DNA of 62,851 nt, the filler included, from Nitrospirota bacterium (GTDB taxonomy: Bacteria > UBA2233): NCBI GenBank assembly GCA_011620345.1. It is 6 parts of 6 records of this genome, joined end to end, with 100 filler letters (N's around TTAATTAATTAA, not from the genome) between each part and the next. Parts side by side here need not be neighbours in the genome. Positions count along the whole stretch, not along the records: positions 50,577 to 59,715 come from WOZJ01000002.1; 5 more parts are not named here. One strand, 5' to 3'. The position numbers and the translations under genes are program-made. Below the pieces are notes generated by a model that saw nothing but the letters and a program-made list of their open reading frames with translations, searched no databases and was not told the DNA's origin. Below are positions 1-62,851 of this stretch, piece after piece (the first letter of the stretch is position 1; every line of letters starts with the position of its first letter).

Positions 1-3000
1 ACCTGCGTCCTGCCCGTCTCGAGCACCTGGGTTTCCCTAGAGCCGTCCCTGTAGATCGTTACCCCCTTGCAGCCCTGTTCCCAGGCCAAAAGGTAGACCT
101 TTTCGACGGCTTCCGGGGCCGCTTCAAACGGAAAGTTCACCGTTTTGGAGATGGCGTTGTCCACGTGCGCCTGGAAGGCCGCCTGCATCCTTACATGCCG
201 TTCCGGCGGAATGTCGTGGGCGCACACGAACAGCTCCCGTATGTCTTCTGGAACCTCCTCGACGTGCGCAACGCTGCCCTCGAACGCGATCCTCTCCATG
301 AGCGCTTCAGAGTAAAACCCACGCTCTTTGGCGATCCGCGCAAACTCCGGGTGCACTTCGATCAGCTTTTGGCCGTCCAGCACGTTGCGGATGTAGCTGA
401 CGGCGAACAGAGGCTCGATTCCGGAAGAACACCCCGCGATGATGCTGATCGTCCCCGTCGGCGCGACGGTCGTAACCATCGCGTTGCGCTGGGGGATCTT
501 GTAAACGCTCCCTTCGAAGTTGGGAAAAGGCCCTCGATCTTTGGCAAGCTTTCGGGATACCAAGGCGGCCTCCTCGTGGATAAAGCCCATCACCTCGCCG
601 GCGATCTCTAGCGCCCTCTGGGAGTCGTAGGGCACGCCAAGAAGGATCAGCATGTCGGCGAACCCCATCACGCCGAGTCCGATCTTGCGGTTCGCGAGCG
701 TCACCCTGGAAATCTCCTCCAGCGGGTAGCGGTTCATGTCGATCACGTTGTCCAGAAAATGGACAGCGGTCTCCACGGCCCCCTGGAGCCTATCGAAGTC
801 GACCCGGCCGTCCTTGACAAAGTTGGAGAGGTTGATCGAGCCCAAGTTGCAGGACTCGTAGGGCAAAAGGAACTGCTCGCCGCAGGGGTTGCAGCTCTCG
901 ATTTGGCTTACATGGGGCGTTGGGTTCTTGGCGTTCACCCTATCGATAAAAACGATGCCCGGGTCTCCCGTAGCCCAGGCGTTCTCGACGATAAGCTCAA
1001 AGATACGCCTGGCACTCTCCATCCGGACGACGCTGCCGTCCCTGGGGTTGATGAGGGCGTACTCCTCCCCCTTCATCAAGGCTTCCATGAAGACGTCCGT
1101 GATGGCGACCGAGATGTTGAAGTTCTGGAAGCGCTTACCGTCCCTTTTGCAGACAATGAACGCTTCGATGTCGGGATGGTCGACCCGAAGGATCCCCATG
1201 TTCGCACCGCGCCTTGTCCCCCCTTGCTTGATCGTGTCGGTGGCGGCATCGAACACGCCCATGAACGAAACCGGGCCGGAGGATACCCCCTTGGTCGAGT
1301 GGACGAGGTCTCCTTCGGGCCTTAGGCGGGAGAAGGAGAACCCGGTATTGTGGACCATGGCTAGGCCAGACTGTCCGGCAGCGTACGTGTTCCAACCCTC
1401 CACGGAAAGGTCGTAGTAGGGCTTGGGCGTTGTCGCCCGCTCTACACGAGCAATTTCCTGGCCGCGTGCCGCGACACGCTCCATGAGCGCTGCCAGGTCC
1501 GGGTCTTGGAGCCGCACCCGTGAGGCAATGGCGCGCAGGTCATCGCGGCGGCAGCGATGATTGGCGTTGCAGGACCATCGGTTAAGCTCTATGGCGCAGG
1601 GTCCGGGTCCGGTTGACTTATCGCCCCTCCGCCGGACCAACCCCAGCTCCACCATTCGGTCACGCCAGGCCCGTAACGGGAGTCGCAGCGCAGTTTCTCT
1701 TGTGCTCTCCGTGGAGAGCCGGGCGAGCCGGAAGCGGTTGGCCAGGTAGAGTTGCAGGTCGTTAGCGAGTTGCAGGACTTGGGGCAGGGAACAGACCTGC
1801 ACGTTGAACACCGTCTGCCTCCCCCTACCCCGCGGGTTCTTCTTGGATACCGTAGGACGGTAGCCCATCAGGGCGGCAAGCGCGGCCAAGTCCTGGGCAA
1901 ATTCTTCCGAAACCGTGGAGTAGGACGGACTGCCATCCTTGGCGACGTAGCCGTCGCTGTCCAGAAGCCCGGCAAGGAACGCGCGCACGACCGGCAGGGG
2001 CGACTTGGCGATAACCTCGGGGACCCGGATGTGGTCCTCCTTGACGCCGATTGCGCCGAGCCCGCAGGCTTCCAGCAGGTCATGCACGAACCGCTGAGAC
2101 AAGGTAGCCAGCAAGAAGCTTTCTGTACTCCGGTTATCCCGCTGGATGGCGACGTGAATGTCCCTCGAGGCCAGGACCTCTTGCACGCGCTCCAGCACGT
2201 CGCGGGTGCCGGAGAACCAACGCACCCGGTACTGTCTCAGAGAGGGCACGTAGCCAAACGACCCGTCGCCCAAGGTAAAGCCAATGAGCCAGCCCATCCA
2301 GGGATCGATCGTCAGAGTGCCTGCCGTGCGGTACTCAGACCATGGCCAATAGGAATCCGGGCGGTCCGGTCCGAGGATCACGTCCCCTTGCATGAGCTCA
2401 TCAGCGCGGACTTCGGCAAAGCCAGCATCCCGCAGCACCATGAACGGATGCCAGGCGCTAGTCTGGATGACCGTGCCCTCGCGCGTTCGGACTGTCATTT
2501 GATCTGCGGCCGGGACATCAAACTTCCAGACATGGGTAACCTTGCGCAACCCCATGGACCCCGTGGCGGGGTCCATGGCTGCGGTCTGAATGTTGAGGTC
2601 GTTCACGTCATAAGCGATGCCAAAACCGTGACGGATGCCTGGGCGGCCGTCCGCCGTGGTCCGATGGAACAGCACTTCGATAGGCTCCAGCCCGCAAAAT
2701 GTGCTCCAGACCCTAGCATCGCCGGCAATGCAGCCGCCGCCGGATTTGTGGATCAGGGCGGCGTGCTTTACCGTTTCGAAGATACCATTCAGCGAATCTT
2801 CCACGGGGAGGACGAAGCAGGCGCTAAGCTGGCCCAAAGGCCTGCCCGCGTTCATCAGCGTGGGCGAGTTCGGAAGAAAATCGAGCGATGTCAGGAGCTC
2901 GAGAAACCTTGGGTAGGCATTCCCTGGGTCTTTTCCGTAAATCGCCTCGGCTTGGGCGATCGCTCCGGCCACGCGCTCGAAGAGCTCGGATGGTGTCTCG

Positions 3001-3125
3001 ACAACGTTTCCTGATTCGTCTTTTTTCAGATAGCGTTTTTCTAAAACCTTGAGCGCGTTATGGGTAAGCCTAGACATCAGATCGTTTCCGTTTTGCCCGG
3101 GCGACCTTACGTTTTGTATGAGCAC
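1..3125 (-). CDS. nrdJ: Class II (adenosylcobalamin-dependent) ribonucleotide reductase with intein; 3' end runs off the window
   Basis: Manual translation of the minus strand (not in the ORF track because it has no stop in the window): [98 protein letters not shown]. Start is either GTG 3125 (GGAG RBS upstream) or in-frame ATG 3077. Confidence 0.93.
1347..2732 (-). mobile_element. Intein with LAGLIDADG homing endonuclease (462 aa) in nrdJ
   Basis: In-frame insertion between IHKSGGG and [10 protein letters not shown]. Begins CIAGDARV, block B TSAWHPF, two LAGLIDADG-like helices ([22 protein letters not shown]), block F YYDLSVEG, ends MVHN followed by Thr(+1). Confidence 0.95.
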
Positions 3126-3183
3126 GGGGTACTCCCTTCGTTGTGGTTGCCGTAAAGACGGGAAGCAAAGGCAAGGGGAAAAC

Positions 3184-3957
3184 CTACGGTTGTGTTGCCG
3201 ACAAGATCCAAGCGAGGGCCGCCGCCACACCATGCTCGGTATTGGCGGGCGCGATGAAGTCCGCCATGGCTTTGAGCGGCTCGATTGCGTTCCCCATCGC
3301 AACGCGGACTCCGGCGTAGCCGAAAAGCTCGAGATCGTTTTCTCCATCACCGATGCAGGCGATTTCTTCGGGCAGGATCCCCAACGCCTTGGCCACGGAA
3401 TCGAGGCCGGAGGCCTTGCTTACGCCAGCCGGACAAATCTCTAAGTTGCCATGGAACGAGGAGGTCGTATAAATGGTACCGTCCAAGAGCGCCTTGATTT
3501 CGGCCTTGGCCGATTCTACGCTGGCGATATCGCCGGAGGCGTAGAGCTTGACGACTTCATGGAAGCTGTCGTCTTGGCTTGTTGGCCGGACGACGAAGCG
3601 TAGGTCTGCGGTAATTTCCATGACGAAAGGCACAAGCCCAAACTCTGGAAGGCACTCAAGGCAACTTCGAACGGCCTCCAGAGGAATCGTGCGCTTCATC
3701 AAAGGCCTTTGCCGGCCGACATCCCAAAGGACGGCCCCGTTGCAGGTCACGAGCGGGGCACTCCATGTGATCGGCCTGCTTAAATGAGTTGCGCTATGGG
3801 GGTCACGGCCTGTAGCCAGGGTTACACAAGCCCCCTTGCTCAAGATGCTCGAAATAAGAGGCAAGGCTGCGGTATCGAGGGCTCCTTCCCCATCAAGGAG
3901 TGTCCCGTCTAAGTCGATGGCAATAAGCCGCACCTTGGAGGACAGTTTTGCGGCCAC
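3184..3957 (-). CDS. Cof-type HAD-IIB family hydrolase
   Basis: [38 protein letters not shown] motifs. Confidence 0.92.
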
Positions 3958-4206
3958 GGCTTCGATGTCCTACTGTCTTGTGATTGGAGCTTTTAGCTTA
4001 GCATACCTCTTGCCAGCCAAGCCAGGGTTCTTTTTGCGCTGGATCGACCCCTTAAAGTGCCGTAAAAAGGGTAAGGGCTAGAGGCCACCAGGGTCCCCCT
4101 CTTCCGGTAGATTGACGAAACCAAGAAAACCTCGGTCAGCCTACCAAAGCGGAGTAGGGGGCAAGACCTTTTAAGGCTTTTAAGCGGCCTTAACAAAGGC
4201 GGCTTC

Positions 4207-4236
4207 TTGACAACGACTCCTGTAACGTTTTAGGAT
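4207..4236 (+). promoter_or_regulatory. Sigma70-type promoter upstream of the small-peptide/CPBP/ABC cassette
   Basis: TTGACA (4207-4212), 18 bp, TAGGAT (4231-4236) in an AT-richer intergenic stretch. Confidence 0.6.
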
Positions 4237-4445
4237 AATTTATACCTTACAAGGAAGAGGATAGTTTTGCATGGTAAAAACATTGTATATACCATCCCCG
4301 GTAAGTCCGGTAAGGAAGCGGTCTTTCCCGAGGGCCCCAAGAATGGCAAATGCATCTGCTTCGATGAATCCAATCACTAGAACCCTCGAATACAAAAAAG
4401 CGGGCGGTTACTAACCGATAAACCCCTCAACATAGGAGGTATCCG

Positions 4446-4604
4446 ATGGAGACGCGTGTACGTAGAAGGACCAAACGAGGAGCAGAGCTGGCAAGCGGGT
4501 TACTTCAGTCCGGCGGCGGGAAGAAGGGTGCCGGGCCGGGACCCGAGCAGCAGGCTGGAGGGGCAGGCCCAAGTTGCTCCCCTGTTACCATTTACCCTCA
4601 CTAA
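4446..4604 (+). CDS. Small Gly-rich peptide A (52 aa), putative precursor: METRVRRRTKRGAELASGLLQSGGGKKGAGPGPEQQAGGAGPSCSPVTIYPH
   Basis: Strong RBS AGGAGG 6 nt before ATG; below the ORF-track length cut-off; shares length and GGKKG motif with the next ORF. Confidence 0.7.
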   Translation: METRVRRRTKRGAELASGLLQSGGGKKGAGPGPEQQAGGAGPSCSPVTIYPH

Positions 4605-4634
4605 AACAAACTAACCAAGAAGGATTAAGGCTGT

Positions 4635-4793
4635 ATGCTTAATAAAAAAAGTAAAAAAGGTCCGTGCATCGCTACGGGAACTCAGGCAGGTTCCGCTGGA
4701 TTAGGCGGCGGAGCGCCTCAAGAGGGGGGCAAAAAGGGTGGAGCGCCCGCACAAACCCCAGCCGCTCCAGCGCCGGGGGTTTCTTACTACTAG
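4635..4793 (+). CDS. Small Gly/Ala/Pro-rich peptide B (52 aa), putative precursor: MLNKKSKKGPCIATGTQAGSAGLGGGAPQEGGKKGGAPAQTPAAPAPGVSYY
   Basis: AAGGA/AAGG upstream; fills the space between peptide A and the CPBP gene; basic N-terminus, GGKKG, Tyr-containing C-terminus like peptide A. Confidence 0.65.
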   Translation: MLNKKSKKGPCIATGTQAGSAGLGGGAPQEGGKKGGAPAQTPAAPAPGVSYY

Positions 4794-4814
4794 GCCCCTT
4801 TTAAGCGTTACGCC

Positions 4815-5453
4815 GTGGTGGAGGGTATTGTTGCCGCGCTTTTTGTCCTGATCGCCCTGGACTACGGGACGAACGGCAGGCTTGGCCTGCTGGTTGGCGT
4901 AGCGCAGCTTGCCCTTTTCGCGGTTGGCCTTTGGCAGGGCCAGGCAAGCCTAGGAAGTGGGCTTGCCTGGCCCTTTTTGCTTCTTTATTCCGCCTTAGGA
5001 ATCGCCCTAGGGTACGGGCTTTACGCACTGTCTTCGCTCGCGACCCATGTGACACCAAAGGAAGTGGTCGACTATTTCCGGGAAGGGAAGGGGTTTTTGC
5101 GCTTTTACAGGGAAAGGCCCGGGGTAGCGCTATCTTACCTCTTTATGGCCTATTACGAAGAAGTGCTCTGGAGGGCAATCGTTCAAGGAGCTTTGGCTGA
5201 AATGTTCTCGAACCTGTCTTTGGGCATCCTTATCGCTGCCGCCTTCTTCACGATAATGCACTTCCGTTACTTCATCGAGCTGCCCGTTCGATGGGCAGAG
5301 TTTTTCGTGTTTTCATTGACACTAGGCGTACTCTACGCCTCGACGGGCTCTTTGTTCCTGGTAACGCTCGTTCATTTCCTGCGCAACCTGCATGTCACAT
5401 TTTTTGCCCACTGGGACGAGCAGCAGGTCCAAACCGAGCAGACACAATCATAA
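4815..5453 (+). CDS. CPBP (Abi/CAAX type II) intramembrane glutamic endopeptidase
   Basis: Multi-TM protein with EEVLWR (EExxxR), FTIMH (FxxxH) and HFLRN (HxxxN). Confidence 0.9.
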   Translation: MVEGIVAALFVLIALDYGTNGRLGLLVGVAQLALFAVGLWQGQASLGSGLAWPFLLLYSALGIALGYGLYALSSLATHVTPKEVVDYFREGKGFLRFYRERPGVALSYLFMAYYEEVLWRAIVQGALAEMFSNLSLGILIAAAFFTIMHFRYFIELPVRWAEFFVFSLTLGVLYASTGSLFLVTLVHFLRNLHVTFFAHWDEQQVQTEQTQS

Positions 5454-6449
5454 ATGGACGCTTCGCTTCCGCTCGCGCTCGAGGCCGTCAGCAAAACCTT
5501 TCGTACAAAAGGCCGGAAAAAGCAGGTTGTCAACGCCCTTCTGAATATCAGCTTAAGGCTTAAAAAGGGCGAGGTCGCAGGCCTTTTGGGCCCAAACGGC
5601 GCCGGCAAGACGACCCTCATCAAGATCCTTTGCGGCCTTGTGTACCCGGACAAAGGCCGAGTCCTCGCCTTCGGCAGTCCCTTCGAGCAAAGCCGCAAAC
5701 AGGCACTCTCCAGGATGGGCGTCCTGCTCGAAGGCCATCGACACATTTTTTGGCCGCTTACGGTCGTAGAGAACCTCAAGTACTTTGGCATGCTCAAGAA
5801 CGTCCCTGGCCCTGCCCTTCGTGAAGACATCGATAGGCTCGTCCAGTTTATGGGTCTAGAAGACAAGCGCGACGTGCCCGTTAGGTTCCTCTCGCAGGGA
5901 ATGCGCCAGAAATTAAGCGTTGCCGTAACGCTCCTTGGCAACCCGGATGTTCTTCTGCTGGACGAGCCGACACAAGGGTTGGACGTCGAATCCCTAAGGG
6001 ACCTCAAGCAGCGCATTGTCCGTCTCGCGAAGGAGTTTCAAAAGGCCATCCTTCTTTCGACCCACCAGATGGAAGTGGCCCAGGAGCTCTGCGACAGAAT
6101 TCTCATCCTCCAAGAGGGGAGAATCCTTGCAGATGCCCCGACGCCTGAACTGATGGGTTATTTTAAGGGGCAGAACTTCATGCTGACAATTAAGGGCCTT
6201 CCATCCTTTTCCCATGAAAGCCAGCCTTTCGCCGCCCTCGGGATGGAACCCAGCCTAGATGAGCACGAAACCGTCGGCACAAACGGCATTGTCCGCATAA
6301 GGGTGGGGGTAAAAAACGGCGAAGGGCTCTTTGACGTGCTCCAAGGGCTAAAAGCCAAAGGCGCCGAGATCGTCAAGGTCGAAGAGCTCAAACGCTCACT
6401 CGAAGAGGTATTCATGGAAATCCTCGGAGGGAAAAAGGGCGATGGGTAG
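5454..6449 (+). CDS. ABC exporter ATP-binding protein (ABC-2/DrrA type)
   Basis: GPNGAGKTT, LSQGM signature, LLLDEPT, LLSTH, C-terminal SLEEVF. Confidence 0.95.
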   Translation: MDASLPLALEAVSKTFRTKGRKKQVVNALLNISLRLKKGEVAGLLGPNGAGKTTLIKILCGLVYPDKGRVLAFGSPFEQSRKQALSRMGVLLEGHRHIFWPLTVVENLKYFGMLKNVPGPALREDIDRLVQFMGLEDKRDVPVRFLSQGMRQKLSVAVTLLGNPDVLLLDEPTQGLDVESLRDLKQRIVRLAKEFQKAILLSTHQMEVAQELCDRILILQEGRILADAPTPELMGYFKGQNFMLTIKGLPSFSHESQPFAALGMEPSLDEHETVGTNGIVRIRVGVKNGEGLFDVLQGLKAKGAEIVKVEELKRSLEEVFMEILGGKKGDG

Positions 6450-7266
6450 GATGGCTGAGCTGAATAACCTGGCTAAGGCCGAGATGTACCGGGAGTACCT
6501 GTTCGCCAAACGTTACTCCGTGGAGGTGTGCGTTAGGCTCTTTACGGTGTACGCCTTCTTTCTTGTGCTGTTCCTCGTATCCAAAAGCTTTGGCGGCGTC
6601 GAACGGCTCGGCGCCTTCGGGATGATGAACCTGAGCGCCTACCAGCTCGTTGGGTTTGCGATGTGGCTTTTCTCACTCATGGCCTTAGGCGTCGTCAGCG
6701 ATGACATCGCCTACGGCAGCCAGATGGGGGTGCTCGAAGCGGTCTGGCTTATGCCGCACGCCCCGCTTACGATGCTCTGCGTCCGGGCGCTTATCAAGGG
6801 TTTTTACGAGCTATTGTTCCTTTCACTGTTCATAGGCTTAGGAATGGCGACCACGGGCATCCGGCTCGCCCCGCGCGTGTTGCCCGCCCTTGTCATTCTT
6901 GCAGTCACGCTGACGGGGCTTTTCGGGCTGGGACTGCTGTTTGGAGGGCTTGCGCTTATGTACAAGCGGATCGGGCCAGTCACCTCGATTGTACGCACCT
7001 CCTTTTTGTTCCTTACCGGCGCGCTCGTTCCGCTGGACGTTCTTCCAAAGGCCCTCAAGACGCTTGCCCTTTTCTTGCCGATGACGGACGGGGTGGCACT
7101 GATCCAACGCCTGCTCGTCAACAATACCCCCTTGCAAGACGTGTTCTTGAGCGTGGGGATGCTAAGGTGCTTAGCGAACGCGCTCATCTACTTTACGGTC
7201 GGGGTCTTTGCGTTTTGGCACTTTGAGCGAAAAGCCAGAAAAGAAGGGCTGCTTGCCGTCTATTGA
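6442..7266 (+). CDS. ABC-2 type exporter permease
   Basis: About 6 TM helices, FLTGALVPL...LP.T.G pattern, overlaps the ATPase stop. Confidence 0.9.
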   Translation: MGRMAELNNLAKAEMYREYLFAKRYSVEVCVRLFTVYAFFLVLFLVSKSFGGVERLGAFGMMNLSAYQLVGFAMWLFSLMALGVVSDDIAYGSQMGVLEAVWLMPHAPLTMLCVRALIKGFYELLFLSLFIGLGMATTGIRLAPRVLPALVILAVTLTGLFGLGLLFGGLALMYKRIGPVTSIVRTSFLFLTGALVPLDVLPKALKTLALFLPMTDGVALIQRLLVNNTPLQDVFLSVGMLRCLANALIYFTVGVFAFWHFERKARKEGLLAVY

Positions 7267-7273
7267 CGATGCG

Positions 7274-7750
7274 ATGAAGCCTTACGCCTTCCCCCGCCTA
7301 GATGATACGCTCTACATGAACCTTGCCCTTGCTCTGGCCAAAAGAGCCATGCTCGATGAAGAGGTTCCCGTGGGAGCGCTCGTTGTTTTGGGCGGCAAGG
7401 TTTTAGGGTTTGGTTGGAACCAAAAAGAGGCCGGCCTCGACCCGACGGCGCATGCCGAGATCCTGGCGCTTCGAATGGCCGGCAGGACAAAAGGCAACTG
7501 GAGGCTTTCGGGTGGGTGCGTCTACGTTACGAAAGAGCCCTGCGTGATGTGTGCGGGTGCGCTCTTAGAAGCCCGGGTGGCAAGGGTCGTCTACGGCGCC
7601 AAGGATTTCAAAACGGGGGCGTTGGGCTCGCTCTACTGCCTTCACGATCAGGCGTTCTTGCCGCACAGACTGTCCGTTTCAGAAGGGGTAGAGAAGGACA
7701 GGGCCGCGGAACTCCTCGTTCGTTTTTTCCGATGCAAAAAGAACCGCTGA
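7274..7750 (+). CDS. tadA: tRNA adenosine(34) deaminase
   Basis: EVPVGA, PTAHAE, NWRL, EPCVMCAGA, K.GA.GS motifs; start approximate. Confidence 0.9.
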   Translation: MKPYAFPRLDDTLYMNLALALAKRAMLDEEVPVGALVVLGGKVLGFGWNQKEAGLDPTAHAEILALRMAGRTKGNWRLSGGCVYVTKEPCVMCAGALLEARVARVVYGAKDFKTGALGSLYCLHDQAFLPHRLSVSEGVEKDRAAELLVRFFRCKKNR

Positions 7751-7818
7751 AGAGGTTTTTATGGCTTCTAGCCGCATCAAGCGCAGCCCTTGCGTGCCTT
7801 GAAGGAAAGGCGTTTGCC

Positions 7819-8499
7819 GTGCACCTAGCGGACGGGGTTCTGCCTTTCGGCCAAGCTCTCGCGTGGAACGGCGTAGGCATTGCTGCAGTGGCCTTCAGCT
7901 TGAAGCGGGTTTCTGCCGCGCACGGCCAAGAACCCTTTATCAAGGCGATCGCCGCCTTGATGGGCTCGGTGTTGTTCGTCCTTTCTGGGCTGCCTATCCC
8001 CGTGCCCTTTCTTGGGACCACTTCCCACCCTACGGGGATGGGAATCGTGAGCCTGCTTGTCGGCCCTTACATCGCGATTCTCGTGACGCTGGTTGCGCTC
8101 GTTTTGCAAGCACTGCTTTTAGGCCATGGCGGGATCTCGACGCTCGGGGCGAACCTCGTGAGCATGGGGGTTGTGGGGAGTCTGGCCGCGCTTTCGAGCT
8201 TTCGGCTCGTTCGGGGGCTCGGCGGTTCAAAAATGGCAGGGGCGTTCGTGGCCGGGCTTTTGGGCGATTACCTCCCTTACTTTGCAACGGCGACCATTCT
8301 CGCGTTCGGGGTACACGGCACGGCCGCGTTCGGTTCCGTTTTCCTGGCAATCCTTGCAGCCTATGCCCCAACCCAGGTGCCGATCGGGATTCTCGACGGT
8401 GTACTTGCGCTCGGGGCTTACAGGTTCCTTACCGCCAGGCGCCCGGACGTCTTCGAACACCTTAAGGACCGAGGGCTGCTCCCTCGCTACGTAAGGTAG
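7819..8499 (+). CDS. cbiM: ECF cobalt transporter S component CbiM
   Basis: (M/V)HLADGVL N-terminus, GTTSHPTG, QALLLGHGGISTLGAN, PTQVPIGILDG. Start ambiguous (GTG 7819 or an upstream signal peptide). Confidence 0.9.
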   Translation: MHLADGVLPFGQALAWNGVGIAAVAFSLKRVSAAHGQEPFIKAIAALMGSVLFVLSGLPIPVPFLGTTSHPTGMGIVSLLVGPYIAILVTLVALVLQALLLGHGGISTLGANLVSMGVVGSLAALSSFRLVRGLGGSKMAGAFVAGLLGDYLPYFATATILAFGVHGTAAFGSVFLAILAAYAPTQVPIGILDGVLALGAYRFLTARRPDVFEHLKDRGLLPRYVR

Positions 8500-8508
8500 C
8501 GTTACGCC

Positions 8509-8781
8509 ATGAAAGAGATCCGGAGGTTTTTATCGACGCTTCTTTTCGAGGCCTTGTTCGTTTTAGGCCTTCTTTGCTGCAGCTCGGCTCAGGCCATCGA
8601 AGGGGTCGAAGAGGGCAAAATCGAGCCGATCGTAAGAGCCTTGGGGGTAGAGCCTAAAGGCCCCGTTCTTGACTTGAAGGGCGACGCCCTGCTTTTCGTA
8701 GCGTTCGGCGCGGGCGCGCTCGCCGGAGGAGTGGCGGGGTACTGCCTTCGCGCGTTGATCCAAAAAGACCAGCCCCGATGA
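8509..8781 (+). CDS. CbiN-like small membrane subunit of the cobalt transporter
   Basis: Signal/TM - loop - TM with GDALLFVAFGAGALAGGVAGY, directly after cbiM. Confidence 0.7.
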   Translation: MKEIRRFLSTLLFEALFVLGLLCCSSAQAIEGVEEGKIEPIVRALGVEPKGPVLDLKGDALLFVAFGAGALAGGVAGYCLRALIQKDQPR

Positions 8782-8948
8782 CATCCAACGCCCCATCTCC
8801 GCCTTTGGTGACCATAGAGATGATGATGCTTTTATCAACCATTTTTAACCTTGGCAGTTCCGCGTGCGGCTTTATTCGACCGAGCACGATCGGTTAGAAT
8901 AACAATTGTGGGCAAAACATAAAAAAACAACGATAAGGAGAAAAAGCG

Positions 8949-9452
8949 ATGCGAAAGCTCTTTATGGTTACGTTCTTTTTGTTGTTTGGGATCGCGCTGC
9001 CGCTTCAGGCCGAAACCCTTCTTGAGGAGTTCCAGTCGGATCCGAACGTGGTCCAGGCCTTGAATCAGCTCAATACCGCGCTTTCCAACCCCTCATTGCA
9101 AGGACCCCTTTCGACGCGAAACGAGCTCTCCTCGAACCCCAAAGCGCTCGAGGCAATCCAAGGTCTTCAGAATGTCCTTCAGAATGTCCAGAGTCTCGAC
9201 CAGCTCGATGCCGCGCTTCAAAACCCCTTTGTTCAACAGTACGCACAGGCCACGGAAGCAATACTCAGTGATCCCGGCGTTATCAAAGCCGTTCAGAAAT
9301 TCCAGGCCGCGGTCCAGGCCAACCCGCAACTCGCCTCGGTTCTGCAGGACCCAAACGCCATGCAGCAGCTCCTGAACGAGCTCGCCACTCAGGCCAAACG
9401 TTCCCAGCAAACGGCAAACACCTTAAAGCTCCTCTTGCAGCCGGCCTTTTAG
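8949..9452 (+). CDS. Secreted Q/N/L-rich helical protein with DP/NP repeats (STI1-like)
   Basis: AAGGAG RBS; signal peptide ending LQA; repeated (S/Q)(D/N)P followed by amphipathic helices. Confidence 0.75.
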   Translation: MRKLFMVTFFLLFGIALPLQAETLLEEFQSDPNVVQALNQLNTALSNPSLQGPLSTRNELSSNPKALEAIQGLQNVLQNVQSLDQLDAALQNPFVQQYAQATEAILSDPGVIKAVQKFQAAVQANPQLASVLQDPNAMQQLLNELATQAKRSQQTANTLKLLLQPAF

Positions 9453-9602
9453 CGCCTTAGCAAGTTGCTGGCCCCCAGGAAGCCCAAGGTCAGCGCGCAC
9501 GTTTGGCTCTGAGGACATTGTGGCGGTCTCACCCACGACAGCCACGACCACGTCCGCGTGCCTTGCAGCCGACACGGCCTCGTCAAGGAGCGCCTCGGGG
9601 CT
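9440..9602 (-). pseudogene. Fragment of a GH3 beta-glucosidase (BglX-like C-terminal domain)
   Basis: LLDEAVSAARHADVVVAVVGETATMSSE...RADLGLPGGQQ matches the typical GH3_C segment; only about 50 codons remain. Confidence 0.75.
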
Positions 9603-9639
9603 GGCTTCTTTTGTTTGTCCCGCTCGACCCCTTGGATCA

Positions 9640-10095
9640 CCGTAACCACGTTCTCTTTGGTGGATACAGAAGAGCATTGGCCTGGCTACGCTATAAAGAA
9701 CGCGTCTTGGTGAACAAGAAAAGGGTCCTTAGGCTCATGCAAGTGAGTGGCCTTACGCTGAAGCCAAATGAACGGCTCAGAGCCTACCTCTACGGCGTTC
9801 GTGAAAGCCTGCGGCCTGCTCGGGATCAATCAGGCCTTCACGAGCTACTCGAACCCCAAGGGGAATGCCGATACCGACACGAAGTCGGCGAAGCAAAGGG
9901 TCATGAGGACGCTCAAAGAAGAGCTGGTCCATATAAGGGAATGGAAGAGCCAAGAGGAGCTTATTAAGGCCTTAGGGGGCTGGATCAGGTTCTACAACGA
10001 GGAGTACCTCCACTCGTCTCTTGGGTATAAATCGCCAACAACGTTTGCTTCGCCGACTTCGTGTGAAAATGAATGGGAGGGGGAAGAGATGTGTC
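9640..10095 (+). mobile_element. IS3-family transposase remnant (internally deleted, frameshifted)
   Basis: GYRRA..WL...VNKKRVLRLM (HTH part) joined out of frame to NGSEPTS...PKGNADT...RTLKEE...YNEEYLHSSLGYKSP (integrase core end). Confidence 0.88.
9877..10064. repeat. Perfect 21-bp inverted repeat pair ACACGAAGTCGGCGAAGCAAA (9877-9897 and 10044-10064)
   Basis: Direct reading: 10044-10064 TTTGCTTCGCCGACTTCGTGT is the exact reverse complement of 9877-9897. Confidence 0.95.
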
Positions 10096-10195
10096 NNNNN
10101 NNNNNNNNNNNNNNNNNNNNNNNNNNNNNNNNNNNNNNNTTAATTAATTAANNNNNNNNNNNNNNNNNNNNNNNNNNNNNNNNNNNNNNNNNNNN
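10096..10195. other. Artificial contig linker (N-run + TTAATTAATTAA)
   Basis: Six-frame stop spacer flanked by Ns; same linker at 31677-31776, 41164-41263, 50477-50576 and 59716-59815. Confidence 0.99.
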
Positions 10196-10215
10196 AATGA
10201 ACATGGGAGTTTTTT

Positions 10216-10830
10216 ATGCCGCTGGTTCCTATGGTTATCGAACAAACACTTCGCGGAGAGCGGGCGTACGATATTTACTCCAGACTCTTAAAAGAGCGCG
10301 TCGTTTTTTTGGGGAGCCCTATTAACTCGGATATTGCAAACCTGATTATCGCCCAGCTCTTGTATCTTGAGTCTGAAGATCCTGAAAAAGATATCTACCT
10401 CTACGTGAACTCTCCGGGGGGTCTGGTTACTGCCGGGCTCGCCATTTACGACACGATGCAGTTCATCAAGCCTGACGTGGCTACGCTGTGTCTTGGAATG
10501 GCTGCGAGCATGGGTGCCGTGCTTCTGGCTGCCGGCGCCAAAGGAAAACGCTTCGCACTTCCGCACTCCCGCATCCTGATCCACCAGCCGTCAGGGGGGT
10601 TTCAAGGGCAAGCCGCGGATATCGAAATTCAAGCGCGTGAAATTCTAAGGCTCAAGGCGGAACTCACCCTCATCCTCTCCGGCCATACTGGACAGCCTAT
10701 CGATAAGGTGGAAAAGGATACCGATAGGGACTATTTCATGAACGCCGAAGAAGGGGTAGAGTACGGGATCATCGACCAGGTGATCTCAAAGAAGCGAGCT
10801 GGCGGGTTGATGCAGGAACGCCACGAATAA
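10216..10830 (+). CDS. clpP: ATP-dependent Clp protease proteolytic subunit
   Basis: [30 protein letters not shown]. Confidence 0.99.
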
Positions 10831-10857
10831 CCGCATGGGTATAAGGAGCTGACTCCT

Positions 10858-12120
10858 ATGGATAAGAAAAGATCCGGAAAGGGCCATTTGACATGCTCTT
10901 TCTGCGGCAAATCCCAGGATGAAGTCAAAAAGCTGATCGCGGGCCCGTCGGTCTACATCTGCGATGAATGCGTCGATCTTTGCAACGATATTCTGGCCGG
11001 AGACGCTGGGTTCGAGGGGAACTGCTACCCGGAGGGCCAGATTCCTAAGCCATACGAGATGAAGAAAATTTTAGACGAGTACGTCGTAGGCCAGGAACGG
11101 GCCAAGAAGGTTTTGTCGGTCGCCGTATACAACCACTACAAGCGTATTGAGTACCGTCCTCAGGCGCACGATGACGTGGAGCTTCAGAAGTCAAACATTA
11201 TGATGATTGGGCCTACTGGATCCGGAAAAACGCTCCTTGCACAAACGCTGGCCAAAATCCTGAATGTCCCCTTCGCCATTGCCGATGCTACAACGCTGAC
11301 GGAGGCCGGATATGTCGGCGAGGACGTTGAAAACATCATCCTAAGCCTTCTACAGAATGCCAACTTTGACGTCGAGAGAGCTCAAAGGGGCATCGTATAT
11401 ATCGATGAAATTGATAAAATTTCTCGGAAATCTGAAAATTCCTCGATCACTCGGGATGTTTCCGGTGAAGGCGTGCAGCAGGCCCTTTTGAAGATCCTCG
11501 AAGGGACCGTTGCAAACGTTCCACCAAAAGGGGGCAGGAAACACCCTCAACAAGAATACATCCAGGTGGATACGGCAAACATTTTGTTCATCTGTGGCGG
11601 GACATTCTGTGGGTTGGACAAGATCGTAGAGAGGCGCCTAAAGGGCAGAACGATCGGATTCCATCGCGATTCTCCCGAAGGCCAGGAAGCTATTGAAGCC
11701 GCAAAGCAAAACCTGTTAAACGTTTCTCAGCCGGAAGACCTGATCAGGTTTGGGTTGATTCCTGAATTTATAGGGCGCTTGCCGGTTATGGTGACCCTTG
11801 AGGAGCTCGACACCAAAGCGCTTGTTCGAATCCTTAAAGAACCCAAAGGTTCGCTTGTAAAGCAGTATCAGAAGCTTTTTGAGCTGGACGCTGCAGCATT
11901 GAAGTTTACGGACGATGCTCTCGAAGTGATTGCAAAAGAAGCGCTCAAGCGAAAGTCGGGGGCGAGGGGGCTAAGGGCGATCATGGAATCGCTTATGCTT
12001 GACATCATGTATGAGATCCCTTCCCGAAAGGATATTAAAGAAGTTATAATCAACAAGGATGTCGTTGCTCAAGGGAGCAAGCCTTTGTTGGTCGCTTCAA
12101 GGAAAGCCGAGATCGCCTAG
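10858..12120 (+). CDS. clpX: ATP-dependent Clp protease ATP-binding subunit
   Basis: CSFCGK zinc finger, [19 protein letters not shown] loop, IGF loop, GARGLR. Confidence 0.99.
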
Positions 12121-12194
12121 GGCGGTTAGCTCAGCGGTAGAGCATCGGCCTTACAAGCCGGGGGCCATTGGTTCGAATCCAGTACCGCCCACCA
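12120..12194 (+). tRNA. tRNA-Val(TAC)
   Basis: Acceptor GGGCGGT/ACCGCCC, TAGCTCAG..GG D arm, anticodon loop CTTACAA, GGTTCGAATCC, encoded CCA. Confidence 0.97.
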
Positions 12195-12208
12195 GCGAGA
12201 ACGGATGC

Positions 12209-12285
12209 GGGGTCGTAGTTCAGACGGTTAGAACGCCGGCCTGTCACGCCGGAGGTCGCGAGTTCGAGTCTCGTCGGCCCCGCCA
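12209..12285 (+). tRNA. tRNA-Asp(GTC)
   Basis: Acceptor GGGGTCG/CGGCCCC, anticodon loop CTGTCAC, GTTCGAG T loop, GCCA end. Confidence 0.97.
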
Positions 12286-12319
12286 TTTTTTACCCTTGAT
12301 ACAATGAAGCCATGAATGC

Positions 12320-12808
12320 ATGGGCGATTGGACGCATTTCGATGAACATGGCCTACCCAGGATGGTGGATATCGCCGGGAAGGCGGAGTCTCATCGGTTG
12401 GCTCGTGCGGTCGCAGCCGTAGAGATGCTTCCTGCTACGCTCGAGGCGATTGAAAAGGGGCATGTGAAGAAAGGGGACGTCTTTGGCGTAGCAACCACAG
12501 CAGGGGTTCTTGCCGCCAAGCAATCTGCTTTTTTGATTCCCATGTGCCATCCTATCCGTTTGACGCGTGTATCCCTTAATTTTCAGCCTCAAGAAGACAA
12601 ACGGGGTGTGCTTATTGAGGCGATCGTGGAAGCGTTCGACAGGACGGGTGTAGAGATAGAGGCCCTGGTCGCGGCAAGTATTGCAGCGGTGACGGTCATT
12701 GACATGTGCAAGGCGCTGGATCGGACGATGTCGGTTCGGTCTGTCTTGCTCAAAGAAAAGCTCGGCGGAAGAAGTGGGCATTTCCTGCGCCAAGATGCCC
12801 CTGAGTGA
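12320..12808 (+). CDS. moaC: Cyclic pyranopterin monophosphate synthase
   Basis: THFDE.G.PRMVDI, KGDV, LIPMCHP, TGVEIEAL, DMCKA, K.GGRSG. Confidence 0.97.
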   Translation: MGDWTHFDEHGLPRMVDIAGKAESHRLARAVAAVEMLPATLEAIEKGHVKKGDVFGVATTAGVLAAKQSAFLIPMCHPIRLTRVSLNFQPQEDKRGVLIEAIVEAFDRTGVEIEALVAASIAAVTVIDMCKALDRTMSVRSVLLKEKLGGRSGHFLRQDAPE

Positions 12809-13382
12809 GGTTCGTCGCTCCGCTTGCATCCTTGTCGGCGGGGAAAGCCGGCGTATGGGGCAAAATAAGGCGTATTTATCTTTCCGAGGTATGCCTTTTG
12901 TCCTAAGTCTGATTGCCCTTCTTAAGGACACCTTCCATGAGCTTTTCCTCGTAGGGAAGGATTTTGATCTTTACGGGAAGCTAGGTATTCCTTTTGTTCA
13001 AGATAGGTATCCGCTTCAAGGAGCTGCCGTCGGGGTTGCTAGCGGCTTGAGGGCAGCCCGGCACGAGTGGTTGTTTGTGTGTGCCGTAGACATGCCCTTG
13101 GTTAAACTTCCTATGGTCAGCCTTCTGGATCGCCAAATTTCTTCAGCCTCTAGCCGCCATCTTGGAATCATTCCAACCATTCAAGGAAGGCTTGAGCCCC
13201 TTTGCGCGTTCTACCATAGGCGGTTTCTGGATGTTCTCGATCGAGAGCTTCAAAAAGAACGGACGCCCTCCATAAACGCCCTTCTTCGTGCCCACCCCAT
13301 CATCGAACTTGCTGTCCCCCAAGGACTTTCAGAAAGCCTAACGAATGTGAACACTCCTCAGGAGTACGAAGAACTCCTTTAG
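12795..13382 (+). CDS. mobA: Molybdenum cofactor guanylyltransferase
   Basis: [32 protein letters not shown]. Confidence 0.93.
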
Positions 13383-13699
13383 CTTGAGCCGTTTGTCGTT
13401 TTCTTATGCTCTTGGACGACCGGCTTAGGATCAGCTTTTTCCTTGCCTTCATTTTGTCCGCCATTTTGCGCGGTTGGCTTCTGTTCGGGTTGAGAGGTAG
13501 CCTGGGGGCTGCTCGATGGAGCGCTTGCGTAGTCCGTTTTATACCAGCCTGTCCCTTTGAGCACGAAGCTGCTCAACGAAATACGCTTCCGAAGGACTCC
13601 ATTGCAATGAGGGCATGTCCGCAAGGGATCCTCGCCTGCTTTCTGGAAGGCCTCCAAAGGCTGGCCGCAATGCGTGCATTCGTATTCGTAGATAGGCAT
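13379..13699 (-). CDS. FmdB family zinc-ribbon protein
   Basis: [11 protein letters not shown]...CPxC...[12 protein letters not shown] plus low-complexity tail. Confidence 0.92.
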
Positions 13700-13754
13700 T
13701 CTTGGGTAGCTCTCCTCAATATTTATGTTATGCACAAGAAGACCTCTTTCCTTA

Positions 13755-15365
13755 TTAGTATAACACCTTCATCGGTTCAATCAAGGGCAAGAGGCTGAGA
13801 TAAACCCCGTTTGTCCATCCAAACCCAACTTCGTTCGTTAGATAGCCGAATTGGACGTCATCGCCTACCTCGATATTGCATGCCTGAACGTTGTACTTCT
13901 CCCTGATCGTTCCTGTTCGAGCATGCTCATCTGTCACGAGACGGATAAATTTTTCAGCAATACGAGCGGCTTCTTCCGTATAGCCATACCGAAGAAGTCC
14001 CCGTACGGCGATCCATTGGAGCGGGGCCCAGCCAAATGGGGCGTCCCACTGGTTCCCTGAGGGGGTTAGGCTGGTTTGAAGCCCGCATGAAGTTTCAAAA
14101 CGAGGCAAGTTATCGACAATCCACTTTGCTTGGGCATTGGATGCGATTCCGGCCCACAGGGGATAGAAGGTTGTGAGGAAAGGATAAGCATGCCTTGCTC
14201 GCGAACGAAAATGGTAATCAAAGTACATTCCCTGTTGTTCGTCCCAAAGAAGGCGGTTAATTGTATCCTTTCTTCGTTTTGCGAGCCTTTCGAAGAGGGT
14301 AGCACCCTTGGGATCGCCCAGTATACGATGGATATCGGCGATGTCGTCTTCCATTATATACAAAAGCGTGTTGAGGCATACGGGGAAATAGTTGACGATA
14401 TCCACGCCAAACTCACCAAACCTGGCCGTGGGGTCAAACCCGGATTCCCTAACGCTCCTGTCGCCGGTGTAGAATAAATCGGTGAGCTCTCCAGCTTCCG
14501 CGTCGAAAAAGAGGTCTTTGTCGTACCCTACGTCGGCATTTTCCTTGTAATAGTCTTTTACCCTGTCGTAATGCGATCTTCCAAGCTCATCCACCTCGCT
14601 CCATACGACTTCCGGCGCAGGTCCTTTGCCTAGCGCATAGTACCGGGAGAGTCCACCGGCCTCGAGAACATGAGGGGGGCACGTCCAGAACCTGTAATGA
14701 TCGAGGAGGAAGGGCAGGGCTCGCTTAAGCCACGCGGTGTCCTTCGTGCGTTCGAACACATCGAGGACGGCACGCGTTAAGAATGGGGGGTTGGAGCGGC
14801 CGAGGTAGTATGTCCGGTTGGCATTCAGGATCTTTTGATAGTGGCGAATCTGGTAAAAGTAGTTCTCGACAATACTCTTCGCCAAATCGATTCTTCCAGA
14901 TGTCAGAAGTCCAAGGAGGATAAAATAGCTGTCCCATCCGTACATTTCGTTGAATCGCCCTCCCGGTACGACATAGGGGTAGGGCAAGAACAAAAGTCCA
15001 TGCTCTTCGATATTGTCCGGGTCGTCCGGGATAGTACGAATCTCGACCCCAGAGAGCTCAGCCGACGAAAGAGTTCGAGAAAGGAGCGTTTGAATGCCCT
15101 CCAAGTCCTCTAGACCTGAGATGTACAAGGGCCATGGTTTTCCTGGATCATGGGGGATTTTGATGTCCTGAACGGCTATCGGGATGTCTTTAAGCGTTCG
15201 TGTAAGCTCATGCCATGCCTGGTCGATGTATACCGAGGTGTTTGCAACCCGATTTTGTTCTTGTAGGCCTAGGAAGATACCCTCGAGAGTGGCTTTTTCC
15301 AAGGGATGTGCGTGGGAAAGGGCGATTTGACAGCCAAGCAAAAATATAGTAAATACTATTCGCAA
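13755..15365 (-). CDS. Alpha,alpha-trehalase (GH37), probably exported
   Basis: [62 protein letters not shown]; signal-like stretch ending LSHA. Start uncertain (15365-15518). Confidence 0.93.
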
Positions 15366-15459
15366 GAAGGATTTAAGATTTCCCTTTGTCCGCCGAACTG
15401 ACGGCGTTCCCTGGTCCTGGCCGACACTTGAGCCGATTCGAACCCATGTTTGGAGTTTC

Positions 15460-16179
15460 ATGGCCCCTCCCCAATCTTCTACTGATACGACGCATCGCGT
15501 GTCTTCGGTTTCTCGCATGTTCGGGCGTATTGCGCCGTCCTACGATGCGCTGAACCATATTCTATCATTCGGCATGGATATTGTCTGGCGTTCCCGAATG
15601 GCAAAGGTTGTCCGCGGGCTACCACACGCCCCGCGGATTCTCGATTTGTGCACAGGTACTGGCGACCAAGCCTATGCCGTGCTTAGAAAGTCTCCCCGTG
15701 TACGAATAACCGGCATCGATGCCGCACGGCCTATGCTCACGATAGGGAAGCAAAAGGACCGAGAAGGGCGGGTTGTTTTTTTGCAGGCTTCTGCCCTTCG
15801 TCTTCCGTTTCGAGGCGGCACCTTCGATGCCTGCTTTTGCGCATTCGGTCTAAGAAACCTACCGAATCTGCCCACAGCCCTCAAAGAAGCCAGAAGGGTG
15901 CTTAAGCCTGGTGGGTTGCTGATCGTCCTCGAGTTCTTTAAGCCCACTGGGTGGTTCGATCGCCTTTTCTATGAGGTCGTTGCTCCAAGTTACGTTCCTC
16001 GCCTCGGTTCCTGGTTGGCGGGCGATGCCGCAGCCTATAGGTACCTTATCGGGAGTGTTGGCTCTTTCTTGACAACAGGCCAGTTCCTTGAGGCCTTGGA
16101 GAACGCCGGGTTTGTCCTTGTCGCTCGAAAGCGATTCTTTTTTGGAATCGCCCACGGGTTGACCGCTCAATGCCGATAA
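15460..16179 (+). CDS. ubiE: Ubiquinone/menaquinone biosynthesis C-methyltransferase (UbiE/MenG)
   Basis: MF..IAP.YD.LN..LSFG.D..WR, LDLCTGTGD, AFGLRN, RVLKPGG, AY.YL..S. Confidence 0.92.
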   Translation: MAPPQSSTDTTHRVSSVSRMFGRIAPSYDALNHILSFGMDIVWRSRMAKVVRGLPHAPRILDLCTGTGDQAYAVLRKSPRVRITGIDAARPMLTIGKQKDREGRVVFLQASALRLPFRGGTFDACFCAFGLRNLPNLPTALKEARRVLKPGGLLIVLEFFKPTGWFDRLFYEVVAPSYVPRLGSWLAGDAAAYRYLIGSVGSFLTTGQFLEALENAGFVLVARKRFFFGIAHGLTAQCR

Positions 16180-16195
16180 AACATACGGGGGTGGT

Positions 16196-17026
16196 TTGAT
16201 GAAACGCTTTATCGTTGCATCTTTTCTCTGGTTGGCGTGCTTAGGGGGGGGTAGCGCGTGTTTTGCATCGACGTTCTCGCTCGTTCGGAGCGCAATCCCG
16301 CTTAAGAGCGGAGAAGTTCTTGCAGGGGTTGGGTTTGGCTTTCAAGATGCCGCGAACGGTGCGCACTACGTGCGCGTGCCGAGGGTCTTGCTTGGGGTTG
16401 GATTTGCCGACGTCGTTGATTTTCAAGTGGACTATGAATACTTGCTTTTGCGCCATGATCCCTTCTTCCCCAAACAAGAGGACTCGGGCGATGCCGTCTT
16501 GGCCACAAGGCTGTCCTTCCTTCGGCTGTACGGGTATCGGTTTGGACTTGGAGTTAACGTGAAGCTACCAAATGCAGCCGACGATAAGGGGATGGGGACA
16601 GACGAGACAGATGTCCAGATCCTACTTCTTACATCAAAAACCTTTGGGAAATTCCAATTGGACTTTAACGTTGGGATTGGGCTGATGGGGGACCCAACGA
16701 AGAATGCAGACCAAAGAGATTTGGTCGTCGTAGGAATTTCCGCATCCTATCCTCTTGCCCGGGACATCAGCCTCCTTACGGAATTTTCGATGAACTCCGA
16801 CCTCCACGATGTTCGCATCGTTGGCTTGAAGCAAGGTCCCTTTTTTAACGATGAAAATATTCTGAAGGCTGGCGGTGGGGTGAGTTTCCCTATGTTTTGG
16901 CGTATTCAAGGAGAGCTCCTTGGCCGAGCCGGGCTTACGGGAGATTCTCCGAATTATGAAATCTTCTTTGGCCTCACACGAAAATTCCAGCTACCTAAAT
17001 TTCCCATAGAGGTCGGTTCTTCGTAA
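16196..17026 (+). CDS. Secreted protein, probable outer-membrane beta-barrel
   Basis: Signal peptide; alternating amphipathic strands; GD...., KLPNA...GMGT.ETD pattern; aromatic terminal strand FFGLTRKF. Confidence 0.65.
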   Translation: MMKRFIVASFLWLACLGGGSACFASTFSLVRSAIPLKSGEVLAGVGFGFQDAANGAHYVRVPRVLLGVGFADVVDFQVDYEYLLLRHDPFFPKQEDSGDAVLATRLSFLRLYGYRFGLGVNVKLPNAADDKGMGTDETDVQILLLTSKTFGKFQLDFNVGIGLMGDPTKNADQRDLVVVGISASYPLARDISLLTEFSMNSDLHDVRIVGLKQGPFFNDENILKAGGGVSFPMFWRIQGELLGRAGLTGDSPNYEIFFGLTRKFQLPKFPIEVGSS

Positions 17027-17103
17027 GGAGGGGAGCTGCTTCATGCGTCTTTGCAAAGCGGAAAGCACCTGCTACAATAACTTTGTCTTACAGGGAGGAG
17101 ACG

Positions 17104-17523
17104 ATGGAGCGCATACCTGTTCTCAAGATTTCCGACTTTTTGATCGTGACTATCCAAGTGGCCTTGGACGATGAGTCTGCGCTGAAGCTTCAAGAAGACA
17201 TTCTCGAAGAAATTGCTAAGACAAAGGCCAAGGGGCTGTTGATCGACATTACGGCGGTAGATATCGTCGATTCGTTTATGGGAAGGATGATCCGAGACAT
17301 CGCCAGGATGGCCAGATTGATGGGGCCCCCCACCATTGTGGTGGGCATGCAGCCTGCCGTGGCCATCACGCTCGTAGAGCTTGGCCTGAAAATGACAGGC
17401 GTAAGCTGCGCTCTGAACCTTGAGAAGGGCCTTTTGATGCTCAAGGAGATGGTGGAAGCCAAAGAGAGGGAAGAACGCACACTGGAAGCGGAAGAGACCG
17501 AGGGTTATGAGGCAGGTGCTTGA
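17104..17523 (+). CDS. rsbS: STAS-domain stressosome antagonist RsbS
   Basis: IPVLKI...LIVTIQ, IDITAVDIVDSF, GMQPAVAITLVELG. Confidence 0.93.
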   Translation: MERIPVLKISDFLIVTIQVALDDESALKLQEDILEEIAKTKAKGLLIDITAVDIVDSFMGRMIRDIARMARLMGPPTIVVGMQPAVAITLVELGLKMTGVSCALNLEKGLLMLKEMVEAKEREERTLEAEETEGYEAGA

Positions 17524-17911
17524 AGAAGTTGCTGTTCGCAACAATACGGATATCGTTACTGCACGCAACAGCGTCCGCACGCACGCAAAGCAGATAGGTT
17601 TTGGATTGGTCGACCAATCCAGGATTGCAACCGCGGTCTCTGAGCTTGCCCGCAATATCGTTGTGTACGCGAAATCCGGAAAAGTGGAGATCGCCAAATT
17701 AAACGAAGATTCAAAGAAGGGGATCGAGGTTGTTTGCGAAGACAACGGGCCTGGCATCCCGGACATAGAGCAGGCGATGTCGGAGGGGTTCACAACAGGC
17801 GGGTCGCTTGGCATGGGCATGCCCGGGACAAAAAAACTTATGGACGCGATGGACGTTTGGTCCGAGGCTGGCAAGGGAACGCGCATTACGATCCGAAAGT
17901 TCCTCAAGTAA
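17507..17911 (+). CDS. rsbT: Ser/Thr kinase (switch/anti-sigma regulatory factor) RsbT
   Basis: DIVTAR, IATAVSELARNI..YA, D.GPGI.DI..AM..GFTTG.SLG.G.PG.K.LMD. Confidence 0.93.
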   Translation: MRQVLEEVAVRNNTDIVTARNSVRTHAKQIGFGLVDQSRIATAVSELARNIVVYAKSGKVEIAKLNEDSKKGIEVVCEDNGPGIPDIEQAMSEGFTTGGSLGMGMPGTKKLMDAMDVWSEAGKGTRITIRKFLK

Positions 17912-17914
17912 GCC

Positions 17915-18472
17915 GTGGCATGCATTAGGCCTGATTTCTGGATTCGAAGAATGGCTCAAGAGACTGGCATGATCGAGCCTTTCGAGGAGCGGCAGGTGCG
18001 GGATGGGGTCATTTCGTACGGCGTTTCCTCGTATGGCTACGACGTCAGGGTTGCCGATGAGTTCAAGATTTTTACGAACGTGTTCAACACGGTTGTTGAC
18101 CCAAAGGGCTTTGATCCGAAAAGCTTTGTGGACTACAAAGGGTATGTGTGCGTGATTCCTCCCAACTCTTTTGCGTTGGCGAGGAGCGTCGAGTATCTCC
18201 GTATACCGCGCAACACGATGACGATCTGCGTAGGGAAATCCACCTACGCTCGCTGCGGGATCATTACCAATGTAACCCCCCTCGAGCCAGAATGGGAGGG
18301 GCACATCACGATCGAAATTTCAAACACAACTCCTTTACCAGCCAAGATCTATGCCAACGAAGGCATCGCACAGGTGGTATTCTTCGAAGCCGAGGAGGTA
18401 TGCGCCGAATCCTACAAGGATAGATCGGGCAAATACCAGTCCCAACGAGGGATCACGCTACCTAAAATCTGA
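17915..18472 (+). CDS. dcd: dCTP deaminase
   Basis: [47 protein letters not shown]. Confidence 0.97.
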
Positions 18473-20905
18473 GCCGTAGACGATCTCCACCCTATTTGTT
18501 TCCGAGGGCAGCGAAAACGAGCATCCATTTTCTATGAGGCTGATGGAGTAGCCCTTTCCGTCCACGATCACGGAGGAAGGGGTCTCTCCGTACACTCGAA
18601 CTTCGAAGGATGGGTGATTGTACAGGAAATCCCCAGACCGTTCTATATCCAGTATAAACCCGGAAGCACGCGCCTTTTGGGTAAACTGGAAAATTTGTCT
18701 TTCGGCTTGTCGACTCGTTCCGTCGTCGAGAACGATCCGTGAAACCGCTCTCGAGGAGGATCCGCGAAGCGGGTAAATGTCCAGTCGGATAGGCTTCTCG
18801 AGCAGCCCGATCGTATTTGCCCCCGGCTCTACCATAGGAAGAACGGCTCCTTCTTTCACGAAGACGGGAAGCTTATCAAGCGGGCCATGTGCGAAGGTCC
18901 ATCGTCCACCTAGGTGGACCTCTTTGGACTCCAAGGCATACCAGCTGCCTTTTGGAAGATATACGCTCCTTTCGATTACGCCCGGGTCGAGTATGGGTGC
19001 GACCAGCAGGTATTCTCCCACGAGAAACTCGTTGGAGAGGTTTCGGACGGAAGGGTCGTCCTGGTATTCCATCACGAGCGGCCTTAAGATTGGAATCCCT
19101 GTCGTGTGCGCCTCGTAGAACAAGCTGTAGAGGTAAGGCAGTAGCGCGTAACGGAGCTCTATGTGCTTTCGTATGATGGATGTGTAGGGTTCACCGAACG
19201 CCCAGGGCTCCTGAGGAAGCGAAAACTGATCGGCGTGTTCGCGCATGAGCGGCATGAACGTTGCCGCTTCGTACCAGCGTACGAGCAATTCTGGCGTCAC
19301 CGAACCGGCAAACCCCCCGATGTCGGCCCCTGAGAAGGCAAGCCCTGAAAGCCCCATATTCAAGAGCATCGGGTTTTGCAGGTTGAGGTGGGCAAAGCTG
19401 GAAGCGTTGTCCCCCGTCCATGCTGCGGCGTAGCGTTGAACCCCGGGAAACCCTGCCCGCGAGAGCAAAAAGGGCCTTTTGTTGGGCATGAGCCGTTGAA
19501 TCCCTTCGTAGCTTGCCTTGGCCATAAGCATTCCATAGGCGTTGTGCAGCGTTGCGTGCGGGCTGTAGCGCCCGTTGTCATAAAATACGACACCAGGGGG
19601 AAAGGTCTTGCATGCGTTATTGAACGTATGGGGGTCAAAGACGCTAGGCTCGTTCATGTCATTCCAGAACCCGTCCATTCCTGCCTCGACGAGTGGCCCG
19701 TAGAGGGACCCCCACCACTCCCTGACATCTTGTCTTGTAAAATCCGGCCACACGCTCGTTCCTGGCCAAAGGCGCCCTAAGTATACGCTGCTATCCGCGT
19801 AGCGTACGAACGCATCCCGCCGGAGCCCTTCTTGGTAAACCCAATAGCTTGGGTCTAGCTTGATGGCGGGGTGGATAATCCCGACAGTCCTGTAGCCTTG
19901 GGAGTGCAGCGCCTCGAGAAACCCGGGAAAGTTTTCAAACGTTGCGTTGTTCCAAGTAAAGCTCTTGTAGCTGTCCATGTAGTATAAATCGAGCCATAGC
20001 GCGTCGGTAGGGATTCGCTCTTTGCGTGCCCTTTCGGCAACCTCGGGGACCTCTTTTGCGGGGTTCCAACCAAGCTTCGAGATCATGTGCCCTATGGCCC
20101 AAACGGGCGGCATGGGTATTCTTCCCGTAAGGGCCGTGTAGCGGCGTACAACATCTTTTATGAAAGGACCTGGGATTAGGTAGAAACGTACCGCCTGTTC
20201 AAACGTGGCTATCTGAACGTCCGCCTCGGTCGTTTGCGCGAAGTCAAACTTGGACGGCGATGGAGCATCCAAGAAAAGGCCTGTTGCCTTGGATTCTTCG
20301 TCTAGCATGATGAAAAATGGGTGGGATTGGTACAAGGGGTCGGTTGAGGCATCGTAACCGGAAGCGTCCGTGTTCCACATGGCGTAGCGTTGTCCTAGCT
20401 TGTCCAATGGGCCCACCTTTTCCCCGAGTCCATAGAAGGACGTCTTCGGAGGGTTAGCTGGTAGAATGATATTCAACGCTCCTTCCTCGGAAGCCTTCCA
20501 GCAAAAACGAAGGCCGGAAAGAAATGGAAACCTTTGAGCGTCTTCCAGGCGGATTGCGCCCGTTTCTTTGTTCAAGCCCAAGGTCGCGTTTTTGGTGATG
20601 ACGAGGATTTCCTCTGGCCGTTGTTCTACGCGAAACGATGCTGGCCCTACCTCGGGTGTATCGATCACGGAAACGCTCTCCCGAACGACGGACGGGCCCT
20701 CCCCACGGTCAACCTCAACGCGGAATACCCCTCCTGTATGCGGCTCGATGCGCATTCGAGCAGCTTGAAGACGGATTTCAACGGATGTTTCTGTGGCAAT
20801 TGTTTCTTGAATGGCCCAAGGAACATTAGGCTCAAATTGGGCGTGGGCGGAACTTAAGGCTACTGAGGCCACTAAAGTATAAAAGAAAACAACCGTTAAA
20901 CGCAT
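18458..20905 (-). CDS. GH31 alpha-glucosidase with signal peptide
   Basis: [24 protein letters not shown] (nucleophile), WTGDN (acid/base), GADIGGF, REH. Confidence 0.95.
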
Positions 20906-21894
20906 TCTTGACCCCTTTCGAAAAATGCGTGAATGATCTTAGCGACAAGATCATGGTCGTAGACGGCAAGGCACGGCCGTTCCCCCATGCATGCTTGAAG
21001 AGCGTTTTCGGGCATACATGGCGTACAATTGTATCTGCTCGAAAACACCGCCCCAAAAGGCCCCAATGGAGCAAAAGCTCTAGCATCGCTCGGCCCAAAA
21101 AATGTTAAGGTGTAGAGACCCAAGAGCGAGGCCATGTGACTCGGCCCAGAGTCTGTCCCCACAAAGGCGACATATTCACAGAGTGCACGGTAAAGTGCTT
21201 CGAGAGTATCCGGTGCCACGATTGGACCAAGGTGCTCTAGCGCCTTACAAACCCCGCTTTCGCGTTCTGCGGGTCCGATCAAAAAAAATGGCTGGATATG
21301 AAGGCCTAGGAGGGCTTCATATAGCTTGGAAACCCAGGGAAGCGGAAGGTTTTTTGCTTGGCTTCCTGCGCCAGGATGGATGAGCACACGCCGCTTTGGC
21401 AAAAGAGCGGGCTTGGGTTTTTCATCGATCCCTACGCGCGGAGCTAAGAGATAGGGCTTTGGAATGTTGATCCCCATGAGCGTTCTTGCATAAAATGTTA
21501 TAGCCCCGCTATGCCTTGGTGGGCGGATAGGCAGGCACGCGGGCGGATCTGCACAGACAGAAGACAGCCAACGTAGGAGCCCTTCGGGAGGGTGCTTTAG
21601 GAACACCCATGCTTTTACCGGGGGGTTCAGCCAGCCGTCCAATGGATGCTGTGTTGTAGGAGGATTCTTGGAAAACCATTCCGATACCCAGCCGTTGTGG
21701 CAAGAAAAGAACTTTTCTACCCATCCTAGATTGAAGAGCAACCTCCAGGGTGCTTCTCCTACGGCTACGACTTTGGCTTCGGGTTGGGCATCTAGGAATG
21801 CGCGGAGTATGGGATAAAGAAGGAGCGTATCGCCGAGTGCACCGGCATGATAAATCAAAAGGGTTCTGGCCGGCTGGTTATTTTGGTGCTTCAT
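20896..21894 (-). CDS. GT9 glycosyltransferase (LPS heptosyltransferase family)
   Basis: GALGDTLL..P, IHPGAGS..K, DSGPSHMA, FGPS, CxPC. Confidence 0.9.
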   Translation of the reverse strand: MKHQNNQPARTLLIYHAGALGDTLLLYPILRAFLDAQPEAKVVAVGEAPWRLLFNLGWVEKFFSCHNGWVSEWFSKNPPTTQHPLDGWLNPPVKAWVFLKHPPEGLLRWLSSVCADPPACLPIRPPRHSGAITFYARTLMGINIPKPYLLAPRVGIDEKPKPALLPKRRVLIHPGAGSQAKNLPLPWVSKLYEALLGLHIQPFFLIGPAERESGVCKALEHLGPIVAPDTLEALYRALCEYVAFVGTDSGPSHMASLLGLYTLTFFGPSDARAFAPLGPFGAVFSSRYNCTPCMPENALQACMGERPCLAVYDHDLVAKIIHAFFERGQECV

Positions 21895-21948
21895 AAAACT
21901 GCAACATTTTGTTTGCTATGATAGCATTTCAAAATCAAGGGGGAAAGA

Positions 21949-23028
21949 ATGTACCTTCGGAAAAAAGCCTTTCTCTTAAAAGGATTCGCGCTGCTTGCGT
22001 TTTGGGGGCAAGCCTCCTTTGTCATGCCTCAAGAGGTAATGCTTAATGGTTTTCAAGCCAGCGTGACTGTCCGGTCTGGGGATCCCATGCCTGGCGGGGC
22101 TGTTTTTCCTGAGAACCCGCAGGGTGCCGTTTTTTTGCCAAAGTCCAGTACGCTCGCCGTCGCCCATAATGACATGGCAGGTTCGATTAGCATGTTAGAG
22201 CTGGATGGGCCAGTGCTACGCAAGGGCTCCGTCATTCCGACAGGTATTGCCGGACTCGGGCCTATCACCGACAGCAAAGAAGGTTTCGTTTTTGTTGCCC
22301 AGAACTTGCCGGAAGGCGGGTTTGTGTACCGTCTTGGGTTTGCTCGCCCAGAGCCTAGACGCATCGAATCCATGGGAAATTTTGCTCACGCCAGCCTTAC
22401 CGTGGGGGCGGACGGGGCGGTTTACCTGACAGAGGCGGGGCCAAGCGGTGGCTTGTTTAAGTATGTACCCAAAGAAGGTACCGGGTTTCTTGAAGGGGAA
22501 CTCTTTGCGCTCGATACTACAAAGAGACGCTGGAGCAAAATTGAAGACCCCCTGCATGCCTCAGACGAGGCAAGAAAAAAGGGACTTAGCACGTTCCAGA
22601 CGCTCCAGGGCGTAAGCTCAGGACCCGAGGAGTACATCTACTTTGCTGAAAATGGGGCCGATTCCTCGTTCGGAAGGATTCTTCGGCTTAACCCTAGAAG
22701 CCTTCAGGTTTCCGTCCATCTCTTTGGGAACGGGAATGACTTTGCGGGCCCTAGCGCCCTTTTCTGGGATTCGTTTATGGACCTTTGGGTAGCAGAGGAC
22801 AAAAAAGGAGCAAATCTTGCTCCCAGCAAGGTTCTTTGTGTGTTGCCATCCGGCGCGAAAGTGAGGAAGTTTGCGGAAGTACCGGGGGTTAAGGCCTTCG
22901 GAATCGCCATGGATGCCTCAGGGAAGACGCTTTACATCACTAGGCAGACCAAAGGAGGGGTCGGGGACATTATGGCAGTGCAGGGAGATTTTCAAATTCA
23001 AAATGTATTTACAGCGGAAACCATCTAG
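21949..23028 (+). CDS. Secreted beta-propeller, PhoX/DUF839-like (apparently degenerate)
   Basis: Signal peptide; MGNFAH, VYLTE, GELFAL, W.KI.DP, IYFA, LWVAED, DASGKTLYITRQ follow the PhoX C-terminal pattern; 9 bp upstream of pstS. Confidence 0.65.
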   Translation: MYLRKKAFLLKGFALLAFWGQASFVMPQEVMLNGFQASVTVRSGDPMPGGAVFPENPQGAVFLPKSSTLAVAHNDMAGSISMLELDGPVLRKGSVIPTGIAGLGPITDSKEGFVFVAQNLPEGGFVYRLGFARPEPRRIESMGNFAHASLTVGADGAVYLTEAGPSGGLFKYVPKEGTGFLEGELFALDTTKRRWSKIEDPLHASDEARKKGLSTFQTLQGVSSGPEEYIYFAENGADSSFGRILRLNPRSLQVSVHLFGNGNDFAGPSALFWDSFMDLWVAEDKKGANLAPSKVLCVLPSGAKVRKFAEVPGVKAFGIAMDASGKTLYITRQTKGGVGDIMAVQGDFQIQNVFTAETI

Positions 23029-23037
23029 GAGATCCCT

Positions 23038-23934
23038 ATGAAAGCATTTTTCAAGATGGTCTTGATGGCCGGTGTATTTTTTCTGGGCGCCCCAATGCCT
23101 CAAGGTGGGCGGGCTAGTGAGCTCGTTACGGTGAAAGGCTCGGATACGATGGTTATTGTGGCCCAGCGTTGGGCGGAAGAGTACATGAAAAAGCACCCCG
23201 ATGCGACGATCCAGGTGACGGGGGGAGGCTCTGGGACGGGAATTGCCGCGCTTATTAACGGTACGACAGACCTGGCAAACGCCTCCCGCCCTATCAAGCC
23301 GGAAGAGATAGAAGCAGCGCGCCGGTTGGGCCGTGAGCCCAAAGAGGTTAAGGTGGCAATGGATGCGATCGGCATAGTCGTCCACAAAGACAACCCGGTA
23401 GAGCGCTTGAGCCTAAGGCAGCTGATGGGGATCTATACGGGGCACGTGAACAACTGGAAGGAGTTAGGCGGCAAAGACTTGCCCATCATGCGCTATTCCA
23501 GGGAATCGAACTCTGGAACCTACCTCTTTTTTAAAGAGCACGTCCTTAAGGATATGGACTTTGCCTCCGATTGTCAAAACCTTGCTGGAACCGCCGCCGT
23601 TGCCGATGCGGTAGCCAAAGACCCGAAAGGGATCGGATACGGAGGGATTGCCTACTTCGATCGCCCAAACCTTAAGGTACTCAAGGTCAGCAAGGCGGAC
23701 AATCAGAGGGCCATCGATCCAATCGACCGTTCCGATCTCAAGCGCATGAAGGTCAACTACGACGTAGTGTGGTCTGGAGAGTACCCCTTGGCCAGGCCGC
23801 TTTTTGTCTATTCTCTTCGGGAATCTGCCGAGATTAAGCGCTTCCTCGAGTGGATTTTGGGCGAAGAAGGCCAAAAAATTGCGTTCGAGCTTGGTTATAT
23901 TCCGCTCAACAAAGCCGTTGTTGCAGGCCGATAA
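23038..23934 (+). CDS. pstS: Phosphate ABC transporter substrate-binding protein
   Basis: VKGSDTM, GGGSGTGI, ASRPIK, SRESNSGT, YPLARPLFVY. Confidence 0.96.
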   Translation: MKAFFKMVLMAGVFFLGAPMPQGGRASELVTVKGSDTMVIVAQRWAEEYMKKHPDATIQVTGGGSGTGIAALINGTTDLANASRPIKPEEIEAARRLGREPKEVKVAMDAIGIVVHKDNPVERLSLRQLMGIYTGHVNNWKELGGKDLPIMRYSRESNSGTYLFFKEHVLKDMDFASDCQNLAGTAAVADAVAKDPKGIGYGGIAYFDRPNLKVLKVSKADNQRAIDPIDRSDLKRMKVNYDVVWSGEYPLARPLFVYSLRESAEIKRFLEWILGEEGQKIAFELGYIPLNKAVVAGR

Positions 23935-23962
23935 CGCACGATGGTGCCAGGGGAGCAAAAGG

Positions 23963-24994
23963 ATGGAGCGCGAAGGGGGACGGAAGGGCAAACTACAGGC
24001 CTTGGAAGCCCATCTGGAAGCCTCAAGGGCTCAAGGGGCATGGACGAAGTTCCATCGAGCTCGTTCTTTTGTGCATAAAGGGCGAGCGCTGGAGCGCGGA
24101 ATAGAGCTTTTCCTGCTCCTAAACAGCCTAGTCGCGATTATGGCGATCACGCTCATCTTCTTGTTCTTGTTCCGGGAAGGGGTTCGTGCGCTTACCGCAA
24201 TTCCTTTGGATCAGTTTATTGGCGTGCGAGTGGTCGATTATTTTAGCAATGAGGAAACGTTCCGATACATTTGGCAACCTGTTGGATCGAGCCCAAAATT
24301 TTCTCTCATTCCTTTAATATCCGGAACATTCCTTGTGGCCCTTCCGGCCACGCTTATCGCTTCTGGGTTTGGAATCGGCTGTGGATTGTTCTTGAGCGAA
24401 ATTGCCCAGCCACGCCTAAGGGAGCTGGCAAAGCCTTTTTTAGAGCTGTTGGCCGGTATCCCAACCGTAGTGATCGGTTTCTTTATGCTCGCCATAGGGG
24501 CAGACTGGATTCAGCGAATCTTTCATACTTCTTACCGGCTTAACGCCCTTGTGGGGGCGATCGGGGTCAGCTGTGTGATTATCCCCGTGATCGCCTCGCT
24601 TGTGGAAGATGTCCTACACGCTGTTCCCAGGGAAATCCGGGAAGCAAGCTACGCGTTGGGCGCAACGCGCTCGCAGACGGTTCTTTTTGCGATTTTGCCG
24701 TATTGTTCTCCGGGTATCGCCGCGGCAGTCATTCTTGGTATGGGGCGAGCGATCGGAGAGACGATGATTGTCGTCATGGCTACGGGGAACGCTGCCCAGG
24801 TAACCTTCGATATTTTTAAGTCTGTCCGTACGATGACGGCTACGATCGCGGGTGAACTAGGCGCCGTTGCGCAGGGATCGAACGAGTATTATGCGCTTTT
24901 TTTGGTCGGGTCTGTTTTGTTTACGATTACGTTTTTTATGAACTTTGTAACCGAGCTGATCTTGGAGAGGGTACGCAAACGCTTGAGAATGTAG
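23963..24994 (+). CDS. pstC: Phosphate ABC transporter permease
   Basis: ELLAGIPTVV.G, EAS.ALGAT, GRAIGETM, RTMTATIA.E. Confidence 0.95.
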   Translation: MEREGGRKGKLQALEAHLEASRAQGAWTKFHRARSFVHKGRALERGIELFLLLNSLVAIMAITLIFLFLFREGVRALTAIPLDQFIGVRVVDYFSNEETFRYIWQPVGSSPKFSLIPLISGTFLVALPATLIASGFGIGCGLFLSEIAQPRLRELAKPFLELLAGIPTVVIGFFMLAIGADWIQRIFHTSYRLNALVGAIGVSCVIIPVIASLVEDVLHAVPREIREASYALGATRSQTVLFAILPYCSPGIAAAVILGMGRAIGETMIVVMATGNAAQVTFDIFKSVRTMTATIAGELGAVAQGSNEYYALFLVGSVLFTITFFMNFVTELILERVRKRLRM

Positions 24995-25002
24995 GGGCAA
25001 GC

Positions 25003-25977
25003 ATGACGTTTTCGCACAATAGCCGTAGTCGTAGGTCGGTCAGGTTGCTCGAGTGGGCATTCGTGATTGCAGCGGGCTTTTCTATGGCCTTGGTTGTTTT
25101 GTTGATCGCTTGGATTTTCGTCCCCATCCTATACTATGGCGCCAAGGTCGTTACCCCCTCTTTCCTGTTCGAGTCTCCGAAAAAAGGGATGACAGCCGGA
25201 GGTATCCTCCCCGCTATCTTCGGAACACTTTCTTTGGTTACGCTGATGATCCTAGCGGCCCTTCCCGTAGGAATCGCAACCGCTGTGTACCTTGTAGAGT
25301 ACGTTCAAGATAGTCCGATTGCCAGGGTCATCCGGGCCGGGGTAAACAACTTGGCTGGCATTCCTTCTATCGTGTTTGGATTGTTCGGGCTGGGCTTTTT
25401 TATCCTTTTTGTAGGAAGACATCTCGATCAGGTTCTGCAGACAGGGATGCTGTTTGGCAAACCTGCGCTTCTGTGGGCAGCAATGACGCTTGCCGTGTTG
25501 GTCTTGCCCGTGGTCATCGTTTCCACGGAAGAAGCGTTACGCGCCGTTCCTTGGAGCTACAGGGAGGCAGCCTACGCACTCGGCGCAACCCGTTGGCAAA
25601 CCACGTCCCGGGTGGTCCTTCTGCAGGCGCGTCCAGGTATTTTAACGGGGGCAATTCTTGCCGTTTCGCGTGGGGCCGGCGAAACGGCCCCGATCCTGTT
25701 TACGGGGGCGGCCTACTTTCTGCCCAAGCTGCCCGTAGTCTACTTCAACGTTCCATTGCTGCCTTTTCAGTTGCCCATTTTGAACCCATTCGATCAGTTC
25801 ATGGAGCTTGCATACCATATTTATATTATGGCCACCCAATCGATCAACGTCCAAGAGACCCGGCCGATTCAGTACGGGACCACGTTCGTTTTGCTTGTGA
25901 TGACGTTCCTGTTCAACCTAACGGCCATTGTCATGCGGTCTTTTTACCGTAGACAGCTGAAGGCGTCCCTCCAGTAG
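25003..25977 (+). CDS. pstA: Phosphate ABC transporter permease
   Basis: GGILPAIFGT, NLAGIPSIVFGLFG, EAAYALGATRWQ, RGAGETAP. Confidence 0.96.
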   Translation: MTFSHNSRSRRSVRLLEWAFVIAAGFSMALVVLLIAWIFVPILYYGAKVVTPSFLFESPKKGMTAGGILPAIFGTLSLVTLMILAALPVGIATAVYLVEYVQDSPIARVIRAGVNNLAGIPSIVFGLFGLGFFILFVGRHLDQVLQTGMLFGKPALLWAAMTLAVLVLPVVIVSTEEALRAVPWSYREAAYALGATRWQTTSRVVLLQARPGILTGAILAVSRGAGETAPILFTGAAYFLPKLPVVYFNVPLLPFQLPILNPFDQFMELAYHIYIMATQSINVQETRPIQYGTTFVLLVMTFLFNLTAIVMRSFYRRQLKASLQ

Positions 25978-26198
25978 GCGGCAGACGTCAGTAGGCGGCA
26001 GACGTCCGGCACGCAGATAGGTCAGAAGTGATAGGCTTGGCTTNNNNNNNNNNNNNNNNNNNNNNNNNNNNNNNNNNNNNNNNNNNNNNNNNNNNNNNNN
26101 NNNNNNNNNNNNNNNNNNNNNNNNNNNNNNNNNNNNNNNNNNNCAGTAGGCGGCAGACGTCCGGCACGCAGATAGGTCAGAAGTGATAGGCTTGGCTT
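25972..26198. repeat. 17-bp tandem duplication plus a ~55-bp sequence repeated on both sides of a 100-N scaffold gap
   Basis: CAGTAGGCGGCAGACGT x2 at 25972-26005; 25989-26043 reappears at 26144-26198. Probably an unresolved assembly overlap. Confidence 0.85.
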
Positions 26199-26222
26199 GG
26201 AGTTTGAGGATAGGTTAGGTGT

Positions 26223-27533
26223 TTAGGCTTCCTGCTTTGGAGAGATTTGTCCTTTAAGGTAGGCGTCGTAGGCGCTAAGATCGAGGTAGCCGTGCCCGCT
26301 TAGATTGAGAAGGATTACTTTGTTTTTCCCTTCTTCTTTTGCCAGCATAGCCTCGCTTATGGCAACACGAAGGGCATGCGCAGATTCCGGAGCGGGGACG
26401 ACCCCCTCTGTCCTTGCAAAAATAACGGCGGCCGAGAATGCCTCTTGTTGCTCCACGGCCTTGGCCTCCAAAAGGCCGTTATCGTACAAGAACGATACGA
26501 TCGGCGCCATCCCATGGTAGCGCAGCCCTCCAGCGTGCACTTTGGGCGGGACGAAATCTTTGCCTAGCGTGTGCATTTTTAAAAGCGGGGTTAGTCCTGC
26601 AGTATCCGCGTAATCATAGATGTAGGCCCCTTTTGTCAACGAAGGTGTCGCGATCGGCTCTACGCATACCATCTTCACCTTTCGTCCCGAGAGTTTTTCT
26701 GGAACGAAGGGGAGCGCAAGTCCGGCAAAGTTCGACCCGCCGCCGACACAGCCGACAATCACGTCGGGCATGACGCCGATGCTGGCGAGCTGCGCCTTTG
26801 CCTCGAGGCCGATCACCGTCTGGTGCAAAAGGACGTGGTTTAGTACGCTTCCCAGCGCATAGTGCGTATCGGACCTTGCAAGCGCTTCTTCGATGGCCTC
26901 GGAAATGGCAATGCCTAGGGTGCCTGGGGTTTCGGGGTCTTGCGCAAGAGCGTTTCTACCTGCTTGTGTCGTTTGGCTTGGGCTCGGAATACACGTCGCA
27001 CCCCAGGTCTCCATAAGAATCCGCCGGTAAGGTTTTTGGTCATAGCTTATCCGGACCATAAACACGCGGCATTCAAGGCCAAAAAGACTGCAGGCCAAAG
27101 AAAGCGCGCTTCCCCACTGGCCTGCGCCCGTCTCCGTCGTGAGCCTCTTGATGCCCTCCTGCCGGTTGAAATAGGCTTGAGGTAGGGCCGTGTTCAGCTT
27201 GTGCGACCCGGAGGGGTTTCCGCCTTCGTACTTGTAGTAGATTTTTGCAGGAGTGTCTAGCGCCCTTTCAAGCCGGTAGGCACGATGAAGCGGCGTTGGC
27301 CGCCACATCTTGTAGGCCTCAAGCACCTCGTCCGGGATTTCGATGAGCCGCTCATGGCTCATTTCCTGTTCAACGAGGGATTTAGGAAAAAGCCCGGCAA
27401 GATCGTCCGGAGAAAGGGGCGATCGCGTCTTCGGGTGAAGGGCCGGGGGCAATGGCCAGGGAAGGTCGGCCAGGATGTTGTACCAAAACTTAGGGGTTGC
27501 CTCATCACCCAAAAGAATCTTCGTCGGCTCCAT
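26223..27533 (-). CDS. trpB2: TrpB-like PLP enzyme (tryptophan synthase beta type 2)
   Basis: [55 protein letters not shown]. Confidence 0.96.
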
Positions 27534-27633
27534 GACATTTCCTTTTTTCGTGAGTGATAGCCAAGCTTATATTTAAGATGTAATAATTGAATGTAATGCA
27601 TTTTTGAACCGTTCGCAACGTACGGGAGGATCC

Positions 27634-28491
27634 ATGGAGGAGGGGGTTACCTTCCTTTCGAAAGGAAAAACATACCACTTGGAAGCTGAACGGATGAATC
27701 CGTACGTGCTCACCGCAGGGTCGGCCGGAAGGATCCAGAAGCTTGCCGGGTACCTTGATCATGCCGAGTGTTCCAAGGGGGGTAGGGGGCTTGTTATCGT
27801 ACACGGAACGTACAAGGGGACGCCTGTTTCCGGGGTTACAACGGGAATGGGCCCTGCTTCGTGCGCGATCGTCCTTCCGGAGGTGATAGAACTCATCCAG
27901 GGGAACGGCGTACTCCTTCGCGTTGGTACGGCCGGAAGCCTTCAGGCCCGCGTATGTCCGGGTCATGCAGTCGTTGCGTTGGCGTGCATCCGGGACGAAG
28001 ACACGACGCAGGCGCTTGTTGGCCCAGAGTATCCCGCGGTCGCCTCGTTCGAGATGTTCCCGTTCCTTCTTTCGGCGCTCGGGGGGCAAGGTTTCTTGCC
28101 AGGCAAATCTCTTTGGCTGGGTGTTGTTCACACCAAGAGCGACCTCTATTTCAAAGAAGCCCCGCAATTCTCACCGAAAGAAAATGAGCTTCGGGAGCGC
28201 CTTAAGAGCTACCGACAAATGGGTGCCCTTGCCTCAGAGATGGAGCTCTCCGCCCATTTCCTTCTGAAAGACTACTATACGTCTTCTAGGCGTCGTATCT
28301 TGTCGGGTGGGATTCTAGGTATTGTGGCAAACGCCCCTGAGTTTGGGCGTGTGGCTCCAGAGGAGCACGAGGGCCTTGAAGACCGCCTCCTTCTAGCGGG
28401 CCTTGAGTCCATGCATACGCTTTGGACGACCCAAAGCGGCGAAGCGAACGGATGGGTCGATTATTACATGCATTCTATATCCGAGGCATAA
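27634..28491 (+). CDS. Nucleoside (uridine) phosphorylase family protein
   Basis: YHL, GTYKG.PVS..TTGMG..S, LRVGTAGSL, RDE.TT, SEME. Confidence 0.85.
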   Translation: MEEGVTFLSKGKTYHLEAERMNPYVLTAGSAGRIQKLAGYLDHAECSKGGRGLVIVHGTYKGTPVSGVTTGMGPASCAIVLPEVIELIQGNGVLLRVGTAGSLQARVCPGHAVVALACIRDEDTTQALVGPEYPAVASFEMFPFLLSALGGQGFLPGKSLWLGVVHTKSDLYFKEAPQFSPKENELRERLKSYRQMGALASEMELSAHFLLKDYYTSSRRRILSGGILGIVANAPEFGRVAPEEHEGLEDRLLLAGLESMHTLWTTQSGEANGWVDYYMHSISEA

Positions 28492-28495
28492 CGCA

Positions 28496-29899
28496 ATGCA
28501 GCAATCGCGGTTTCGAACGGAGAGAGACTCCCTAGGCGAGGTTATGGTGCCCGAAGAGGCGTATTACGGCGCCCAGACTCAACGGGCCGTTGAGAACTTC
28601 CACGTTAGCGGGCAGCGCTTCCCGAGGGTCTTCATTAAAGCGCTCGGGCTTATCAAGGGCTATGCGTCGGAAGCGAATGCCGAGCTTGGCCAGTTGGACC
28701 CTGTTCTCGCAGACGCGATCGGTAGGGCCGCAAAGGAAGTGGCGGAGGGGAGTCTCGATAAAGAGTTCGTCGTGGATGTCTACCAGACGGGCTCGGGAAC
28801 TTCGACCAACATGAACGTCAACGAGGTCATTGCAAGCCGTGCCAACGAGCTTCTGGGCGGGAAAAAGGGCGATCGTTTCCCAGTTCATCCAAATGACCAT
28901 GTCAACAAAGGACAGTCGAGCAACGATGTCATCCCAACGGCTATCCACGTGGCCGCCTACGATGAGCTCAAAGGGAACCTCCTGCCAGCTCTTTTTAGGC
29001 TCGAAGGTGCACTTGCAAAAAAGGCCGAATCGTTCTTTGACGTGTTGAAAATTGGTAGGACTCACCTTCAAGATGCCGTTCCTATGCGGCTTTCCCAGGA
29101 GTTTGGAGCTTATGCGACGATGCTAAGGCATGCAGGTGTTCGCCTGAAACATTCAGAATACTTCCTGGAAGAGCTTCCAATCGGCGGTACGGCCGTAGGG
29201 ACCGGACTGAACGCGCACCCAAAGTTCGGCCAGGCCGTTGTCGAAAAATTGCAAGAAGGATTAGGGTATCCGTTTCGTACGGCCGAGGATAAGTTCGAGG
29301 CTATTGGGGCAAAAGATGCCCTTGTTGAATTGAGCGGGGCATTGAAGTCTTTGGCCGTGAGCCTTATTAAAATCGCCAACGATATCCGTCTGCTCAATTC
29401 CGGCCCCCGTTGCGGAATAGGGGAAATCAAGGTTCCATCCGTCCAGCCAGGTTCCTCTATCATGCCGGGCAAGGTGAACCCTGTGATGGCCGAGATGGTG
29501 TGTCAAGTAGCCGTACGTGTGATCGGGAACGATGCAATCGCCACGTTGGCCGGTTTTTCTGGGAACCTAGAGCTCAACACCATGATGCCAGTCCTAGCCC
29601 ATTCGATTTTGGAGAGCTTGAGCCTTTTGGCCAACGCCATGGAGGCGTTTCGTGCAAAGTGTATCGAGAACATCCTTGCAGATTCTGGGCGATGCCATGA
29701 TTGGCTAGAAAAAAGCCTCGCCTTGGTTACCGCCTTGACTCCACAAATCGGATATGACAAGGCTGCGGCACTCGTAAAAAAGGCTTACGAAACCGGGCAG
29801 TCGCTAAAGGAAGTTCTTTTGGAAGAAGGAATTTATTCGAAGGAGGAGGCAGAGGCGCTACTAAACCCCGTCTCTATGCTTGGAGAAGCATTGCCTTAG
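28496..29899 (+). CDS. fumC: Class II fumarate hydratase
   Basis: YYGAQTQRA, QTGSGTSTNMN.NEV, HPNDHVN..QSSND, GRTHLQDA, GSSIMPGKVNP. Confidence 0.95.
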   Translation: MQQSRFRTERDSLGEVMVPEEAYYGAQTQRAVENFHVSGQRFPRVFIKALGLIKGYASEANAELGQLDPVLADAIGRAAKEVAEGSLDKEFVVDVYQTGSGTSTNMNVNEVIASRANELLGGKKGDRFPVHPNDHVNKGQSSNDVIPTAIHVAAYDELKGNLLPALFRLEGALAKKAESFFDVLKIGRTHLQDAVPMRLSQEFGAYATMLRHAGVRLKHSEYFLEELPIGGTAVGTGLNAHPKFGQAVVEKLQEGLGYPFRTAEDKFEAIGAKDALVELSGALKSLAVSLIKIANDIRLLNSGPRCGIGEIKVPSVQPGSSIMPGKVNPVMAEMVCQVAVRVIGNDAIATLAGFSGNLELNTMMPVLAHSILESLSLLANAMEAFRAKCIENILADSGRCHDWLEKSLALVTALTPQIGYDKAAALVKKAYETGQSLKEVLLEEGIYSKEEAEALLNPVSMLGEALP

Positions 29900-30055
29900 A
29901 GGGCCGAAGTAGGGTATGCTTTAAATAGCGTGGAAAGAGTGGAAAGAGTAGTATAGCAGCTTTGAACTCCAAACTTCACATCTTCTTCCTCTCGTTCGTT
30001 TTGGATTGCCTGTTTAGGGTATGCGAGGGGCTGCGAGAGGATCCCATCAAACGAG

Positions 30056-30553
30056 ATGGAAAGCTCGTCCGTTGAACGGCGTTTACGTGAGCTTTTGGAG
30101 CCGGAGATCCTTGCCTTGGGTTTTCGGCTTGTTCTTGTGAGCGTGGATCGCGAACAGAGCAAATGGATGGTTCGTCTCTACCTCGATACGATGGACCCCG
30201 CATCCCGGAGAGTCAACATTGAGGACTGCGCCAAGGTGTCGGAAAGTTCCTCGCTGTTGATCGATAACGATACCCCATTTGAGGGGGCATACACAATCGA
30301 AGTTTCTTCAAGGGGAATCAATCGGCTCTTGGGACCTAAAGATGACTTTAAGAGTTATATCGGCAAGAGGCTTGTGCTTCGGCTTGAGAAGGGGTATTTC
30401 GGGAAGAAGGAGGCCCAAGGGACGCTTATAGGGGTTGAGGGCGACAGGCTAACGCTCCATATGGGGTCGACGGCTCAGGAGCTTGACGTGCCCTTTTCCG
30501 CCATCCGGAGGGCCCATCTTGTGTACGATTTTGATAGAAACGATTTTCTCTAG
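30056..30553 (+). CDS. rimP: Ribosome maturation factor
   Basis: VRLYLD, IEDC..VS, Y.IEVSS.GI.R.L; upstream of nusA. Confidence 0.92.
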   Translation: MESSSVERRLRELLEPEILALGFRLVLVSVDREQSKWMVRLYLDTMDPASRRVNIEDCAKVSESSSLLIDNDTPFEGAYTIEVSSRGINRLLGPKDDFKSYIGKRLVLRLEKGYFGKKEAQGTLIGVEGDRLTLHMGSTAQELDVPFSAIRRAHLVYDFDRNDFL

Positions 30554-30596
30554 CCTAAGCACGCTTTCCTAGCAATAAACGCACGCGAAAGAGCCC

Positions 30597-31676
30597 ATGA
30601 GTACAGAGTTGAAACGCATTATCGAACAGGTTGGCAAAGAAAAAGATATCAGCAAAAAAGTCCTGATTGACACGATTAAGACTGCCGTCCTGTCCGCCGC
30701 CAAGAAGAAGTACGGTAGCCAACGGCCGATTAGCGTCCTGTTTGACGAAGAGACAGGGGCCTTTGACATCCACGAGAGTTATCGTATTGCTCAAAACGTC
30801 GAGGACCCGACGCAGGAGGTTTCCCTTGAAGAGGCGAGACAATACAACGAGTCGGCAGAAGTAGGCGATGTCCTCGAGCGCCACCTTGAGTCCGGCGACT
30901 TGATGAATTTAGGGCGAATTGCCGCCCAGACGGCCAAGCAGGTTTTGATGCAACGCATCCGGGAAATCGAGCGGGAAAACATTTATAATGAGCTCATTTC
31001 CAGAAAAGGCGAACTGGTCAGTGGTATTGTTCAGCGGATCGATCGGGGAGGCAATATTGTCGTCAACATCGGGAAGACGGACGCGCTTTTGCCTTCCAGC
31101 GAGCAGATTTGGGGAGAACATTACAGCCAAGGTGACAGGATTCGCGCGTACCTCTTAGACATCCGCCTCGAAGGCCGGGGGCCGCAACTGATCCTTTCAA
31201 GGACTCACCCGCAATTCCTTGTTCGTCTGTTCGAGCTAGAAGTCCCGGAGATTCGAAACGGCCTCGTTGAGATCGTCAACATAGCCAGAGAGCCGGGGAT
31301 GAGGTCTAAGGTGCTCGTAAAAAGCAAAGATCCAAACGTTGATCCGGCCGGTGCTTGCGTAGGAGTAAGGGGCTCAAGGATACAAAATGTCCTTCAGGAG
31401 TTTCGCTCCGAGCGTATTGATGTAATCCCTTACCATAAGGACATCGAACATCTCGCCCAAAAGGCGCTTGCCCCTTGTGAGATCTTAAACGTGGTTGCCC
31501 TAGAAGAACACAAGACGCTTGAAATCACAGTTCCGGATGAGCAGCTTTCCTTGGCTATCGGCAAGAAGGGCGTTAACGTTCGGCTTGCCTCGAAGCTGCT
31601 TGGCTGGAACATAGACATCCGGAGCAAGTCCGAAGTCCAAAAGATCCGTCAGCTTGCGAAAGAATCCGTCAAGTTC
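30597..31676 (+). CDS. nusA: Transcription factor NusA (3' truncated at contig end)
   Basis: GRIAAQTAKQV, S1 and KH domains, AREPG.RSK, GACVG.RGSR, LSLAIGKKG.NVRLA. Confidence 0.97.
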
Positions 31677-31776
31677 NNNNNNNNNNNNNNNNNNNNNNNN
31701 NNNNNNNNNNNNNNNNNNNNTTAATTAATTAANNNNNNNNNNNNNNNNNNNNNNNNNNNNNNNNNNNNNNNNNNNN

Positions 31777-33186
31777 GGCATCGGGGCGATCGTGGGTGCG
31801 GGCATCTTTGCCGTAACCGGAACGGCCGCCGCAGGGCTCTGGGACCCGGTTACGGGAGCGCTCTTGAGGCCCGGAGCAGGGCCTGCCATTGTCGTCTCGT
31901 TTTTGATAACCTCGCTTGCCTGCGCTTTATGCGCCCTTTGCTACGCTGAGTTAGCCTCGCTCATTCCAATGTCCGGCAGCGCCTATACCTACACGTATGC
32001 CACGATGGGGGAGGTTGTAGCTTGGGTTATCGGCTGGGATTTGATTCTCGAGTACGCCTTCGGCAACGTGCCCGTGGCGGTCAGTTGGTCCGGTTATTTA
32101 CTCGAGCTGCTCAAAGGGTTTGGGTTGGAAGTTCCCGAAGGGCTTGCCTGGCTTACGGTAAGCTACGCCCAAGGGCTTGCCCGGCCAGAGGTTTTGGCTC
32201 TGGCTCCAAGGCTTTTTGGCCATCCCCTGTTTTTCAACCTTCCAGCGTTTGGGATCGTGGTGTTCATTACGGCGCTTCTTGTGGTGGGAATCAAAGAGAG
32301 CGCCCGCTTCAACGCCTTGCTTGTCTGTGTGAAGCTCGTCATCCTTCTTTTCTTCATCCTTGTCGGGGCATTCTACGTCAAGCCAGAAAACTGGCATCCC
32401 TTTGCCCCCTTTGGCTGGAATGGCGTGATGACGGGGGCGGCCTTGGTGTTCTTCGCCTACATCGGGTTCGATGCCATCTCGACGACCTCCGAGGAGACGA
32501 AAAACCCCAAGAAGGACATTCCCTTCGGGATTTTAGGCTCACTCATTGTCTGCACAATCCTCTATGTTTTGGTTGCGGGCGTGCTGACGGGCCTCGTGCC
32601 ATACAGGCAGTTGGGCGTGGCCGAGCCTTTGGCGCTCGTCCTGCGCGTTATCGGGCTTAATTTTGCAGCAGGGGTCGTCGCGTTCGGGGCGCTTATCGCG
32701 ACGACTACCGTGCTTCTCGTGTTCCATATCGGCCAAACCCGTATCCTGTTTGCTATGTCAAGAGACGGGCTCTTGCCTCCGGTGTTTGCCAGGATTCACC
32801 CGCAGTTCAGAACGCCCCACGTCGCCACGATGATCACCGGGGTGGTCGTTGCGCTCGTCGCTGGGTTCATCGATATCGGCGAGGCAGTAGAGCTTTCGAA
32901 CATCGGGACGCTTTTCGCCTTCGTGTTGGTCAGCTTTGGAATTATCGTTTTGCGCTACAAAAGCCCGCACCTCGAAAGGTCTTTTCGGGTGCCTTTTGTC
33001 CCTTGGCTTCCCTTGCTAGGAGCCGCTTTTTGCTTCTACCTGATGGCAAGCTTGCCCTGGATCACCTGGGTGCGATTTTTCGTATGGCTGGGCTTGGGGC
33101 TCGTCGTCTACCTATGCTACGGCCTTCGCCACAGTAGGCTGCATAAAGGCAAAGGCCGTCGTTCAATTTCTAACGATCGCCCCTGA
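31777..33186 (+). CDS. APC-family amino acid permease (5' truncated)
   Basis: GIGAIVGAGIF, GSAYTY, GWDLILEY, FFAYIGFD, SRDGLLP, IGTLFAF. Confidence 0.95.
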   Translation, partial: GIGAIVGAGIFAVTGTAAAGLWDPVTGALLRPGAGPAIVVSFLITSLACALCALCYAELASLIPMSGSAYTYTYATMGEVVAWVIGWDLILEYAFGNVPVAVSWSGYLLELLKGFGLEVPEGLAWLTVSYAQGLARPEVLALAPRLFGHPLFFNLPAFGIVVFITALLVVGIKESARFNALLVCVKLVILLFFILVGAFYVKPENWHPFAPFGWNGVMTGAALVFFAYIGFDAISTTSEETKNPKKDIPFGILGSLIVCTILYVLVAGVLTGLVPYRQLGVAEPLALVLRVIGLNFAAGVVAFGALIATTTVLLVFHIGQTRILFAMSRDGLLPPVFARIHPQFRTPHVATMITGVVVALVAGFIDIGEAVELSNIGTLFAFVLVSFGIIVLRYKSPHLERSFRVPFVPWLPLLGAAFCFYLMASLPWITWVRFFVWLGLGLVVYLCYGLRHSRLHKGKGRRSISNDRP

Positions 33187-33397
33187 AGTCCTCCCGAGTC
33201 GTCCAAGCCCCTACCCAACGCACGTAAGCCCACAACGCCTATACCCCCCTTCTTTAAGGTGGTCCTTGTACGCGGGCATCTTGATCGTTTGCCCGTTGAG
33301 GAAGAAACGGGCCAAGGGGTTTTTCCCGGGCCTTTTTGTTCTCCTCTCAAAAGAACCCACTCCCGAAACTCTGGACGGCCAAGCAAGGACGGGCGCT

Positions 33398-34231
33398 TCA
33401 GGCGGGCCCTTTTTTCGGCTGGCATTCAGACGCGTCCACGGCATCCGGCCGGAATGCCTCCGCGTATTTTCTAGAGTAGCCCCTCGGTGTGACCATCCAG
33501 CCTTCGAATACGAAGGTCTGGGAGTTGCCGACGAGGATCGTCGTGAGCATGCCGATGGGGTGATCGAGTATGCGGGCCAAATCGGTGAGCACGACGTCCT
33601 GGCCCTCGCGGTAGGCGCTCTTTACGATGCCTACGGGGGTTTTGCCGCCCCTGTGCTCAAGCAGGATGTCCCTTGCCTCCACGACCTGCCAGGGGCGCTT
33701 GCCAGAGGCAGGGTTGTACAGCGCCACGACGAAGTCGGCCCTGGCCGCGGCCTCGATGCGGCTTCGAATGATTTCCCACGGGGTCAAGTGGTCGCTTAGG
33801 CTGATCGCGGCGAAATCGTGCATGATCGGCGCGCCTAAGAGCGAGGCGGCGGCTAAGAGCGCCGTGATGCCCGGGATGGTTTCAAGTACGACGTCCTTTC
33901 CGGGGATAATGCCCCTTGTCTTGCATATTTCGAGGACTAGCCCGGCCATCCCGTAGATGCCGGCATCCCCGCTGGAGACGACGGCTACACGCTCGCCCTT
34001 GAGGGCTTCATCGAGGGCTAGGCCCGCCCTTTTGACCTCTTCGGTCATGCCGGTCTGGACGATCCGTTTTCCCTCCACAAGCCCTTTGACGAGCCGGATG
34101 TAGGTCTTGTAGCCGACCACCACGCTCGCTTCCTGGATCGCCTTGAACGCCTTCGGCGTGATGTGCTCTTGGTTACCCGGGCCGAACCCGACGATCGAGA
34201 GCTTACCCTTCGGGGATTCCCCCTTAACCAT
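33398..34231 (-). CDS. cbiH: Precorrin-3B C17-methyltransferase (CbiH/CobJ)
   Basis: VGFGPG, VGYKTYI, SSGDAGIYGMAG, HDFAAISLSD.LTPW, LYNP.S, TPRGY. Confidence 0.96.
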   Translation of the reverse strand: MVKGESPKGKLSIVGFGPGNQEHITPKAFKAIQEASVVVGYKTYIRLVKGLVEGKRIVQTGMTEEVKRAGLALDEALKGERVAVVSSGDAGIYGMAGLVLEICKTRGIIPGKDVVLETIPGITALLAAASLLGAPIMHDFAAISLSDHLTPWEIIRSRIEAAARADFVVALYNPASGKRPWQVVEARDILLEHRGGKTPVGIVKSAYREGQDVVLTDLARILDHPIGMLTTILVGNSQTFVFEGWMVTPRGYSRKYAEAFRPDAVDASECQPKKGPA

Positions 34232-35336
34232 CCTGCTCTCCTTCGAACCGCACCCTAGCAATCGCCAGGGTGGCCTTCTTCAATTTCACCTTGGGAACGA
34301 TCAGTTCGCCAAAATTGCCCCCAAGGATGGCAGAGGGCTCGGCCACTCCGATGACGCCAACGTACTTCATCGCCATGGTGGATGGGTTGGGCACGTCCTT
34401 TACGCGGTTGAGCTCCTCTTTGGCGAACGTGAGCAGGGGGAGGCCTCGTGTTTGGGCGAATTGGACAATGGCGGGCTCGTTTTTCCGGATGTCGATCGTG
34501 GCGAGCGCCCGGACGCTCAAAAAAGAAAGCCCGCGCTCTTGGAGCGTTTTCAGAACAAGCGTCTCGAGTTCTTCGAGCGGTACCCCTCTATCGCACCCGA
34601 TCCCCAAAACCAGGCTCTTTGGCCTGTACACGACCGTCTTCCTGGCAAGCGCTAAAGGGAGCGTAATGAGCCTGTCCGTGATGATCAGGCAGGCCGATAG
34701 CGGCGTGCTGGCTAGTGCTTCAAGTGATTGGAGCGTACGCAGGTTTCTAGGGAGCGGCCTGCCTTTTGGCCAGAACGTCGGCTCGCCCGCCTCCTGAAAG
34801 ATGCCCACGGGTTCGTCGTTGACCACGCAGGCGCTCACGGTGGTCACGTTCTCGATGCCCTCTAGCGCCCAGCCGAGATCGCGGCCTAAAATATCCACCC
34901 CAATCGTTCCTAAACTGTCCGACGCGGTCGTGATGACGGGCGTAGCGCCTATACGTTCGGCAAGCTGGTTCGCAAGCGCGTTCGCCCCGCCCAAATGCCC
35001 CGAAAGGACGCTGATGACGAACCTTCCGGCCTCGTCGAGCGCGATGACAGCGGGGTCGGTGTGCTTGTCCTTTAGGAGCGTTGCGATGCTCCGAACGAGC
35101 GCGCCCAGCGAAACGACCGCGACGATCCCCTTATACCGCGGCCAGAGATCGGCCAAGAGCTCTTTGAGGGGTTCTTGGACGGGGCTGGCAAAGGGTGCTT
35201 CATCCTGGAATCTTTCTGGGACAAACGCATCGGCTTGAGGGAGCGCGTCCTTGAGCCTGGCAAGGAGCTTGGCTCCGCCCTTGGTTATGGCAACGAGCGC
35301 GATCGATTCAAGATTCAACGGCATTCCTCCAGCCAA
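34224..35336 (-). CDS. cbiG: Cobalt-precorrin-5A hydrolase
   Basis: GA.VR.IA..L.DK.TDPAV, LSGHLGGAN, PVITTASD, GIGC.RG, GVAEPSA. Confidence 0.95.
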   Translation of the reverse strand: MAGGMPLNLESIALVAITKGGAKLLARLKDALPQADAFVPERFQDEAPFASPVQEPLKELLADLWPRYKGIVAVVSLGALVRSIATLLKDKHTDPAVIALDEAGRFVISVLSGHLGGANALANQLAERIGATPVITTASDSLGTIGVDILGRDLGWALEGIENVTTVSACVVNDEPVGIFQEAGEPTFWPKGRPLPRNLRTLQSLEALASTPLSACLIITDRLITLPLALARKTVVYRPKSLVLGIGCDRGVPLEELETLVLKTLQERGLSFLSVRALATIDIRKNEPAIVQFAQTRGLPLLTFAKEELNRVKDVPNPSTMAMKYVGVIGVAEPSAILGGNFGELIVPKVKLKKATLAIARVRFEGEQDG

Positions 35337-36552
35337 CGACGAGGAACACGGGGTTAAGGCCGACGAGCCTTGTAAGCCCTAGGAGCTCTTTGCTTCTCGA
35401 GGCCTGGATCAGCGTGACCTCCGCTTGGAAGCCAATCCCCTTGAGCGCCCGCAGGGTTTGCGCGAGCGTCTCGAGCGTTGCGATGTTGACAACGACCCGG
35501 CCGAAGGGTTGGAGCACTTGGGCCACATGCTCTAGAATGCCTTTCATCCTGCCACCCGAGCCGCCCACGAACACGGCATCGGGAGCCTCCGGAATGTCCT
35601 CTAGCGCCTCGGGGGCAACGCCCTGGACGATCTCTAGGTTGGCAACGGCAAGCTTTAGACGGTTCTTCTTGATGTGTTCCACGTCTTCGGGGTGCTTTTC
35701 GATTGCGTAGACCATCCCTTTCCTCGCAATCCTTGCCGCTTCGAGCCCCACAGAACCAGAGCCCGCCCCGATGTCGAACACGACGCTCGTTTCCTTTAGC
35801 CATAGTTTGGCAAGGCTCACCGCTCGAACCTCGGCCTTGGTGATGAGGCCTTTGTCCGGGGTACGCTGGAAGAACGCCTTATCGGGGATGCCGGTTATGG
35901 GAAAGACTTCTTGCGGCCCGGGCTCTTTCTTTAAGAGGACCACGACGTTCAAGGGGCTGAAGGTTTGCGATGCGATGTCGTGGAGCTCGCCAAACGTCAC
36001 CCGCTCGTTGGCACCGCCCAAATTTTCTAACACGTAGGCAACGTACCTAGGTCCGATTCGCTCGAGCAGCTCGGAGGCGATGCGCTGAGGGGTGTTCGTG
36101 GGGTCGGTGAGGATACCGATTTTTTTTGCGTGTGGGATGGCAGCGAACAGCTCCCGGAGCCCTTTTGCGTGCAGGCTCACAAACGTGGCGTCTGAGTGGC
36201 TCTCCTTTATCCTGGCGAAGGCGAGCTGGAGGGAGCTTAGGTTTGGCAGCACCTCCACGGCCTGCTTGCCGAGCTCCCTGACTAGGCTTTCCGCGATCCC
36301 AAAAAAGAACGGATCGCCCGATGCCAGCACGACCTGGCGCTTTTTCCCCAGGCGGGCGTGGACGGCCTGGATCGCCGCCTGGATGTCGCCCCCGATCACC
36401 ACCTTATCGGCCGGATGGTCCTGGAACAGCGAAAGGAGTCGTTTGCCTCCGTAGAGAACCTCCGCCCTTTCGATGAGCCCGGCCGCACCCTGAGGGAGCC
36501 CTTGCCTACCCTCAAACCCGACCCCCAAGACATAAACCTTCGTGCGGTCCAT
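35308..36552 (-). CDS. cbiET: Bifunctional precorrin-6Y C5,15-methyltransferase (CbiE-CbiT fusion)
   Basis: LASGDPFFFG, SSLQLAFAR, E.LGG..E, LITK.EVR, DIGAGSGSV, PDAVFVGG. Confidence 0.94.
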   Translation of the reverse strand: MDRTKVYVLGVGFEGRQGLPQGAAGLIERAEVLYGGKRLLSLFQDHPADKVVIGGDIQAAIQAVHARLGKKRQVVLASGDPFFFGIAESLVRELGKQAVEVLPNLSSLQLAFARIKESHSDATFVSLHAKGLRELFAAIPHAKKIGILTDPTNTPQRIASELLERIGPRYVAYVLENLGGANERVTFGELHDIASQTFSPLNVVVLLKKEPGPQEVFPITGIPDKAFFQRTPDKGLITKAEVRAVSLAKLWLKETSVVFDIGAGSGSVGLEAARIARKGMVYAIEKHPEDVEHIKKNRLKLAVANLEIVQGVAPEALEDIPEAPDAVFVGGSGGRMKGILEHVAQVLQPFGRVVVNIATLETLAQTLRALKGIGFQAEVTLIQASRSKELLGLTRLVGLNPVFLVVGWRNAVES

Positions 36553-36554
36553 CT

Positions 36555-37646
36555 TTACCCCGCGTATCGTCCGAGCACGTTTCCCTCGAAATCAACGAGT
36601 ACCGCTTCAAAGCAGGCCGACCCCTCAAGCCTTTGCTTGGATACGGCCACACAGCGCTCGCACAGTAACGGATAAAACCCCGTCAGGCCGGAGCGCTGGA
36701 CGATTTCCATCGCATGCCTGGCCGTGTTGGCCGAAAAAAGCTCGTTTGCCAGTCTTTGGCTTGCCCCCGCTTCGAGCGCAAGGCTGGAAAGGAGGCCCAT
36801 ATCCACTTTGGAGCCCGCCGCATGCGTCTGTCTCGTCCCCTTGGCTATCTTGACCATCTTTCCGATCATCGCAACGACCGTGATGCGCTTGAAGCCAAGC
36901 CTCAAGGCACTCGCCTGGGCAAAATGAACGAAATCGCCCATCTGGATGAACCCTTCTTTGGGGAGGTCTTGAAAGAGCGCCATGGCGAAGTCTTCCGTCC
37001 TGTCGCCCGTCGTGAGCACGGACCATTCAAGCCCAGAGGCCCTTGCGACCTGGAGTGCTTGATGGATGCTTGCCTTGAACGCGGCCGTCGAGTAGGGCTT
37101 GACGATCCCCGTAACCCCGAGGATCGAAATGCCGCCCAGGATTCCGAGCCTCGGGTTGAGCGTTTTCTTGGCAAGCTCCTCCCCGCCGGGAACGCTCACC
37201 ACCACCCTCGCGCCTTTTCCCCTGAGCCCGTCTCCAAGGGCCTCCTGGATCGCGTTGCGTATCATCTTCCGCGGCACCGGGTTGACGGCCCACTCTCCTA
37301 TACCAAGCTCTAACCCCGGCTTGGTCACTACGCCGACCCCGCCTCCACCCTCTATCCGTACCTCGCCCGGGGCCATGATCCAGGAAACCTCGGCCACGAT
37401 CTCCGCGCCGTGCGTGACGTCCGGATCATCGCCAGCGTCTTTGATGACGCTTGCAAGCGCCCCGTCCCCGGATACTTGGGCATGGTGCATGCAAAACCTT
37501 GCCGTTTGACCGATAGGCAGGCGAATTTCCACCTCTTGGGGCACGACCCCGGAGAGCAGTCCAAGGCCGGCCGCCTTGGCCGCCGCGGCCGCGCAGGCTC
37601 CCGTCGTAAAGCCTGTCCTAAGCTTGCCCTTTCGGGGCGTCTCCAC
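36555..37646 (-). CDS. cbiD: Cobalt-precorrin-5B C1-methyltransferase
   Basis: LRTGFTTGACAAAA, KDAGDDPDVTHG, NPVPR.MI, TLNPRLGILGGISILG.TGIV.P. Confidence 0.97.
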   Translation of the reverse strand: METPRKGKLRTGFTTGACAAAAAKAAGLGLLSGVVPQEVEIRLPIGQTARFCMHHAQVSGDGALASVIKDAGDDPDVTHGAEIVAEVSWIMAPGEVRIEGGGGVGVVTKPGLELGIGEWAVNPVPRKMIRNAIQEALGDGLRGKGARVVVSVPGGEELAKKTLNPRLGILGGISILGVTGIVKPYSTAAFKASIHQALQVARASGLEWSVLTTGDRTEDFAMALFQDLPKEGFIQMGDFVHFAQASALRLGFKRITVVAMIGKMVKIAKGTRQTHAAGSKVDMGLLSSLALEAGASQRLANELFSANTARHAMEIVQRSGLTGFYPLLCERCVAVSKQRLEGSACFEAVLVDFEGNVLGRYAG

Positions 37647-38283
37647 GGCCTTTCTCCAGCGCTAGGCGAATCATCGCGTTCAAGGCGGCCACGGCCACGC
37701 TCGATCCGCCCTTTGGCCCCCTGACCGTGATCACGGGCACGCCAAGGGTAGGCAGCGCGAGCGCTTGCTCTTTCGACTCTGCCGCCATGACGAATCCCAC
37801 AGGGACGCCGATAACGAGAGAGGGCCTTGTCTTGCCCTCCAAGGTAAGCCGGAAGAGCTCAAGGAGCGCCGTTGGGGCGTTTCCAACCGCATAGAGCGCG
37901 TTTGGGAAAAGCTCCGCGGCCTTCTGCATCGCGATCGCTGCCCTTGTTGTCCCGAGCGCTTTGGCCTTCTTTGCGACATCCTCGTCCGCCATGAAACAGC
38001 GGACTTCTCCGCCCAAGTCCTGGAGCCCTTTTTTGTTGATGCCGGCCCGAACCATTTCGACATCCACGATGACGGGGCTTCCTTGCTGGAGGGCGAGAAC
38101 CCCTTTTTCCGCCGCCCCCTCGGAGATCAGCAGCGTGTCAGCAAACGAGAAATCGGCCGTGGCATGGATAACCCTGGCCAAAATGGCCCCCTTCGGCCCT
38201 TGAAGGAGGCCTTCTTGACCTTTCTTGCGAAGCCCTTCTTGGACTATCCGAAAGCTTTCGGCCTCGATGTGCTCCGGGTTCAT
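37618..38283 (-). CDS. cbiC: Precorrin-8X methylmutase (CbiC/CobH)
   Basis: IEAESF.I, RVIHATAD, GNAPTAL, GVPVGFV.AAESK, KGGS.VA.A..NA. Confidence 0.96.
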   Translation of the reverse strand: MNPEHIEAESFRIVQEGLRKKGQEGLLQGPKGAILARVIHATADFSFADTLLISEGAAEKGVLALQQGSPVIVDVEMVRAGINKKGLQDLGGEVRCFMADEDVAKKAKALGTTRAAIAMQKAAELFPNALYAVGNAPTALLELFRLTLEGKTRPSLVIGVPVGFVMAAESKEQALALPTLGVPVITVRGPKGGSSVAVAALNAMIRLALEKGRGDAPKGQA

Positions 38284-38358
38284 GGCGGTCCCCCTTTTTG
38301 GCTAACGAAGCGGTTTTGTATGCATCGTCCGGTCTAAGAGAAAGCGTAGAAAATGCGC

Positions 38359-39051
38359 CTAGGGGGTTGTTGGCAAACGGCAACGGGGCGACCGGACGAT
38401 GTACAAGGAAAAATAGCTATCCTGAGGCTCTTCTGAAGCCGCCTCGAGTTTGCCCTCTCGAAAGCGGTACACCTCTTTGTTCAGCTCTCTAGCCATCCGT
38501 ATGGCTTCTTCTAGGTGTCGGCTTGGCTTTACGAGCACGACCGTGGTGCAGGATTCCATAAGGGGTTTGAGCCCGTCGATACCGTACGAGAGAGGGTAGA
38601 CGGCGAAGGCCTCATCGCCGAGCGCCAACGGAACGAGCGCGCTTGCCGCAGCAAGGCTAAAGGAGCTAACCCCTGGAACAACTTCGACAGGAATGCCCGT
38701 TTGAGTCAAGTAAGGCAAAAGCCTTGCGCCCGTCCCGTACAGCATGGGGTCTCCAAGACAAAGGAAGGCAACGCTCTTTCCGAGGCGGGCCTCTTGAAGG
38801 AGTGCCTCCGCCGCTTCCTTGACGTAGCCCTCGAGCCGCGCTTCATCCGGCACCATCGGGAACACGAGGGTGCGAACATCTTGGTTGGGGCGAAGATTCG
38901 GCAAGGCGACTTGAAGCGCCCGGCTTGTAGCGTTTGACGAAGCGGTCGGAACGAACAAGACGTCGGCCGTACGAAGCGCGTCTAGCGCCTTAAGCGTAAG
39001 GAGTTCTTGCCTTCCTGGTCCAAGCCCGACAATCAGGATCTTTCCAGCCAT
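38359..39051 (-). CDS. cbiL: Precorrin-2 C20-methyltransferase (CbiL/CobI)
   Basis: VGLGPG..ELLTLKA, LVFPM, LGDPMLYGT, VPGVSS, YFSL.IV. Confidence 0.93.
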   Translation of the reverse strand: MAGKILIVGLGPGRQELLTLKALDALRTADVLFVPTASSNATSRALQVALPNLRPNQDVRTLVFPMVPDEARLEGYVKEAAEALLQEARLGKSVAFLCLGDPMLYGTGARLLPYLTQTGIPVEVVPGVSSFSLAAASALVPLALGDEAFAVYPLSYGIDGLKPLMESCTTVVLVKPSRHLEEAIRMARELNKEVYRFREGKLEAASEEPQDSYFSLYIVRSPRCRLPTTP

Positions 39052-39293
39052 CGTTCCGTCCTTTAGCGTTCTTGCCTAGACAAAGACACGCGGGATGCGG
39101 GCTTGCGTCCGCATGCGCCTATGTGTGTCAAAAAGAGGGAGTACGCCCCGCATGCCCAACACGAAGGCGGGGGGAACGAGCCGCCGCCTTCGAGCGATTC
39201 CCGTAGCGAGTGTGGGCCGGGGTTTCGTTCGCCCCGAGGCTTGAAGCGGGTTTAGCCAGCCATGCGGGCTATCTTTCAACAATTCAGACTAAG

Positions 39294-39929
39294 CTAATCT
39301 TTTTGGTGCGTGTCGTCAACCCCTAGGCGCTCAAATCGGGCAGAGGCGAGCGCGGGAACGAATATGTCCGAATAGGACGCCTCGAAGGATTCTGGAGGGC
39401 TCGCCATCCCTATCTCCAAGGCTTTTTGATCGCCCAAATTGATACGTGTCCTTGCTTGGACCCCGCAGGCATCCTGGTTGACGGAAACCTTGGCTTTCGA
39501 GCCGTCGAAAAGGACGACCTGCTCCTCGAATCGGTATACGTACCCAGACGGCTGTGTCCCGGAACAATCGGCCAGCAAAGGCGGTTGCTCGCCGTTTTGC
39601 TGGAGCGAGCGTAGCTCATCGAGCATATTCTCTACGAGCGAAAGCCCCTCGAGGCTGTTGAGCGGGCGCAAATCGAGCCTGACGTAGATCGTGGGCACCT
39701 GCCCGTCCTGGGGAGGGTAGGCGATGACCATTTCAGAAACGGCCTGGCGATCTTCCTCCCTTGGAAAGCGCAGGGGAACCTGCTTCCAGCCGTCCGGAAG
39801 CTGCAAGCGAACCGCTCCGCCGTTCGAAGCCAGCTTTATCTCTTCGGCCTTGGCCGTGCTTTCTGTCATAAACAACCCTAATGCTAGGGTGCAAACGAAC
39901 GCCAGGATTCTAGGAAACCGCCTGCTCAT
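39294..39929 (-). CDS. Secreted hypothetical protein (possibly PsbP/DcrB-like fold)
   Basis: Signal peptide ending AKA; LQLPDGW near the N-terminus and F...F...LAS.RF at the C-terminus. Confidence 0.65.
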   Translation of the reverse strand: MSRRFPRILAFVCTLALGLFMTESTAKAEEIKLASNGGAVRLQLPDGWKQVPLRFPREEDRQAVSEMVIAYPPQDGQVPTIYVRLDLRPLNSLEGLSLVENMLDELRSLQQNGEQPPLLADCSGTQPSGYVYRFEEQVVLFDGSKAKVSVNQDACGVQARTRINLGDQKALEIGMASPPESFEASYSDIFVPALASARFERLGVDDTHQKD

Positions 39930-39945
39930 GGCACGATCTCCTGCT

Positions 39946-41073
39946 TTAGCCGGCGATCAACGTTTTGAGGCCGTCCAAAAGGAGTGTAGCGTTACTAGGC
40001 TTGGCTGTCTCACCCATGAGTCCGATACGAAGGATGCGGCCCTTGAGCTCCCCCAGCCCTCCGCCGACTTCGATCCCGTAGCGGCTCAAAAGCTCCTTCC
40101 GGATCCATGCTTCGCTCGTTCCCTCCGGGACGAAGGCGGAGGTTAGCTGAGGCAGTCGAAAGGGCTTGTCCACCAAAAGCTTGAATCCAAGCGTCTCGAG
40201 CCCGTTCTGCAGCGCTTCTCCGAGGGCTCTGTGGCGCTGCCAGCGAGCTTCCATCCCTTCTTCCAGCACGATTTGAGTGCCTTCGTAAAGGGCGTAGAGC
40301 ATGGAAATCGGGGCAGTATGGTGGTAGAGGCGCTCCGTGCCGAGGTAGCGCCGGATCAAGGTTACGTCCAAATACCAACTCGAAACGGGTGTCTTCCTCC
40401 GCTCAATCGCCCCGAGGGCCTTTGCGGAAAACGTGATGGGCGAAAGCCCGGGAGGGACACTAAGGCACTTCTGCGTGCCTGAGTAGCAAATATCGATACT
40501 CCAAGCATCCACCTCGACCGGAATCCCCCCCAACGAAGTGACGGTATCGACGACAAAGAGCGTTTCCTTGTCTTTTAGGTACGCGCCTACCTCTTCAAGC
40601 GGCTGGCGAACGCCAGTGGACGTTTCGGCGTGAACTACAACGAGCGCCTTGGCCTTGGGGACCTTTTTGTGCGCCTGGATAAACCGTTCCGGATCGAAAG
40701 CCTCTCCCATTGGGGCTTCGAGCGCGTGCACCCTGGCACCCAAGCGCATAGCGACTTCGAGCAGCCTTTGGCCGAACACGCCGTTTACGCCGATGATCAC
40801 CTCGTCGTCTGGCTCAAGCACGTTTACAAGGCTGGCCTCCATGCCGGCGGAACCCGTTCCCGAGACGGCAAATGTCAGCTCGTTTTGCGTCCTGAAGACC
40901 TGCCTCAAGTTCTCTGAAGTCCGATCGAGGATAGCGAGAAAATCCGGGTCTAAGTGGCCTAAAAGGGGCAGTGACAATGCCTGCAACACCCTGGGGTGGA
41001 CGTTCGACGGGCCTGGCCCCATCAAGATTCGTTCGCCCGGCCAAAAGCCCGTATCGAACTTGAGCGAAAGCAT
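39946..41073 (-). CDS. Class V aminotransferase (alanine-glyoxylate/serine-pyruvate type)
   Basis: LMGPGPSNV, SGTGSAGMEA, VHAETSTG, D.VTSLGG, SGTQKCL..PPGL, YHHTAP, RIGLMG. Confidence 0.95.
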   Translation of the reverse strand: MLSLKFDTGFWPGERILMGPGPSNVHPRVLQALSLPLLGHLDPDFLAILDRTSENLRQVFRTQNELTFAVSGTGSAGMEASLVNVLEPDDEVIIGVNGVFGQRLLEVAMRLGARVHALEAPMGEAFDPERFIQAHKKVPKAKALVVVHAETSTGVRQPLEEVGAYLKDKETLFVVDTVTSLGGIPVEVDAWSIDICYSGTQKCLSVPPGLSPITFSAKALGAIERRKTPVSSWYLDVTLIRRYLGTERLYHHTAPISMLYALYEGTQIVLEEGMEARWQRHRALGEALQNGLETLGFKLLVDKPFRLPQLTSAFVPEGTSEAWIRKELLSRYGIEVGGGLGELKGRILRIGLMGETAKPSNATLLLDGLKTLIAG

Positions 41074-41263
41074 GTTTTGCGTCTCCCGGTTGTTATTTTA
41101 GTTATGTGAGCATTGTAGCATGGCCTCGAAGACCCTAAAAGCGCTTGAAATAGACGGTATTTTNNNNNNNNNNNNNNNNNNNNNNNNNNNNNNNNNNNNN
41201 NNNNNNNTTAATTAATTAANNNNNNNNNNNNNNNNNNNNNNNNNNNNNNNNNNNNNNNNNNNN

Positions 41264-41325
41264 CAGTCTTGAATCTGAGCCAGTTCCTGGACATCGATCA
41301 AATCTTGGATTGCGTAAGACTTCAT
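41264..41325 (-). CDS. 5' stub of a gene, possibly a PocR-domain sensor (truncated by contig end)
   Basis: GGAG RBS then MKSYAIQDLIDVQELAQIQD, resembling the PocR domain start; only about 20 codons visible. Confidence 0.45.
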
Positions 41326-41434
41326 ATTTTCTCCTAAAGCATTGTCCTCTGGCGCTTTGGCGGAAATACCCAGCGCGATTTCATGCTTCATATTATAGCG
41401 CCACTATATACAATATATAAAGATAACAGCCAAT

Positions 41435-41503
41435 GAACGCCGCGCGTTCCGCCCTATCCCTCCCCGCCCTGAACGGCGGGGCTTCTCGGGCTTTCCGGTG
41501 ATA
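41435..41503 (+). mobile_element. IS200/IS605-like end hairpin relic (may also act as terminator after recD)
   Basis: TATCCCT-CCCCGCC-CTGAAC-GGCGGGG-CTTCTCGG resembles IS605-family subterminal hairpins; no tnpA/tnpB ORF present. Confidence 0.5.
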
Positions 41504-41508
41504 ACAGA

Positions 41509-43401
41509 TCAAGTCCCGGCTTCGTTCTTTAAGTTGACTGCGGGATCGAAGGCGTGGGCGATACGATCGGACAGGCCGCTGAAGCGCTCAACCCTGCTTT
41601 CGATGGCCGTAAGGAACGCTTTCTTTGTGCCAAAGACCGCGAGGTGCTCTTTTGCGCGGGTGATGGCCGTGTAGATGAGCTCCCTACGGAGGAGCGGGTT
41701 GTCGGACTTTGGCAGAAGAACGATGACCGCTTTGAACTCTGAGCCCTGCGATTTGTGAACGGTCATGGCGTACACCGTCTCGTGGGCAGGGAGGGCGCTG
41801 GGTAGTAGACCCCTTAGGCCGCTTTCATTTTCATGCCGAAACCATACCTTGAGCACGTTTTTATCCCGCCAAGCGATCCCCACGTCTCCGTTAAACAGCC
41901 TGAGCCGGTAGTTGTTCTCGGTGATGATCACGGGACGGCCTTGGTACCATGCGGGGGGCTCCTGGCCGTTTCCAAAACGCCGGAAAAGCCGCTCCTCGAC
42001 CCTTCGGTTAAGGGCAATGCTGCCAAAAGGCCCCTCACGCACCACGGTCAGAAGCCGTACGTCGTCCAAGCGTCCTAGGGCTTCTCCGGCCTCTTTGGCC
42101 TGGAAGATTTCTTTGTAGTATTCGCATGCCTCATCCACGGCCGTGCCGACGAGCTTTTCCAAGGCTTTGTCTTCGTCTTCTAGATTCTCCAGCCGAAGCT
42201 TCACGTTGTCCCCCTTGTGCTTCAACCAGCCCTCCGCGTCCCCGGCCTTCACGGCCGTGGCCAAGGAATAGAGGCCCCCTTCCCCTTGCCGTCGGTTTCT
42301 CTTCAACGTCACGACGTGGTCGGAAAACGTGGGCAGGGGGCCCTCCGGTTGGCCGGCCTCTTTTTTAAGCAGCGCGCCGGCCGCACGAAGCTGTGCTTGA
42401 GAGAATGCATTGTCGCCCGCAATCGCGCATAGATCGCCCAGCACCGAGCCGTTCTGAACGGAAGGGAGCTGATAAGGGTCGCCAACGAGGACGATGCGGG
42501 CGTGGGGCGCGAGAGCATCGAAGAGCTTGGCCATCAGCGCAAGGTCGACCATGGAGGCCTCGTCCACGATCACCACGTCGTGGGGGAGCGGGTTCGCTGC
42601 ATTATGCTTTGGCATACTACTAGACCACCCAAACCCAAGAAGCCTGTGCAGCGTGTGGGGCTCGTTGGGTTTGGGCCCTTGAAGACCCTTAAGGCCAGGG
42701 TCTTCCTCGAGCCCTTTTTGAAGCGCCTCCGCAATTCGCTTTGCCGCCTTTCCAGTGGGAGCGGCAAGCGCAACGAGAGGAGGGGGATTTTCCTTCGTAA
42801 GGCACCTAAGGAGCAAGCCGATGGTGTGTGTCTTGCCTGTCCCCGGTCCGCCCGAGATCACCGAAAAGCGATGGCGCAGGGCCACAAACACCGCGACCGT
42901 CTGCCAGTCCGTCGCCTCTTTCCCGTCCTTTGTCGCTACTTGCGTATTCGGTAAAACGCTTCGAAGGGCACCTAGGTCGACCAAGTATGGAGGCTCGCTC
43001 AAAAGCTCGGAGAGCCTTTGGGCGAGCCGTTTTTCGTACTCAAAATAACGCTGCAGATAGATCCTTTCTCCATCAAGAATCAAAGGGAGAGGGGCGCCTC
43101 CTGGCCTACCCACGAGATGGCTCTTTTCTAGCGCTTGCCTCAAGCTCTCCGGGGTCGTCTGGAGCGCTTCGAAAAGCTCCAGGAGGGCAGGGGCAGTACT
43201 GACGCTCAGGTTTAAGCATGCGTGTCCCTGCCGGACGGCCCAGTTTGCCAACGCCCAGGCCTTGGCCGTCTCTGCATCGCCTCCGTGCCTGAGGCACCAA
43301 GAGGCAAGGGCGAGATCAAGCGGGGTAAATGGACCCTCTCCCGCCTTGGTCGGTTGCTCGAGGAACGCGAGCTCTCTTACGCCTGGGGTAGGTTGGTTCA
43401 T
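41509..43401 (-). CDS. recD: Exodeoxyribonuclease V alpha subunit
   Basis: YLQRY..YE, DWQ.VA, ISGGPGTGKT, AAPTGKAA, TLHRLLG, VDEASMVD, AMTVHKSQGSEF, YTAITRA. Confidence 0.97.
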   Translation of the reverse strand: MNQPTPGVRELAFLEQPTKAGEGPFTPLDLALASWCLRHGGDAETAKAWALANWAVRQGHACLNLSVSTAPALLELFEALQTTPESLRQALEKSHLVGRPGGAPLPLILDGERIYLQRYFEYEKRLAQRLSELLSEPPYLVDLGALRSVLPNTQVATKDGKEATDWQTVAVFVALRHRFSVISGGPGTGKTHTIGLLLRCLTKENPPPLVALAAPTGKAAKRIAEALQKGLEEDPGLKGLQGPKPNEPHTLHRLLGFGWSSSMPKHNAANPLPHDVVIVDEASMVDLALMAKLFDALAPHARIVLVGDPYQLPSVQNGSVLGDLCAIAGDNAFSQAQLRAAGALLKKEAGQPEGPLPTFSDHVVTLKRNRRQGEGGLYSLATAVKAGDAEGWLKHKGDNVKLRLENLEDEDKALEKLVGTAVDEACEYYKEIFQAKEAGEALGRLDDVRLLTVVREGPFGSIALNRRVEERLFRRFGNGQEPPAWYQGRPVIITENNYRLRLFNGDVGIAWRDKNVLKVWFRHENESGLRGLLPSALPAHETVYAMTVHKSQGSEFKAVIVLLPKSDNPLLRRELIYTAITRAKEHLAVFGTKKAFLTAIESRVERFSGLSDRIAHAFDPAVNLKNEAGT

Positions 43402-46400
43402 TTCGCACCCCTCTGAAAAAGAGAATCAAGCCGGCGGATCAGGCCCGGATCTGTCCTGTGAAAATACACCCCTTGGTCCTGGCCGTTCCCCATCCCGCGT
43501 ACAAAGAGGTAGTAGGCATCCCCGAGGTTTTTTTCTGGCGTATACTCCCTTAAGCGCAACCCAAGGTAGCGATGCAACGCGACTAGGTAGATGAGGAACT
43601 GGAGGTCGTAGTGAGATGCGCGGATCGCGGCCTCGAGGTCTTTTTTGCCGTACCCAGCGAGCACGTTGGTCTTGAAGTCCACGATCGAAAACCTGCCTTC
43701 GTGCTCGAAGACCAAATCGATCGCCCCGGTCATCATGCCTCTTAAAACTCTTCCGCCGTCAGCATCCGATGAAAGCCCTCTGCCGTGGCCTTTCTCTTGG
43801 AGGAACTTCAAGACCTGCCCAAGCCTTTCCCCCCCAAGCGGGAAGAAAAACTTCATCTCCGCGACACGGAATTCTTGCTGGATGGCCGACAAAGGCCTAT
43901 TTATTTCGGGCAGGGGCGAATGGAGAGTTCGGCATACCATGTCCACAATGGCCATCAGCTTGGCCCGTTTCTCTGCATCTTCCTCCCCAAGCCCCACCCC
44001 TTCTTTCGAAAAGACGCGTTCGATCCGTGCCATGAGCTGTTCGGCCGGGCATTCCCCCGGCTTTGGCCATGCCGCAACATCGGCCATCTGAAGGACGGCA
44101 TGGAATGCCCGGCCAAAGCCAGGGCCTTTCGGCAGGGCGCAGGGCTCGGCCTCTTTGCCGGGTGCAAGGGCCTCTTCTTGAGGAGTCCCGCTTTCTGGAG
44201 CCCTGGAAGGCTCATCCTCGCCTCCGGCTTCCTCTAGCATGCCCGCTTGGCCGTGGCTCAAGCCGGTAAAGCTAAAAACCCCCCAAGGTGGGCGTTGCAC
44301 GGGGAAATCAGTTCGTACCCCCTCCCCGGGCGTGATGCAAGGAGGCGGCAGGCGGCCGTCGCCTTTTGGCTTGGGGAGCTCTTCGATCGCGATGTCTGGG
44401 TTTTCTTCGAGCGGCTCGAGGCTTTGGCGCACGGCCTCGGGCGTCAGCTCGCAGGAATTGGGGCTCAGGAGCCTGAAGAGCGCGCCATTTTCGGCCGTAT
44501 TCACCGCCCCGTACGCCAAAAACACCGCGACCTTCGCCCTGGTCAGCGCTACGTACAAAAGCCTCACACTCTCGGCCCGGCATTCGTTCATTGCCCTTTC
44601 TTTGCTCGCGTTGTCCGGGTCGGTCCCGTAATCGATCCAGGCCTGGCCGCCCTCGTCATGGTAGAAATACGGCGGATTTTCGGGCTTTCCCTGGGTGCCG
44701 AAAAACATCGCGAGCGGAAGGAAAACGACGGGGTACTCGAGCCCTTTGGCCTTGTGGACGGTGCTGACATGCACGGCGTTCTCGTCGCTCTCAACCCGCA
44801 ACTGGGCAGGACCCTTGTTTTGGACGGCATTCCGGATCTCTTTTTCCAGCCAGCGGGTCAACCCCACCATCCCGAACGTTCGGAGCTCGGCCTCGGCCAA
44901 GAGCTCCGCGATCTGAAGGTAATTGGCCATGCACCGCTCCCCGTCGTACCGGCCAAGCACGCCCGAAGCGGCATCCTTGAGGAAGTCCTCCAGCATCTTA
45001 AGGACACCATACCTTGACCAGCCATCGTAGGCCTGCTGAAACACCTCCAAGACTTTTTGCATCTCGCCCTCGTCATCCCTGAGCCTGGCCAGAAACTGGG
45101 TTAGGCATGCCCCATCCAAGCCCTCGAGGTCGAGCTGCCCCTTCTTCAATCGCGCCATGACGGCGCTCCTTGCCAAGTCTGTCGTCAGCGCCCCCCTGAC
45201 CAAGCGCTCGTTCCCGGGGTCTTGGGCGGCATGCAGCAGGCTAAGGACATGGGCGGCATGTTCCGTTTCCCAAACGCTCTTTTCGTGGAGGCATACGGCA
45301 GGGATCCCATGCCTTGAGAGTTCCGCCTGGATGCCGCTCGCGTCCTTGTTCGTGGGAACGATCACCGCAATGTCCGAGGCCTTCAACGGCTCAGAGGACG
45401 CCCCGTCTTTGGTGTAAAAGGCCCTGGATTCCGGGTGGAGAAGCTCGAGAATCGTCTGGGTCGTAGCCTCCATCGCCTTTTGCGTGGCGGCCGATTTTGT
45501 AAGCGATTGTTGGTCTTCTTTAGGAAAAAGCGTCCAAATCGTCATCGGCACAAGCGGCTTGCCTTTGAAGAGGACCGAAGCCTGCGCGTTTTTGAGCGCG
45601 GGCTCGATCTTACGGTATTCAACGCCCTTAAGGACAAATGGGTTCTTTAAGGAGCCAAAGAGGGACTCAATCGCGTTGAGGACGCCCGGGGTCGAACGGA
45701 AGTTCTTCTGCATCGAGAAGCGCTCTTTGGCATCCTCGGCCGCCTTGAGGTAGGTGAACACGTCCGCACCACGAAAAGCGAAGATGGCCTGCTTGGGATC
45801 GCCCACCATGATGAGCCCGCCAAAGTCTCCATCCGCATAGACGCGCTTTAAGATCTCGTACTGAAAGGGGTCGGTATCTTGGAACTCGTCCACGAGCGCC
45901 CAGGGCCACACTTTGTGGAGCTTCCTTGCAAAGCTTCCATCGTCCGAGCAGACGGCCCGGTGCAGGTCTAAAATCATATCGTCATAGCTAAAGAGCCGAC
46001 GCTCGCGCTTTCGTTCATGCGCCCTATCCTTTACCCGGCCAAGGATAAAGCGAAGCATGCCTACCTTCGATCGCCTTGCAAGCTCAATGATATTGCATGC
46101 ATAACCTGTTTCGCGGGCATGAAGCTTTGCTATCGAGCCTTTCTTGATCTGGCTGCCGATCTTTTCTGGGCCAAGGGAAAAGACCCAGCCTGGAAGGACG
46201 GGGATGCCCTCAAAGCCCCCATGAAGCGCGCATTCAAGCGCCGTAAAAAGGGGTTCGACGCCGCCTGCCAACTGGACGGCTTTTTCAAGCGTCCTGCCAG
46301 AGATGAATCCGCCCTCGGCCTCTATGGACAAAAGCGCCTCTTTTAGGGCGCTCCCTTCGGAGGGCCAAAGGGAGCGCACCTTGGCGGCCAGCGTGGCCAC

Positions 46401-47051
46401 CTCCTCGTAGGATGGGCCGATTAGCTTTGCGTAGGGTCTGTACAGGGCTGGCTCGAGTGCGCCAAAGAGCGTTTCCCACGTTCTCCACAAAGAGAGGAAG
46501 GCCTTGACTGCCGGTTCGTCGGCAGAAACCGCCTTGCTGCGCCAGTAATCGGCGATCACTTCCCTAAAGACATCCCGGTCGTCAGCCTGCTCGCCCCGAT
46601 CGAAAGGGATGCAGTTCTCAAACGCGCATTCCAAGGCCGCCCGAAGCGCAAACCCGTGAATGGTGGCGATCGTCGCTTCGTTCATCCTTTGTGCTTCCCG
46701 AAGGAGCCGGCGCGCAATGGCTCCCCTTTCTTGGCCGCCTTGGGCGCAGGCACGCTCGATTACGTCCTTGGCAAACCGCCACTCTTCGTTGTCTTGTTGA
46801 GCGCAGTCAGAGCCCAAGGCGATTCGGGAGGCTTGAACGATACGTCTTCTTATTCGGGAGCGTAGCTCCTCGGCGGCGGCACGCGTGAACGTGACCGTAA
46901 GAATCTGGGATACCTTAAGGCCTTTTTCCACGATCAAGCGAAGGTAAAGGCTCGCAAGCCCGAACGTCTTGCCCGTCCCGGCGCTCGCCTCAATCATACT
47001 AAGCCCGCCAAGGTGTATATTAAACGCATCGAAGGGTTGGAAGTCTGCCAT
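43398..47051 (-). CDS. recB: Exodeoxyribonuclease V beta subunit
   Basis: IEASAGTGKT, VTFT.AA..EL, DEFQDTD, GDPKQAI..FRGAD, TVHKAKGLEY, YVALTRA, nuclease G.IDL...DFKTN, Y.LQ. Confidence 0.97.
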   Translation of the reverse strand: MADFQPFDAFNIHLGGLSMIEASAGTGKTFGLASLYLRLIVEKGLKVSQILTVTFTRAAAEELRSRIRRRIVQASRIALGSDCAQQDNEEWRFAKDVIERACAQGGQERGAIARRLLREAQRMNEATIATIHGFALRAALECAFENCIPFDRGEQADDRDVFREVIADYWRSKAVSADEPAVKAFLSLWRTWETLFGALEPALYRPYAKLIGPSYEEVATLAAKVRSLWPSEGSALKEALLSIEAEGGFISGRTLEKAVQLAGGVEPLFTALECALHGGFEGIPVLPGWVFSLGPEKIGSQIKKGSIAKLHARETGYACNIIELARRSKVGMLRFILGRVKDRAHERKRERRLFSYDDMILDLHRAVCSDDGSFARKLHKVWPWALVDEFQDTDPFQYEILKRVYADGDFGGLIMVGDPKQAIFAFRGADVFTYLKAAEDAKERFSMQKNFRSTPGVLNAIESLFGSLKNPFVLKGVEYRKIEPALKNAQASVLFKGKPLVPMTIWTLFPKEDQQSLTKSAATQKAMEATTQTILELLHPESRAFYTKDGASSEPLKASDIAVIVPTNKDASGIQAELSRHGIPAVCLHEKSVWETEHAAHVLSLLHAAQDPGNERLVRGALTTDLARSAVMARLKKGQLDLEGLDGACLTQFLARLRDDEGEMQKVLEVFQQAYDGWSRYGVLKMLEDFLKDAASGVLGRYDGERCMANYLQIAELLAEAELRTFGMVGLTRWLEKEIRNAVQNKGPAQLRVESDENAVHVSTVHKAKGLEYPVVFLPLAMFFGTQGKPENPPYFYHDEGGQAWIDYGTDPDNASKERAMNECRAESVRLLYVALTRAKVAVFLAYGAVNTAENGALFRLLSPNSCELTPEAVRQSLEPLEENPDIAIEELPKPKGDGRLPPPCITPGEGVRTDFPVQRPPWGVFSFTGLSHGQAGMLEEAGGEDEPSRAPESGTPQEEALAPGKEAEPCALPKGPGFGRAFHAVLQMADVAAWPKPGECPAEQLMARIERVFSKEGVGLGEEDAEKRAKLMAIVDMVCRTLHSPLPEINRPLSAIQQEFRVAEMKFFFPLGGERLGQVLKFLQEKGHGRGLSSDADGGRVLRGMMTGAIDLVFEHEGRFSIVDFKTNVLAGYGKKDLEAAIRASHYDLQFLIYLVALHRYLGLRLREYTPEKNLGDAYYLFVRGMGNGQDQGVYFHRTDPGLIRRLDSLFQRGAK

Positions 47052-47069
47052 GGCCTTTGGTCTTAATCT

Positions 47070-50000
47070 TTATGATGATGACGATGGATCTTTGAGACAT
47101 GCCGCAATCGGCCCGCAGACTGCCCTAGCGATACGCTCGAACTCCTCGGCCATATCCTGAGTTACGGGAAGATGAAGACGAAAGAATGGATCTTTAGCTT
47201 CAAAAGAGGCGTGCCCGTTGGCAAGATTGCATTCTTTCGAGAGCCAATCGAAGGGCTTCTCTTTCTTCGGTTGTTTGCTCTGCTTTTGCCAGAATGAACC
47301 CGCAAGCCGTGGCATGAAAGGCAGGGGTTTTTGGTGTCCCTCTAAGAAGAGCTTGACGAGCGATTGTAAGGCGTCTTTGGCCGTTGCGCGGTCTAGGGTG
47401 CACCTCTTTGGTCCCACGAGACTCCAGTCCCCTTTGTTCTCCGCGATGCCGGCAAGGCAAAGCTCGCGCTTACCGCCATGGAGGACCCATGCAAGGTAAT
47501 CGATCCAGGCAGGAAGGACCAGATGGAGGCTAACGTCCCCGTTCAAGACCTTTCTAATCCCTACGGGTTGAGCTTCTTGAAACCACACGTCCCCTACGAC
47601 CCCCACCACTCTTAAGCCAGGCTCGAGCTCTGCCTGGACAAAAACGCTTCGGGGGCTTGCCTCGTTGCGCCATTCGTTCCATACCTCGAGCATCTTTCGT
47701 GCCCCCTCCAGTTCCTTCCCGTACTGGAAGAGGTCCATCGGTGGAGGGGCGAGCTTGCCCGTTCCTCGAATCCAATCAGACGGCTCTTTGGGGATTGCTT
47801 CCCCCGTCTTTTTGGCGTAGGAAAAAAGCCGCTCGCGCAAGCTCCATCTTTCGAGGCCGCCTAACTCAAACGGCTCGTCGTCGGGAAGCTCTTCTTCTTC
47901 CTTGGGCAGGCTCACTCCGAGGCATTCCTCAAAGAAAAACTCCGTTGGGTTTTTGAAAAAACTCTTTAGGTTGGCAAGCTCGAGAACACCCTCTTTGAGC
48001 GGATCTTGCTTTAGTGGCACGGGGTCGTACCCGATCGGACTCGGTTGCCCTTCTTGGCGCTCTTTGGCAAGTGCTAGCGATGCCTTGGCCCATCGTTTCG
48101 AAAACGTGAAGACCCGGCTGCTCTTTGCCCGCGGGTTTAGGTAGCGCAAGCTGAAAGGCTGCATCGGATGGCAGTGCACAATAGGGCTTTGCAAAGGCCC
48201 AGCCTCGTTTACGCCTTCCTGGACGCCCCTTTCGCCCTCACCCAGAAGGAATTGCTCCATAAAATCGAGCAGCTCGAATACGACGGGAGATGGCTCGAGG
48301 ATCGTACCTGCTTGAACGTCCATGCAGGTGTAACTTACGTAGAACACGTCCTTGGCGGCCATGATGCACTGGAGGAACAAAAGCCTGTCGTCTTCTGGAA
48401 GGGCACGTTCCCCGATCCATCTAGAAGATTGGATCAGGTTAAGGCCGGATTCGCCCTCTTGTCTGGGGAAAGCCCCGTCGTCCATCCCGAGCAGGCAAAC
48501 CACCCGAAACGGAACCGCCCTCAATGGCACCATGCCACAAAACGTCACCCCCCCGGAAAGAAACGGCTGGCGCGCCGAGCAGGCATGGAGCACCCCCTGT
48601 ATCGCTGCACGGACCACGAGCCATGGCATGGGGGCGCTCCTGTCTCCGGCCGGTCCGCTGGCCTCCAAAAGAACAGAAAGCGCTTCTTCGATGGCCTTTT
48701 TCGCGTCTTTCTCCGCTTGATCCCGCATGTTTGGCAAAAAGAGGCTCTCGAAGACGCCTTGAATGCGCGCGTGCCATTCCTTCGCGCTCAGCTCTTCTAG
48801 TGCGGTGTCGTACCAGGTTTTCAGCGTTTCGAGGAATTGCCAGAGCTTGCCCACGGCCTCGGCATCTTCCCCCTCGATGTCCGAGTACGGTACCACCCCC
48901 TCGACAACGGCCTCTTCGGTTGCCTGGGAAAGGCCAAGCAACAAGCGGTCCAGCCCGAAGCGCCAGCTGTTGTTTGCGTAGCGGCCGGCCCCCATGCGCT
49001 CGCGTGTCGTTTCGTCCAGCCCCCAGCGGACCCCGGCATCCTTAACCCATTTTTGGAGCCTGATTATCTCGCCCTCTGCAAGGCCGAACCGGCGCGCTAC
49101 GGCGGGGACACCAAGAAGGGCAATCAGCTCGCTTGCGGTCCATCTAGACTCCGGAATCCAGAGGACGTACTCGAAGGCCTCCACCATCGGATGAGAGGCG
49201 ATGCGCGGCCGATCGGACACCGAATAGGGGATGGACGACCCTTCAAACACCGCCTTGATGGCGGAAACATACCGGGTGACGTCCGGCATCATGACGACGA
49301 TATCCCTGGGCTCTACGTCCTTGAACCGCACCATGATGTCGAGCAGTTGATCGAGCAAAACCTGAACTTCCCTGAGCGGGCCGTGGCAGGCATGAATTTG
49401 GACGGAGACGTCCCCTTTGGCCTTGGTTGTACCCTTATTAGCCTGCTCGTCCGCTTTCATGCGGACAATCCCGCCCTTTAGCCGGCCAAGGAGCGTATCG
49501 GCCTGAAGCTGGAGGGGCCTTTCGGGTGCGAGGACCTCAGCGTCTTCAGGCTCCAGCTCTTGTATGCAGACCTCTTTGGAATACATCAACCTTAGAAAGT
49601 CGCGCTGCGAACGGCCAAGCGAGGCAAGCAAGGGATGGGCCTTTCCTATCCAGGCCTCTGTCGCCTCGATGGCCTGCGCCCCGGATTCTTGAGCTTTGAC
49701 AGCCATGCTCGAACCCTCGGCCCTTATCGCATCCAGGTAGGCTGCGCTCGGGTTTTGCATGAAGTAAAGCACGTCGTTGGTGCGTGCGATGGCCTTAAGG
49801 AGAAGTAGGTGCTGCTTGGGAAGGCTGGTCAAGCCAAAACACATGATGCGATCTGGCAGGCCGGTTTGGTTGCCTACCGCGCATTTTTCCGCCAACCCCA
49901 GAAAACGCCGGAATCGTTCGGGCGTATGTTGCCCGCCGTGCGTTTGGACGAGCTCTCGCCATACGAGTGCCTCCCATTTCCAGGGGTCTTCCGGGTCTTT

Positions 50001-50476
50001 CCTTGCCTCCCAGTCGTTAAGCATCCATGGCCTGTGGACGATGTACTCTTCGAAGGCCGATGCCAGCCTTTCTGCAAGCTGCCAGCGCATGAGCGCCCTT
50101 GGCTCTCCTTTGAGGTAGCGGGCGATGCGTTCGTCTTTTTCGGCCAGCCCAGGAAGCGCGTCGTAGAGGTACCATTTAAGGTAGGGGGGATCTAGTGGGG
50201 AGAGGGGCTCTTCTTGAAGGGCGTGCCAAGGTAAAGTCGAGGCGTCGGGCACGTCTCCTAGCGCCCTGTGAGCGGCTTGCCATAGGTAATGGGCAGGTAG
50301 CGAGATCTCTAAGTTTGCGCATACGCCCTCAAGATCGGCGAGCGTCATCCTTAGCCAGCGCTCTATCCCCGCGTTCGGCACAAGGATCACTTCCGGCACC
50401 AAAGAGCGCCCTTTGGCCTGGTGGCCGCCCTTTAGATGCCAAGAAAGCGCCTTTGCCAGCTCATAGAGGTCGCTTC
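47070..50476 (-). CDS. recC: Exodeoxyribonuclease V gamma subunit (first few codons cut by contig end)
   Basis: HPLLASLGR, HACHGPLREVQVL, DIVVM.PD, GVRWG, GLDRLLLG, FCGMVPLRAVPF, HPMQPFS. Confidence 0.96.
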
Positions 50477-50607
50477 NNNNNNNNNNNNNNNNNNNNNNNN
50501 NNNNNNNNNNNNNNNNNNNNTTAATTAATTAANNNNNNNNNNNNNNNNNNNNNNNNNNNNNNNNNNNNNNNNNNNNAGCAGTCTCTTTCGTAGTGAAGAA
50601 AATATGT

Positions 50608-50734
50608 GTTGAAAAAGTGAACCTCAAAAAGGGCTTTTTATGGGGATTTTAAAATTCTGTTGAAAATTTCATCGTGCATTCGTTGAAAGATTCAACATTT
50701 TTGGAACCGTGCAGGTCTCACAAAAAACTTCAAC
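50608..50734. promoter_or_regulatory. Repeated GTTGAA-N3-TTCAAC palindromes (putative sigma54 activator binding sites)
   Basis: Perfect copy 50682-50696; near copies 50659-50673 and 50608-50622; half-site 50729-50734. Confidence 0.7.
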
Positions 50735-50771
50735 AGGCCGAAAGTGTGGAAAAATCAGGCACGCTACGGCA

Positions 50772-50786
50772 TGGCATCATTATTGC
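50772..50786 (+). promoter_or_regulatory. Sigma54 (-24/-12) promoter
   Basis: TGGCAT-CATTA-TTGC matches TGGCAC-N5-TTGC; an NtrC-type activator gene lies at 55970. Confidence 0.8.
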
Positions 50787-50828
50787 GTACATATTAAGCG
50801 TGGACAGTCGAAAAAAAAGGAGAAGGCC

Positions 50829-51953
50829 ATGAAAAGTCTCATTGCAGGGTTTGGGTTCTTCGCGATTCTGACTTTGACCCTTCCATTGCTCGCGTTGACG
50901 ATGTTTGTGCTTCGTTACGCCGGGTTCCTCGTTCTTGTCCCAATAGGGGCGGCCCTTGTGGGAAAAGAGTTGGGAGTTGCCGTTTGTGAAGGGTCTGGAC
51001 GTACGATTCAAAGGAGGGTTGCCATGAAACGTAGGTTGTTGGATGCTTTCGCCGCGCTGGCCGTTTTGCTCGGCGTCGTCGTAGCCATTCCCGTGATGGC
51101 GCTCGGGGTCGTCTTGTTGCGGCCGCTTTTGCTTGGTGCGGTTCCTGTCGGGGTTGTCGGTATTGGGCTTGCTCGCTTAGTTTCTGCCAGGCGCGTGGGC
51201 GAGGGCCTTACCAAGCTGATGGTGACCGTCTCGGTCCTGATCGGCTTGCTCGTGGCAATCCCGCTTATGGCCTTTCTTGGGTTTACGCTGCGCTATGCGC
51301 TGGCCCTGGCTATCCCTGCGGGCGTGATTGGAGGCGCGCTCGCGCTCGCGCTTGATCCGAGCTTCAGGGCCTTGATCCTCGAAAAGACGGCCGATCGGCG
51401 TTTGCGGCAGATCATGGGGTTTATGCTTTCAGACAACTGCCTTTATTCCCCAAGCCATACCTGGACAAGGGTAGGGATCGGCCGGAAAGAGGCGGAAATC
51501 GGCCTGGATGACTTCGCCCAGAAGCTCCTTGGGAAGGCCGGCGCGATCGAGCTTTCGGTAACCCCGGGCACACTGGTGAAGCAGGGCGAAACGATCGGGA
51601 TGCTCCGGCACGACGGGCGTTCGATTCCGATCAAGTCTCCGCTCGAAGGGGTCGTCTCCAGCCTGAACAGGGGCGTTTTGAGCGATCCTGGCAGGATTAA
51701 CCATGACCCATACGGCAGGGGTTGGATCCTGAAACTCGAGCCGCAATCGTTTGCCTACGACCGTGTCCTGTTGAAGACCGGAGAAGCGGCGAGGGAATGG
51801 CTCCAAAACGAACTTGAGCGCTTCCGGGTGATCGTTCAGGGTAGCCCAGCGCTTGTCCCCGTCCTTCAGGATGGCGGCGTATTTGTAGAGAACCTGGCCG
51901 AACACTTGGACGATGCCACGTGGGCAAGGCTCAAAGAAAGCTTTTTCAAATAA
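50829..51953 (+). CDS. Membrane protein with three TM-hairpin repeats and a C-terminal GcvH-fold domain (no lipoyl Lys)
   Basis: AGGAG RBS; YSPSHTW, IGLDDFAQKLLG, SPLEGVV..LN, DPYG.GW; tail PVLQDGG. A second strong RBS/ATG at 51024. Confidence 0.85.
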   Translation: MKSLIAGFGFFAILTLTLPLLALTMFVLRYAGFLVLVPIGAALVGKELGVAVCEGSGRTIQRRVAMKRRLLDAFAALAVLLGVVVAIPVMALGVVLLRPLLLGAVPVGVVGIGLARLVSARRVGEGLTKLMVTVSVLIGLLVAIPLMAFLGFTLRYALALAIPAGVIGGALALALDPSFRALILEKTADRRLRQIMGFMLSDNCLYSPSHTWTRVGIGRKEAEIGLDDFAQKLLGKAGAIELSVTPGTLVKQGETIGMLRHDGRSIPIKSPLEGVVSSLNRGVLSDPGRINHDPYGRGWILKLEPQSFAYDRVLLKTGEAAREWLQNELERFRVIVQGSPALVPVLQDGGVFVENLAEHLDDATWARLKESFFK

Positions 51954-51964
51954 GGAGTGCGGGC

Positions 51965-52861
51965 ATGGACATTCGAAGGCGAGATTTTCTAAAGCTTACA
52001 GGACTTGCGGCAGCGACCGGAATCCTCGGCCCTGGGGGGAACGGAAGGGTCCTCGGGGCCGAGACTGGGCCCAAAGACGATGGTTACGGGCTTTTGATCG
52101 ACACGACGAGGTGCGTTGGATGTCGCTCTTGCGAGCTTGCCTGTGCCGAGGCCAACGGCCTTAAAGAGCCAGAGCAGTTCGGGGATGAGGCCATCTTTCA
52201 AAGGGTCAGGACGACCTCTCCCGATGCCTTTACCGTGGTCAATCGCTACGAGACCCAAAAAGGCCAAGTCTTTCGAAAGCAGCAATGTATGCACTGCCTT
52301 CAACCTGCATGCGAGTCTGCTTGCCTGGTAAGGGCGCTTCGAAAGCATCCGGAAGGCCCGGTCACCTGGAACGATAAGAAGTGTCTTGGGTGTCGCTACT
52401 GCATGATCTCTTGCCCGTTCGACGTGCCCAAGTTCGAGTACAACAGCCCGAACCCGCGGATCCGGAAGTGTACGCTTTGCTTCGAGCGGGTCAAGGCTGG
52501 CAAGCAAACAGCTTGTGCCGAGGCCTGCCCTGTGGAGGCGATTCGGTTTGGCAAACGCTCGGAACTGCTGGAAACCGCAAAAACAAGGATTTACCAAAAC
52601 CAGGACAGTTACGTCCATTCCATCTACGGCGAGCACGAGGCGGGCGGAACGAGCGTGATGTACTTATCCGCCGTCCCGTTCGAGCAGCTTGGCCTCAACA
52701 CGGGCCTCGATAAGAAACCTTACCCCGAGCTGACGCAGGAATATCTGCATAACATCGTGCTGGTGGATTTATTCTTCCCCATCTTCTTGCTCGGCATAAG
52801 CTATGCGGTGAAGGGCAGGGAGAAGGAGATCAAAGCCCAAACGAGGGAGGAAGAGCGATGA
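51965..52861 (+). CDS. Tat-exported 4x[4Fe-4S] protein (HybA/HmcB/NrfC-like) with C-terminal TM anchor
   Basis: RRDFLK Tat motif; CVGCRSCELAC, CMHCLQPACESAC, CLGCRYCMISC, CTLC...CAEAC; IYGEHEAGGT. Confidence 0.93.
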   Translation: MDIRRRDFLKLTGLAAATGILGPGGNGRVLGAETGPKDDGYGLLIDTTRCVGCRSCELACAEANGLKEPEQFGDEAIFQRVRTTSPDAFTVVNRYETQKGQVFRKQQCMHCLQPACESACLVRALRKHPEGPVTWNDKKCLGCRYCMISCPFDVPKFEYNSPNPRIRKCTLCFERVKAGKQTACAEACPVEAIRFGKRSELLETAKTRIYQNQDSYVHSIYGEHEAGGTSVMYLSAVPFEQLGLNTGLDKKPYPELTQEYLHNIVLVDLFFPIFLLGISYAVKGREKEIKAQTREEER

Positions 52862-54171
52862 AACGCCAAGACTCAAAGATGCCCATGCGGGTCGAGCCAC
52901 TTAGGAGGGCAACGAGGCCCTCGTTTAGGGCGCTAAGCACCGAGTTTGCAAGGTTCGTACGTTTCATACTTGAAGAGCTCAAGCCCAAGGGCAAGATTCT
53001 TACGCCCTTTAACGTGATCACGGGCGTGATCATCCTCGTTGGGCTCGTGATCATCGTCGTTCGGTTTGCCAAGGGGCTTGGTGCCGTAACGAACCTCTCC
53101 CAGGAGTTCCCCTGGGGGCTGTGGATCGGGTTTGATGTTGTCACGGGCGTGGCCTTTGCGGGCGGTGCCTACGTTTTGACGTTCATGGTCTACATCCTGG
53201 GGTTAGAAAAATACCACCCTATTGCCCGGATCACGGTGCTTAACGGTTTTTTGGCCTACGCGTTTTATGCAGGAGCGCTCCTGCTCGACATCGGGCGTCC
53301 TTGGCATATCTTCAACCCGATCATCGGGAACTCTTTCGGGGCCGCTTCGGTTATGTTCCTCGTCGCCTGGCATTTCTTCTTGTACACGGTGGCTGAGTTC
53401 GTAGAGTTCTCCCCGGCCATCGGCGAGTGGTTAGGCTACCGGAGGCTTACTCGTATCTTGCAATCATTGACGCTCGCGGCCGTCATCTTCGGCATCATGC
53501 TCTCGACGGGCCATCAATCTGGGTTGGGGGCGCTGTTCTTGATGGCCAAGGGCAAGTTGCATCCGCTTTGGTATTCAAGCCTCTTGCCCGTTTCATTCTT
53601 TGTCTCCAGCATCTTTGCCGGGCTGTCGATGGTGATCTTGGAGGGAACGATCAGCGAACGGGTGTTTTCCGACCGCATTCCAGGCACCCATAAGGCTTCC
53701 CACGGCGAGATCGTGGTCGGCCTTTCCAGGGTATGCGTAGGAGCGATGTTCGTCTACTTGTTCCTCGAGGTCGCCAAGCTCATAAACGAAGGGACGATTG
53801 GCTACCTTGCGACCCCGATGGGCGCCTGGTACCTGCTGGAGGTCTTGGGATTCATGCTTATCCCGGCGGGCCTGTTCCTTCTGGGGGCTCGAAGCGCCAA
53901 CCTGTTCATGCTCAAAATCGCCGCGTTCGGAACGGTGCTTGGCGTTGCGCTCAACCGTCTCAACGTCTCGATCATCGCCTACAAATGGAATGCTCCTTTC
54001 CATTACGTGCCCTCCTGGATGGAGATTTGGGTGACGCTTGCCGTCATCAGTGCGGAGATTTGGGCGCTTCGCTGGATTGTCCGCCGCATGCCCGTTTACG
54101 AAGAACATGAAGAACATTTGGATGTCGAAGAACTATCGGTTAAGGAGGGAGTCCAATGGAAGGCTATGTAG
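52858..54171 (+). CDS. NrfD/PsrC-family membrane subunit (HybB/HmcC-like)
   Basis: GLGAVTNL...PWGLWIGFDV, DIGRPW, LST.HQSGLG, KLHPLW, LNRLN, Y.PSW.E. Confidence 0.93.
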   Translation: MKRQDSKMPMRVEPLRRATRPSFRALSTEFARFVRFILEELKPKGKILTPFNVITGVIILVGLVIIVVRFAKGLGAVTNLSQEFPWGLWIGFDVVTGVAFAGGAYVLTFMVYILGLEKYHPIARITVLNGFLAYAFYAGALLLDIGRPWHIFNPIIGNSFGAASVMFLVAWHFFLYTVAEFVEFSPAIGEWLGYRRLTRILQSLTLAAVIFGIMLSTGHQSGLGALFLMAKGKLHPLWYSSLLPVSFFVSSIFAGLSMVILEGTISERVFSDRIPGTHKASHGEIVVGLSRVCVGAMFVYLFLEVAKLINEGTIGYLATPMGAWYLLEVLGFMLIPAGLFLLGARSANLFMLKIAAFGTVLGVALNRLNVSIIAYKWNAPFHYVPSWMEIWVTLAVISAEIWALRWIVRRMPVYEEHEEHLDVEELSVKEGVQWKAM

Positions 54172-54869
54172 ACCTGCACGCACTCAAGGCGCTGAATTAC
54201 CTTGTGGCCGTCATCTCGCTGATTTCCCTGGTCTTCTTCTGGCAAGTCTTGAAGGCTCCGGCGGTCAGGAGAGTGGTCCAACGGGTGGGGACGAGCATCG
54301 CGGACATGGCCAGGTGGTTTTTCTTGCCGGAGCATTACTACTTCCACCCAGGACATACCTGGGCATGCCCCGGGGATGACGGAAGGATGTTGGTGGGCAT
54401 GGACGACTTTGCCACGAAGCTCGTTGGCCAAATTGACGAGATCGAGCTCCCCAAGCCGGGCACCCGTGTTCGGCAAGGTCAGGTGGTTTGGAAGGTCCGG
54501 GTGGCTGGCAAGACGTTCTCCATGCGTTCGCCCGTCGAAGGGGTCGTGGAGGAAATTCATGAGGCGGTACGTGAGAACCCAAGCCTCCTCCTGAATGATC
54601 CTTACAAAAACGGCTGGATCTTGCGCATCAGGCCTGAAGACCCGGCCGCTTCACTCTCCACGCTCCTTTCTGGGGGTCTTGCCAGGCGCTGTCTTGAAAC
54701 CGACCTGTCAAGGCTGCTCCCAGCTGGCTCGGGAGAGCTTGGTGTACTCGCTCAAGATGGCGGGCTTCTCTTACAAGACGGCGGGATGCCGATCCACGGG
54801 ATTGCCCAAGCCCTCGAACCCGAGCGCTGGGATGAGCTCGTTTCCGAAATGTTCCTGACGAAGGAATAG
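54156..54869 (+). CDS. Single-TM GcvH-fold protein (canonical lipoyl Lys absent)
   Basis: YFHPGHTW, VGMDDFA.KLVG, SPVEG.V, DPYKNGW; tail LAQDGG-LLLQDGG. Confidence 0.88.
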   Translation: MEGYVDLHALKALNYLVAVISLISLVFFWQVLKAPAVRRVVQRVGTSIADMARWFFLPEHYYFHPGHTWACPGDDGRMLVGMDDFATKLVGQIDEIELPKPGTRVRQGQVVWKVRVAGKTFSMRSPVEGVVEEIHEAVRENPSLLLNDPYKNGWILRIRPEDPAASLSTLLSGGLARRCLETDLSRLLPAGSGELGVLAQDGGLLLQDGGMPIHGIAQALEPERWDELVSEMFLTKE

Positions 54870-54894
54870 GTTCGCTCAAACGAAGGGGATAGCC

Positions 54895-55143
54895 ATGAAG
54901 AACAAGCACGGTCCCGCCAAGGGTGCCAAGGAAAGCCCAAGGACGGCCCTTTGGGTCGTCCTTGGGCCCCTGCTTGGGCTTATGTATGTTGTCTTGATCC
55001 CACTGATCGGGCTTTTTGCGCTTGCGTTTCTGGCGGTTCGTGCGCTCGAGAGAGCGTTTCGTCCTTCAAGGGCGGGGGTCGTGTATCCTGACGGAGGACT
55101 TTCTGTCAAAAAAGCGGGAAAAAAAGAGGGGGAGGAGGGATGA
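54895..55143 (+). CDS. Small membrane hairpin protein
   Basis: GAAGGGG RBS; GPLLGLMYVVLIPLIG hydrophobic core; stop overlaps next start (ATGA). Confidence 0.75.
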   Translation: MKNKHGPAKGAKESPRTALWVVLGPLLGLMYVVLIPLIGLFALAFLAVRALERAFRPSRAGVVYPDGGLSVKKAGKKEGEEG

Positions 55144-55862
55144 AGACAATAGAAGGTCTCACGCCCTTGATCCCTAAAGGCGAAACTGCCTGCGTGTGGA
55201 TGGAGGCGGGAGTTGTCAATTATAAGCTGTGCGATTGCGAGTGTGGATGCGAATCCTGCCCGTTCGATCGGGCGATCAGGAGGCAGAGCGGCCCCGGTGC
55301 GCCCTTCTACGAAGCGAGCGGGATAAGGCTGTATCCAGGCCTTTTCTACCACCCAAGGCACCTTTGGGTGATGATTGAGGAAAAAGGTGAGGTCAGGATT
55401 GGGTTGGACGACTTTGCCCAGCGGCTCTTAGGTTCGGTCGAGAGACTTGTACTTCCTAAGACAGGGATAAGGATTGAGACCAACCCTCCAAAAGTCTTTG
55501 CGAGAGGTACGCTTCTTTCGCTTGCTGCTCCGATTCACGGTGTGGTGATCCAGGCGAACAAGAGCCTTATCGACACGCCTTCGTTGATCCATGGGCACCC
55601 CTACACGAGAGGCTGGCTTGTCAGGGCTGTCCCCTCCCGCCTCAAGGAGGACCTTGAAATGCTCGCGTACGGGCACGGGGCAAAGCGTTGGCTCCAAGAA
55701 GAGTGCAGCCGACTTACGGGCTTTTTTTCCAGGGCGCTCTCCCCGAGCGAATCCCAGGCCGGACCGACGCTCCAGGATGGTGGGGTTCCACTTCTGGAGT
55801 CGTTGGACCAGTTCGACCCGCGGACGCTTAAGGAGGCGGTCAGGTTGTTTCTTGTTGGATGA
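55140..55862 (+). CDS. Soluble GcvH-fold protein with Cys-rich N-terminus (no lipoyl Lys)
   Basis: CVWM.AGVV.YKLCDCECGCESCPFD; FYHPRH.W, IGLDDFAQRLLG, APIHGVV...N, HPY..GW; tail PTLQDGG. Confidence 0.88.
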   Translation: MKTIEGLTPLIPKGETACVWMEAGVVNYKLCDCECGCESCPFDRAIRRQSGPGAPFYEASGIRLYPGLFYHPRHLWVMIEEKGEVRIGLDDFAQRLLGSVERLVLPKTGIRIETNPPKVFARGTLLSLAAPIHGVVIQANKSLIDTPSLIHGHPYTRGWLVRAVPSRLKEDLEMLAYGHGAKRWLQEECSRLTGFFSRALSPSESQAGPTLQDGGVPLLESLDQFDPRTLKEAVRLFLVG

Positions 55863-55969
55863 GACAATCTTCTTGCTCGAGGGCTTGGTTGAGTTCTTGG
55901 ACAAAAGATCGTATACTATTTCGAAGAAAAAGTTGTTTTAATAATTCCTGTTTATCGGGAGATTAAGCC

Positions 55970-57328
55970 ATGCAGGAAGTAGTCAGCCTCCTGATCGTGG
56001 ACGATGAGCCTTCGGTGGGTGATTCGCTCCTGAGCTGGTTCAAGGAGGAAGGCTATGAAGTCGAGGTTGCCCGGGACGCCAAGACATGCCTCACCAAAAT
56101 GGCCGAGCGGCAGTATGACATCTACCTGGTCGACATCCGGATGCCCGGGATCGACGGGCTTGAGCTCCAGCGGCGCATCAAGAAGGTCCAGCCCGATGCT
56201 ACGATCATCATCATGACGGCCTATGCAAGCGTCGAGTCGGCCGTGGAGGCGCTCAAGCAGGGGGCTTACGATTACATCACCAAGCCCTTCGACCCGGACG
56301 AACTTGCCCATCTTGTCCGGAACGCGGCCGAGCGAAAGCGTCTTATGCTCGAGTCGCAAAAGCTCAAAACGCGCCTCGAAGAATCCTCCATGACCCCCGA
56401 GATCGTCGGCAAGAGCAAGGCCATGCAGCAAGTTATGGAGCTCGTGCATACCGTGGCCAAAACAGATGCCACCGTACTGATCCGGGGCGAGTCGGGGACC
56501 GGCAAGGAGCTTATCGCCAGGGCCATCCATGCCAACTCCAGCCGTCGCTACATGCCGATCGTTACTGTCAATTGCGGTGCACTGGCCGAGGGTGTGCTCG
56601 AAAGCGAGCTGTTCGGCCACGAAAAGGGGGCGTTCACGGGGGCGCACTACCAACGAAAGGGCAAGTTCGAGATGGCAGACGGGGGGACGATCTTCTTGGA
56701 CGAAATCGGGGACATCAGCCTCAAGACGCAGACCGACCTCCTTAGGGTGATCGAAGAGAAGAAATTTTTCCGTGTTGGCGGCAACAAGGAGATTTACTCC
56801 GACTTCCGAACGATCGCGGCCACAAACAAAGACCTAGAGCAGATGGTGGCCAACGGAACCTTTCGCTCGGATTTGTACTACCGCCTGAACGTCTTTACCA
56901 TCTTCATCCCACCGCTCAAGGACAGGCCCGAGGACATCCCGGTTTTGATCGAGCATTTTATCAAGAAGTACGCAATGAGCATGAACAAGCCGATTCGGGG
57001 AATCGACCCGTCGGCCATGAGCATGCTTCTTACCTACGACTGGCCGGGCAACGTAAGGGAGCTCGAGAACGCCATCGAAAGGGCCATGGTGGTAGCGAAA
57101 TCCGAAGTCTTGCATTCGGAAAACTTCGCGTTCCGCTTCGAAGCCCAGAAGGACGACGAAAAGCATGCCCGGCCGCTGGGAACGCTCTCGGACATGGAAA
57201 AAGAATACATTCAAAATGTGCTCGAAGAAACTGGGTGGAACATCGCGCAGTCGGCTAGGCTCTTGGATATCGACCGCGTGACGCTCTACAACAAAATCAA
57301 AAAGTATAACCTTACCCGTAAGGCTTGA
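55970..57328 (+). CDS. Sigma54-dependent response regulator (NtrC/AtoC family)
   Basis: Receiver (VDDE, DIRMPG, KPF), GESGTGKE, ESELFGHEKGAFTGA, FLDEIG, DLYYRLN, WPGNVREL, Fis HTH. Confidence 0.97.
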   Translation: MQEVVSLLIVDDEPSVGDSLLSWFKEEGYEVEVARDAKTCLTKMAERQYDIYLVDIRMPGIDGLELQRRIKKVQPDATIIIMTAYASVESAVEALKQGAYDYITKPFDPDELAHLVRNAAERKRLMLESQKLKTRLEESSMTPEIVGKSKAMQQVMELVHTVAKTDATVLIRGESGTGKELIARAIHANSSRRYMPIVTVNCGALAEGVLESELFGHEKGAFTGAHYQRKGKFEMADGGTIFLDEIGDISLKTQTDLLRVIEEKKFFRVGGNKEIYSDFRTIAATNKDLEQMVANGTFRSDLYYRLNVFTIFIPPLKDRPEDIPVLIEHFIKKYAMSMNKPIRGIDPSAMSMLLTYDWPGNVRELENAIERAMVVAKSEVLHSENFAFRFEAQKDDEKHARPLGTLSDMEKEYIQNVLEETGWNIAQSARLLDIDRVTLYNKIKKYNLTRKA

Positions 57329-57354
57329 AAACTCTCCAACCCGGGTAGGTACCG

Positions 57355-59022
57355 ATGGCAGGTCTGAGGCAATCTTCGCTTGGAGCCTTCAAAAAAAGCT
57401 TGACGCTCAAGTTGCTGGTCTTTTTGGTCGGCTCACTGGTCTTTTTGGTCGGCGTTATTGCCTACACATCCGTTTCTACCTGCCGAAGCCGCCTGCTGGC
57501 GACGGTCCTTTTGAACGCCGAACAGACGGCCGATGTGCTCAAAAGGAGCCTTCGGTACGCCATGCTCAAGAACGAGCGTGAGACGATCTACCATATCATC
57601 AATACTGTGGCCAAGGAGCCGGGCATCAAAAAGGTCCGGATCTACAATAAAGAAGGCCAGATCGTTTTTTCATCTCTAGAGTACGAAACGGGCTCGTTCG
57701 TGGACCTTCGAGCGGATGCCTGTATCGGATGCCATGGCCAAGCAAGGACGCTCGAACGCCTTCCTCGGACAGATAGGTTTAGAGAATACCACCTCGCCAA
57801 AAAGGGCCATGTGCTAGGGTTGATCCTGCCGATCGAAAACGAGCCCGAGTGTGCGAACCAAGGCTGCCATGCAAGCCCGAAAGCCAAGCCTATTCTTGGA
57901 GTGCTCGATGTCATCCTTTCGCTCACGTCCGTCGATGAGAGCGTGAAGACCCTCCAAGCGCAGCTTCTGATCCAGCTCCTCGTGCTTTTGTTGGCAGTCA
58001 CGCTCGTGAGCGTGCTTTTGCTGGTTCGGTTTGTCCGCAACCCCCTAAGGGTGCTTCTTGAAGGAACAGAACAGCTACGCGCAGGGAATCTGTCCTTCGT
58101 GCTCAAAGTCACTTCGGAAGACGAAATCGGGGACCTTTGCCGTTCGTTTAACGAGATGGCCCGGTCACTCATGGAGGCGAGGGACAAGATCCTTGCCTGG
58201 AACGAGGAGCTCGAAAAACGGGTGGAAGAGCGAACGGCCCAGCTTAAAAAGGCCCATGAGGAGATGATCCGCTCCGCCAAGATGGCCTCCGTCGGCAAGC
58301 TTGCGGCTATCGTGGCCCACGAAATCAACAACCCGCTCTTTGGGGTTCGGACCTACGCCAAGCTGCTTCAGAGGCGGCTCGAAAAGGAGGGGGTGCTCAA
58401 GAATGGCCCAGAGGAGGATACTGCCAAGATCTTGGCGACGATCGAGGCCGAAGTTGCCCGCTGTGGTGAGATTGTAAAGAACCTCCTTCAGTTTTCCAGG
58501 CCAAGCGCCCCAAAGATAGAGCTAAAGTCCTTGAACGCGGCCGTAGAGAAAGCAATACGCCTGATCCAGCACCAAATCGACCTGCTCGGGGCTGAAATGA
58601 TCGTGGGGCTTGACAAGAGTCTTCCCGACATTCCGATCGACGAACAGAAGATCCAGCAGGTGCTCCTTGCGCTCCTGATCAACGCGTGCGAGGCAATCCC
58701 GAAGGGTTCGGGGAGGATCGAGGTTCGGACGGGGCGCTCGGAGGCAGGAGATGGGGTAGAGGTTCTTGTTCGGGACAACGGGGCCGGTATCGATGAGGAC
58801 GTCCTGCCGCACATCTTTGAGCCTTTCTTCACGACCAAGGGTCAGAGGCCGGGGGGTGGAGGGACAGGCCTTGGGCTTTCCGTCGTCCAGTCCATCGTGA
58901 CACTCCACCACGGCCGGATTGCCGTCAGCTCCAAGAAAGGAGAGGGAACGACGTTCGTCATGCTCCTGCCGTTTAAGCAGCCTGAGCGCGAGGAAGAGTT
59001 TGGCCTTGAGGAGGTCATTTAG
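57355..59022 (+). CDS. Sensor histidine kinase with periplasmic heme-c motifs, HAMP, HisKA and HATPase domains
   Basis: Two TMs flank CIGCH and CANQGCH; DEIG.L..SFN.M; AHEINNPL; DNG.GI, FEPFFTTK, GTGLGL. Confidence 0.94.
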   Translation: MAGLRQSSLGAFKKSLTLKLLVFLVGSLVFLVGVIAYTSVSTCRSRLLATVLLNAEQTADVLKRSLRYAMLKNERETIYHIINTVAKEPGIKKVRIYNKEGQIVFSSLEYETGSFVDLRADACIGCHGQARTLERLPRTDRFREYHLAKKGHVLGLILPIENEPECANQGCHASPKAKPILGVLDVILSLTSVDESVKTLQAQLLIQLLVLLLAVTLVSVLLLVRFVRNPLRVLLEGTEQLRAGNLSFVLKVTSEDEIGDLCRSFNEMARSLMEARDKILAWNEELEKRVEERTAQLKKAHEEMIRSAKMASVGKLAAIVAHEINNPLFGVRTYAKLLQRRLEKEGVLKNGPEEDTAKILATIEAEVARCGEIVKNLLQFSRPSAPKIELKSLNAAVEKAIRLIQHQIDLLGAEMIVGLDKSLPDIPIDEQKIQQVLLALLINACEAIPKGSGRIEVRTGRSEAGDGVEVLVRDNGAGIDEDVLPHIFEPFFTTKGQRPGGGGTGLGLSVVQSIVTLHHGRIAVSSKKGEGTTFVMLLPFKQPEREEEFGLEEVI

Positions 59023-59025
59023 GCC

Positions 59026-59565
59026 GTGCGTGGGATAGAGCTCGTCCCCTTGGGAAGGGTGGACATGCGGGCGGTAGATTTCCTCTCGCTCGTTTTGCCC
59101 GACACGTTTAGGGTGCCCTGCAGCGTAAGGAAGCTCGCAATCGACATCGAGCCCGCGTTTGACCCTAAAAGAAGACAGTACCACTCCACGAAACTTATCG
59201 TGAGGCTGCTTGATTTTGCAAGAAGGGATTACAAAATGCTTGGCGTCACGGATGTGGACCTGCATATTCCCATCCTGACGTTTGTGTTCGGTGAAGCGCA
59301 ACTTGGAAGGTACTGCGCCGTTGTTTCTACAAGTAGGCTCCATCAGAGCTTCTATGGCTTCGAGGAAGACGAGGTGCTGTTTTTGGAGAGGCTCGAAAAG
59401 GAGGCGATTCACGAGCTCGGGCATACGCTTGGGCTGATCCATTGCCCGGACTACGCTTGCGTGATGCACTACGCCAACGCAATCGAGGACATCGACCTGA
59501 AGGCGAACACCTTCTGCCATGCCTGTATCTCGACAGTTCAGCAAAACCTTCTGGCCGGAAGGTAG
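59026..59565 (+). CDS. Archaemetzincin (peptidase M54) zinc metalloprotease
   Basis: R.QY, DL.IP.LTFVFGEA, HELGH.LGL.HCxxxxCVM, FCxxC. Confidence 0.93.
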   Translation: MRGIELVPLGRVDMRAVDFLSLVLPDTFRVPCSVRKLAIDIEPAFDPKRRQYHSTKLIVRLLDFARRDYKMLGVTDVDLHIPILTFVFGEAQLGRYCAVVSTSRLHQSFYGFEEDEVLFLERLEKEAIHELGHTLGLIHCPDYACVMHYANAIEDIDLKANTFCHACISTVQQNLLAGR

Positions 59566-59900
59566 TTATCGTCCCGTTTGCGCCGTAAGGCCCCAACTTG
59601 CTGGTGTCAAGTCCCAAAAGTGCCTTACTTTCCTCCGATAGACGATCCCATCTTCGCACCCTCTAGATAGCGGGTCTGTTGTCCTGCAAGAAATCACCAT
59701 CGAATTTACCCCTCCNNNNNNNNNNNNNNNNNNNNNNNNNNNNNNNNNNNNNNNNNNNNTTAATTAATTAANNNNNNNNNNNNNNNNNNNNNNNNNNNNN
59801 NNNNNNNNNNNNNNNAGCCGCGGGCAGCAACCCTGGCAAGCCGCCAAACTTCCGCCTTTTGCTTGAGCCCATGATGGCTCCGTCACGATAATGGGAACGC

Positions 59901-59929
59901 TTGACTCCTTTCCCAGCCGGGCCTACCAT
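59901..59929 (+). promoter_or_regulatory. Sigma70-type promoter
   Basis: TTGACT-17 bp-TACCAT upstream of the acyl-CoA ligase. Confidence 0.5.
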
Positions 59930-59960
59930 TTTATAAGTATATTGTTGAACGATAAATAAG

Positions 59961-61511
59961 ATGAGGATGAATGGCATGAACGTATCCGGAGAGCTCCGTA
60001 TCACCGCTAGAAAACTTGACCAAACCAAGCCCGCCGTGATCGTAAACGACGAGCCCGTAAGCTTTCCTAGGCTAGAGAGTCTCGTCAATTTCATGGCGGG
60101 CGCGCTCGTGGGGCTTGGGGTAAGACCAGGCGACACCGTGGCTCTCGAGCTTTATAACTCTCTCGAGTACATCGTGGCTTACTTCGCCATTTTGAGGGTT
60201 GGGGGTGTGGTTCTATGTATAGACCCTAGGATAAAATACGAGGAGCGCGCGTTCCTTTTTGAGGATGCAAGGCCTAAGGTTTGGGTCTTTGACCCTGAGA
60301 GGGCTCAAGGGTCATCCGGTCATTCTCAAAAGCCAAGGGGCATTCGAACGCTGCCGCTCGGGTTTGGTTCTTTTCTTTTTTCAGGCTCAGAGTTTCAAGG
60401 TCAGCCAACGATCGAGGATGTGCCCGTCGAGCCCGACGAGCCGGCCCTGATCTTCTATACCTCGGGCAGTACGGGAAAGCCCAAAGGGGTCGTCCTGCCA
60501 AGGAAAGCCTTGAGCGTATTCCCCGAGTTCTGCGAATCGCTTTTTAAAGAAGCCATTTCCGGGCAAGTGCTTGGCGTGAGCATTCCCATGTCTCATCTGG
60601 GCGGGCCGATTTACTGCAACATGCTGGCACGCTACGGGGTGAGCCTCGTTATAGTCGAGCCGTTCCGGCCGGATCGCTTCTTGAAGGCCATCGAAAGGCA
60701 CCGGGTGACGGGGTTTCACTCCGTCCCCCCAGTTCTGGCCTCCCTTCTCCAGGTTCCCGGGCGTGAAGGGCTTGATTTATCGAGCCTTTTTTGGATCGCA
60801 CCGATGGGTATGGCCGTGCCAAAGCCCTTGATGCTGGATCTCAAGCGCGCCTTTCCCTCAGCCCATGTTGTTCAAGGGTACGGACTGACAGAGACGGCCG
60901 GCCCGATCATTGCCGTTCCTTTCGAGGACGAGTCAAGAAAGCTGGGTTCGATGGGAAAGCTGCTAGTTTCGGGCTGCCAAATCCGCGTGGTGAATGAAGC
61001 GGGCAGCGAGATGCCGAACATGGAGACGGGCGAGATCGCCATAGCGGGTAAATGCCTGATGAAAGGGTATTTGAACCGGCCCGAGCTCGACGCCAAGGCA
61101 TTCAAGGACGGCTGGTTCTTCACGGGAGATCTAGCCTACAAAGATCACGAAGGTTTTTTCTGCTTTATGGGGAGAAAAGACGACGTGATCAACGTTGGCG
61201 GCGAAAAGATTTACCCCGCCGAGGTTGAGGCTGCCTTTCTCGCCCATCCTAAAATTTTCGAGGCGTGTGTGATTGGCGTGGAATCGCCCAAGCGCGGGAA
61301 GGCTATTAAGGCGTTTGTGCAGATGTTTCCCGGAGAGAGGATCGAGCCCAAAGAGTTGACCTCGTTCCTTGGGTTGAAGCTCTCCCGGTATAAGATCCCT
61401 CAAGAAGTCGTAGTGGTGGATATGCTTCCTAGGACATCCAGCGGCAAGGTGGCCAAGGCGGAGCTTAAGCATACAGACGCCAAGAATACCATTTTCTTGA
61501 GCACTTCGTGA
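59961..61511 (+). CDS. Class I adenylate-forming enzyme (long-chain acyl-CoA ligase-like)
   Basis: YTSGSTGKPKG, QGYGLTE, F.TGDL, GRKDDVI..GGEKIYP.EVE, LPRTSSGK. Confidence 0.94.
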   Translation: MRMNGMNVSGELRITARKLDQTKPAVIVNDEPVSFPRLESLVNFMAGALVGLGVRPGDTVALELYNSLEYIVAYFAILRVGGVVLCIDPRIKYEERAFLFEDARPKVWVFDPERAQGSSGHSQKPRGIRTLPLGFGSFLFSGSEFQGQPTIEDVPVEPDEPALIFYTSGSTGKPKGVVLPRKALSVFPEFCESLFKEAISGQVLGVSIPMSHLGGPIYCNMLARYGVSLVIVEPFRPDRFLKAIERHRVTGFHSVPPVLASLLQVPGREGLDLSSLFWIAPMGMAVPKPLMLDLKRAFPSAHVVQGYGLTETAGPIIAVPFEDESRKLGSMGKLLVSGCQIRVVNEAGSEMPNMETGEIAIAGKCLMKGYLNRPELDAKAFKDGWFFTGDLAYKDHEGFFCFMGRKDDVINVGGEKIYPAEVEAAFLAHPKIFEACVIGVESPKRGKAIKAFVQMFPGERIEPKELTSFLGLKLSRYKIPQEVVVVDMLPRTSSGKVAKAELKHTDAKNTIFLSTS

Positions 61512-62473
61512 TGGCCGGCATGGCTCGAAGCCGAAAGAGCAAAAATGGCTCTAGAACAAAAAGTTTGCTTGATTATATTGCCTATGCCTTGGCTAGGGTA
61601 CTCTTGATCCCGGTGCGGCTTCTTCCCTTTTGGCTGATAACCCCGGCTGGAAGGATCTTTGGGTTGACGATGTTTTTTGTAGTACACGGCAAGTACAAAA
61701 AGATCGCCTACAAAAACATGGACATCGTATACAAAGGCGAGCATTCATGGTGGCAGAAGCGCAGGCTGCTTGCTCGCTCGTTTAAAGAGATGGGAGCCAA
61801 TATATTCTTTCTGATGAATATTAAAAAGTCCCTTGGGCATATCGATGCACTCTACGAGGTCCGGGGGTTTGAAAAGGTTGCGCCTTACGTAAAAGAGGGT
61901 AGGGGGTTTGTCGGAGTAAGCCTCCACATGGGGCTTTTCATGCTCGTTTGTCAAAAGCTTGCTCGTCTTGGGCTTGGAGCGACCTACCTGATTCGAGCGC
62001 CCAAGAACGAGCGGGTGGCCGTGTTCATGTTTGACTTTATGGCGCCCTACGGGATTTCGTACGTCTTGGACAAACCAAAGCGAGCCTGCGTTGCTGGGGT
62101 GTTAAGGGCCCTTCGTGAGGGTAGGATGGTTGTGATGATGACGGACATCAAACATAGCCCCAAAGAAGGTGTCTGGTCAGATTTTTTGGGGAACGAGTGC
62201 GTAAGCTTTGTAGGAGCCGCACTCATGGCCAAAAGGGCCGGATGTCCGGTTGTGCCTTTTGCGGTCGTTAGGGAGGAGAGGCGTTTCGTTATCGAATTCT
62301 TGGAGCCGATCGTGGCCGATATAAGCCTACCCGTAGAATCTATCGTCAGGCTCTACGAAAAACAGCTCGGACGCTTCGTTTTTGAGCATCCAGAACAATG
62401 GTGGTGGCTCCATGACCGGTTTCGACACAATCGCCAGGATGAAGCGGCCGAAAATGCCAGGGTTTTGGCATAG
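61508..62473 (+). CDS. Lipid A secondary acyltransferase family (LpxL/HtrB-like)
   Basis: N-terminal membrane segment, SLHMG, L..LREG..V....D, FLG, P.QW.WLH.RF. Confidence 0.85.
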   Translation: MMAGMARSRKSKNGSRTKSLLDYIAYALARVLLIPVRLLPFWLITPAGRIFGLTMFFVVHGKYKKIAYKNMDIVYKGEHSWWQKRRLLARSFKEMGANIFFLMNIKKSLGHIDALYEVRGFEKVAPYVKEGRGFVGVSLHMGLFMLVCQKLARLGLGATYLIRAPKNERVAVFMFDFMAPYGISYVLDKPKRACVAGVLRALREGRMVVMMTDIKHSPKEGVWSDFLGNECVSFVGAALMAKRAGCPVVPFAVVREERRFVIEFLEPIVADISLPVESIVRLYEKQLGRFVFEHPEQWWWLHDRFRHNRQDEAAENARVLA

Positions 62474-62851
62474 GTTAGGAAAGAAAAGGCTTTTCCGAAC
62501 CCTCGCCAAAAGAGGGTTTTCGTTTGCGTTGTTCGGCTATCGAGTCCTTTACAAAACGCTTCGTGTTCGCTTGCTCGATGCCAGGGGAAGGCCAATATTG
62601 GCCCAGGCGCTTCCCAAAAAGGCGATCTACATCGGATGGCACGGCAACATGGCGATCGTGCCTGCCTTTTTCAGCCGGTTGGGCGTTACCTTTCTCGCAT
62701 CCAAAAGCCGGGACGCCAGGCTTTATGGCCAATTCTTGAGGGCCTTCGGGGGTCGGCTCGCGATTGGCTCAAGGGCCGAGGACGGCCCCGCCGGGGTGAT
62801 GAACGCGATTCGAACGCTCCAATCTGGAAGACCCGTGGCGCTTTCGCCCGA
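62439..62851 (+). CDS. DUF374-type lysophospholipid acyltransferase family protein (runs off window)
   Basis: Manual translation: IYIGWHGN, LASKSRDA, AIGS, ALSPD; open to the window end and not in the ORF track. Confidence 0.75.
   Translation, partial: MKRPKMPGFWHRLGKKRLFRTLAKRGFSFALFGYRVLYKTLRVRLLDARGRPILAQALPKKAIYIGWHGNMAIVPAFFSRLGVTFLASKSRDARLYGQFLRAFGGRLAIGSRAEDGPAGVMNAIRTLQSGRPVALSP

Follow-up and report, generated by a model that had tools for sequence, protein, structure and literature searches.

Conserved small cationic peptide genes ahead of a CPBP protease and an ABC-2 type exporter in Nitrospirota: probable exported peptides of a new family

To our knowledge, a substrate is known for few bacterial CPBP proteases. 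In class II bacteriocin loci, Abi/CPBP proteins have a self-immunity role, and the double-glycine leader, with a consensus ending in GG, is paired with an ABC transporter that bears an N-terminal C39 peptidase domain. The microcin B17 system comprises the Gly-rich McbA, the McbBCD synthetase, the McbEF pump for export and tolerance, and TldD/E for leader removal. In the streptolysin S operon, the gene for the ∼50-aa precursor SagA comes first, followed by those for the CaaX/CPBP protease SagE and the SagGHI ABC transporter (cited parts of PMC4513790). In Staphylococcus aureus, an AgrD intermediate leaves the cell through AbcA/PmtCD, after which the CPBP protease MroQ cleaves it at the cell surface (cited parts of bioRxiv 10.64898/2026.09.29.755489), and SilX, a CPBP protein of Streptococcus anginosus, is described as having a role in signal-peptide processing/export (cited parts of PMC9298176). 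TMcin clusters encode the peptide TmcA, the S2P-type intramembrane leader protease TmcP, and the type V ABC exporter TmcBC (cited parts of PMC13712780).

The best explanation of the locus described here, as judged from its sequence, is a single transcription unit on a Nitrospirota chromosome, in the order promoter-ORF0-pepA-pepB-CPBP-ABC ATPase-ABC-2 permease (Table 1; positions are those of the window, i.e., the whole 62.8-kb stretch of DNA that was analyzed). As in the sag operon, the small candidate precursor gene(s) come first, and a CPBP-type protease and a multigene ABC exporter are encoded in the same operon; the sag operon, however, belongs to a Firmicute, carries the SagBCD heterocycle-forming enzymes, and specifies a Cys/Ser/Thr-rich core, whereas the Nitrospirota cassette has no such enzyme and encodes Gly/Ala/Pro/Lys-rich peptides. 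AgrD and MroQ offer a mechanistic precedent, in which export of a peptide by an ABC pump precedes its trimming by a CPBP protease on the outer side of the membrane, but that system has dispersed genes, AgrB cyclization, an amphipathic leader, and a sensor kinase, none of which is found in the Nitrospirota cassette. A CPBP gene adjoins small peptide genes here just as it does in the Abi and SilX loci, whose peptides are hydrophobic or amphipathic and come with double-glycine leaders and C39-peptidase ABC transporters, again absent from the cassette. Microcin B17 likewise combines a Gly-rich small peptide in a diderm with a two-gene ATPase-permease pump but needs McbBCD and TldD/E, where the Nitrospirota cassette has a CPBP protein instead. 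The TMcin clusters also unite a small peptide, an intramembrane protease, and an ABC exporter, although with an S2P metalloprotease and a peptide bearing both a transmembrane helix and a disulfide, unlike the hydrophilic Nitrospirota peptides. Finally, the CPBP protein aligns to the C-terminal part of NF041647 (E = 3.9e-8; 32.5 bits, far below the cutoff of 435), a fused ABC permease/CPBP family with no described peptide partner; both functions are thus coupled elsewhere, but reside in separate genes in the Nitrospirota cassette.

Table 1. Features of the cassette and its downstream neighbor
Feature	Position	Strand	Remarks
Promoter-like site TTGACA-N18-TAGGAT	4207..4236	+	10/12 positions match
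ORF0, 47 aa	4271..4414	+	Net charge +8; end ...YKKAGGY; GAGGA 9 nt 5' of ATG
pepA, 52 aa	4446..4604	+	Net charge +5; pI 10.4; hydrophilic; AGGAGG at 4434-4439; translation METRVRRRTKRGAELASGLLQSGGGKKGAGPGPEQQAGGAGPSCSPVTIYPH
pepB, 52 aa	4635..4793	+	Net charge +5; pI 9.8; translation MLNKKSKKGPCIATGTQAGSAGLGGGAPQEGGKKGGAPAQTPAAPAPGVSYY
CPBP / Rce1-like glutamic intramembrane protease (predicted), 212 aa	4815..5453	+	PF02517; all three motifs intact
Perfect 15-bp inverted repeat, then TTTTT	4936..4974	+	Terminator-like; within CPBP reading frame
ABC ATPase, DrrA-like, 331 aa	5454..6449	+	PF00005
ABC-2 type permease, 274 aa	6442..7266	+	PF01061
tadA (tRNA adenosine-34 deaminase)	7274..7750	+	NF008113; 160 bits vs cutoff of 150

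The first-pass annotation had placed two tandem 52-aa ORFs ahead of the CPBP gene, an AGGAGG ribosome-binding site before one of them, and protease, ATPase, and permease genes coupled at 0 to -8 bp, and all of this agrees with the present coordinates and lengths: AGGAGG lies 6 nt 5' of the pepA ATG, the CPBP and ATPase genes abut with a 0-bp gap, and the ATPase and permease genes overlap by 8 bp. Both of its peptide genes are retained, but it overlooked ORF0, which probably heads the operon, so that their number is probably three. The promoter-like site that it had noted is present in the sequence, although such sites are hardly more frequent than in shuffled DNA (2 observed in 3800-7900 versus 1.5 +/- 1.2), and the motif alone is not significant. 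The tadA gene, whose ATG lies 7 nt 3' of the permease stop, is a neighbor outside the functional parts of the cassette.

ORF length by itself is weak evidence for pepA and pepB. A pair of ATG-initiated ORFs, each 52 aa or longer, appeared on the plus strand of the 857-nt gap in 2.6% of 5,000 first-order Markov simulations (P ∼0.03), and when all start codons and both strands were counted, the gap held 5 ORFs against a simulated mean of 2.0 (P = 0.043). It is because of their conservation in relatives, rather than their length, that the two ORFs are taken to be more than chance. A scan of genomes with a 5-sequence CPBP alignment gave 87 pattern matches, among them two loci. One of these, L002 (Eubacteriales bacterium), proved to be an unrelated tandem-CPBP locus and was set aside; the other, L001, comes from the independent genome of Nitrospirae bacterium UBA2233 and encodes a CPBP protein that is 93% identical. 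The region upstream of this close homologue, where the first-pass annotation had suggested looking, contains intact copies of both pepA (145/159 nt and 46/52 aa identical, or 88%) and pepB (152/159 nt and 49/52 aa, or 94%). ORF0 is kept as well, as a 45-aa frame at 5463-5600 of L001 with two internal indels (9 and 3 nt), and every indel that separates the small ORFs of the window from those of L001 preserves the frame. The pN/pS ratios against L001 are 0.41 for pepA (14 substitutions) and 0.26 for pepB (7 substitutions), each the lowest among the three plus-strand frames, and 0.37 for ORF0, the lowest of six frames; few substitutions underlie each of these values, and the evolutionary depth is shallow, within one narrow clade. 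The corresponding ratios for the CPBP, ATPase, and permease genes are 0.18, 0.19, and 0.15. For ORF0, conservation is seen in two sequences, the window and L001; the protein collection contained no homologues of it, and the ESM Atlas gave only subthreshold matches.

The block common to the window and L001 extends over window positions 4158-7759 and consists of the peptides, protease, pump, and tadA, its final gene. Homology begins about 22 nt before the -35 box, with both promoter hexamers identical in L001; base identity is 46/50 over 4191-4240 versus 122/260 over 3900-4190, and the genes upstream of the block differ (a HAD hydrolase in the window and a type I restriction R subunit in L001). 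As judged from this alignment, the peptide genes are kept together with the CPBP and ABC-2 genes in a single conserved block from the promoter on. In the protein collection, six clusters (six candidates) matched pepA and five clusters (five candidates) matched pepB; these expanded to 21 distinct pepA sequences (20 of 52 aa and one of 55 aa) and 12 distinct pepB sequences (52-53 aa), one of the latter with an in-frame one-codon insertion. Many of the substitutions are conservative (K/R, I/V, L/I, S/T), and 32 of the 33 distinct variants hold the frame to the same stop, in a collection that is biased towards intact ORFs. The exception is the 55-aa pepA variant P0178, found on two contigs, in which a frameshift replaces the last three residues. 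Frame-breaking changes in close relatives, which the first-pass annotation would have counted against its proposal, are absent from the comparison with L001 but do affect the tail of this one variant. Taken with the substitution pattern, this conservation indicates that pepA and pepB are genuine protein-coding genes.

A conserved noncoding 5' leader, whose open frames would be a by-product of G+C-rich composition, would fit the marginal ORF lengths, the further frames open over the same DNA (4456-4614, 52 aa; 4411-4572 on the minus strand, 53 aa), and the atypical third-codon-position GC of pepA (0.57) and pepB (0.45), which is 0.64-0.74 in the neighbor genes. It is nevertheless very improbable, given the lowest pN/pS in the proposed frames, the in-frame indels, and the persistence of frame in nearly all of the (intact-biased) variants; moreover, the frames relative to the neighbor genes shift among relatives, with each ORF still intact. 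Rfam searches of the whole window and, at a permissive threshold, of 3900-4900 returned only tRNAs and one chance-level match, leaving the gap unexplained by known RNA, and a hairpin at the pepB 3' end was no better than shuffles (z = 0.08). A palindrome, CGGTTACTAACCG, at 4405-4417 is not kept in L001. The common frame of pepA, pepB, and CPBP in the window does not reflect a single read-through gene, as three stops lie between them and the relative frames differ in P0169 and P0003.

Association with the protease appears to extend to more diverged relatives. The 73%-identical pepB variant P0158 is linked to the 66%-identical CPBP protein P0004 through a longest contig of the same size (6999 nt, Logan), although pepA was not found beside this CPBP relative in the protein collection. 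In the 70%-identical CPBP protein P0003, the -1 frame of an N-terminal extension permits the pepB consensus at all 24 positions of an unbroken run, and the final seven codons could specify G, P, G, V, S, Y, and Y ahead of a stop. Peptide and CPBP entries share the size of their longest contig in 10 cases (90570, 49212, 25956, 24410, 19032, 13558, 9462, 6999, 4581, and 1881), an indirect indication of colocation, and in one NCBI metagenome-assembled genome the pepA and CPBP accessions are consecutive. More distant CPBP relatives are 33-40% identical. Small basic disordered proteins acting inside the cell, e.g., as nucleic-acid or ribosome binders, that are expressed from the same promoter as the protease and pump but are not their substrates would match the high positive charge and the lack of structure and of an export signal. 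The repeated co-occurrence with CPBP wherever context could be inferred and the confinement of the peptide family to the clade with this CPBP make such a role improbable.

The protease and pump assignments are based on profile matches. CPBP proteases are recognized by the motifs EExxxR, FxxxH, and HxxxN. The protein encoded here scores 52.3 bits against PF02517 (cutoff of 22.4; residues 104-192), and its E115, E116, R120, F145, H149, and H187 do not vary among 23 sequences, with N191 conserved in at least 90% of them. Its predicted model (pLDDT 84.1, pTM 0.78) has an Rce1-like fold, with Rce1 (4cad; TM 0.55/0.49, probability 1.00) and SpdC (6u0o; TM 0.49) as the best PDB matches, at Foldseek E values of only 0.02-0.6; by sequence, the CPBP profile matched no solved structure. 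The ATPase (108.4 bits against PF00005; 207 bits against TIGR01188, below the cutoff of 312) has a readable Walker A, signature, Walker B, and H-loop, and the permease scores 31.9 bits against PF01061 (cutoff of 26.9) and is only weakly similar by sequence to Wzm structures (E = 0.05). Neither reaches an NCBIfam subfamily cutoff, but by domain content the two adjacent genes constitute an ABC-2 type exporter. The ATPase has no C39 domain or fused transmembrane domain of the kind that accompanies class II double-glycine bacteriocins. In PADLOC, the peptides, CPBP, and permease had no defense match and the ATPase had only generic ATPase matches.

The peptides are cationic, Gly/Ala/Pro-rich, and, as the first-pass annotation had stated in setting them apart from classic pore formers, hydrophilic (GRAVY -0.49 to -0.76); the AlphaFold2 model of pepB is devoid of secondary structure (pLDDT 62, pTM 0.13). 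They lack a recognized leader (no double-glycine consensus by eye and no hydrophobic stretch) as well as the amphipathic or hydrophobic helix of class II and leaderless bacteriocins and phenol-soluble modulins. Conserved aromatic tails (VSYY, IYPH, GGY) end the small-ORF products. The two 52-aa peptides had been regarded as twins, but they resemble each other only weakly (Smith-Waterman P = 0.016 beyond composition; BLASTP E = 0.04; hhalign probability 1.5%), and the single Cys listed among their features gives way to Ser in 1 of 20 full-length pepA and 2 of 12 pepB variants. A Q-x-G-G-K-K-G stretch is common to both peptides, although GGKKG is not strictly invariant among the pepA variants, and in pepB it separates the better-conserved N-terminal portion from the variable one. 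The N-terminal two-thirds of pepB are conserved, residues 37-48 vary, and the C-terminal VSYY is invariant. No match to a known family was found in Pfam, NCBIfam, or PADLOC, in keeping with the novelty that had been claimed. With tblastn, the three peptides had no convincing copy in the window and L001 beyond the cognate loci; no match turned up among plasmids (searched by tblastn with CPBP, pepA, and pepB) or phages (searched by blastn with the cassette). The ESM Atlas contains an identical pepB with no usable neighbor, and literature searches on GGKKG, on CPBP with ABC-2/ABC transporters and peptides, and on CPBP with RiPPs gave no description of the family among the matches listed.

These properties bear on the possibility that the peptides are RiPP precursors, with enzymes encoded elsewhere modifying them (e.g., at the C-terminal VSYY, IYPH, and GGY), CPBP removing the leader, and the ABC-2 pump exporting the product. 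Variable positions in pepB (10/36 N-terminal versus 9/16 C-terminal, spread more evenly in pepA) together with the invariant VSYY resemble a leader-core layout, and SagE and SagGHI are a precedent for the pairing of a CPBP protease and an ABC transporter within a RiPP cluster (cited parts of PMC4513790). This option appears unlikely: none of the 60 ORFs of the window scanned against Pfam encodes a radical SAM, YcaO, P450, ATP-grasp, or lanthipeptide enzyme, which bears out the earlier remark that no modifying enzyme is adjacent, and no precursor gene adjoining such an enzyme was found among them. The block shared with L001 encodes nothing besides the peptides, protease, pump, and tadA. The peptides match no known precursor family, and their Cys is not conserved.

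The terminator-like hairpin within CPBP (-38 kcal/mol, z = -5.7) raises another option, that the ORFs are translated regulatory leader peptides whose translation, together with the hairpin, tunes read-through into a CPBP/ABC-2 resistance or immunity module directed against outside compounds. The hairpin and its T-run lie 3' of the peptides; CPBP starts 21 nt after the pepB stop with no visible Shine-Dalgarno sequence, so its translation may depend on pepB; and ribosomes can be slowed where a sequence is rich in Gly/Pro. A row of three leader ORFs, each of ∼50 aa, would be unusual, however, and pepB is conserved at the amino acid level at least as well as CPBP (73% versus 66%). The hairpin lies 140 nt into the CPBP frame, and its L001 counterpart is much weaker (T-run broken; -23 kcal/mol, z = -2.0), which leaves regulation by leader peptides quite unlikely. 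Alternatively, the hairpin could possibly act as a brake that favors short peptide-only transcripts.

Conserved peptide genes ahead of a protease and a pump therefore probably encode exported peptides of a new family. Gene order and the Firmicutes precedents suggest secretion, CPBP cleavage, and a bacteriocin or signaling activity, and we give an even chance to the specific reading that the protease-exporter pair acts on the small peptides as its cargo or substrate, i.e., that these are exported, perhaps trimmed, and unmodified. They would be made without a Sec-type signal and carried across the inner membrane by the ABC-2 pump, and CPBP would trim them, possibly near the shared Q-x-G-G-K-K-G stretch; alternatively or additionally, CPBP could protect the producer, as do Abi/CPBP proteins in bacteriocin loci. 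No posttranslational modification enzyme would be required. Between an antagonistic peptide and a signal, the interpretation leans towards a self-contained bacteriocin-like unit because the cassette has no sensor or regulator. The peptides themselves, being hydrophilic, disordered, and cationic, differ from known bacteriocins, including pore-forming ones, from known pheromones, and from those peptides for which passage through ABC-2 pumps is known. Of the secreted peptide system proposed in the first-pass annotation, the conserved small genes, their linkage to CPBP/ABC-2, the absence of a known family, and the absence of a nearby enzyme thus stand, whereas the twin likeness is weak, the Cys is not conserved, and the peptide genes probably number three. 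The operon sets candidate substrates right ahead of a CPBP protein with intact catalytic motifs and a pump, a directly testable pair, and a demonstrated activity would establish a new class of peptides, in a phylum that has received little study; should the products be leader peptides or ordinary small proteins of the cytoplasm, the interest would be local only.

A bolder version of the export reading, which is doubtful, is that these are leader-core peptides with no Sec signal, double-glycine leader, or modifying enzyme, which are exported by the ABC-2 pump and cut by CPBP at Q-x-G-G-K-K-G, releasing peptides of 20 to 27 residues that are rich in Pro/Ala and end in Tyr, a system new to diderms. 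If true, CPBP-dependent peptide maturation would be seen for the first time outside Firmicutes, and the substrate would be genetically linked to its CPBP protease. As a separate observation, GGKKG also occurs at the C terminus of the ABC ATPase (...ILGGKKGDG; coding DNA at 6426-6439), where, under that version, it could be a docking or self-recognition element.

The 857-nt gap between the gene for a Cof-type HAD hydrolase and that for a Rce1-like intramembrane protease of the CPBP family contains the two hidden 52-aa ORFs proposed in the first-pass annotation, pepA and pepB, with coordinates and lengths as it had them. An AGGAGG ribosome-binding site lies 6 nt 5' of the pepA ATG, and the claimed promoter-like TTGACA-N18-TAGGAT site is also present. 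The protease, ATPase, and permease genes are indeed tightly coupled, and their three family assignments are confirmed by Pfam; the ATPase sequence carries the Walker A, signature, Walker B, and H-loop motifs. Neither pepA nor pepB matches a family in Pfam, NCBIfam, or PADLOC. Both are conserved small genes, found together with those for an intact CPBP protease and an ABC-2 pump, with which they probably share a transcript.

Features of the cassette and its upstream flank, with nucleotide identity and pN/pS for the window versus L001, the matching locus in Nitrospirae bacterium UBA2233
Feature	Position	Strand	Description	Nucleotide identity	pN/pS
Cof-type HAD hydrolase	3184-3957	-	divergent from CPBP gene		
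Upstream flank	upstream of about 4185		unrelated in L001	122/260	
Promoter-like TTGACA-N18-TAGGAT	4207-4236	+	motif scan	46/50 (promoter segment)	
Promoter-pepA interval	4241-4445		plus 13 gap columns	169/195	
ORF0	4271-4414	+	47 aa, net charge +8, ends YKKAGGY; between promoter and pepA		0.37
pepA	4446-4604	+	ORF, 52 codons + stop	145/159	0.41 (synonymous 6.5, non-synonymous 7.5 differences)
pepA-pepB spacer				27/30	
pepB	4635-4793	+	ORF, 52 codons + stop	152/159	0.26 (synonymous 4, non-synonymous 3 differences)
pepB-CPBP spacer				21/21	
CPBP protease	4815-5453	+	Pfam	587/639	0.18
Hairpin	4936-4974	+	perfect 15-bp inverted repeat, 9-nt loop, then TTTTT; within CPBP reading frame		
ABC ATPase	5454-6449	+	Pfam; junction with CPBP 0 bp		0.19
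ABC-2 permease	6442-7266	+	Pfam; junction with ATPase -8 bp		0.15

ORF length by itself barely exceeds chance. Two plus-strand ATG ORFs of at least 52 aa arose in 2.6% of 5000 first-order Markov simulations of the 857-nt gap; with all start codons and both strands considered, 5 ORFs were found versus 2.0 expected (P = 0.043), and further open frames overlap the pepA and pepB DNA. The promoter-like motif is statistically unremarkable (2 found, 1.5 expected), and third-position GC (0.57 in pepA, 0.45 in pepB) is lower than in the neighbouring genes (0.64-0.74). Since length, motif, and third-position GC are all weak, the case for genes rests on relatives.

A genome scan yielded two loci from 87 pattern matches. 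One of these, L002, is an unrelated Eubacteriales locus and was dropped; the other, L001 (phylum Nitrospirota), encodes a CPBP protein 93% identical to that of the window, and the DNA-level comparison is between the window and this one independent genome. Small ORFs were sought upstream of its orthologous CPBP-ABC genes, and both are intact, with 52 aa each and amino acid identities of 88% (pepA) and 94% (pepB). By Nei-Gojobori counts, the proposed frame has the lowest pN/pS of the three plus-strand frames in both genes; one pepB antisense frame reaches 0.19, the usual mirror effect. These values, with few substitutions behind them, are only suggestive of coding, and the variants found in the protein collection are the stronger evidence.

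Profile searches of that collection returned 5 clusters among 5 candidates for pepB (73 to 92% identity) and 6 among 6 for pepA (88 to 96%), which expanded to 12 and 21 distinct sequences, respectively. This set is biased towards intact ORFs, because broken ones are absent from a protein collection. All pepB variants have 52 aa, save one of 53 aa with an in-frame additional Pro; the entry P0169 is a pepB gene call extended upstream to 71 aa. Frame-breaking changes in close relatives, which the first-pass annotation had named as evidence against the genes, are represented by the pepA variant P0178 (55 aa, on 2 contigs), in which a frameshift swaps the last three residues; the other distinct pepA variants are all 52 aa long. 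The P0178 frameshift either speaks against the YPH tail being essential or reflects a fault in the assembly.

The close CPBP family is very narrow: of 3204 candidates, 4 proteins reach E <= 0.001 (97, 87, 70, and 66% identity). An exhaustive search gave 232 matches at E <= 0.001 and 45 at E <= 1e-10, with one 50% cluster below 1e-30 and the next relatives at 33 to 40% identity. Peptide and CPBP entries could be paired by equal-sized longest contigs in ten cases. In one of them, the 73% identical pepB variant P0158 and the 66% identical CPBP relative P0004 both have a longest contig of 6999 nt (Logan), so that the conservation of pepB equals or exceeds that of CPBP. No pepA was found beside this 66% relative in the protein-collection search, so that pepA is documented only in the clade with CPBP at least 87% identical. 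In one NCBI Nitrospirota MAG (entries P0162 and P0191), the pepA homologue and CPBP have consecutive protein accessions, which suggests that pepB, called in other sources, is unannotated there.

The 70% CPBP relative, P0003, was called with a 52-residue N-terminal extension that continues to the end of the contig. A shift of one base makes this extension compatible with the pepB consensus at 24 consecutive positions out of 24, and the final seven codons can be read as G, P, G, V, S, Y, and Y before a stop, an indirect but telling sign of pepB there. In the window, pepA, pepB, and CPBP (starting at 4446, 4635, and 4815) share one reading frame, a 1 in 9 coincidence. A single interrupted read-through gene was considered and rejected: three stops lie between the ORFs, and pepB and CPBP in P0003, unlike in the window, are in different relative frames; with the frames also differing in P0169, the same-frame ORFs of the window are not one interrupted gene.

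A third small ORF, ORF0, lies between the promoter and pepA, with GAGGA 9 nt 5' of its ATG. With a transcription start a few bases past the -10 hexamer, ORF0 would be the first gene of the operon. It is kept in L001 (5463-5600), where the two indels inside it, of 9 and 3 nt, both preserve the frame and the last 14 codons show just two changes, both synonymous; its pN/pS is the lowest of the six frames. ORF0 has no match in the protein collection or Atlas. Judged from two sequences, it stands an even or slightly better chance of being a third peptide gene.

By blastn, the block common to the window and L001 spans 4158-7759, ending with tadA. Synteny is lost some 22 nt before the -35 box: in L001, a type I restriction enzyme R subunit gene (2077-5154, plus strand) stops about 250 nt short of the cassette promoter, and its position is occupied in the window by the opposite-strand HAD hydrolase gene. 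At the other end, cbiM and the following 90-aa ORF (7760-8817) are missing from L001 (at 8948-8983). Because the flanks on both sides differ, the promoter-to-tadA block is a unit preserved between variable flanks. Its surroundings are rich in indels, and a stretch of about 735 nt (L001 9617-10352) has no counterpart in the window.

The description of the peptides as twins holds for their architecture: in each, a basic N-terminus leads into a stretch of small residues, followed by Q-x-G-G-K-K-G, a part rich in Pro, Ala, and Gly, and finally an aromatic end. The sequences lend only weak support to common descent: BLASTP aligned just two short segments (E = 0.04 and 0.32), profile-profile comparison gave a probability of 1.5%, the Smith-Waterman score is 53 versus 36.4 +/- 6.4 in composition-preserving shuffles (P = 0.016), and 8% of shuffles share a 5-mer by chance. 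The single Cys listed as a common trait is not constant, being replaced by Ser in 1 of 20 full-length pepA and 2 of 12 pepB variants. GGKKG-coding DNA occurs 4 times in the window (0.14 expected), 3 of them within the cassette. The third site (6426-6439, plus strand) encodes the ATPase C-terminus ...ILGGKKGDG, overlaps the permease ribosome-binding region, and is found in L001 too; the fourth (28856-28869, plus strand) lies in frame within a fumarase/aspartase-type lyase gene.

The small peptides have a pI of 9.8 to 11.1 and a net charge of +5 to +8 and, as previously noted, are hydrophilic (GRAVY -0.5 to -0.8). The AF2 model of pepB (11 sequences) is without secondary structure (pLDDT 62, pTM 0.13); its variation is centred on residues 37-48, with the N-terminal two-thirds almost invariant and the VSYY end invariant. 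CPBP retains E115, E116, R120, F145, H149, H187, and N191, and its model (pLDDT 84) best matches Rce1 4cad (TM 0.55/0.49) and SpdC.

The hairpin within the CPBP gene (-38 kcal/mol, z = -5.7) falls where the protein varies most, at about residues 41-53; its copy in L001 is weaker (-23 kcal/mol, z = -2.0), with an interrupted T-run. Terminators after bacteriocin structural genes favour short, peptide-only transcripts, and this hairpin, despite its location inside a gene and its decay in L001, might do likewise.

By analogy, we infer that the peptides would be cargo of the ABC-2 pump and either a substrate of the CPBP protease or a threat countered by it. Precedents include the streptolysin S operon, which pairs SagE with SagGHI (PMC4513790), SilX acting in signal-peptide processing (PMC9298176), an AgrD intermediate that is exported by AbcA/PmtCD and then cleaved at the cell surface by MroQ (bioRxiv 10.64898/2026.09.29.755489), and TMcin, where a peptide is combined with an intramembrane protease and an ABC pump (PMC13712780). 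The block is without a sensor or regulator, which weakly favours a self-contained antagonistic peptide that comes with its own protection over a signalling circuit. The layout of small peptide genes, CPBP, and ABC exporter is already known in Firmicutes; in contrast to those loci, the peptides here form a new family that is hydrophilic, disordered, cationic, and without a recognised leader, the cassette has no modifying enzyme and no C39 transporter, and it sits in a diderm host from the phylum Nitrospirota. No description of this peptide family was found among the papers that the literature searches listed. Lacking the defining traits that were tested for the named bacteriocin and RiPP classes, the cassette is not placed in any of them.

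The window is ordinary chromosome, with genes for ribonucleotide reductase, ClpP/ClpX, NusA, cobalamin synthesis, and RecBCD, and the cassette has no match in plasmid or phage collections. The earlier statement that no modifying enzyme is adjacent was borne out: no radical SAM, YcaO, P450, ATP-grasp, or lanthipeptide enzyme was found among the 60 window ORFs scanned. The ribonucleotide reductase large subunit gene (3-3350, minus strand) is split by an intein with a LAGLIDADG homing-endonuclease domain (Pfam Intein_splicing, LAGLIDADG_3, and Hom_end). Just before clpP, an A+T-rich stretch (9768-10350; GC 0.31-0.33 versus about 0.57 elsewhere) with an ORF carrying an integrase core fragment (rve_3) may be a mobile-element remnant. 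In an unusual redox module at 50709-55862 (plus strand), a 4Fe-4S dicluster protein and an NrfD-like membrane protein are interleaved with three proteins that carry glycine-cleavage-H-like domains; a sigma-54 response regulator and a histidine kinase come next.

Follow-up and report, generated by a model that had tools for sequence, protein, structure and literature searches.

A widely conserved bacterial gene cluster encodes lysine-less H-protein-like proteins beside an Hmc/Hyb-like Fe-S/NrfD pair

Sulfate reducers have three complexes, Nhc, Hmc and Qrc, that exchange electrons with multihaem cytochromes. Hmc and Nhc each pair a Tat-exported four-cluster Fe-S protein (HmcB, NhcB) with an NrfD-like subunit of 10 transmembrane (TM) helices (HmcC, NhcC), and their periplasmic partners are multihaem cytochromes c. 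E. coli hydrogenase-2 has a two-protein anchor, HybA/HybB. For QrcABCD (cytochrome c3:menaquinone oxidoreductase), PMC6303296 and PMC13059093 describe electrons moving from a periplasmic cytochrome c through Fe-S clusters to quinone at the NrfD subunit, with proton uptake from the cytoplasm. NrfD proteins themselves carry no redox cofactor (PMC8076601; established knowledge), and the portion of that NrfD review drawn on here lists lysine-less H-fold subunits for no NrfD complex. The H fold is known from GcvH and LbpA, in which the GCV_H barrel bears a lipoyl lysine.

Here, we describe a gene cluster on a 9.1-kb contig (positions 50577-59715) of the window, the whole 62,851-nt stretch of DNA analyzed, which consists of several contigs joined by N44-TTAATTAATTAA-N44 spacers. 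An earlier note on this DNA had reported three H-fold ORFs around genes for a Tat-exported 4x[4Fe-4S] protein and an NrfD subunit, preceded by a visible sigma-54 promoter. All of these elements were found in place, with Pfam matches above the cut-offs for the ORFs, so that the observation itself holds, while its interpretation is supported in part. The features of the contig, in order, are as follows:

50608-50622, 50659-50673 and 50682-50696, + strand: candidate activator sites, matches to GTTGAA-N3-TTCAAC with at most 2 mismatches
50772..50786, + strand: sigma-54 type -24/-12 promoter, TGGCAT-N5-TTGC, the sole match in the window
50829..51953, + strand: G1, lysine-less H-like protein, GCV_H 64.7 bits (longest ORF starts at 50709)
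51920..52861, + strand: HmcB/HybA-like Tat-exported 4x[4Fe-4S] protein (likely start 51965, MDIRRRDFLK)
52858..54171, + strand: HmcC/HybB-like NrfD-family membrane subunit, Pfam NrfD 44.8 bits (cut-off 25.8)
54156..54869, + strand: G2, lysine-less H-like protein, GCV_H 71.1 bits, with a 16-nt overlap with the NrfD gene
54895..55143, + strand: 82-aa ORF with one TM helix, lineage-specific, expression uncertain
55140..55862, + strand: G3, lysine-less H-like protein, GCV_H 59.8 bits
55970..57328, + strand: NtrC-type sigma-54-dependent response regulator (REC, AAA+, HTH_8)
57355..59022, + strand: sensor histidine kinase with a periplasmic loop (~residues 37-205) holding a Cache-type sensor domain
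59026..59565, + strand: archaemetzincin-family Zn metalloprotease (Peptidase_M54) with an HELGH...C-x4-C motif

The activator site at 50682-50696 is a perfect GTTGAA-N3-TTCAAC palindrome, and the copies at 50608 and 50659 are degenerate. Specifically, three of the eight matches in the window (at most 2 mismatches) fall inside the 90 nt from 50608 to 50696, where chance would give 2.4 matches across the entire stretch, and none of the shuffles yielded the eight that are seen. The sigma-54 response regulator probably binds these three sites. With GG/GC fixed and at most 1 mismatch allowed, 32 of 65 homologous loci have a comparable sigma-54 element ahead of their first core gene, where ~0.02 would be expected per 460 nt. 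Only ~250 nt of the contig precede G1, and 150 nt follow the final gene; therefore, the completeness of the operon, which the earlier note had read from the promoter, finds its main support in the homologous loci, the contig being too short to carry the claim.

G1, G2 and G3 all exceed the Pfam GCV_H cut-off of 22.2 bits and retain the HxW, DDFA and DPY..GW framework motifs. Unlike in GcvH and LbpA, however, the lipoyl lysine of ESVKA aligns with glycine in each of them (HDGRS in G1, VAGKT in G2 and ARGTL in G3) when they are compared by HMMER with the pea (1dxm) and T. thermophilus (1onl) proteins, as the earlier note had counted by eye. The lipoyl column holds lysine in just 10 of 295 family members, which bears out the absence of a lipoyl-carrier role, and all three score below the cut-off of every NCBIfam GcvH model. 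Since the lipoate-bearing lysine has been lost, the 'glycine cleavage H' look-alikes in such clusters are not glycine-cleavage proteins. By their sequences, the G proteins are a separate family, in which a lysine-less H-protein barrel is followed by a C-terminal LQDGG extension of ~70 residues, which GcvH and LbpA lack, as they do the added N-terminal TM, Cys4 or receiver modules. A profile of this extension retrieved 1583 cluster representatives at E<=1e-3, and the extension stood C-terminal to GCV_H in 13/13 of the matches checked against Pfam, among the matches listed.

The G domain is cytoplasmic and usually membrane-anchored. G1 has a polytopic anchor (three two-helix hairpins, ~six hydrophobic segments) ahead of its GcvH-fold domain and extension. 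G2, 33% identical to G1, has a short periplasmic N-tail, in which K11 and Y15 are conserved in at least 90% of sequences, then one TM helix (N-out, C-in), the GcvH-fold domain and the extension; its topology is fixed by the existence of cytochrome- and PBP-fused relatives. G3 is soluble, with zero hydrophobic segments, so that two of the three are membrane-anchored, as noted before, and places a Cys-rich N-terminus ahead of the domain and extension. Its motif, C-x14-C-x5-6-C-x2-C, recurs in 11 of 14 aligned G3-type sequences.

Retention of the GCV_H fold invites the idea that the G proteins are swinging-arm carriers of another group, held by the lysine beside the tip in G2 or by another residue, or that G3 carries an Fe-S cluster with a part in catalysis on the cytoplasmic side. 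The residue after the tip is indeed basic in 217 of 295 members, and G3-type proteins keep their four cysteines. However, that residue is arginine (105) or histidine (31) more often than lysine (81), the tip column itself is variable (G 134, S 70, A 23, D 20, E 17), and no conserved modifiable residue is found there. G2 has a lysine one residue past the lipoyl position, but G1 and G3 have none at or next to the tip, the Cys motif occurs in only 20 of 173 G ORFs, and genes for a ligase, transferase or radical-SAM protein do not recur in the neighborhood in the best 80 of at least 522 related loci. A cytoplasmic catalytic cluster would also want a transmembrane electron path, which is missing because NrfD proteins are without cofactors (PMC8076601; established knowledge). 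We consider this reading the least probable of those weighed here, and the earlier suggestion of a different cofactor on the hairpin is unlikely as well.

The Fe-S protein has four cluster motifs with 16 cysteines in all, a twin-arginine motif, RRRDFLK (19.1 bits against Pfam TAT_signal, under the cut-off of 22.7), and one TM helix at its C-terminus, and it matches Fer4_11 and other Pfam 4Fe-4S models. Its partner has 10 hydrophobic segments. HmcB (329.7 bits, cut-off 420) and HmcC (394.4, cut-off 550) are the best NCBIfam matches of the pair, followed by HybA (243.1, cut-off 263) and HybB (258.4, cut-off 450), all under their cut-offs. The relation to Qrc is distant (QrcC 65 bits, QrcD 61.4 bits), although the mode of action that we propose is the same. 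The module differs from Hmc in having no HmcA, HmcD, HmcE or HmcF, from Qrc in having no QrcA or QrcB, and from Hmc and Nhc in its lysine-less H-fold subunits and its presence in many phyla without sulfate respiration.

The NrfD profile gave zero matches to solved structures by sequence. The module shares its two-protein anchor with E. coli hydrogenase-2, but the hyb operon there is without an H-like gene, and hybO, hybC and the other hydrogenase genes are missing from the contig and the related loci alike. Against HybB, the window protein is 27.8% identical over 388 aligned columns, and the residues that form the quinone site and the N-side proton channel in HybB, taken from the list given in PMC8076601, are conserved: D109, R89, E148 and H184 in 49/49 sequences, Y99 in 48/49, S129 in 46/49, and the equivalent of D58 as D in 42/49. 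The pair thus looks quinone-reactive, in line with what the earlier note had proposed.

Next, we scanned GTDB species genomes, which gave at least 601 pattern matches, at least 522 of them with a G2 relative; the expectation that similar clusters exist elsewhere was correct. The cluster is a conserved module, widespread in bacteria, with 11 phyla among the record titles of related loci. Neighborhood counts below refer to the best 80 of these at least 522 loci, all from metagenome bins with crude ORF calls and as much as 10 kb of flank on either side. Beside the H-like gene, the HmcC-like NrfD gene was present in 66/80 and the HmcB-like Fe-S gene in 63/80; the sigma-54 regulator was found in 50/80, the kinase in 48/80 and archaemetzincin (M54) in 46/80. 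A single G gene was counted in 17 loci, whereas 34 have two, 27 have three and 2 have four. Where HmcC precedes G2, the G2 start lies no more than 40 nt from the HmcC stop in 50 of 53 loci, with a ~16-nt overlap, like that in the window, in 21 of those 50. A literature search found no description of the cluster, functional or otherwise, consistent with the earlier note; it is widely conserved yet undescribed.

The absence of a catalytic subunit, GcvP/T/L and lipoate ligase, also pointed out before, holds for the contig and for recurrent neighbors in the best 80 of at least 522 loci; no hydrogenase, Mo-enzyme, GcvP/T or lipoate ligase gene occurred among the 86 nearest non-module ORFs or 37 atypical-locus ORFs, and no sHdr genes accompany the module as neighbors. 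No other neighbor family exceeded 12/80 loci. These results bear on another reading, in which the Fe-S/NrfD genes encode an ordinary anchor of the HybA/HybB type, the gene for its catalytic partner (a hydrogenase, formate dehydrogenase or molybdo-enzyme) lies elsewhere in the genome, and the cluster seems incomplete only because the contig is short. The 9.1-kb contig, with its 250 nt upstream of G1, the rank of HybA and HybB as second-best NCBIfam models, and the finding that, among solved structures, the Fe-S protein is best matched by FdnH, the formate dehydrogenase beta subunit (1kqf_B, E 3.5e-40), would all fit such an anchor. Nevertheless, neither a hydrogenase nor a molybdopterin enzyme recurs within flanks as long as 10 kb in the 80 loci, the redox neighbors that do recur are c-type cytochromes, and the module has its own promoter and regulator. 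We therefore regard an ordinary anchor as very unlikely.

The sole recurrent redox neighbors are c-type cytochromes, small multihaem proteins of the c7/c3 kind that are sometimes fused to a G2-type protein. In 23/80 loci, the core contains or adjoins an ORF with at least three haem motifs; 9 of 10 tested multihaem ORFs exceed the Pfam Cytochrome_C7 or Class III cut-offs, and one reaches 67.7 bits with TIGR04257 (c7 trihaem domain; cut-off 40). The earlier statement that no multihaem cytochrome is present is accurate for the window contig, and the gene is likewise absent from the cluster in 57/80 loci, but it does not extend to those 23. From this minority of loci, we infer that the missing partner is probably a periplasmic cytochrome c pool.

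Fusions suggest what the G domains do. REC+G fusions (P0176; L013:5539-6588; L013:6641-7804; L020:6567-7730) and signal peptide + PBP_like_2 + TM + G fusions (P0122 and P0126, with the same layout by eye in P0125) were found, together with P0160, in which a signal peptide, 4-haem cytochrome and TM helix precede the G domain, and P0164, with a cytochrome c7 domain after the C-terminal extension. Such receiver, periplasmic-binding and cytochrome domains fit the adaptor or sensor role considered previously. The REC, PBP_like_2 and P0160 fusions place the G domain where an output domain would stand, and the G proteins might primarily be signal transducers, not subunits, with the GcvH-like domain and LQDGG extension as cytoplasmic output. 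Periplasmic or redox information would then pass via the TM helix, Cys4 site or receiver to the kinase, sigma-54 regulator, archaemetzincin or other targets, and the Fe-S/NrfD pair would be regulated cargo or a sensed object only. The linkage to regulator, kinase and M54 genes and the loci that have G genes without HmcBC agree with this. However, HmcBC-G linkage (66/80) is commoner than regulator-G linkage (50/80), translational coupling ties G2 to the NrfD gene in 50/53 loci, the three or four paralogues per locus at most, with their conserved TM and N-tail residues, look more like stoichiometric subunits, and no signaling target was identified. A primarily signaling role is thus unlikely.

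We favor, at roughly even odds (about 0.5), a cytochrome c:quinone module of the Hmc/Nhc/Hyb kind, in which the G proteins would be new accessory or regulatory subunits on the cytoplasmic side and which would be induced via a haem-c sensor kinase. Such an inducible respiratory membrane module would have the Tat-exported Fe-S protein on the periplasmic side, seated on the cofactor-less NrfD-type protein, which would bind (mena)quinone near the periplasm and take up or release protons via a cytoplasm-facing channel. The pair, having no dedicated catalytic subunit, would probably exchange electrons with small soluble multihaem c7/c3 cytochromes and would thus be a cytochrome c:quinone oxidoreductase. 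On the cytoplasmic face, G domains without lipoate, TM-held in G1 and G2 or soluble with a Cys4 site in G3, would be accessory subunits docked on the NrfD subunit, consistent with the coupling of G2 to its gene. They probably dock on or control the Fe-S/quinone module from the cell interior and most likely regulate or report on the complex, e.g., where the proton path opens into the cytoplasm. The sigma-54 promoter would be driven by the adjacent two-component system, with the haem-c Cache domain of the kinase sensing either the redox state of the periplasm or a ligand of the haem, e.g., NO.

Several observations run against this preferred reading. No electronic link leads from the cytoplasmic G domains or the G3 Cys4 site to the periplasmic Fe-S chain; six loci (L043, L049, L074, L067, L069 and L076), with several kb of flank each, have G genes without HmcBC nearby; and, as given above, the Fe-S and NrfD proteins score under the HmcB/HmcC and HybA/HybB cut-offs.

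The regulatory arm, comprising the haem-c sensor kinase, sigma-54 regulator and archaemetzincin conserved with the module, was absent from the earlier note. The periplasmic loop of the kinase contains the haem-c motifs CIGCH and CANQGCH, kept in 49/50 and 48/50 relatives, respectively. Its sensor-domain profile matches the solved haem-c sensor domains 3b42 (E 1.4e-5) and 3b47 (E 3.3e-5), and 36 of 41 relatives match Pfam Mcp40H-20_sensor at E<=1, with the window kinase just under the cut-off (25.5 vs 27). The second motif aligns with the CXXCH of the haem-c Cache domains (GSU0582/GSU0935, 'sCache_heme') but reads C-x3-4-CH, and, unlike in those domains, an extra CXXCH lies ~43 residues upstream, implying two putative haems. 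Relatives of GSU0582/GSU0935 bind NO, according to the passages on this family in PMC12889525. The archaemetzincin scores 89.5 bits with Pfam M54 (cut-off 24.4) and 162.5 bits with NF033823 (cut-off 145), and of the 46 loci with M54, 44 have it adjacent to the regulator or the kinase; it travels with the two-component system.

The 82-aa ORF had no relatives in the best 80 of at least 522 loci at E<=1e-5, and comparison with G3 relatives led us to reject it as the N-terminus of G3. Finally, in two Bacteroidota loci, a G gene adjoins an additional Fe-S/NrfD pair that comes with a cytochrome of 13 haem motifs, a further likeness to Hmc and Nhc.

The window is a chain of contigs, and the cluster lies on a contig of its own (positions 50577-59715) that carries nine ORFs, all on the (+) strand. 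G1, G2 and G3 denote the three GCV_H-fold proteins, while the Tat 4x[4Fe-4S] protein and the NrfD-family membrane subunit are referred to as HmcB-like and HmcC-like, respectively (together, HmcBC).

Genes of the cluster contig, with Pfam evidence
50829-51953, (+) strand: G1, GCV_H (64.7 bits; cut-off 22.2)
51920/51965-52861, (+) strand: Tat Fe-S protein (HmcB-like), 4Fe-4S dicluster models
52858-54171, (+) strand: NrfD protein (HmcC-like), NrfD (PF03916; 44.8 bits, cut-off 25.8)
54156-54869, (+) strand: G2, GCV_H (71.1 bits; cut-off 22.2)
54895-55143, (+) strand: 82-aa membrane ORF with one TM helix
55140-55862, (+) strand: G3, GCV_H (59.8 bits; cut-off 22.2)
55970-57328, (+) strand: NtrC-type regulator, Sigma54_activat (240.5 bits)
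57355-59022, (+) strand: histidine kinase, kinase domains
59026-59565, (+) strand: Peptidase_M54 (archaemetzincin) gene, M54 (89.5 bits)

The earlier note had proposed that Gly replaces the lipoylated Lys of GcvH in all three G proteins, and phmmer alignment to solved H-proteins bore this out: the lipoyl Lys of the pea H-protein (ESVKA) aligns with Gly in HDGRS, VAGKT and ARGTL. In a family alignment of 295 sequences (3 window proteins, 172 ORFs from related loci and 120 database relatives), the corresponding residues of the three window proteins share one column, which contains G in 134 members, S in 70, A in 23, D in 20 and E in 17. Because K occupies this column in only 10 of the 295, loss of the lipoyl site is a trait of the family. 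The following column is mostly R (105), K (81) or H (31), and across the 295 members the hairpin tip holds no conserved modifiable residue. Judged by these sequences, the G proteins cannot carry lipoate, even though their database relatives are automatically named "glycine cleavage system H protein". Under that name, the genes of this family inflate the evidence for glycine cleavage and the reductive glycine pathway in genome and metagenome reconstructions.

Compared with GcvH, the G proteins keep the GCV_H barrel fold (PF01597, matched by G1, G2 and G3) but lack the defining lysine, the curated score and the genomic company. Specifically, their best whole-protein scores against the NCBIfam GcvH models TIGR00527/NF002270 were 72.4 (cut-off 117) and 68.4 (cut-off 115.85), and every such model fell far under its cut-off for all three. 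GcvP, GcvT, Lpd and lipoate ligase were absent from the recurrent neighbour clusters of related loci and from the ORFs scanned with Pfam, namely 37 from atypical loci and 86 of the 278 within 2.2 kb of modules. LbpA, which keeps company with sHdr genes and a dedicated ligase, differs from the G proteins in having the lipoyl Lys, and neither Hdr-like nor ligase neighbours of G genes were found among the same clusters and ORFs. A search of the ESM Atlas returned only "GcvH" clusters of the same family. Precomputed database annotation assigns the Pfam family PF28260.1 to some G2-type relatives (P0007, P0016, P0018, P0031 and others), which suggests that curators have delimited part of the G family. 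The full-text literature, with bioRxiv supplements and subscription journals outside its scope, yielded no description of the cluster or of a lysine-less membrane GcvH family; PMC3543383, PMC5701242 and PMC6067878 deal with true lipoyl proteins.

Further analysis of the G proteins revealed that they are mutually ~33% identical over the barrel and a common C-terminal extension of ~70 residues, which has an invariant D-G within an (L/M)(Q/P/A)DGG motif; barrel and extension together are termed the G domain. A profile of the extension alone matched 1583 representatives of 50%-identity clusters at E ≤ 1e-3 (342 at E ≤ 1e-10), and in all 13 listed matches checked against Pfam the extension lay C-terminal to GCV_H, although in P0164 a cytochrome c7 domain comes after it. 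The 173 G-type ORFs from related loci divide into 129 whose barrel is preceded by one or more hydrophobic segments, 20 bearing the G3 Cys motif and 24 lacking both features. The charges flanking the TM helices predict that the barrels are cytoplasmic, and natural fusions decide the question. P0160 consists of a signal peptide, a four-haem cytochrome c, a TM helix and the G domain, and P0125 of a signal peptide, a periplasmic domain, a TM helix and the G domain; the periplasmic part matches Pfam PBP_like_2 in P0122 and P0126, both close relatives of P0125. A receiver joined to the G domain occurs in P0176 and in three ORFs from two Bacteroidota loci. Given the periplasmic location of cytochrome c and binding-protein domains and the cytoplasmic one of receivers, the G domain is cytoplasmic in every one of these architectures, taking positions that are normally occupied by signalling output domains.

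Two local duplications were seen in the window proteins. The membrane anchor of G1 (50829-51400) apparently consists of a two-helix hairpin in triplicate; its motifs include LPLLALTMFVLRY and AIPLMAFLGFTLRY (copy versus copy, BLASTP E 0.003). P0184 (309 aa), a close database relative, has two copies. In G2, residues ~197-210 (54744-54785) contain a 7-residue duplication of the signature motif, AQDGGLLLQDGG, that is shared with its closest relatives, P0002 and P0003, and is single in all other aligned members.

A scan of species-representative genomes confirmed at least 522 related loci, of which the best 80 were examined. All 80 are in metagenome bins, with ORFs called by a simple longest-ORF rule, and many of the partner-less loci among them are ended by contig boundaries.

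Genes found beside the G2 relative in the best 80 of at least 522 loci
HmcC-like gene: 66/80
HmcB-like gene: 63/80
Sigma-54 regulator: 50/80
Kinase: 48/80
M54 gene: 46/80

Within the best 80, one G gene was found in 17 loci, two in 34, three in 27 and four in 2. In 50 of the 53 loci where G2 follows HmcC, no more than 40 nt separate the HmcC stop from the G2 start, and in 21 of those the genes overlap by ~16 nt, as in the window. HmcBC is absent from six of the best 80 loci with usable flanks (L043, L049, L074, L067, L069 and L076), and the idea of a substitute partner there was rejected, as none recurs. The related loci bear the names of 11 phyla, and their carriers belong to soil, sediment and groundwater phyla that include Acidobacteriota, Thermodesulfobacteriota, Myxococcota, Gemmatimonadota and Bacteroidota. 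HmcC-like proteins across phyla are 43-61% identical to the window protein, and their tree largely tracks phylum labels, with the window protein on its own long branch. Present in at least 522 species-level genomes of many phyla, the module is thus a common component of anaerobic or microaerobic electron transport that has gone unstudied. Two Bacteroidota bins (L013, positions 1-15254, and L020, positions 3-10678) each carry a tandem pair of Fe-S/NrfD modules; after the first, which is more HybB-like, comes a cytochrome containing 13 haem motifs, and a haem-motif kinase and receiver-G proteins lie between the two modules. One receiver-G protein of L020 is seemingly fused to the kinase, possibly through a merged ORF call.

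All four cluster motifs of the Fe-S protein are complete, and among solved structures FdnH is its nearest relative. The top NCBIfam models of the Fe-S protein were HmcB (329.7 bits; cut-off 420) and HybA (243.1; cut-off 263), while those of the membrane protein were HmcC (394.4; cut-off 550) and HybB (258.4; cut-off 450). The membrane protein belongs to the NrfD family, given its Pfam match, 10 hydrophobic segments and lack of haem motifs; an NrfD profile had no match in the PDB. The pair thus stays under the HmcB and HmcC equivalog cut-offs of the Hmc complex (HmcABCDEF), and neither the 16-haem cytochrome HmcA nor HmcD, HmcE or HmcF was found on the contig or recurrently in the best 80 loci. 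The equivalog cut-offs of the hydrogenase-2 anchor HybA/HybB are likewise not reached, with no [NiFe] hydrogenase genes on the contig or recurrent nearby. By sequence, then, the module is closest to HmcBC and next to HybAB, but it falls below the curated cut-offs of both and lacks the other subunits of either; by proposed function, it is closest to Qrc and Nhc.

We aligned E. coli HybB with 49 HmcC-like proteins, using the numbering and residue list of PMC8076601. Equivalents of the quinone-site residue Asp109, of Ser129 and of Asp58 were found in 49, 46 and 42 of the 49, respectively, and those of the N-side half-channel were nearly invariant (R89, E148 and H184, 49/49 each; Y99, 48/49), whereas HybB S105, E133 and S190 are not kept. 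According to work cited in PMC8076601, mutating HybB R89, Y99, E148 or H184 impaired hydrogenase-2.

The earlier note had also stressed that the operon lacks a catalytic partner. For hydrogenase, molybdo-enzyme, GcvP/T and lipoate ligase, this holds across the neighbourhood survey of the best 80 loci; for multihaem cytochromes it does not, as about 23 of the 80 related loci have one. Clustering of 650 non-module ORFs from the best 80 loci gave no family present in more than 12 loci, and the Pfam scans found no hydrogenase, molybdopterin enzyme, GcvP/T or lipoate ligase in the 37 and 86 neighbour ORFs; being short, the cluster contig leaves room for partners encoded elsewhere. Small secreted cytochromes make up the most recurrent neighbour family in the best 80 loci. 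In ~23 of these loci, the core contains or adjoins an ORF with three or more haem motifs; this count is approximate because two of the ORF calls overlap module genes. Nine of the 10 cytochrome ORFs tested exceeded the Pfam Cytochrome_C7 or Class III cut-offs, one neighbour cytochrome matched the c7 trihaem model TIGR04257, and the 86-ORF scan placed NapC/NirT- or c7-type cytochromes near three further modules. On the other contigs of the window, no multihaem cytochromes were found. The recurrent cytochrome neighbours, together with the cytochrome-TM-G fusions, suggest that the redox partner is a periplasmic cytochrome c, as in the Nhc, Hmc and Qrc complexes (PMC8076601, PMC6303296 and PMC13059093).

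Upstream of G1, positions 50772-50786 hold the sole TGGCAY-N5-TTGC (-24/-12) element in the window, with three activator-like repeats 75-165 nt upstream of it. At 32 of 65 loci, a comparable element is found ahead of the first core gene; ~0.02 would be expected per 460 nt. With its -24 GG/-12 GC element and an encoded enhancer-binding protein, the operon is predicted to be sigma-54 dependent.

A periplasmic loop of the kinase, set between two TM helices (residues ~37-205; 57463-57972), bears two haem c-type motifs, CIGCH (CXXCH) and, 43 residues later, CANQGCH (C-x3-4-CH), which are kept in 49 and 48 of 50 kinase relatives, respectively; in nearly all relatives the second motif reads C-x4-CH, not CXXCH. 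As a single sequence, the sensor domain had no PDB match, but its profile matches the solved haem-c sensor domains 3b42 and 3b47 at E ~1e-5, with the second motif aligned to their haem site. Pfam Mcp40H-20_sensor was matched by 36 of 41 kinase relatives at E ≤ 1, and the window kinase itself scores 25.5 bits against PF21563 (under the cut-off of 27) and 25.3 bits against sCache_4 (over the cut-off of 22.1). The loop thus appears to be a Cache-like domain related to the GSU0582/GSU0935 haem sensors, with putative haem attachment. A 2026 preprint (PMC12889525) describes the Mcp40H-20_sensor family as haem-c Cache domains, two members of which are reported to bind NO. For this kinase, NO or another haem ligand is a possible signal, as is redox state, and the cluster would add one more output for haem-c Cache sensors.

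The archaemetzincin scored 162.5 bits against NF033823 (cut-off 145) and has the HELGH...C-x4-C motif. Its gene directly adjoins the kinase (HK) or regulator (RR) gene in 44 of the 46 M54-bearing loci among the best 80, in the order HK-RR-M54 in 22 and HK-M54-RR in 17; the window has RR-HK-M54. The cluster is a first, consistent genomic context for a bacterial archaemetzincin.

The module would most likely be a cytochrome c:quinone oxidoreductase of the Hmc/Nhc/Hyb kind, induced via a haem-based periplasmic sensor and sigma-54, with the lysine-less H-fold proteins anchored beside the NrfD subunit as accessory subunits on the cytoplasmic side; here we infer the physical association, the contact site, the direction of electron flow and the signal. 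A regulatory or adaptor-like role is the most probable for the G proteins, because receiver, binding-protein and cytochrome fusions repeatedly have the G domain as their cytoplasmic end, because NrfD proteins are not known to have a cofactor able to pass electrons to them, and because they would sit on the face to which the conserved NrfD proton path opens. Passages of the NrfD review (PMC8076601) name no cytoplasmic protein partner for any NrfD-type complex, and such complexes would be controlled in a new way by a domain that docks on or regulates them where protons enter from the cytoplasm. Going further, barrel and LQDGG extension might form an unrecognised cytoplasmic effector domain that gates or tunes NrfD-type quinone/proton modules from inside. 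The drive could come from a receiver, from a periplasmic binding-protein or cytochrome domain acting through a single TM helix, or from a Cys4 site with a redox or metal function. This proposal is tentative and rather unlikely. If true, it would mean direct post-translational two-component control of a respiratory complex, on top of sigma-54 control exerted by a haem-c sensor that may respond to NO or redox state. We regard the Fe-S/NrfD core as familiar, the widespread accessory domain family as new and the regulatory arm as distinctive.

The remaining observations concern the contig and its surroundings. The 82-aa ORF (54895-55143) occupies the gap between G2 and G3, overlapping the G3 start by 4 nt, and has no relative in the best 80 loci, where this gap is usually 20-70 nt; it possibly encodes a small membrane protein restricted to this lineage, or is no gene at all. 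That it and G3 form one split gene was rejected, as the N-terminus of G3 relatives is Cys-rich rather than membrane-type. Rfam gave no match on the contig (50577-59715), and a terminator and sigma-70 scan gave signal no higher than in shuffles. Six N44-TTAATTAATTAA-N44 spacers, with stops in all six frames, and one N100 run separate the contigs, with joints at 10096-10195, 26044-26143, 31677-31776, 41164-41263, 50477-50576 and 59716-59815; because the window consists of joined contigs, genes flanking a spacer are not known to be genomic neighbours. The adjoining contig carries two long ORFs of 1217 and 1110 aa on the (−) strand (43398-50402), the former with an AGTGKT Walker-A-like motif close to its N-terminus, and the two may form a two-subunit helicase-nuclease.
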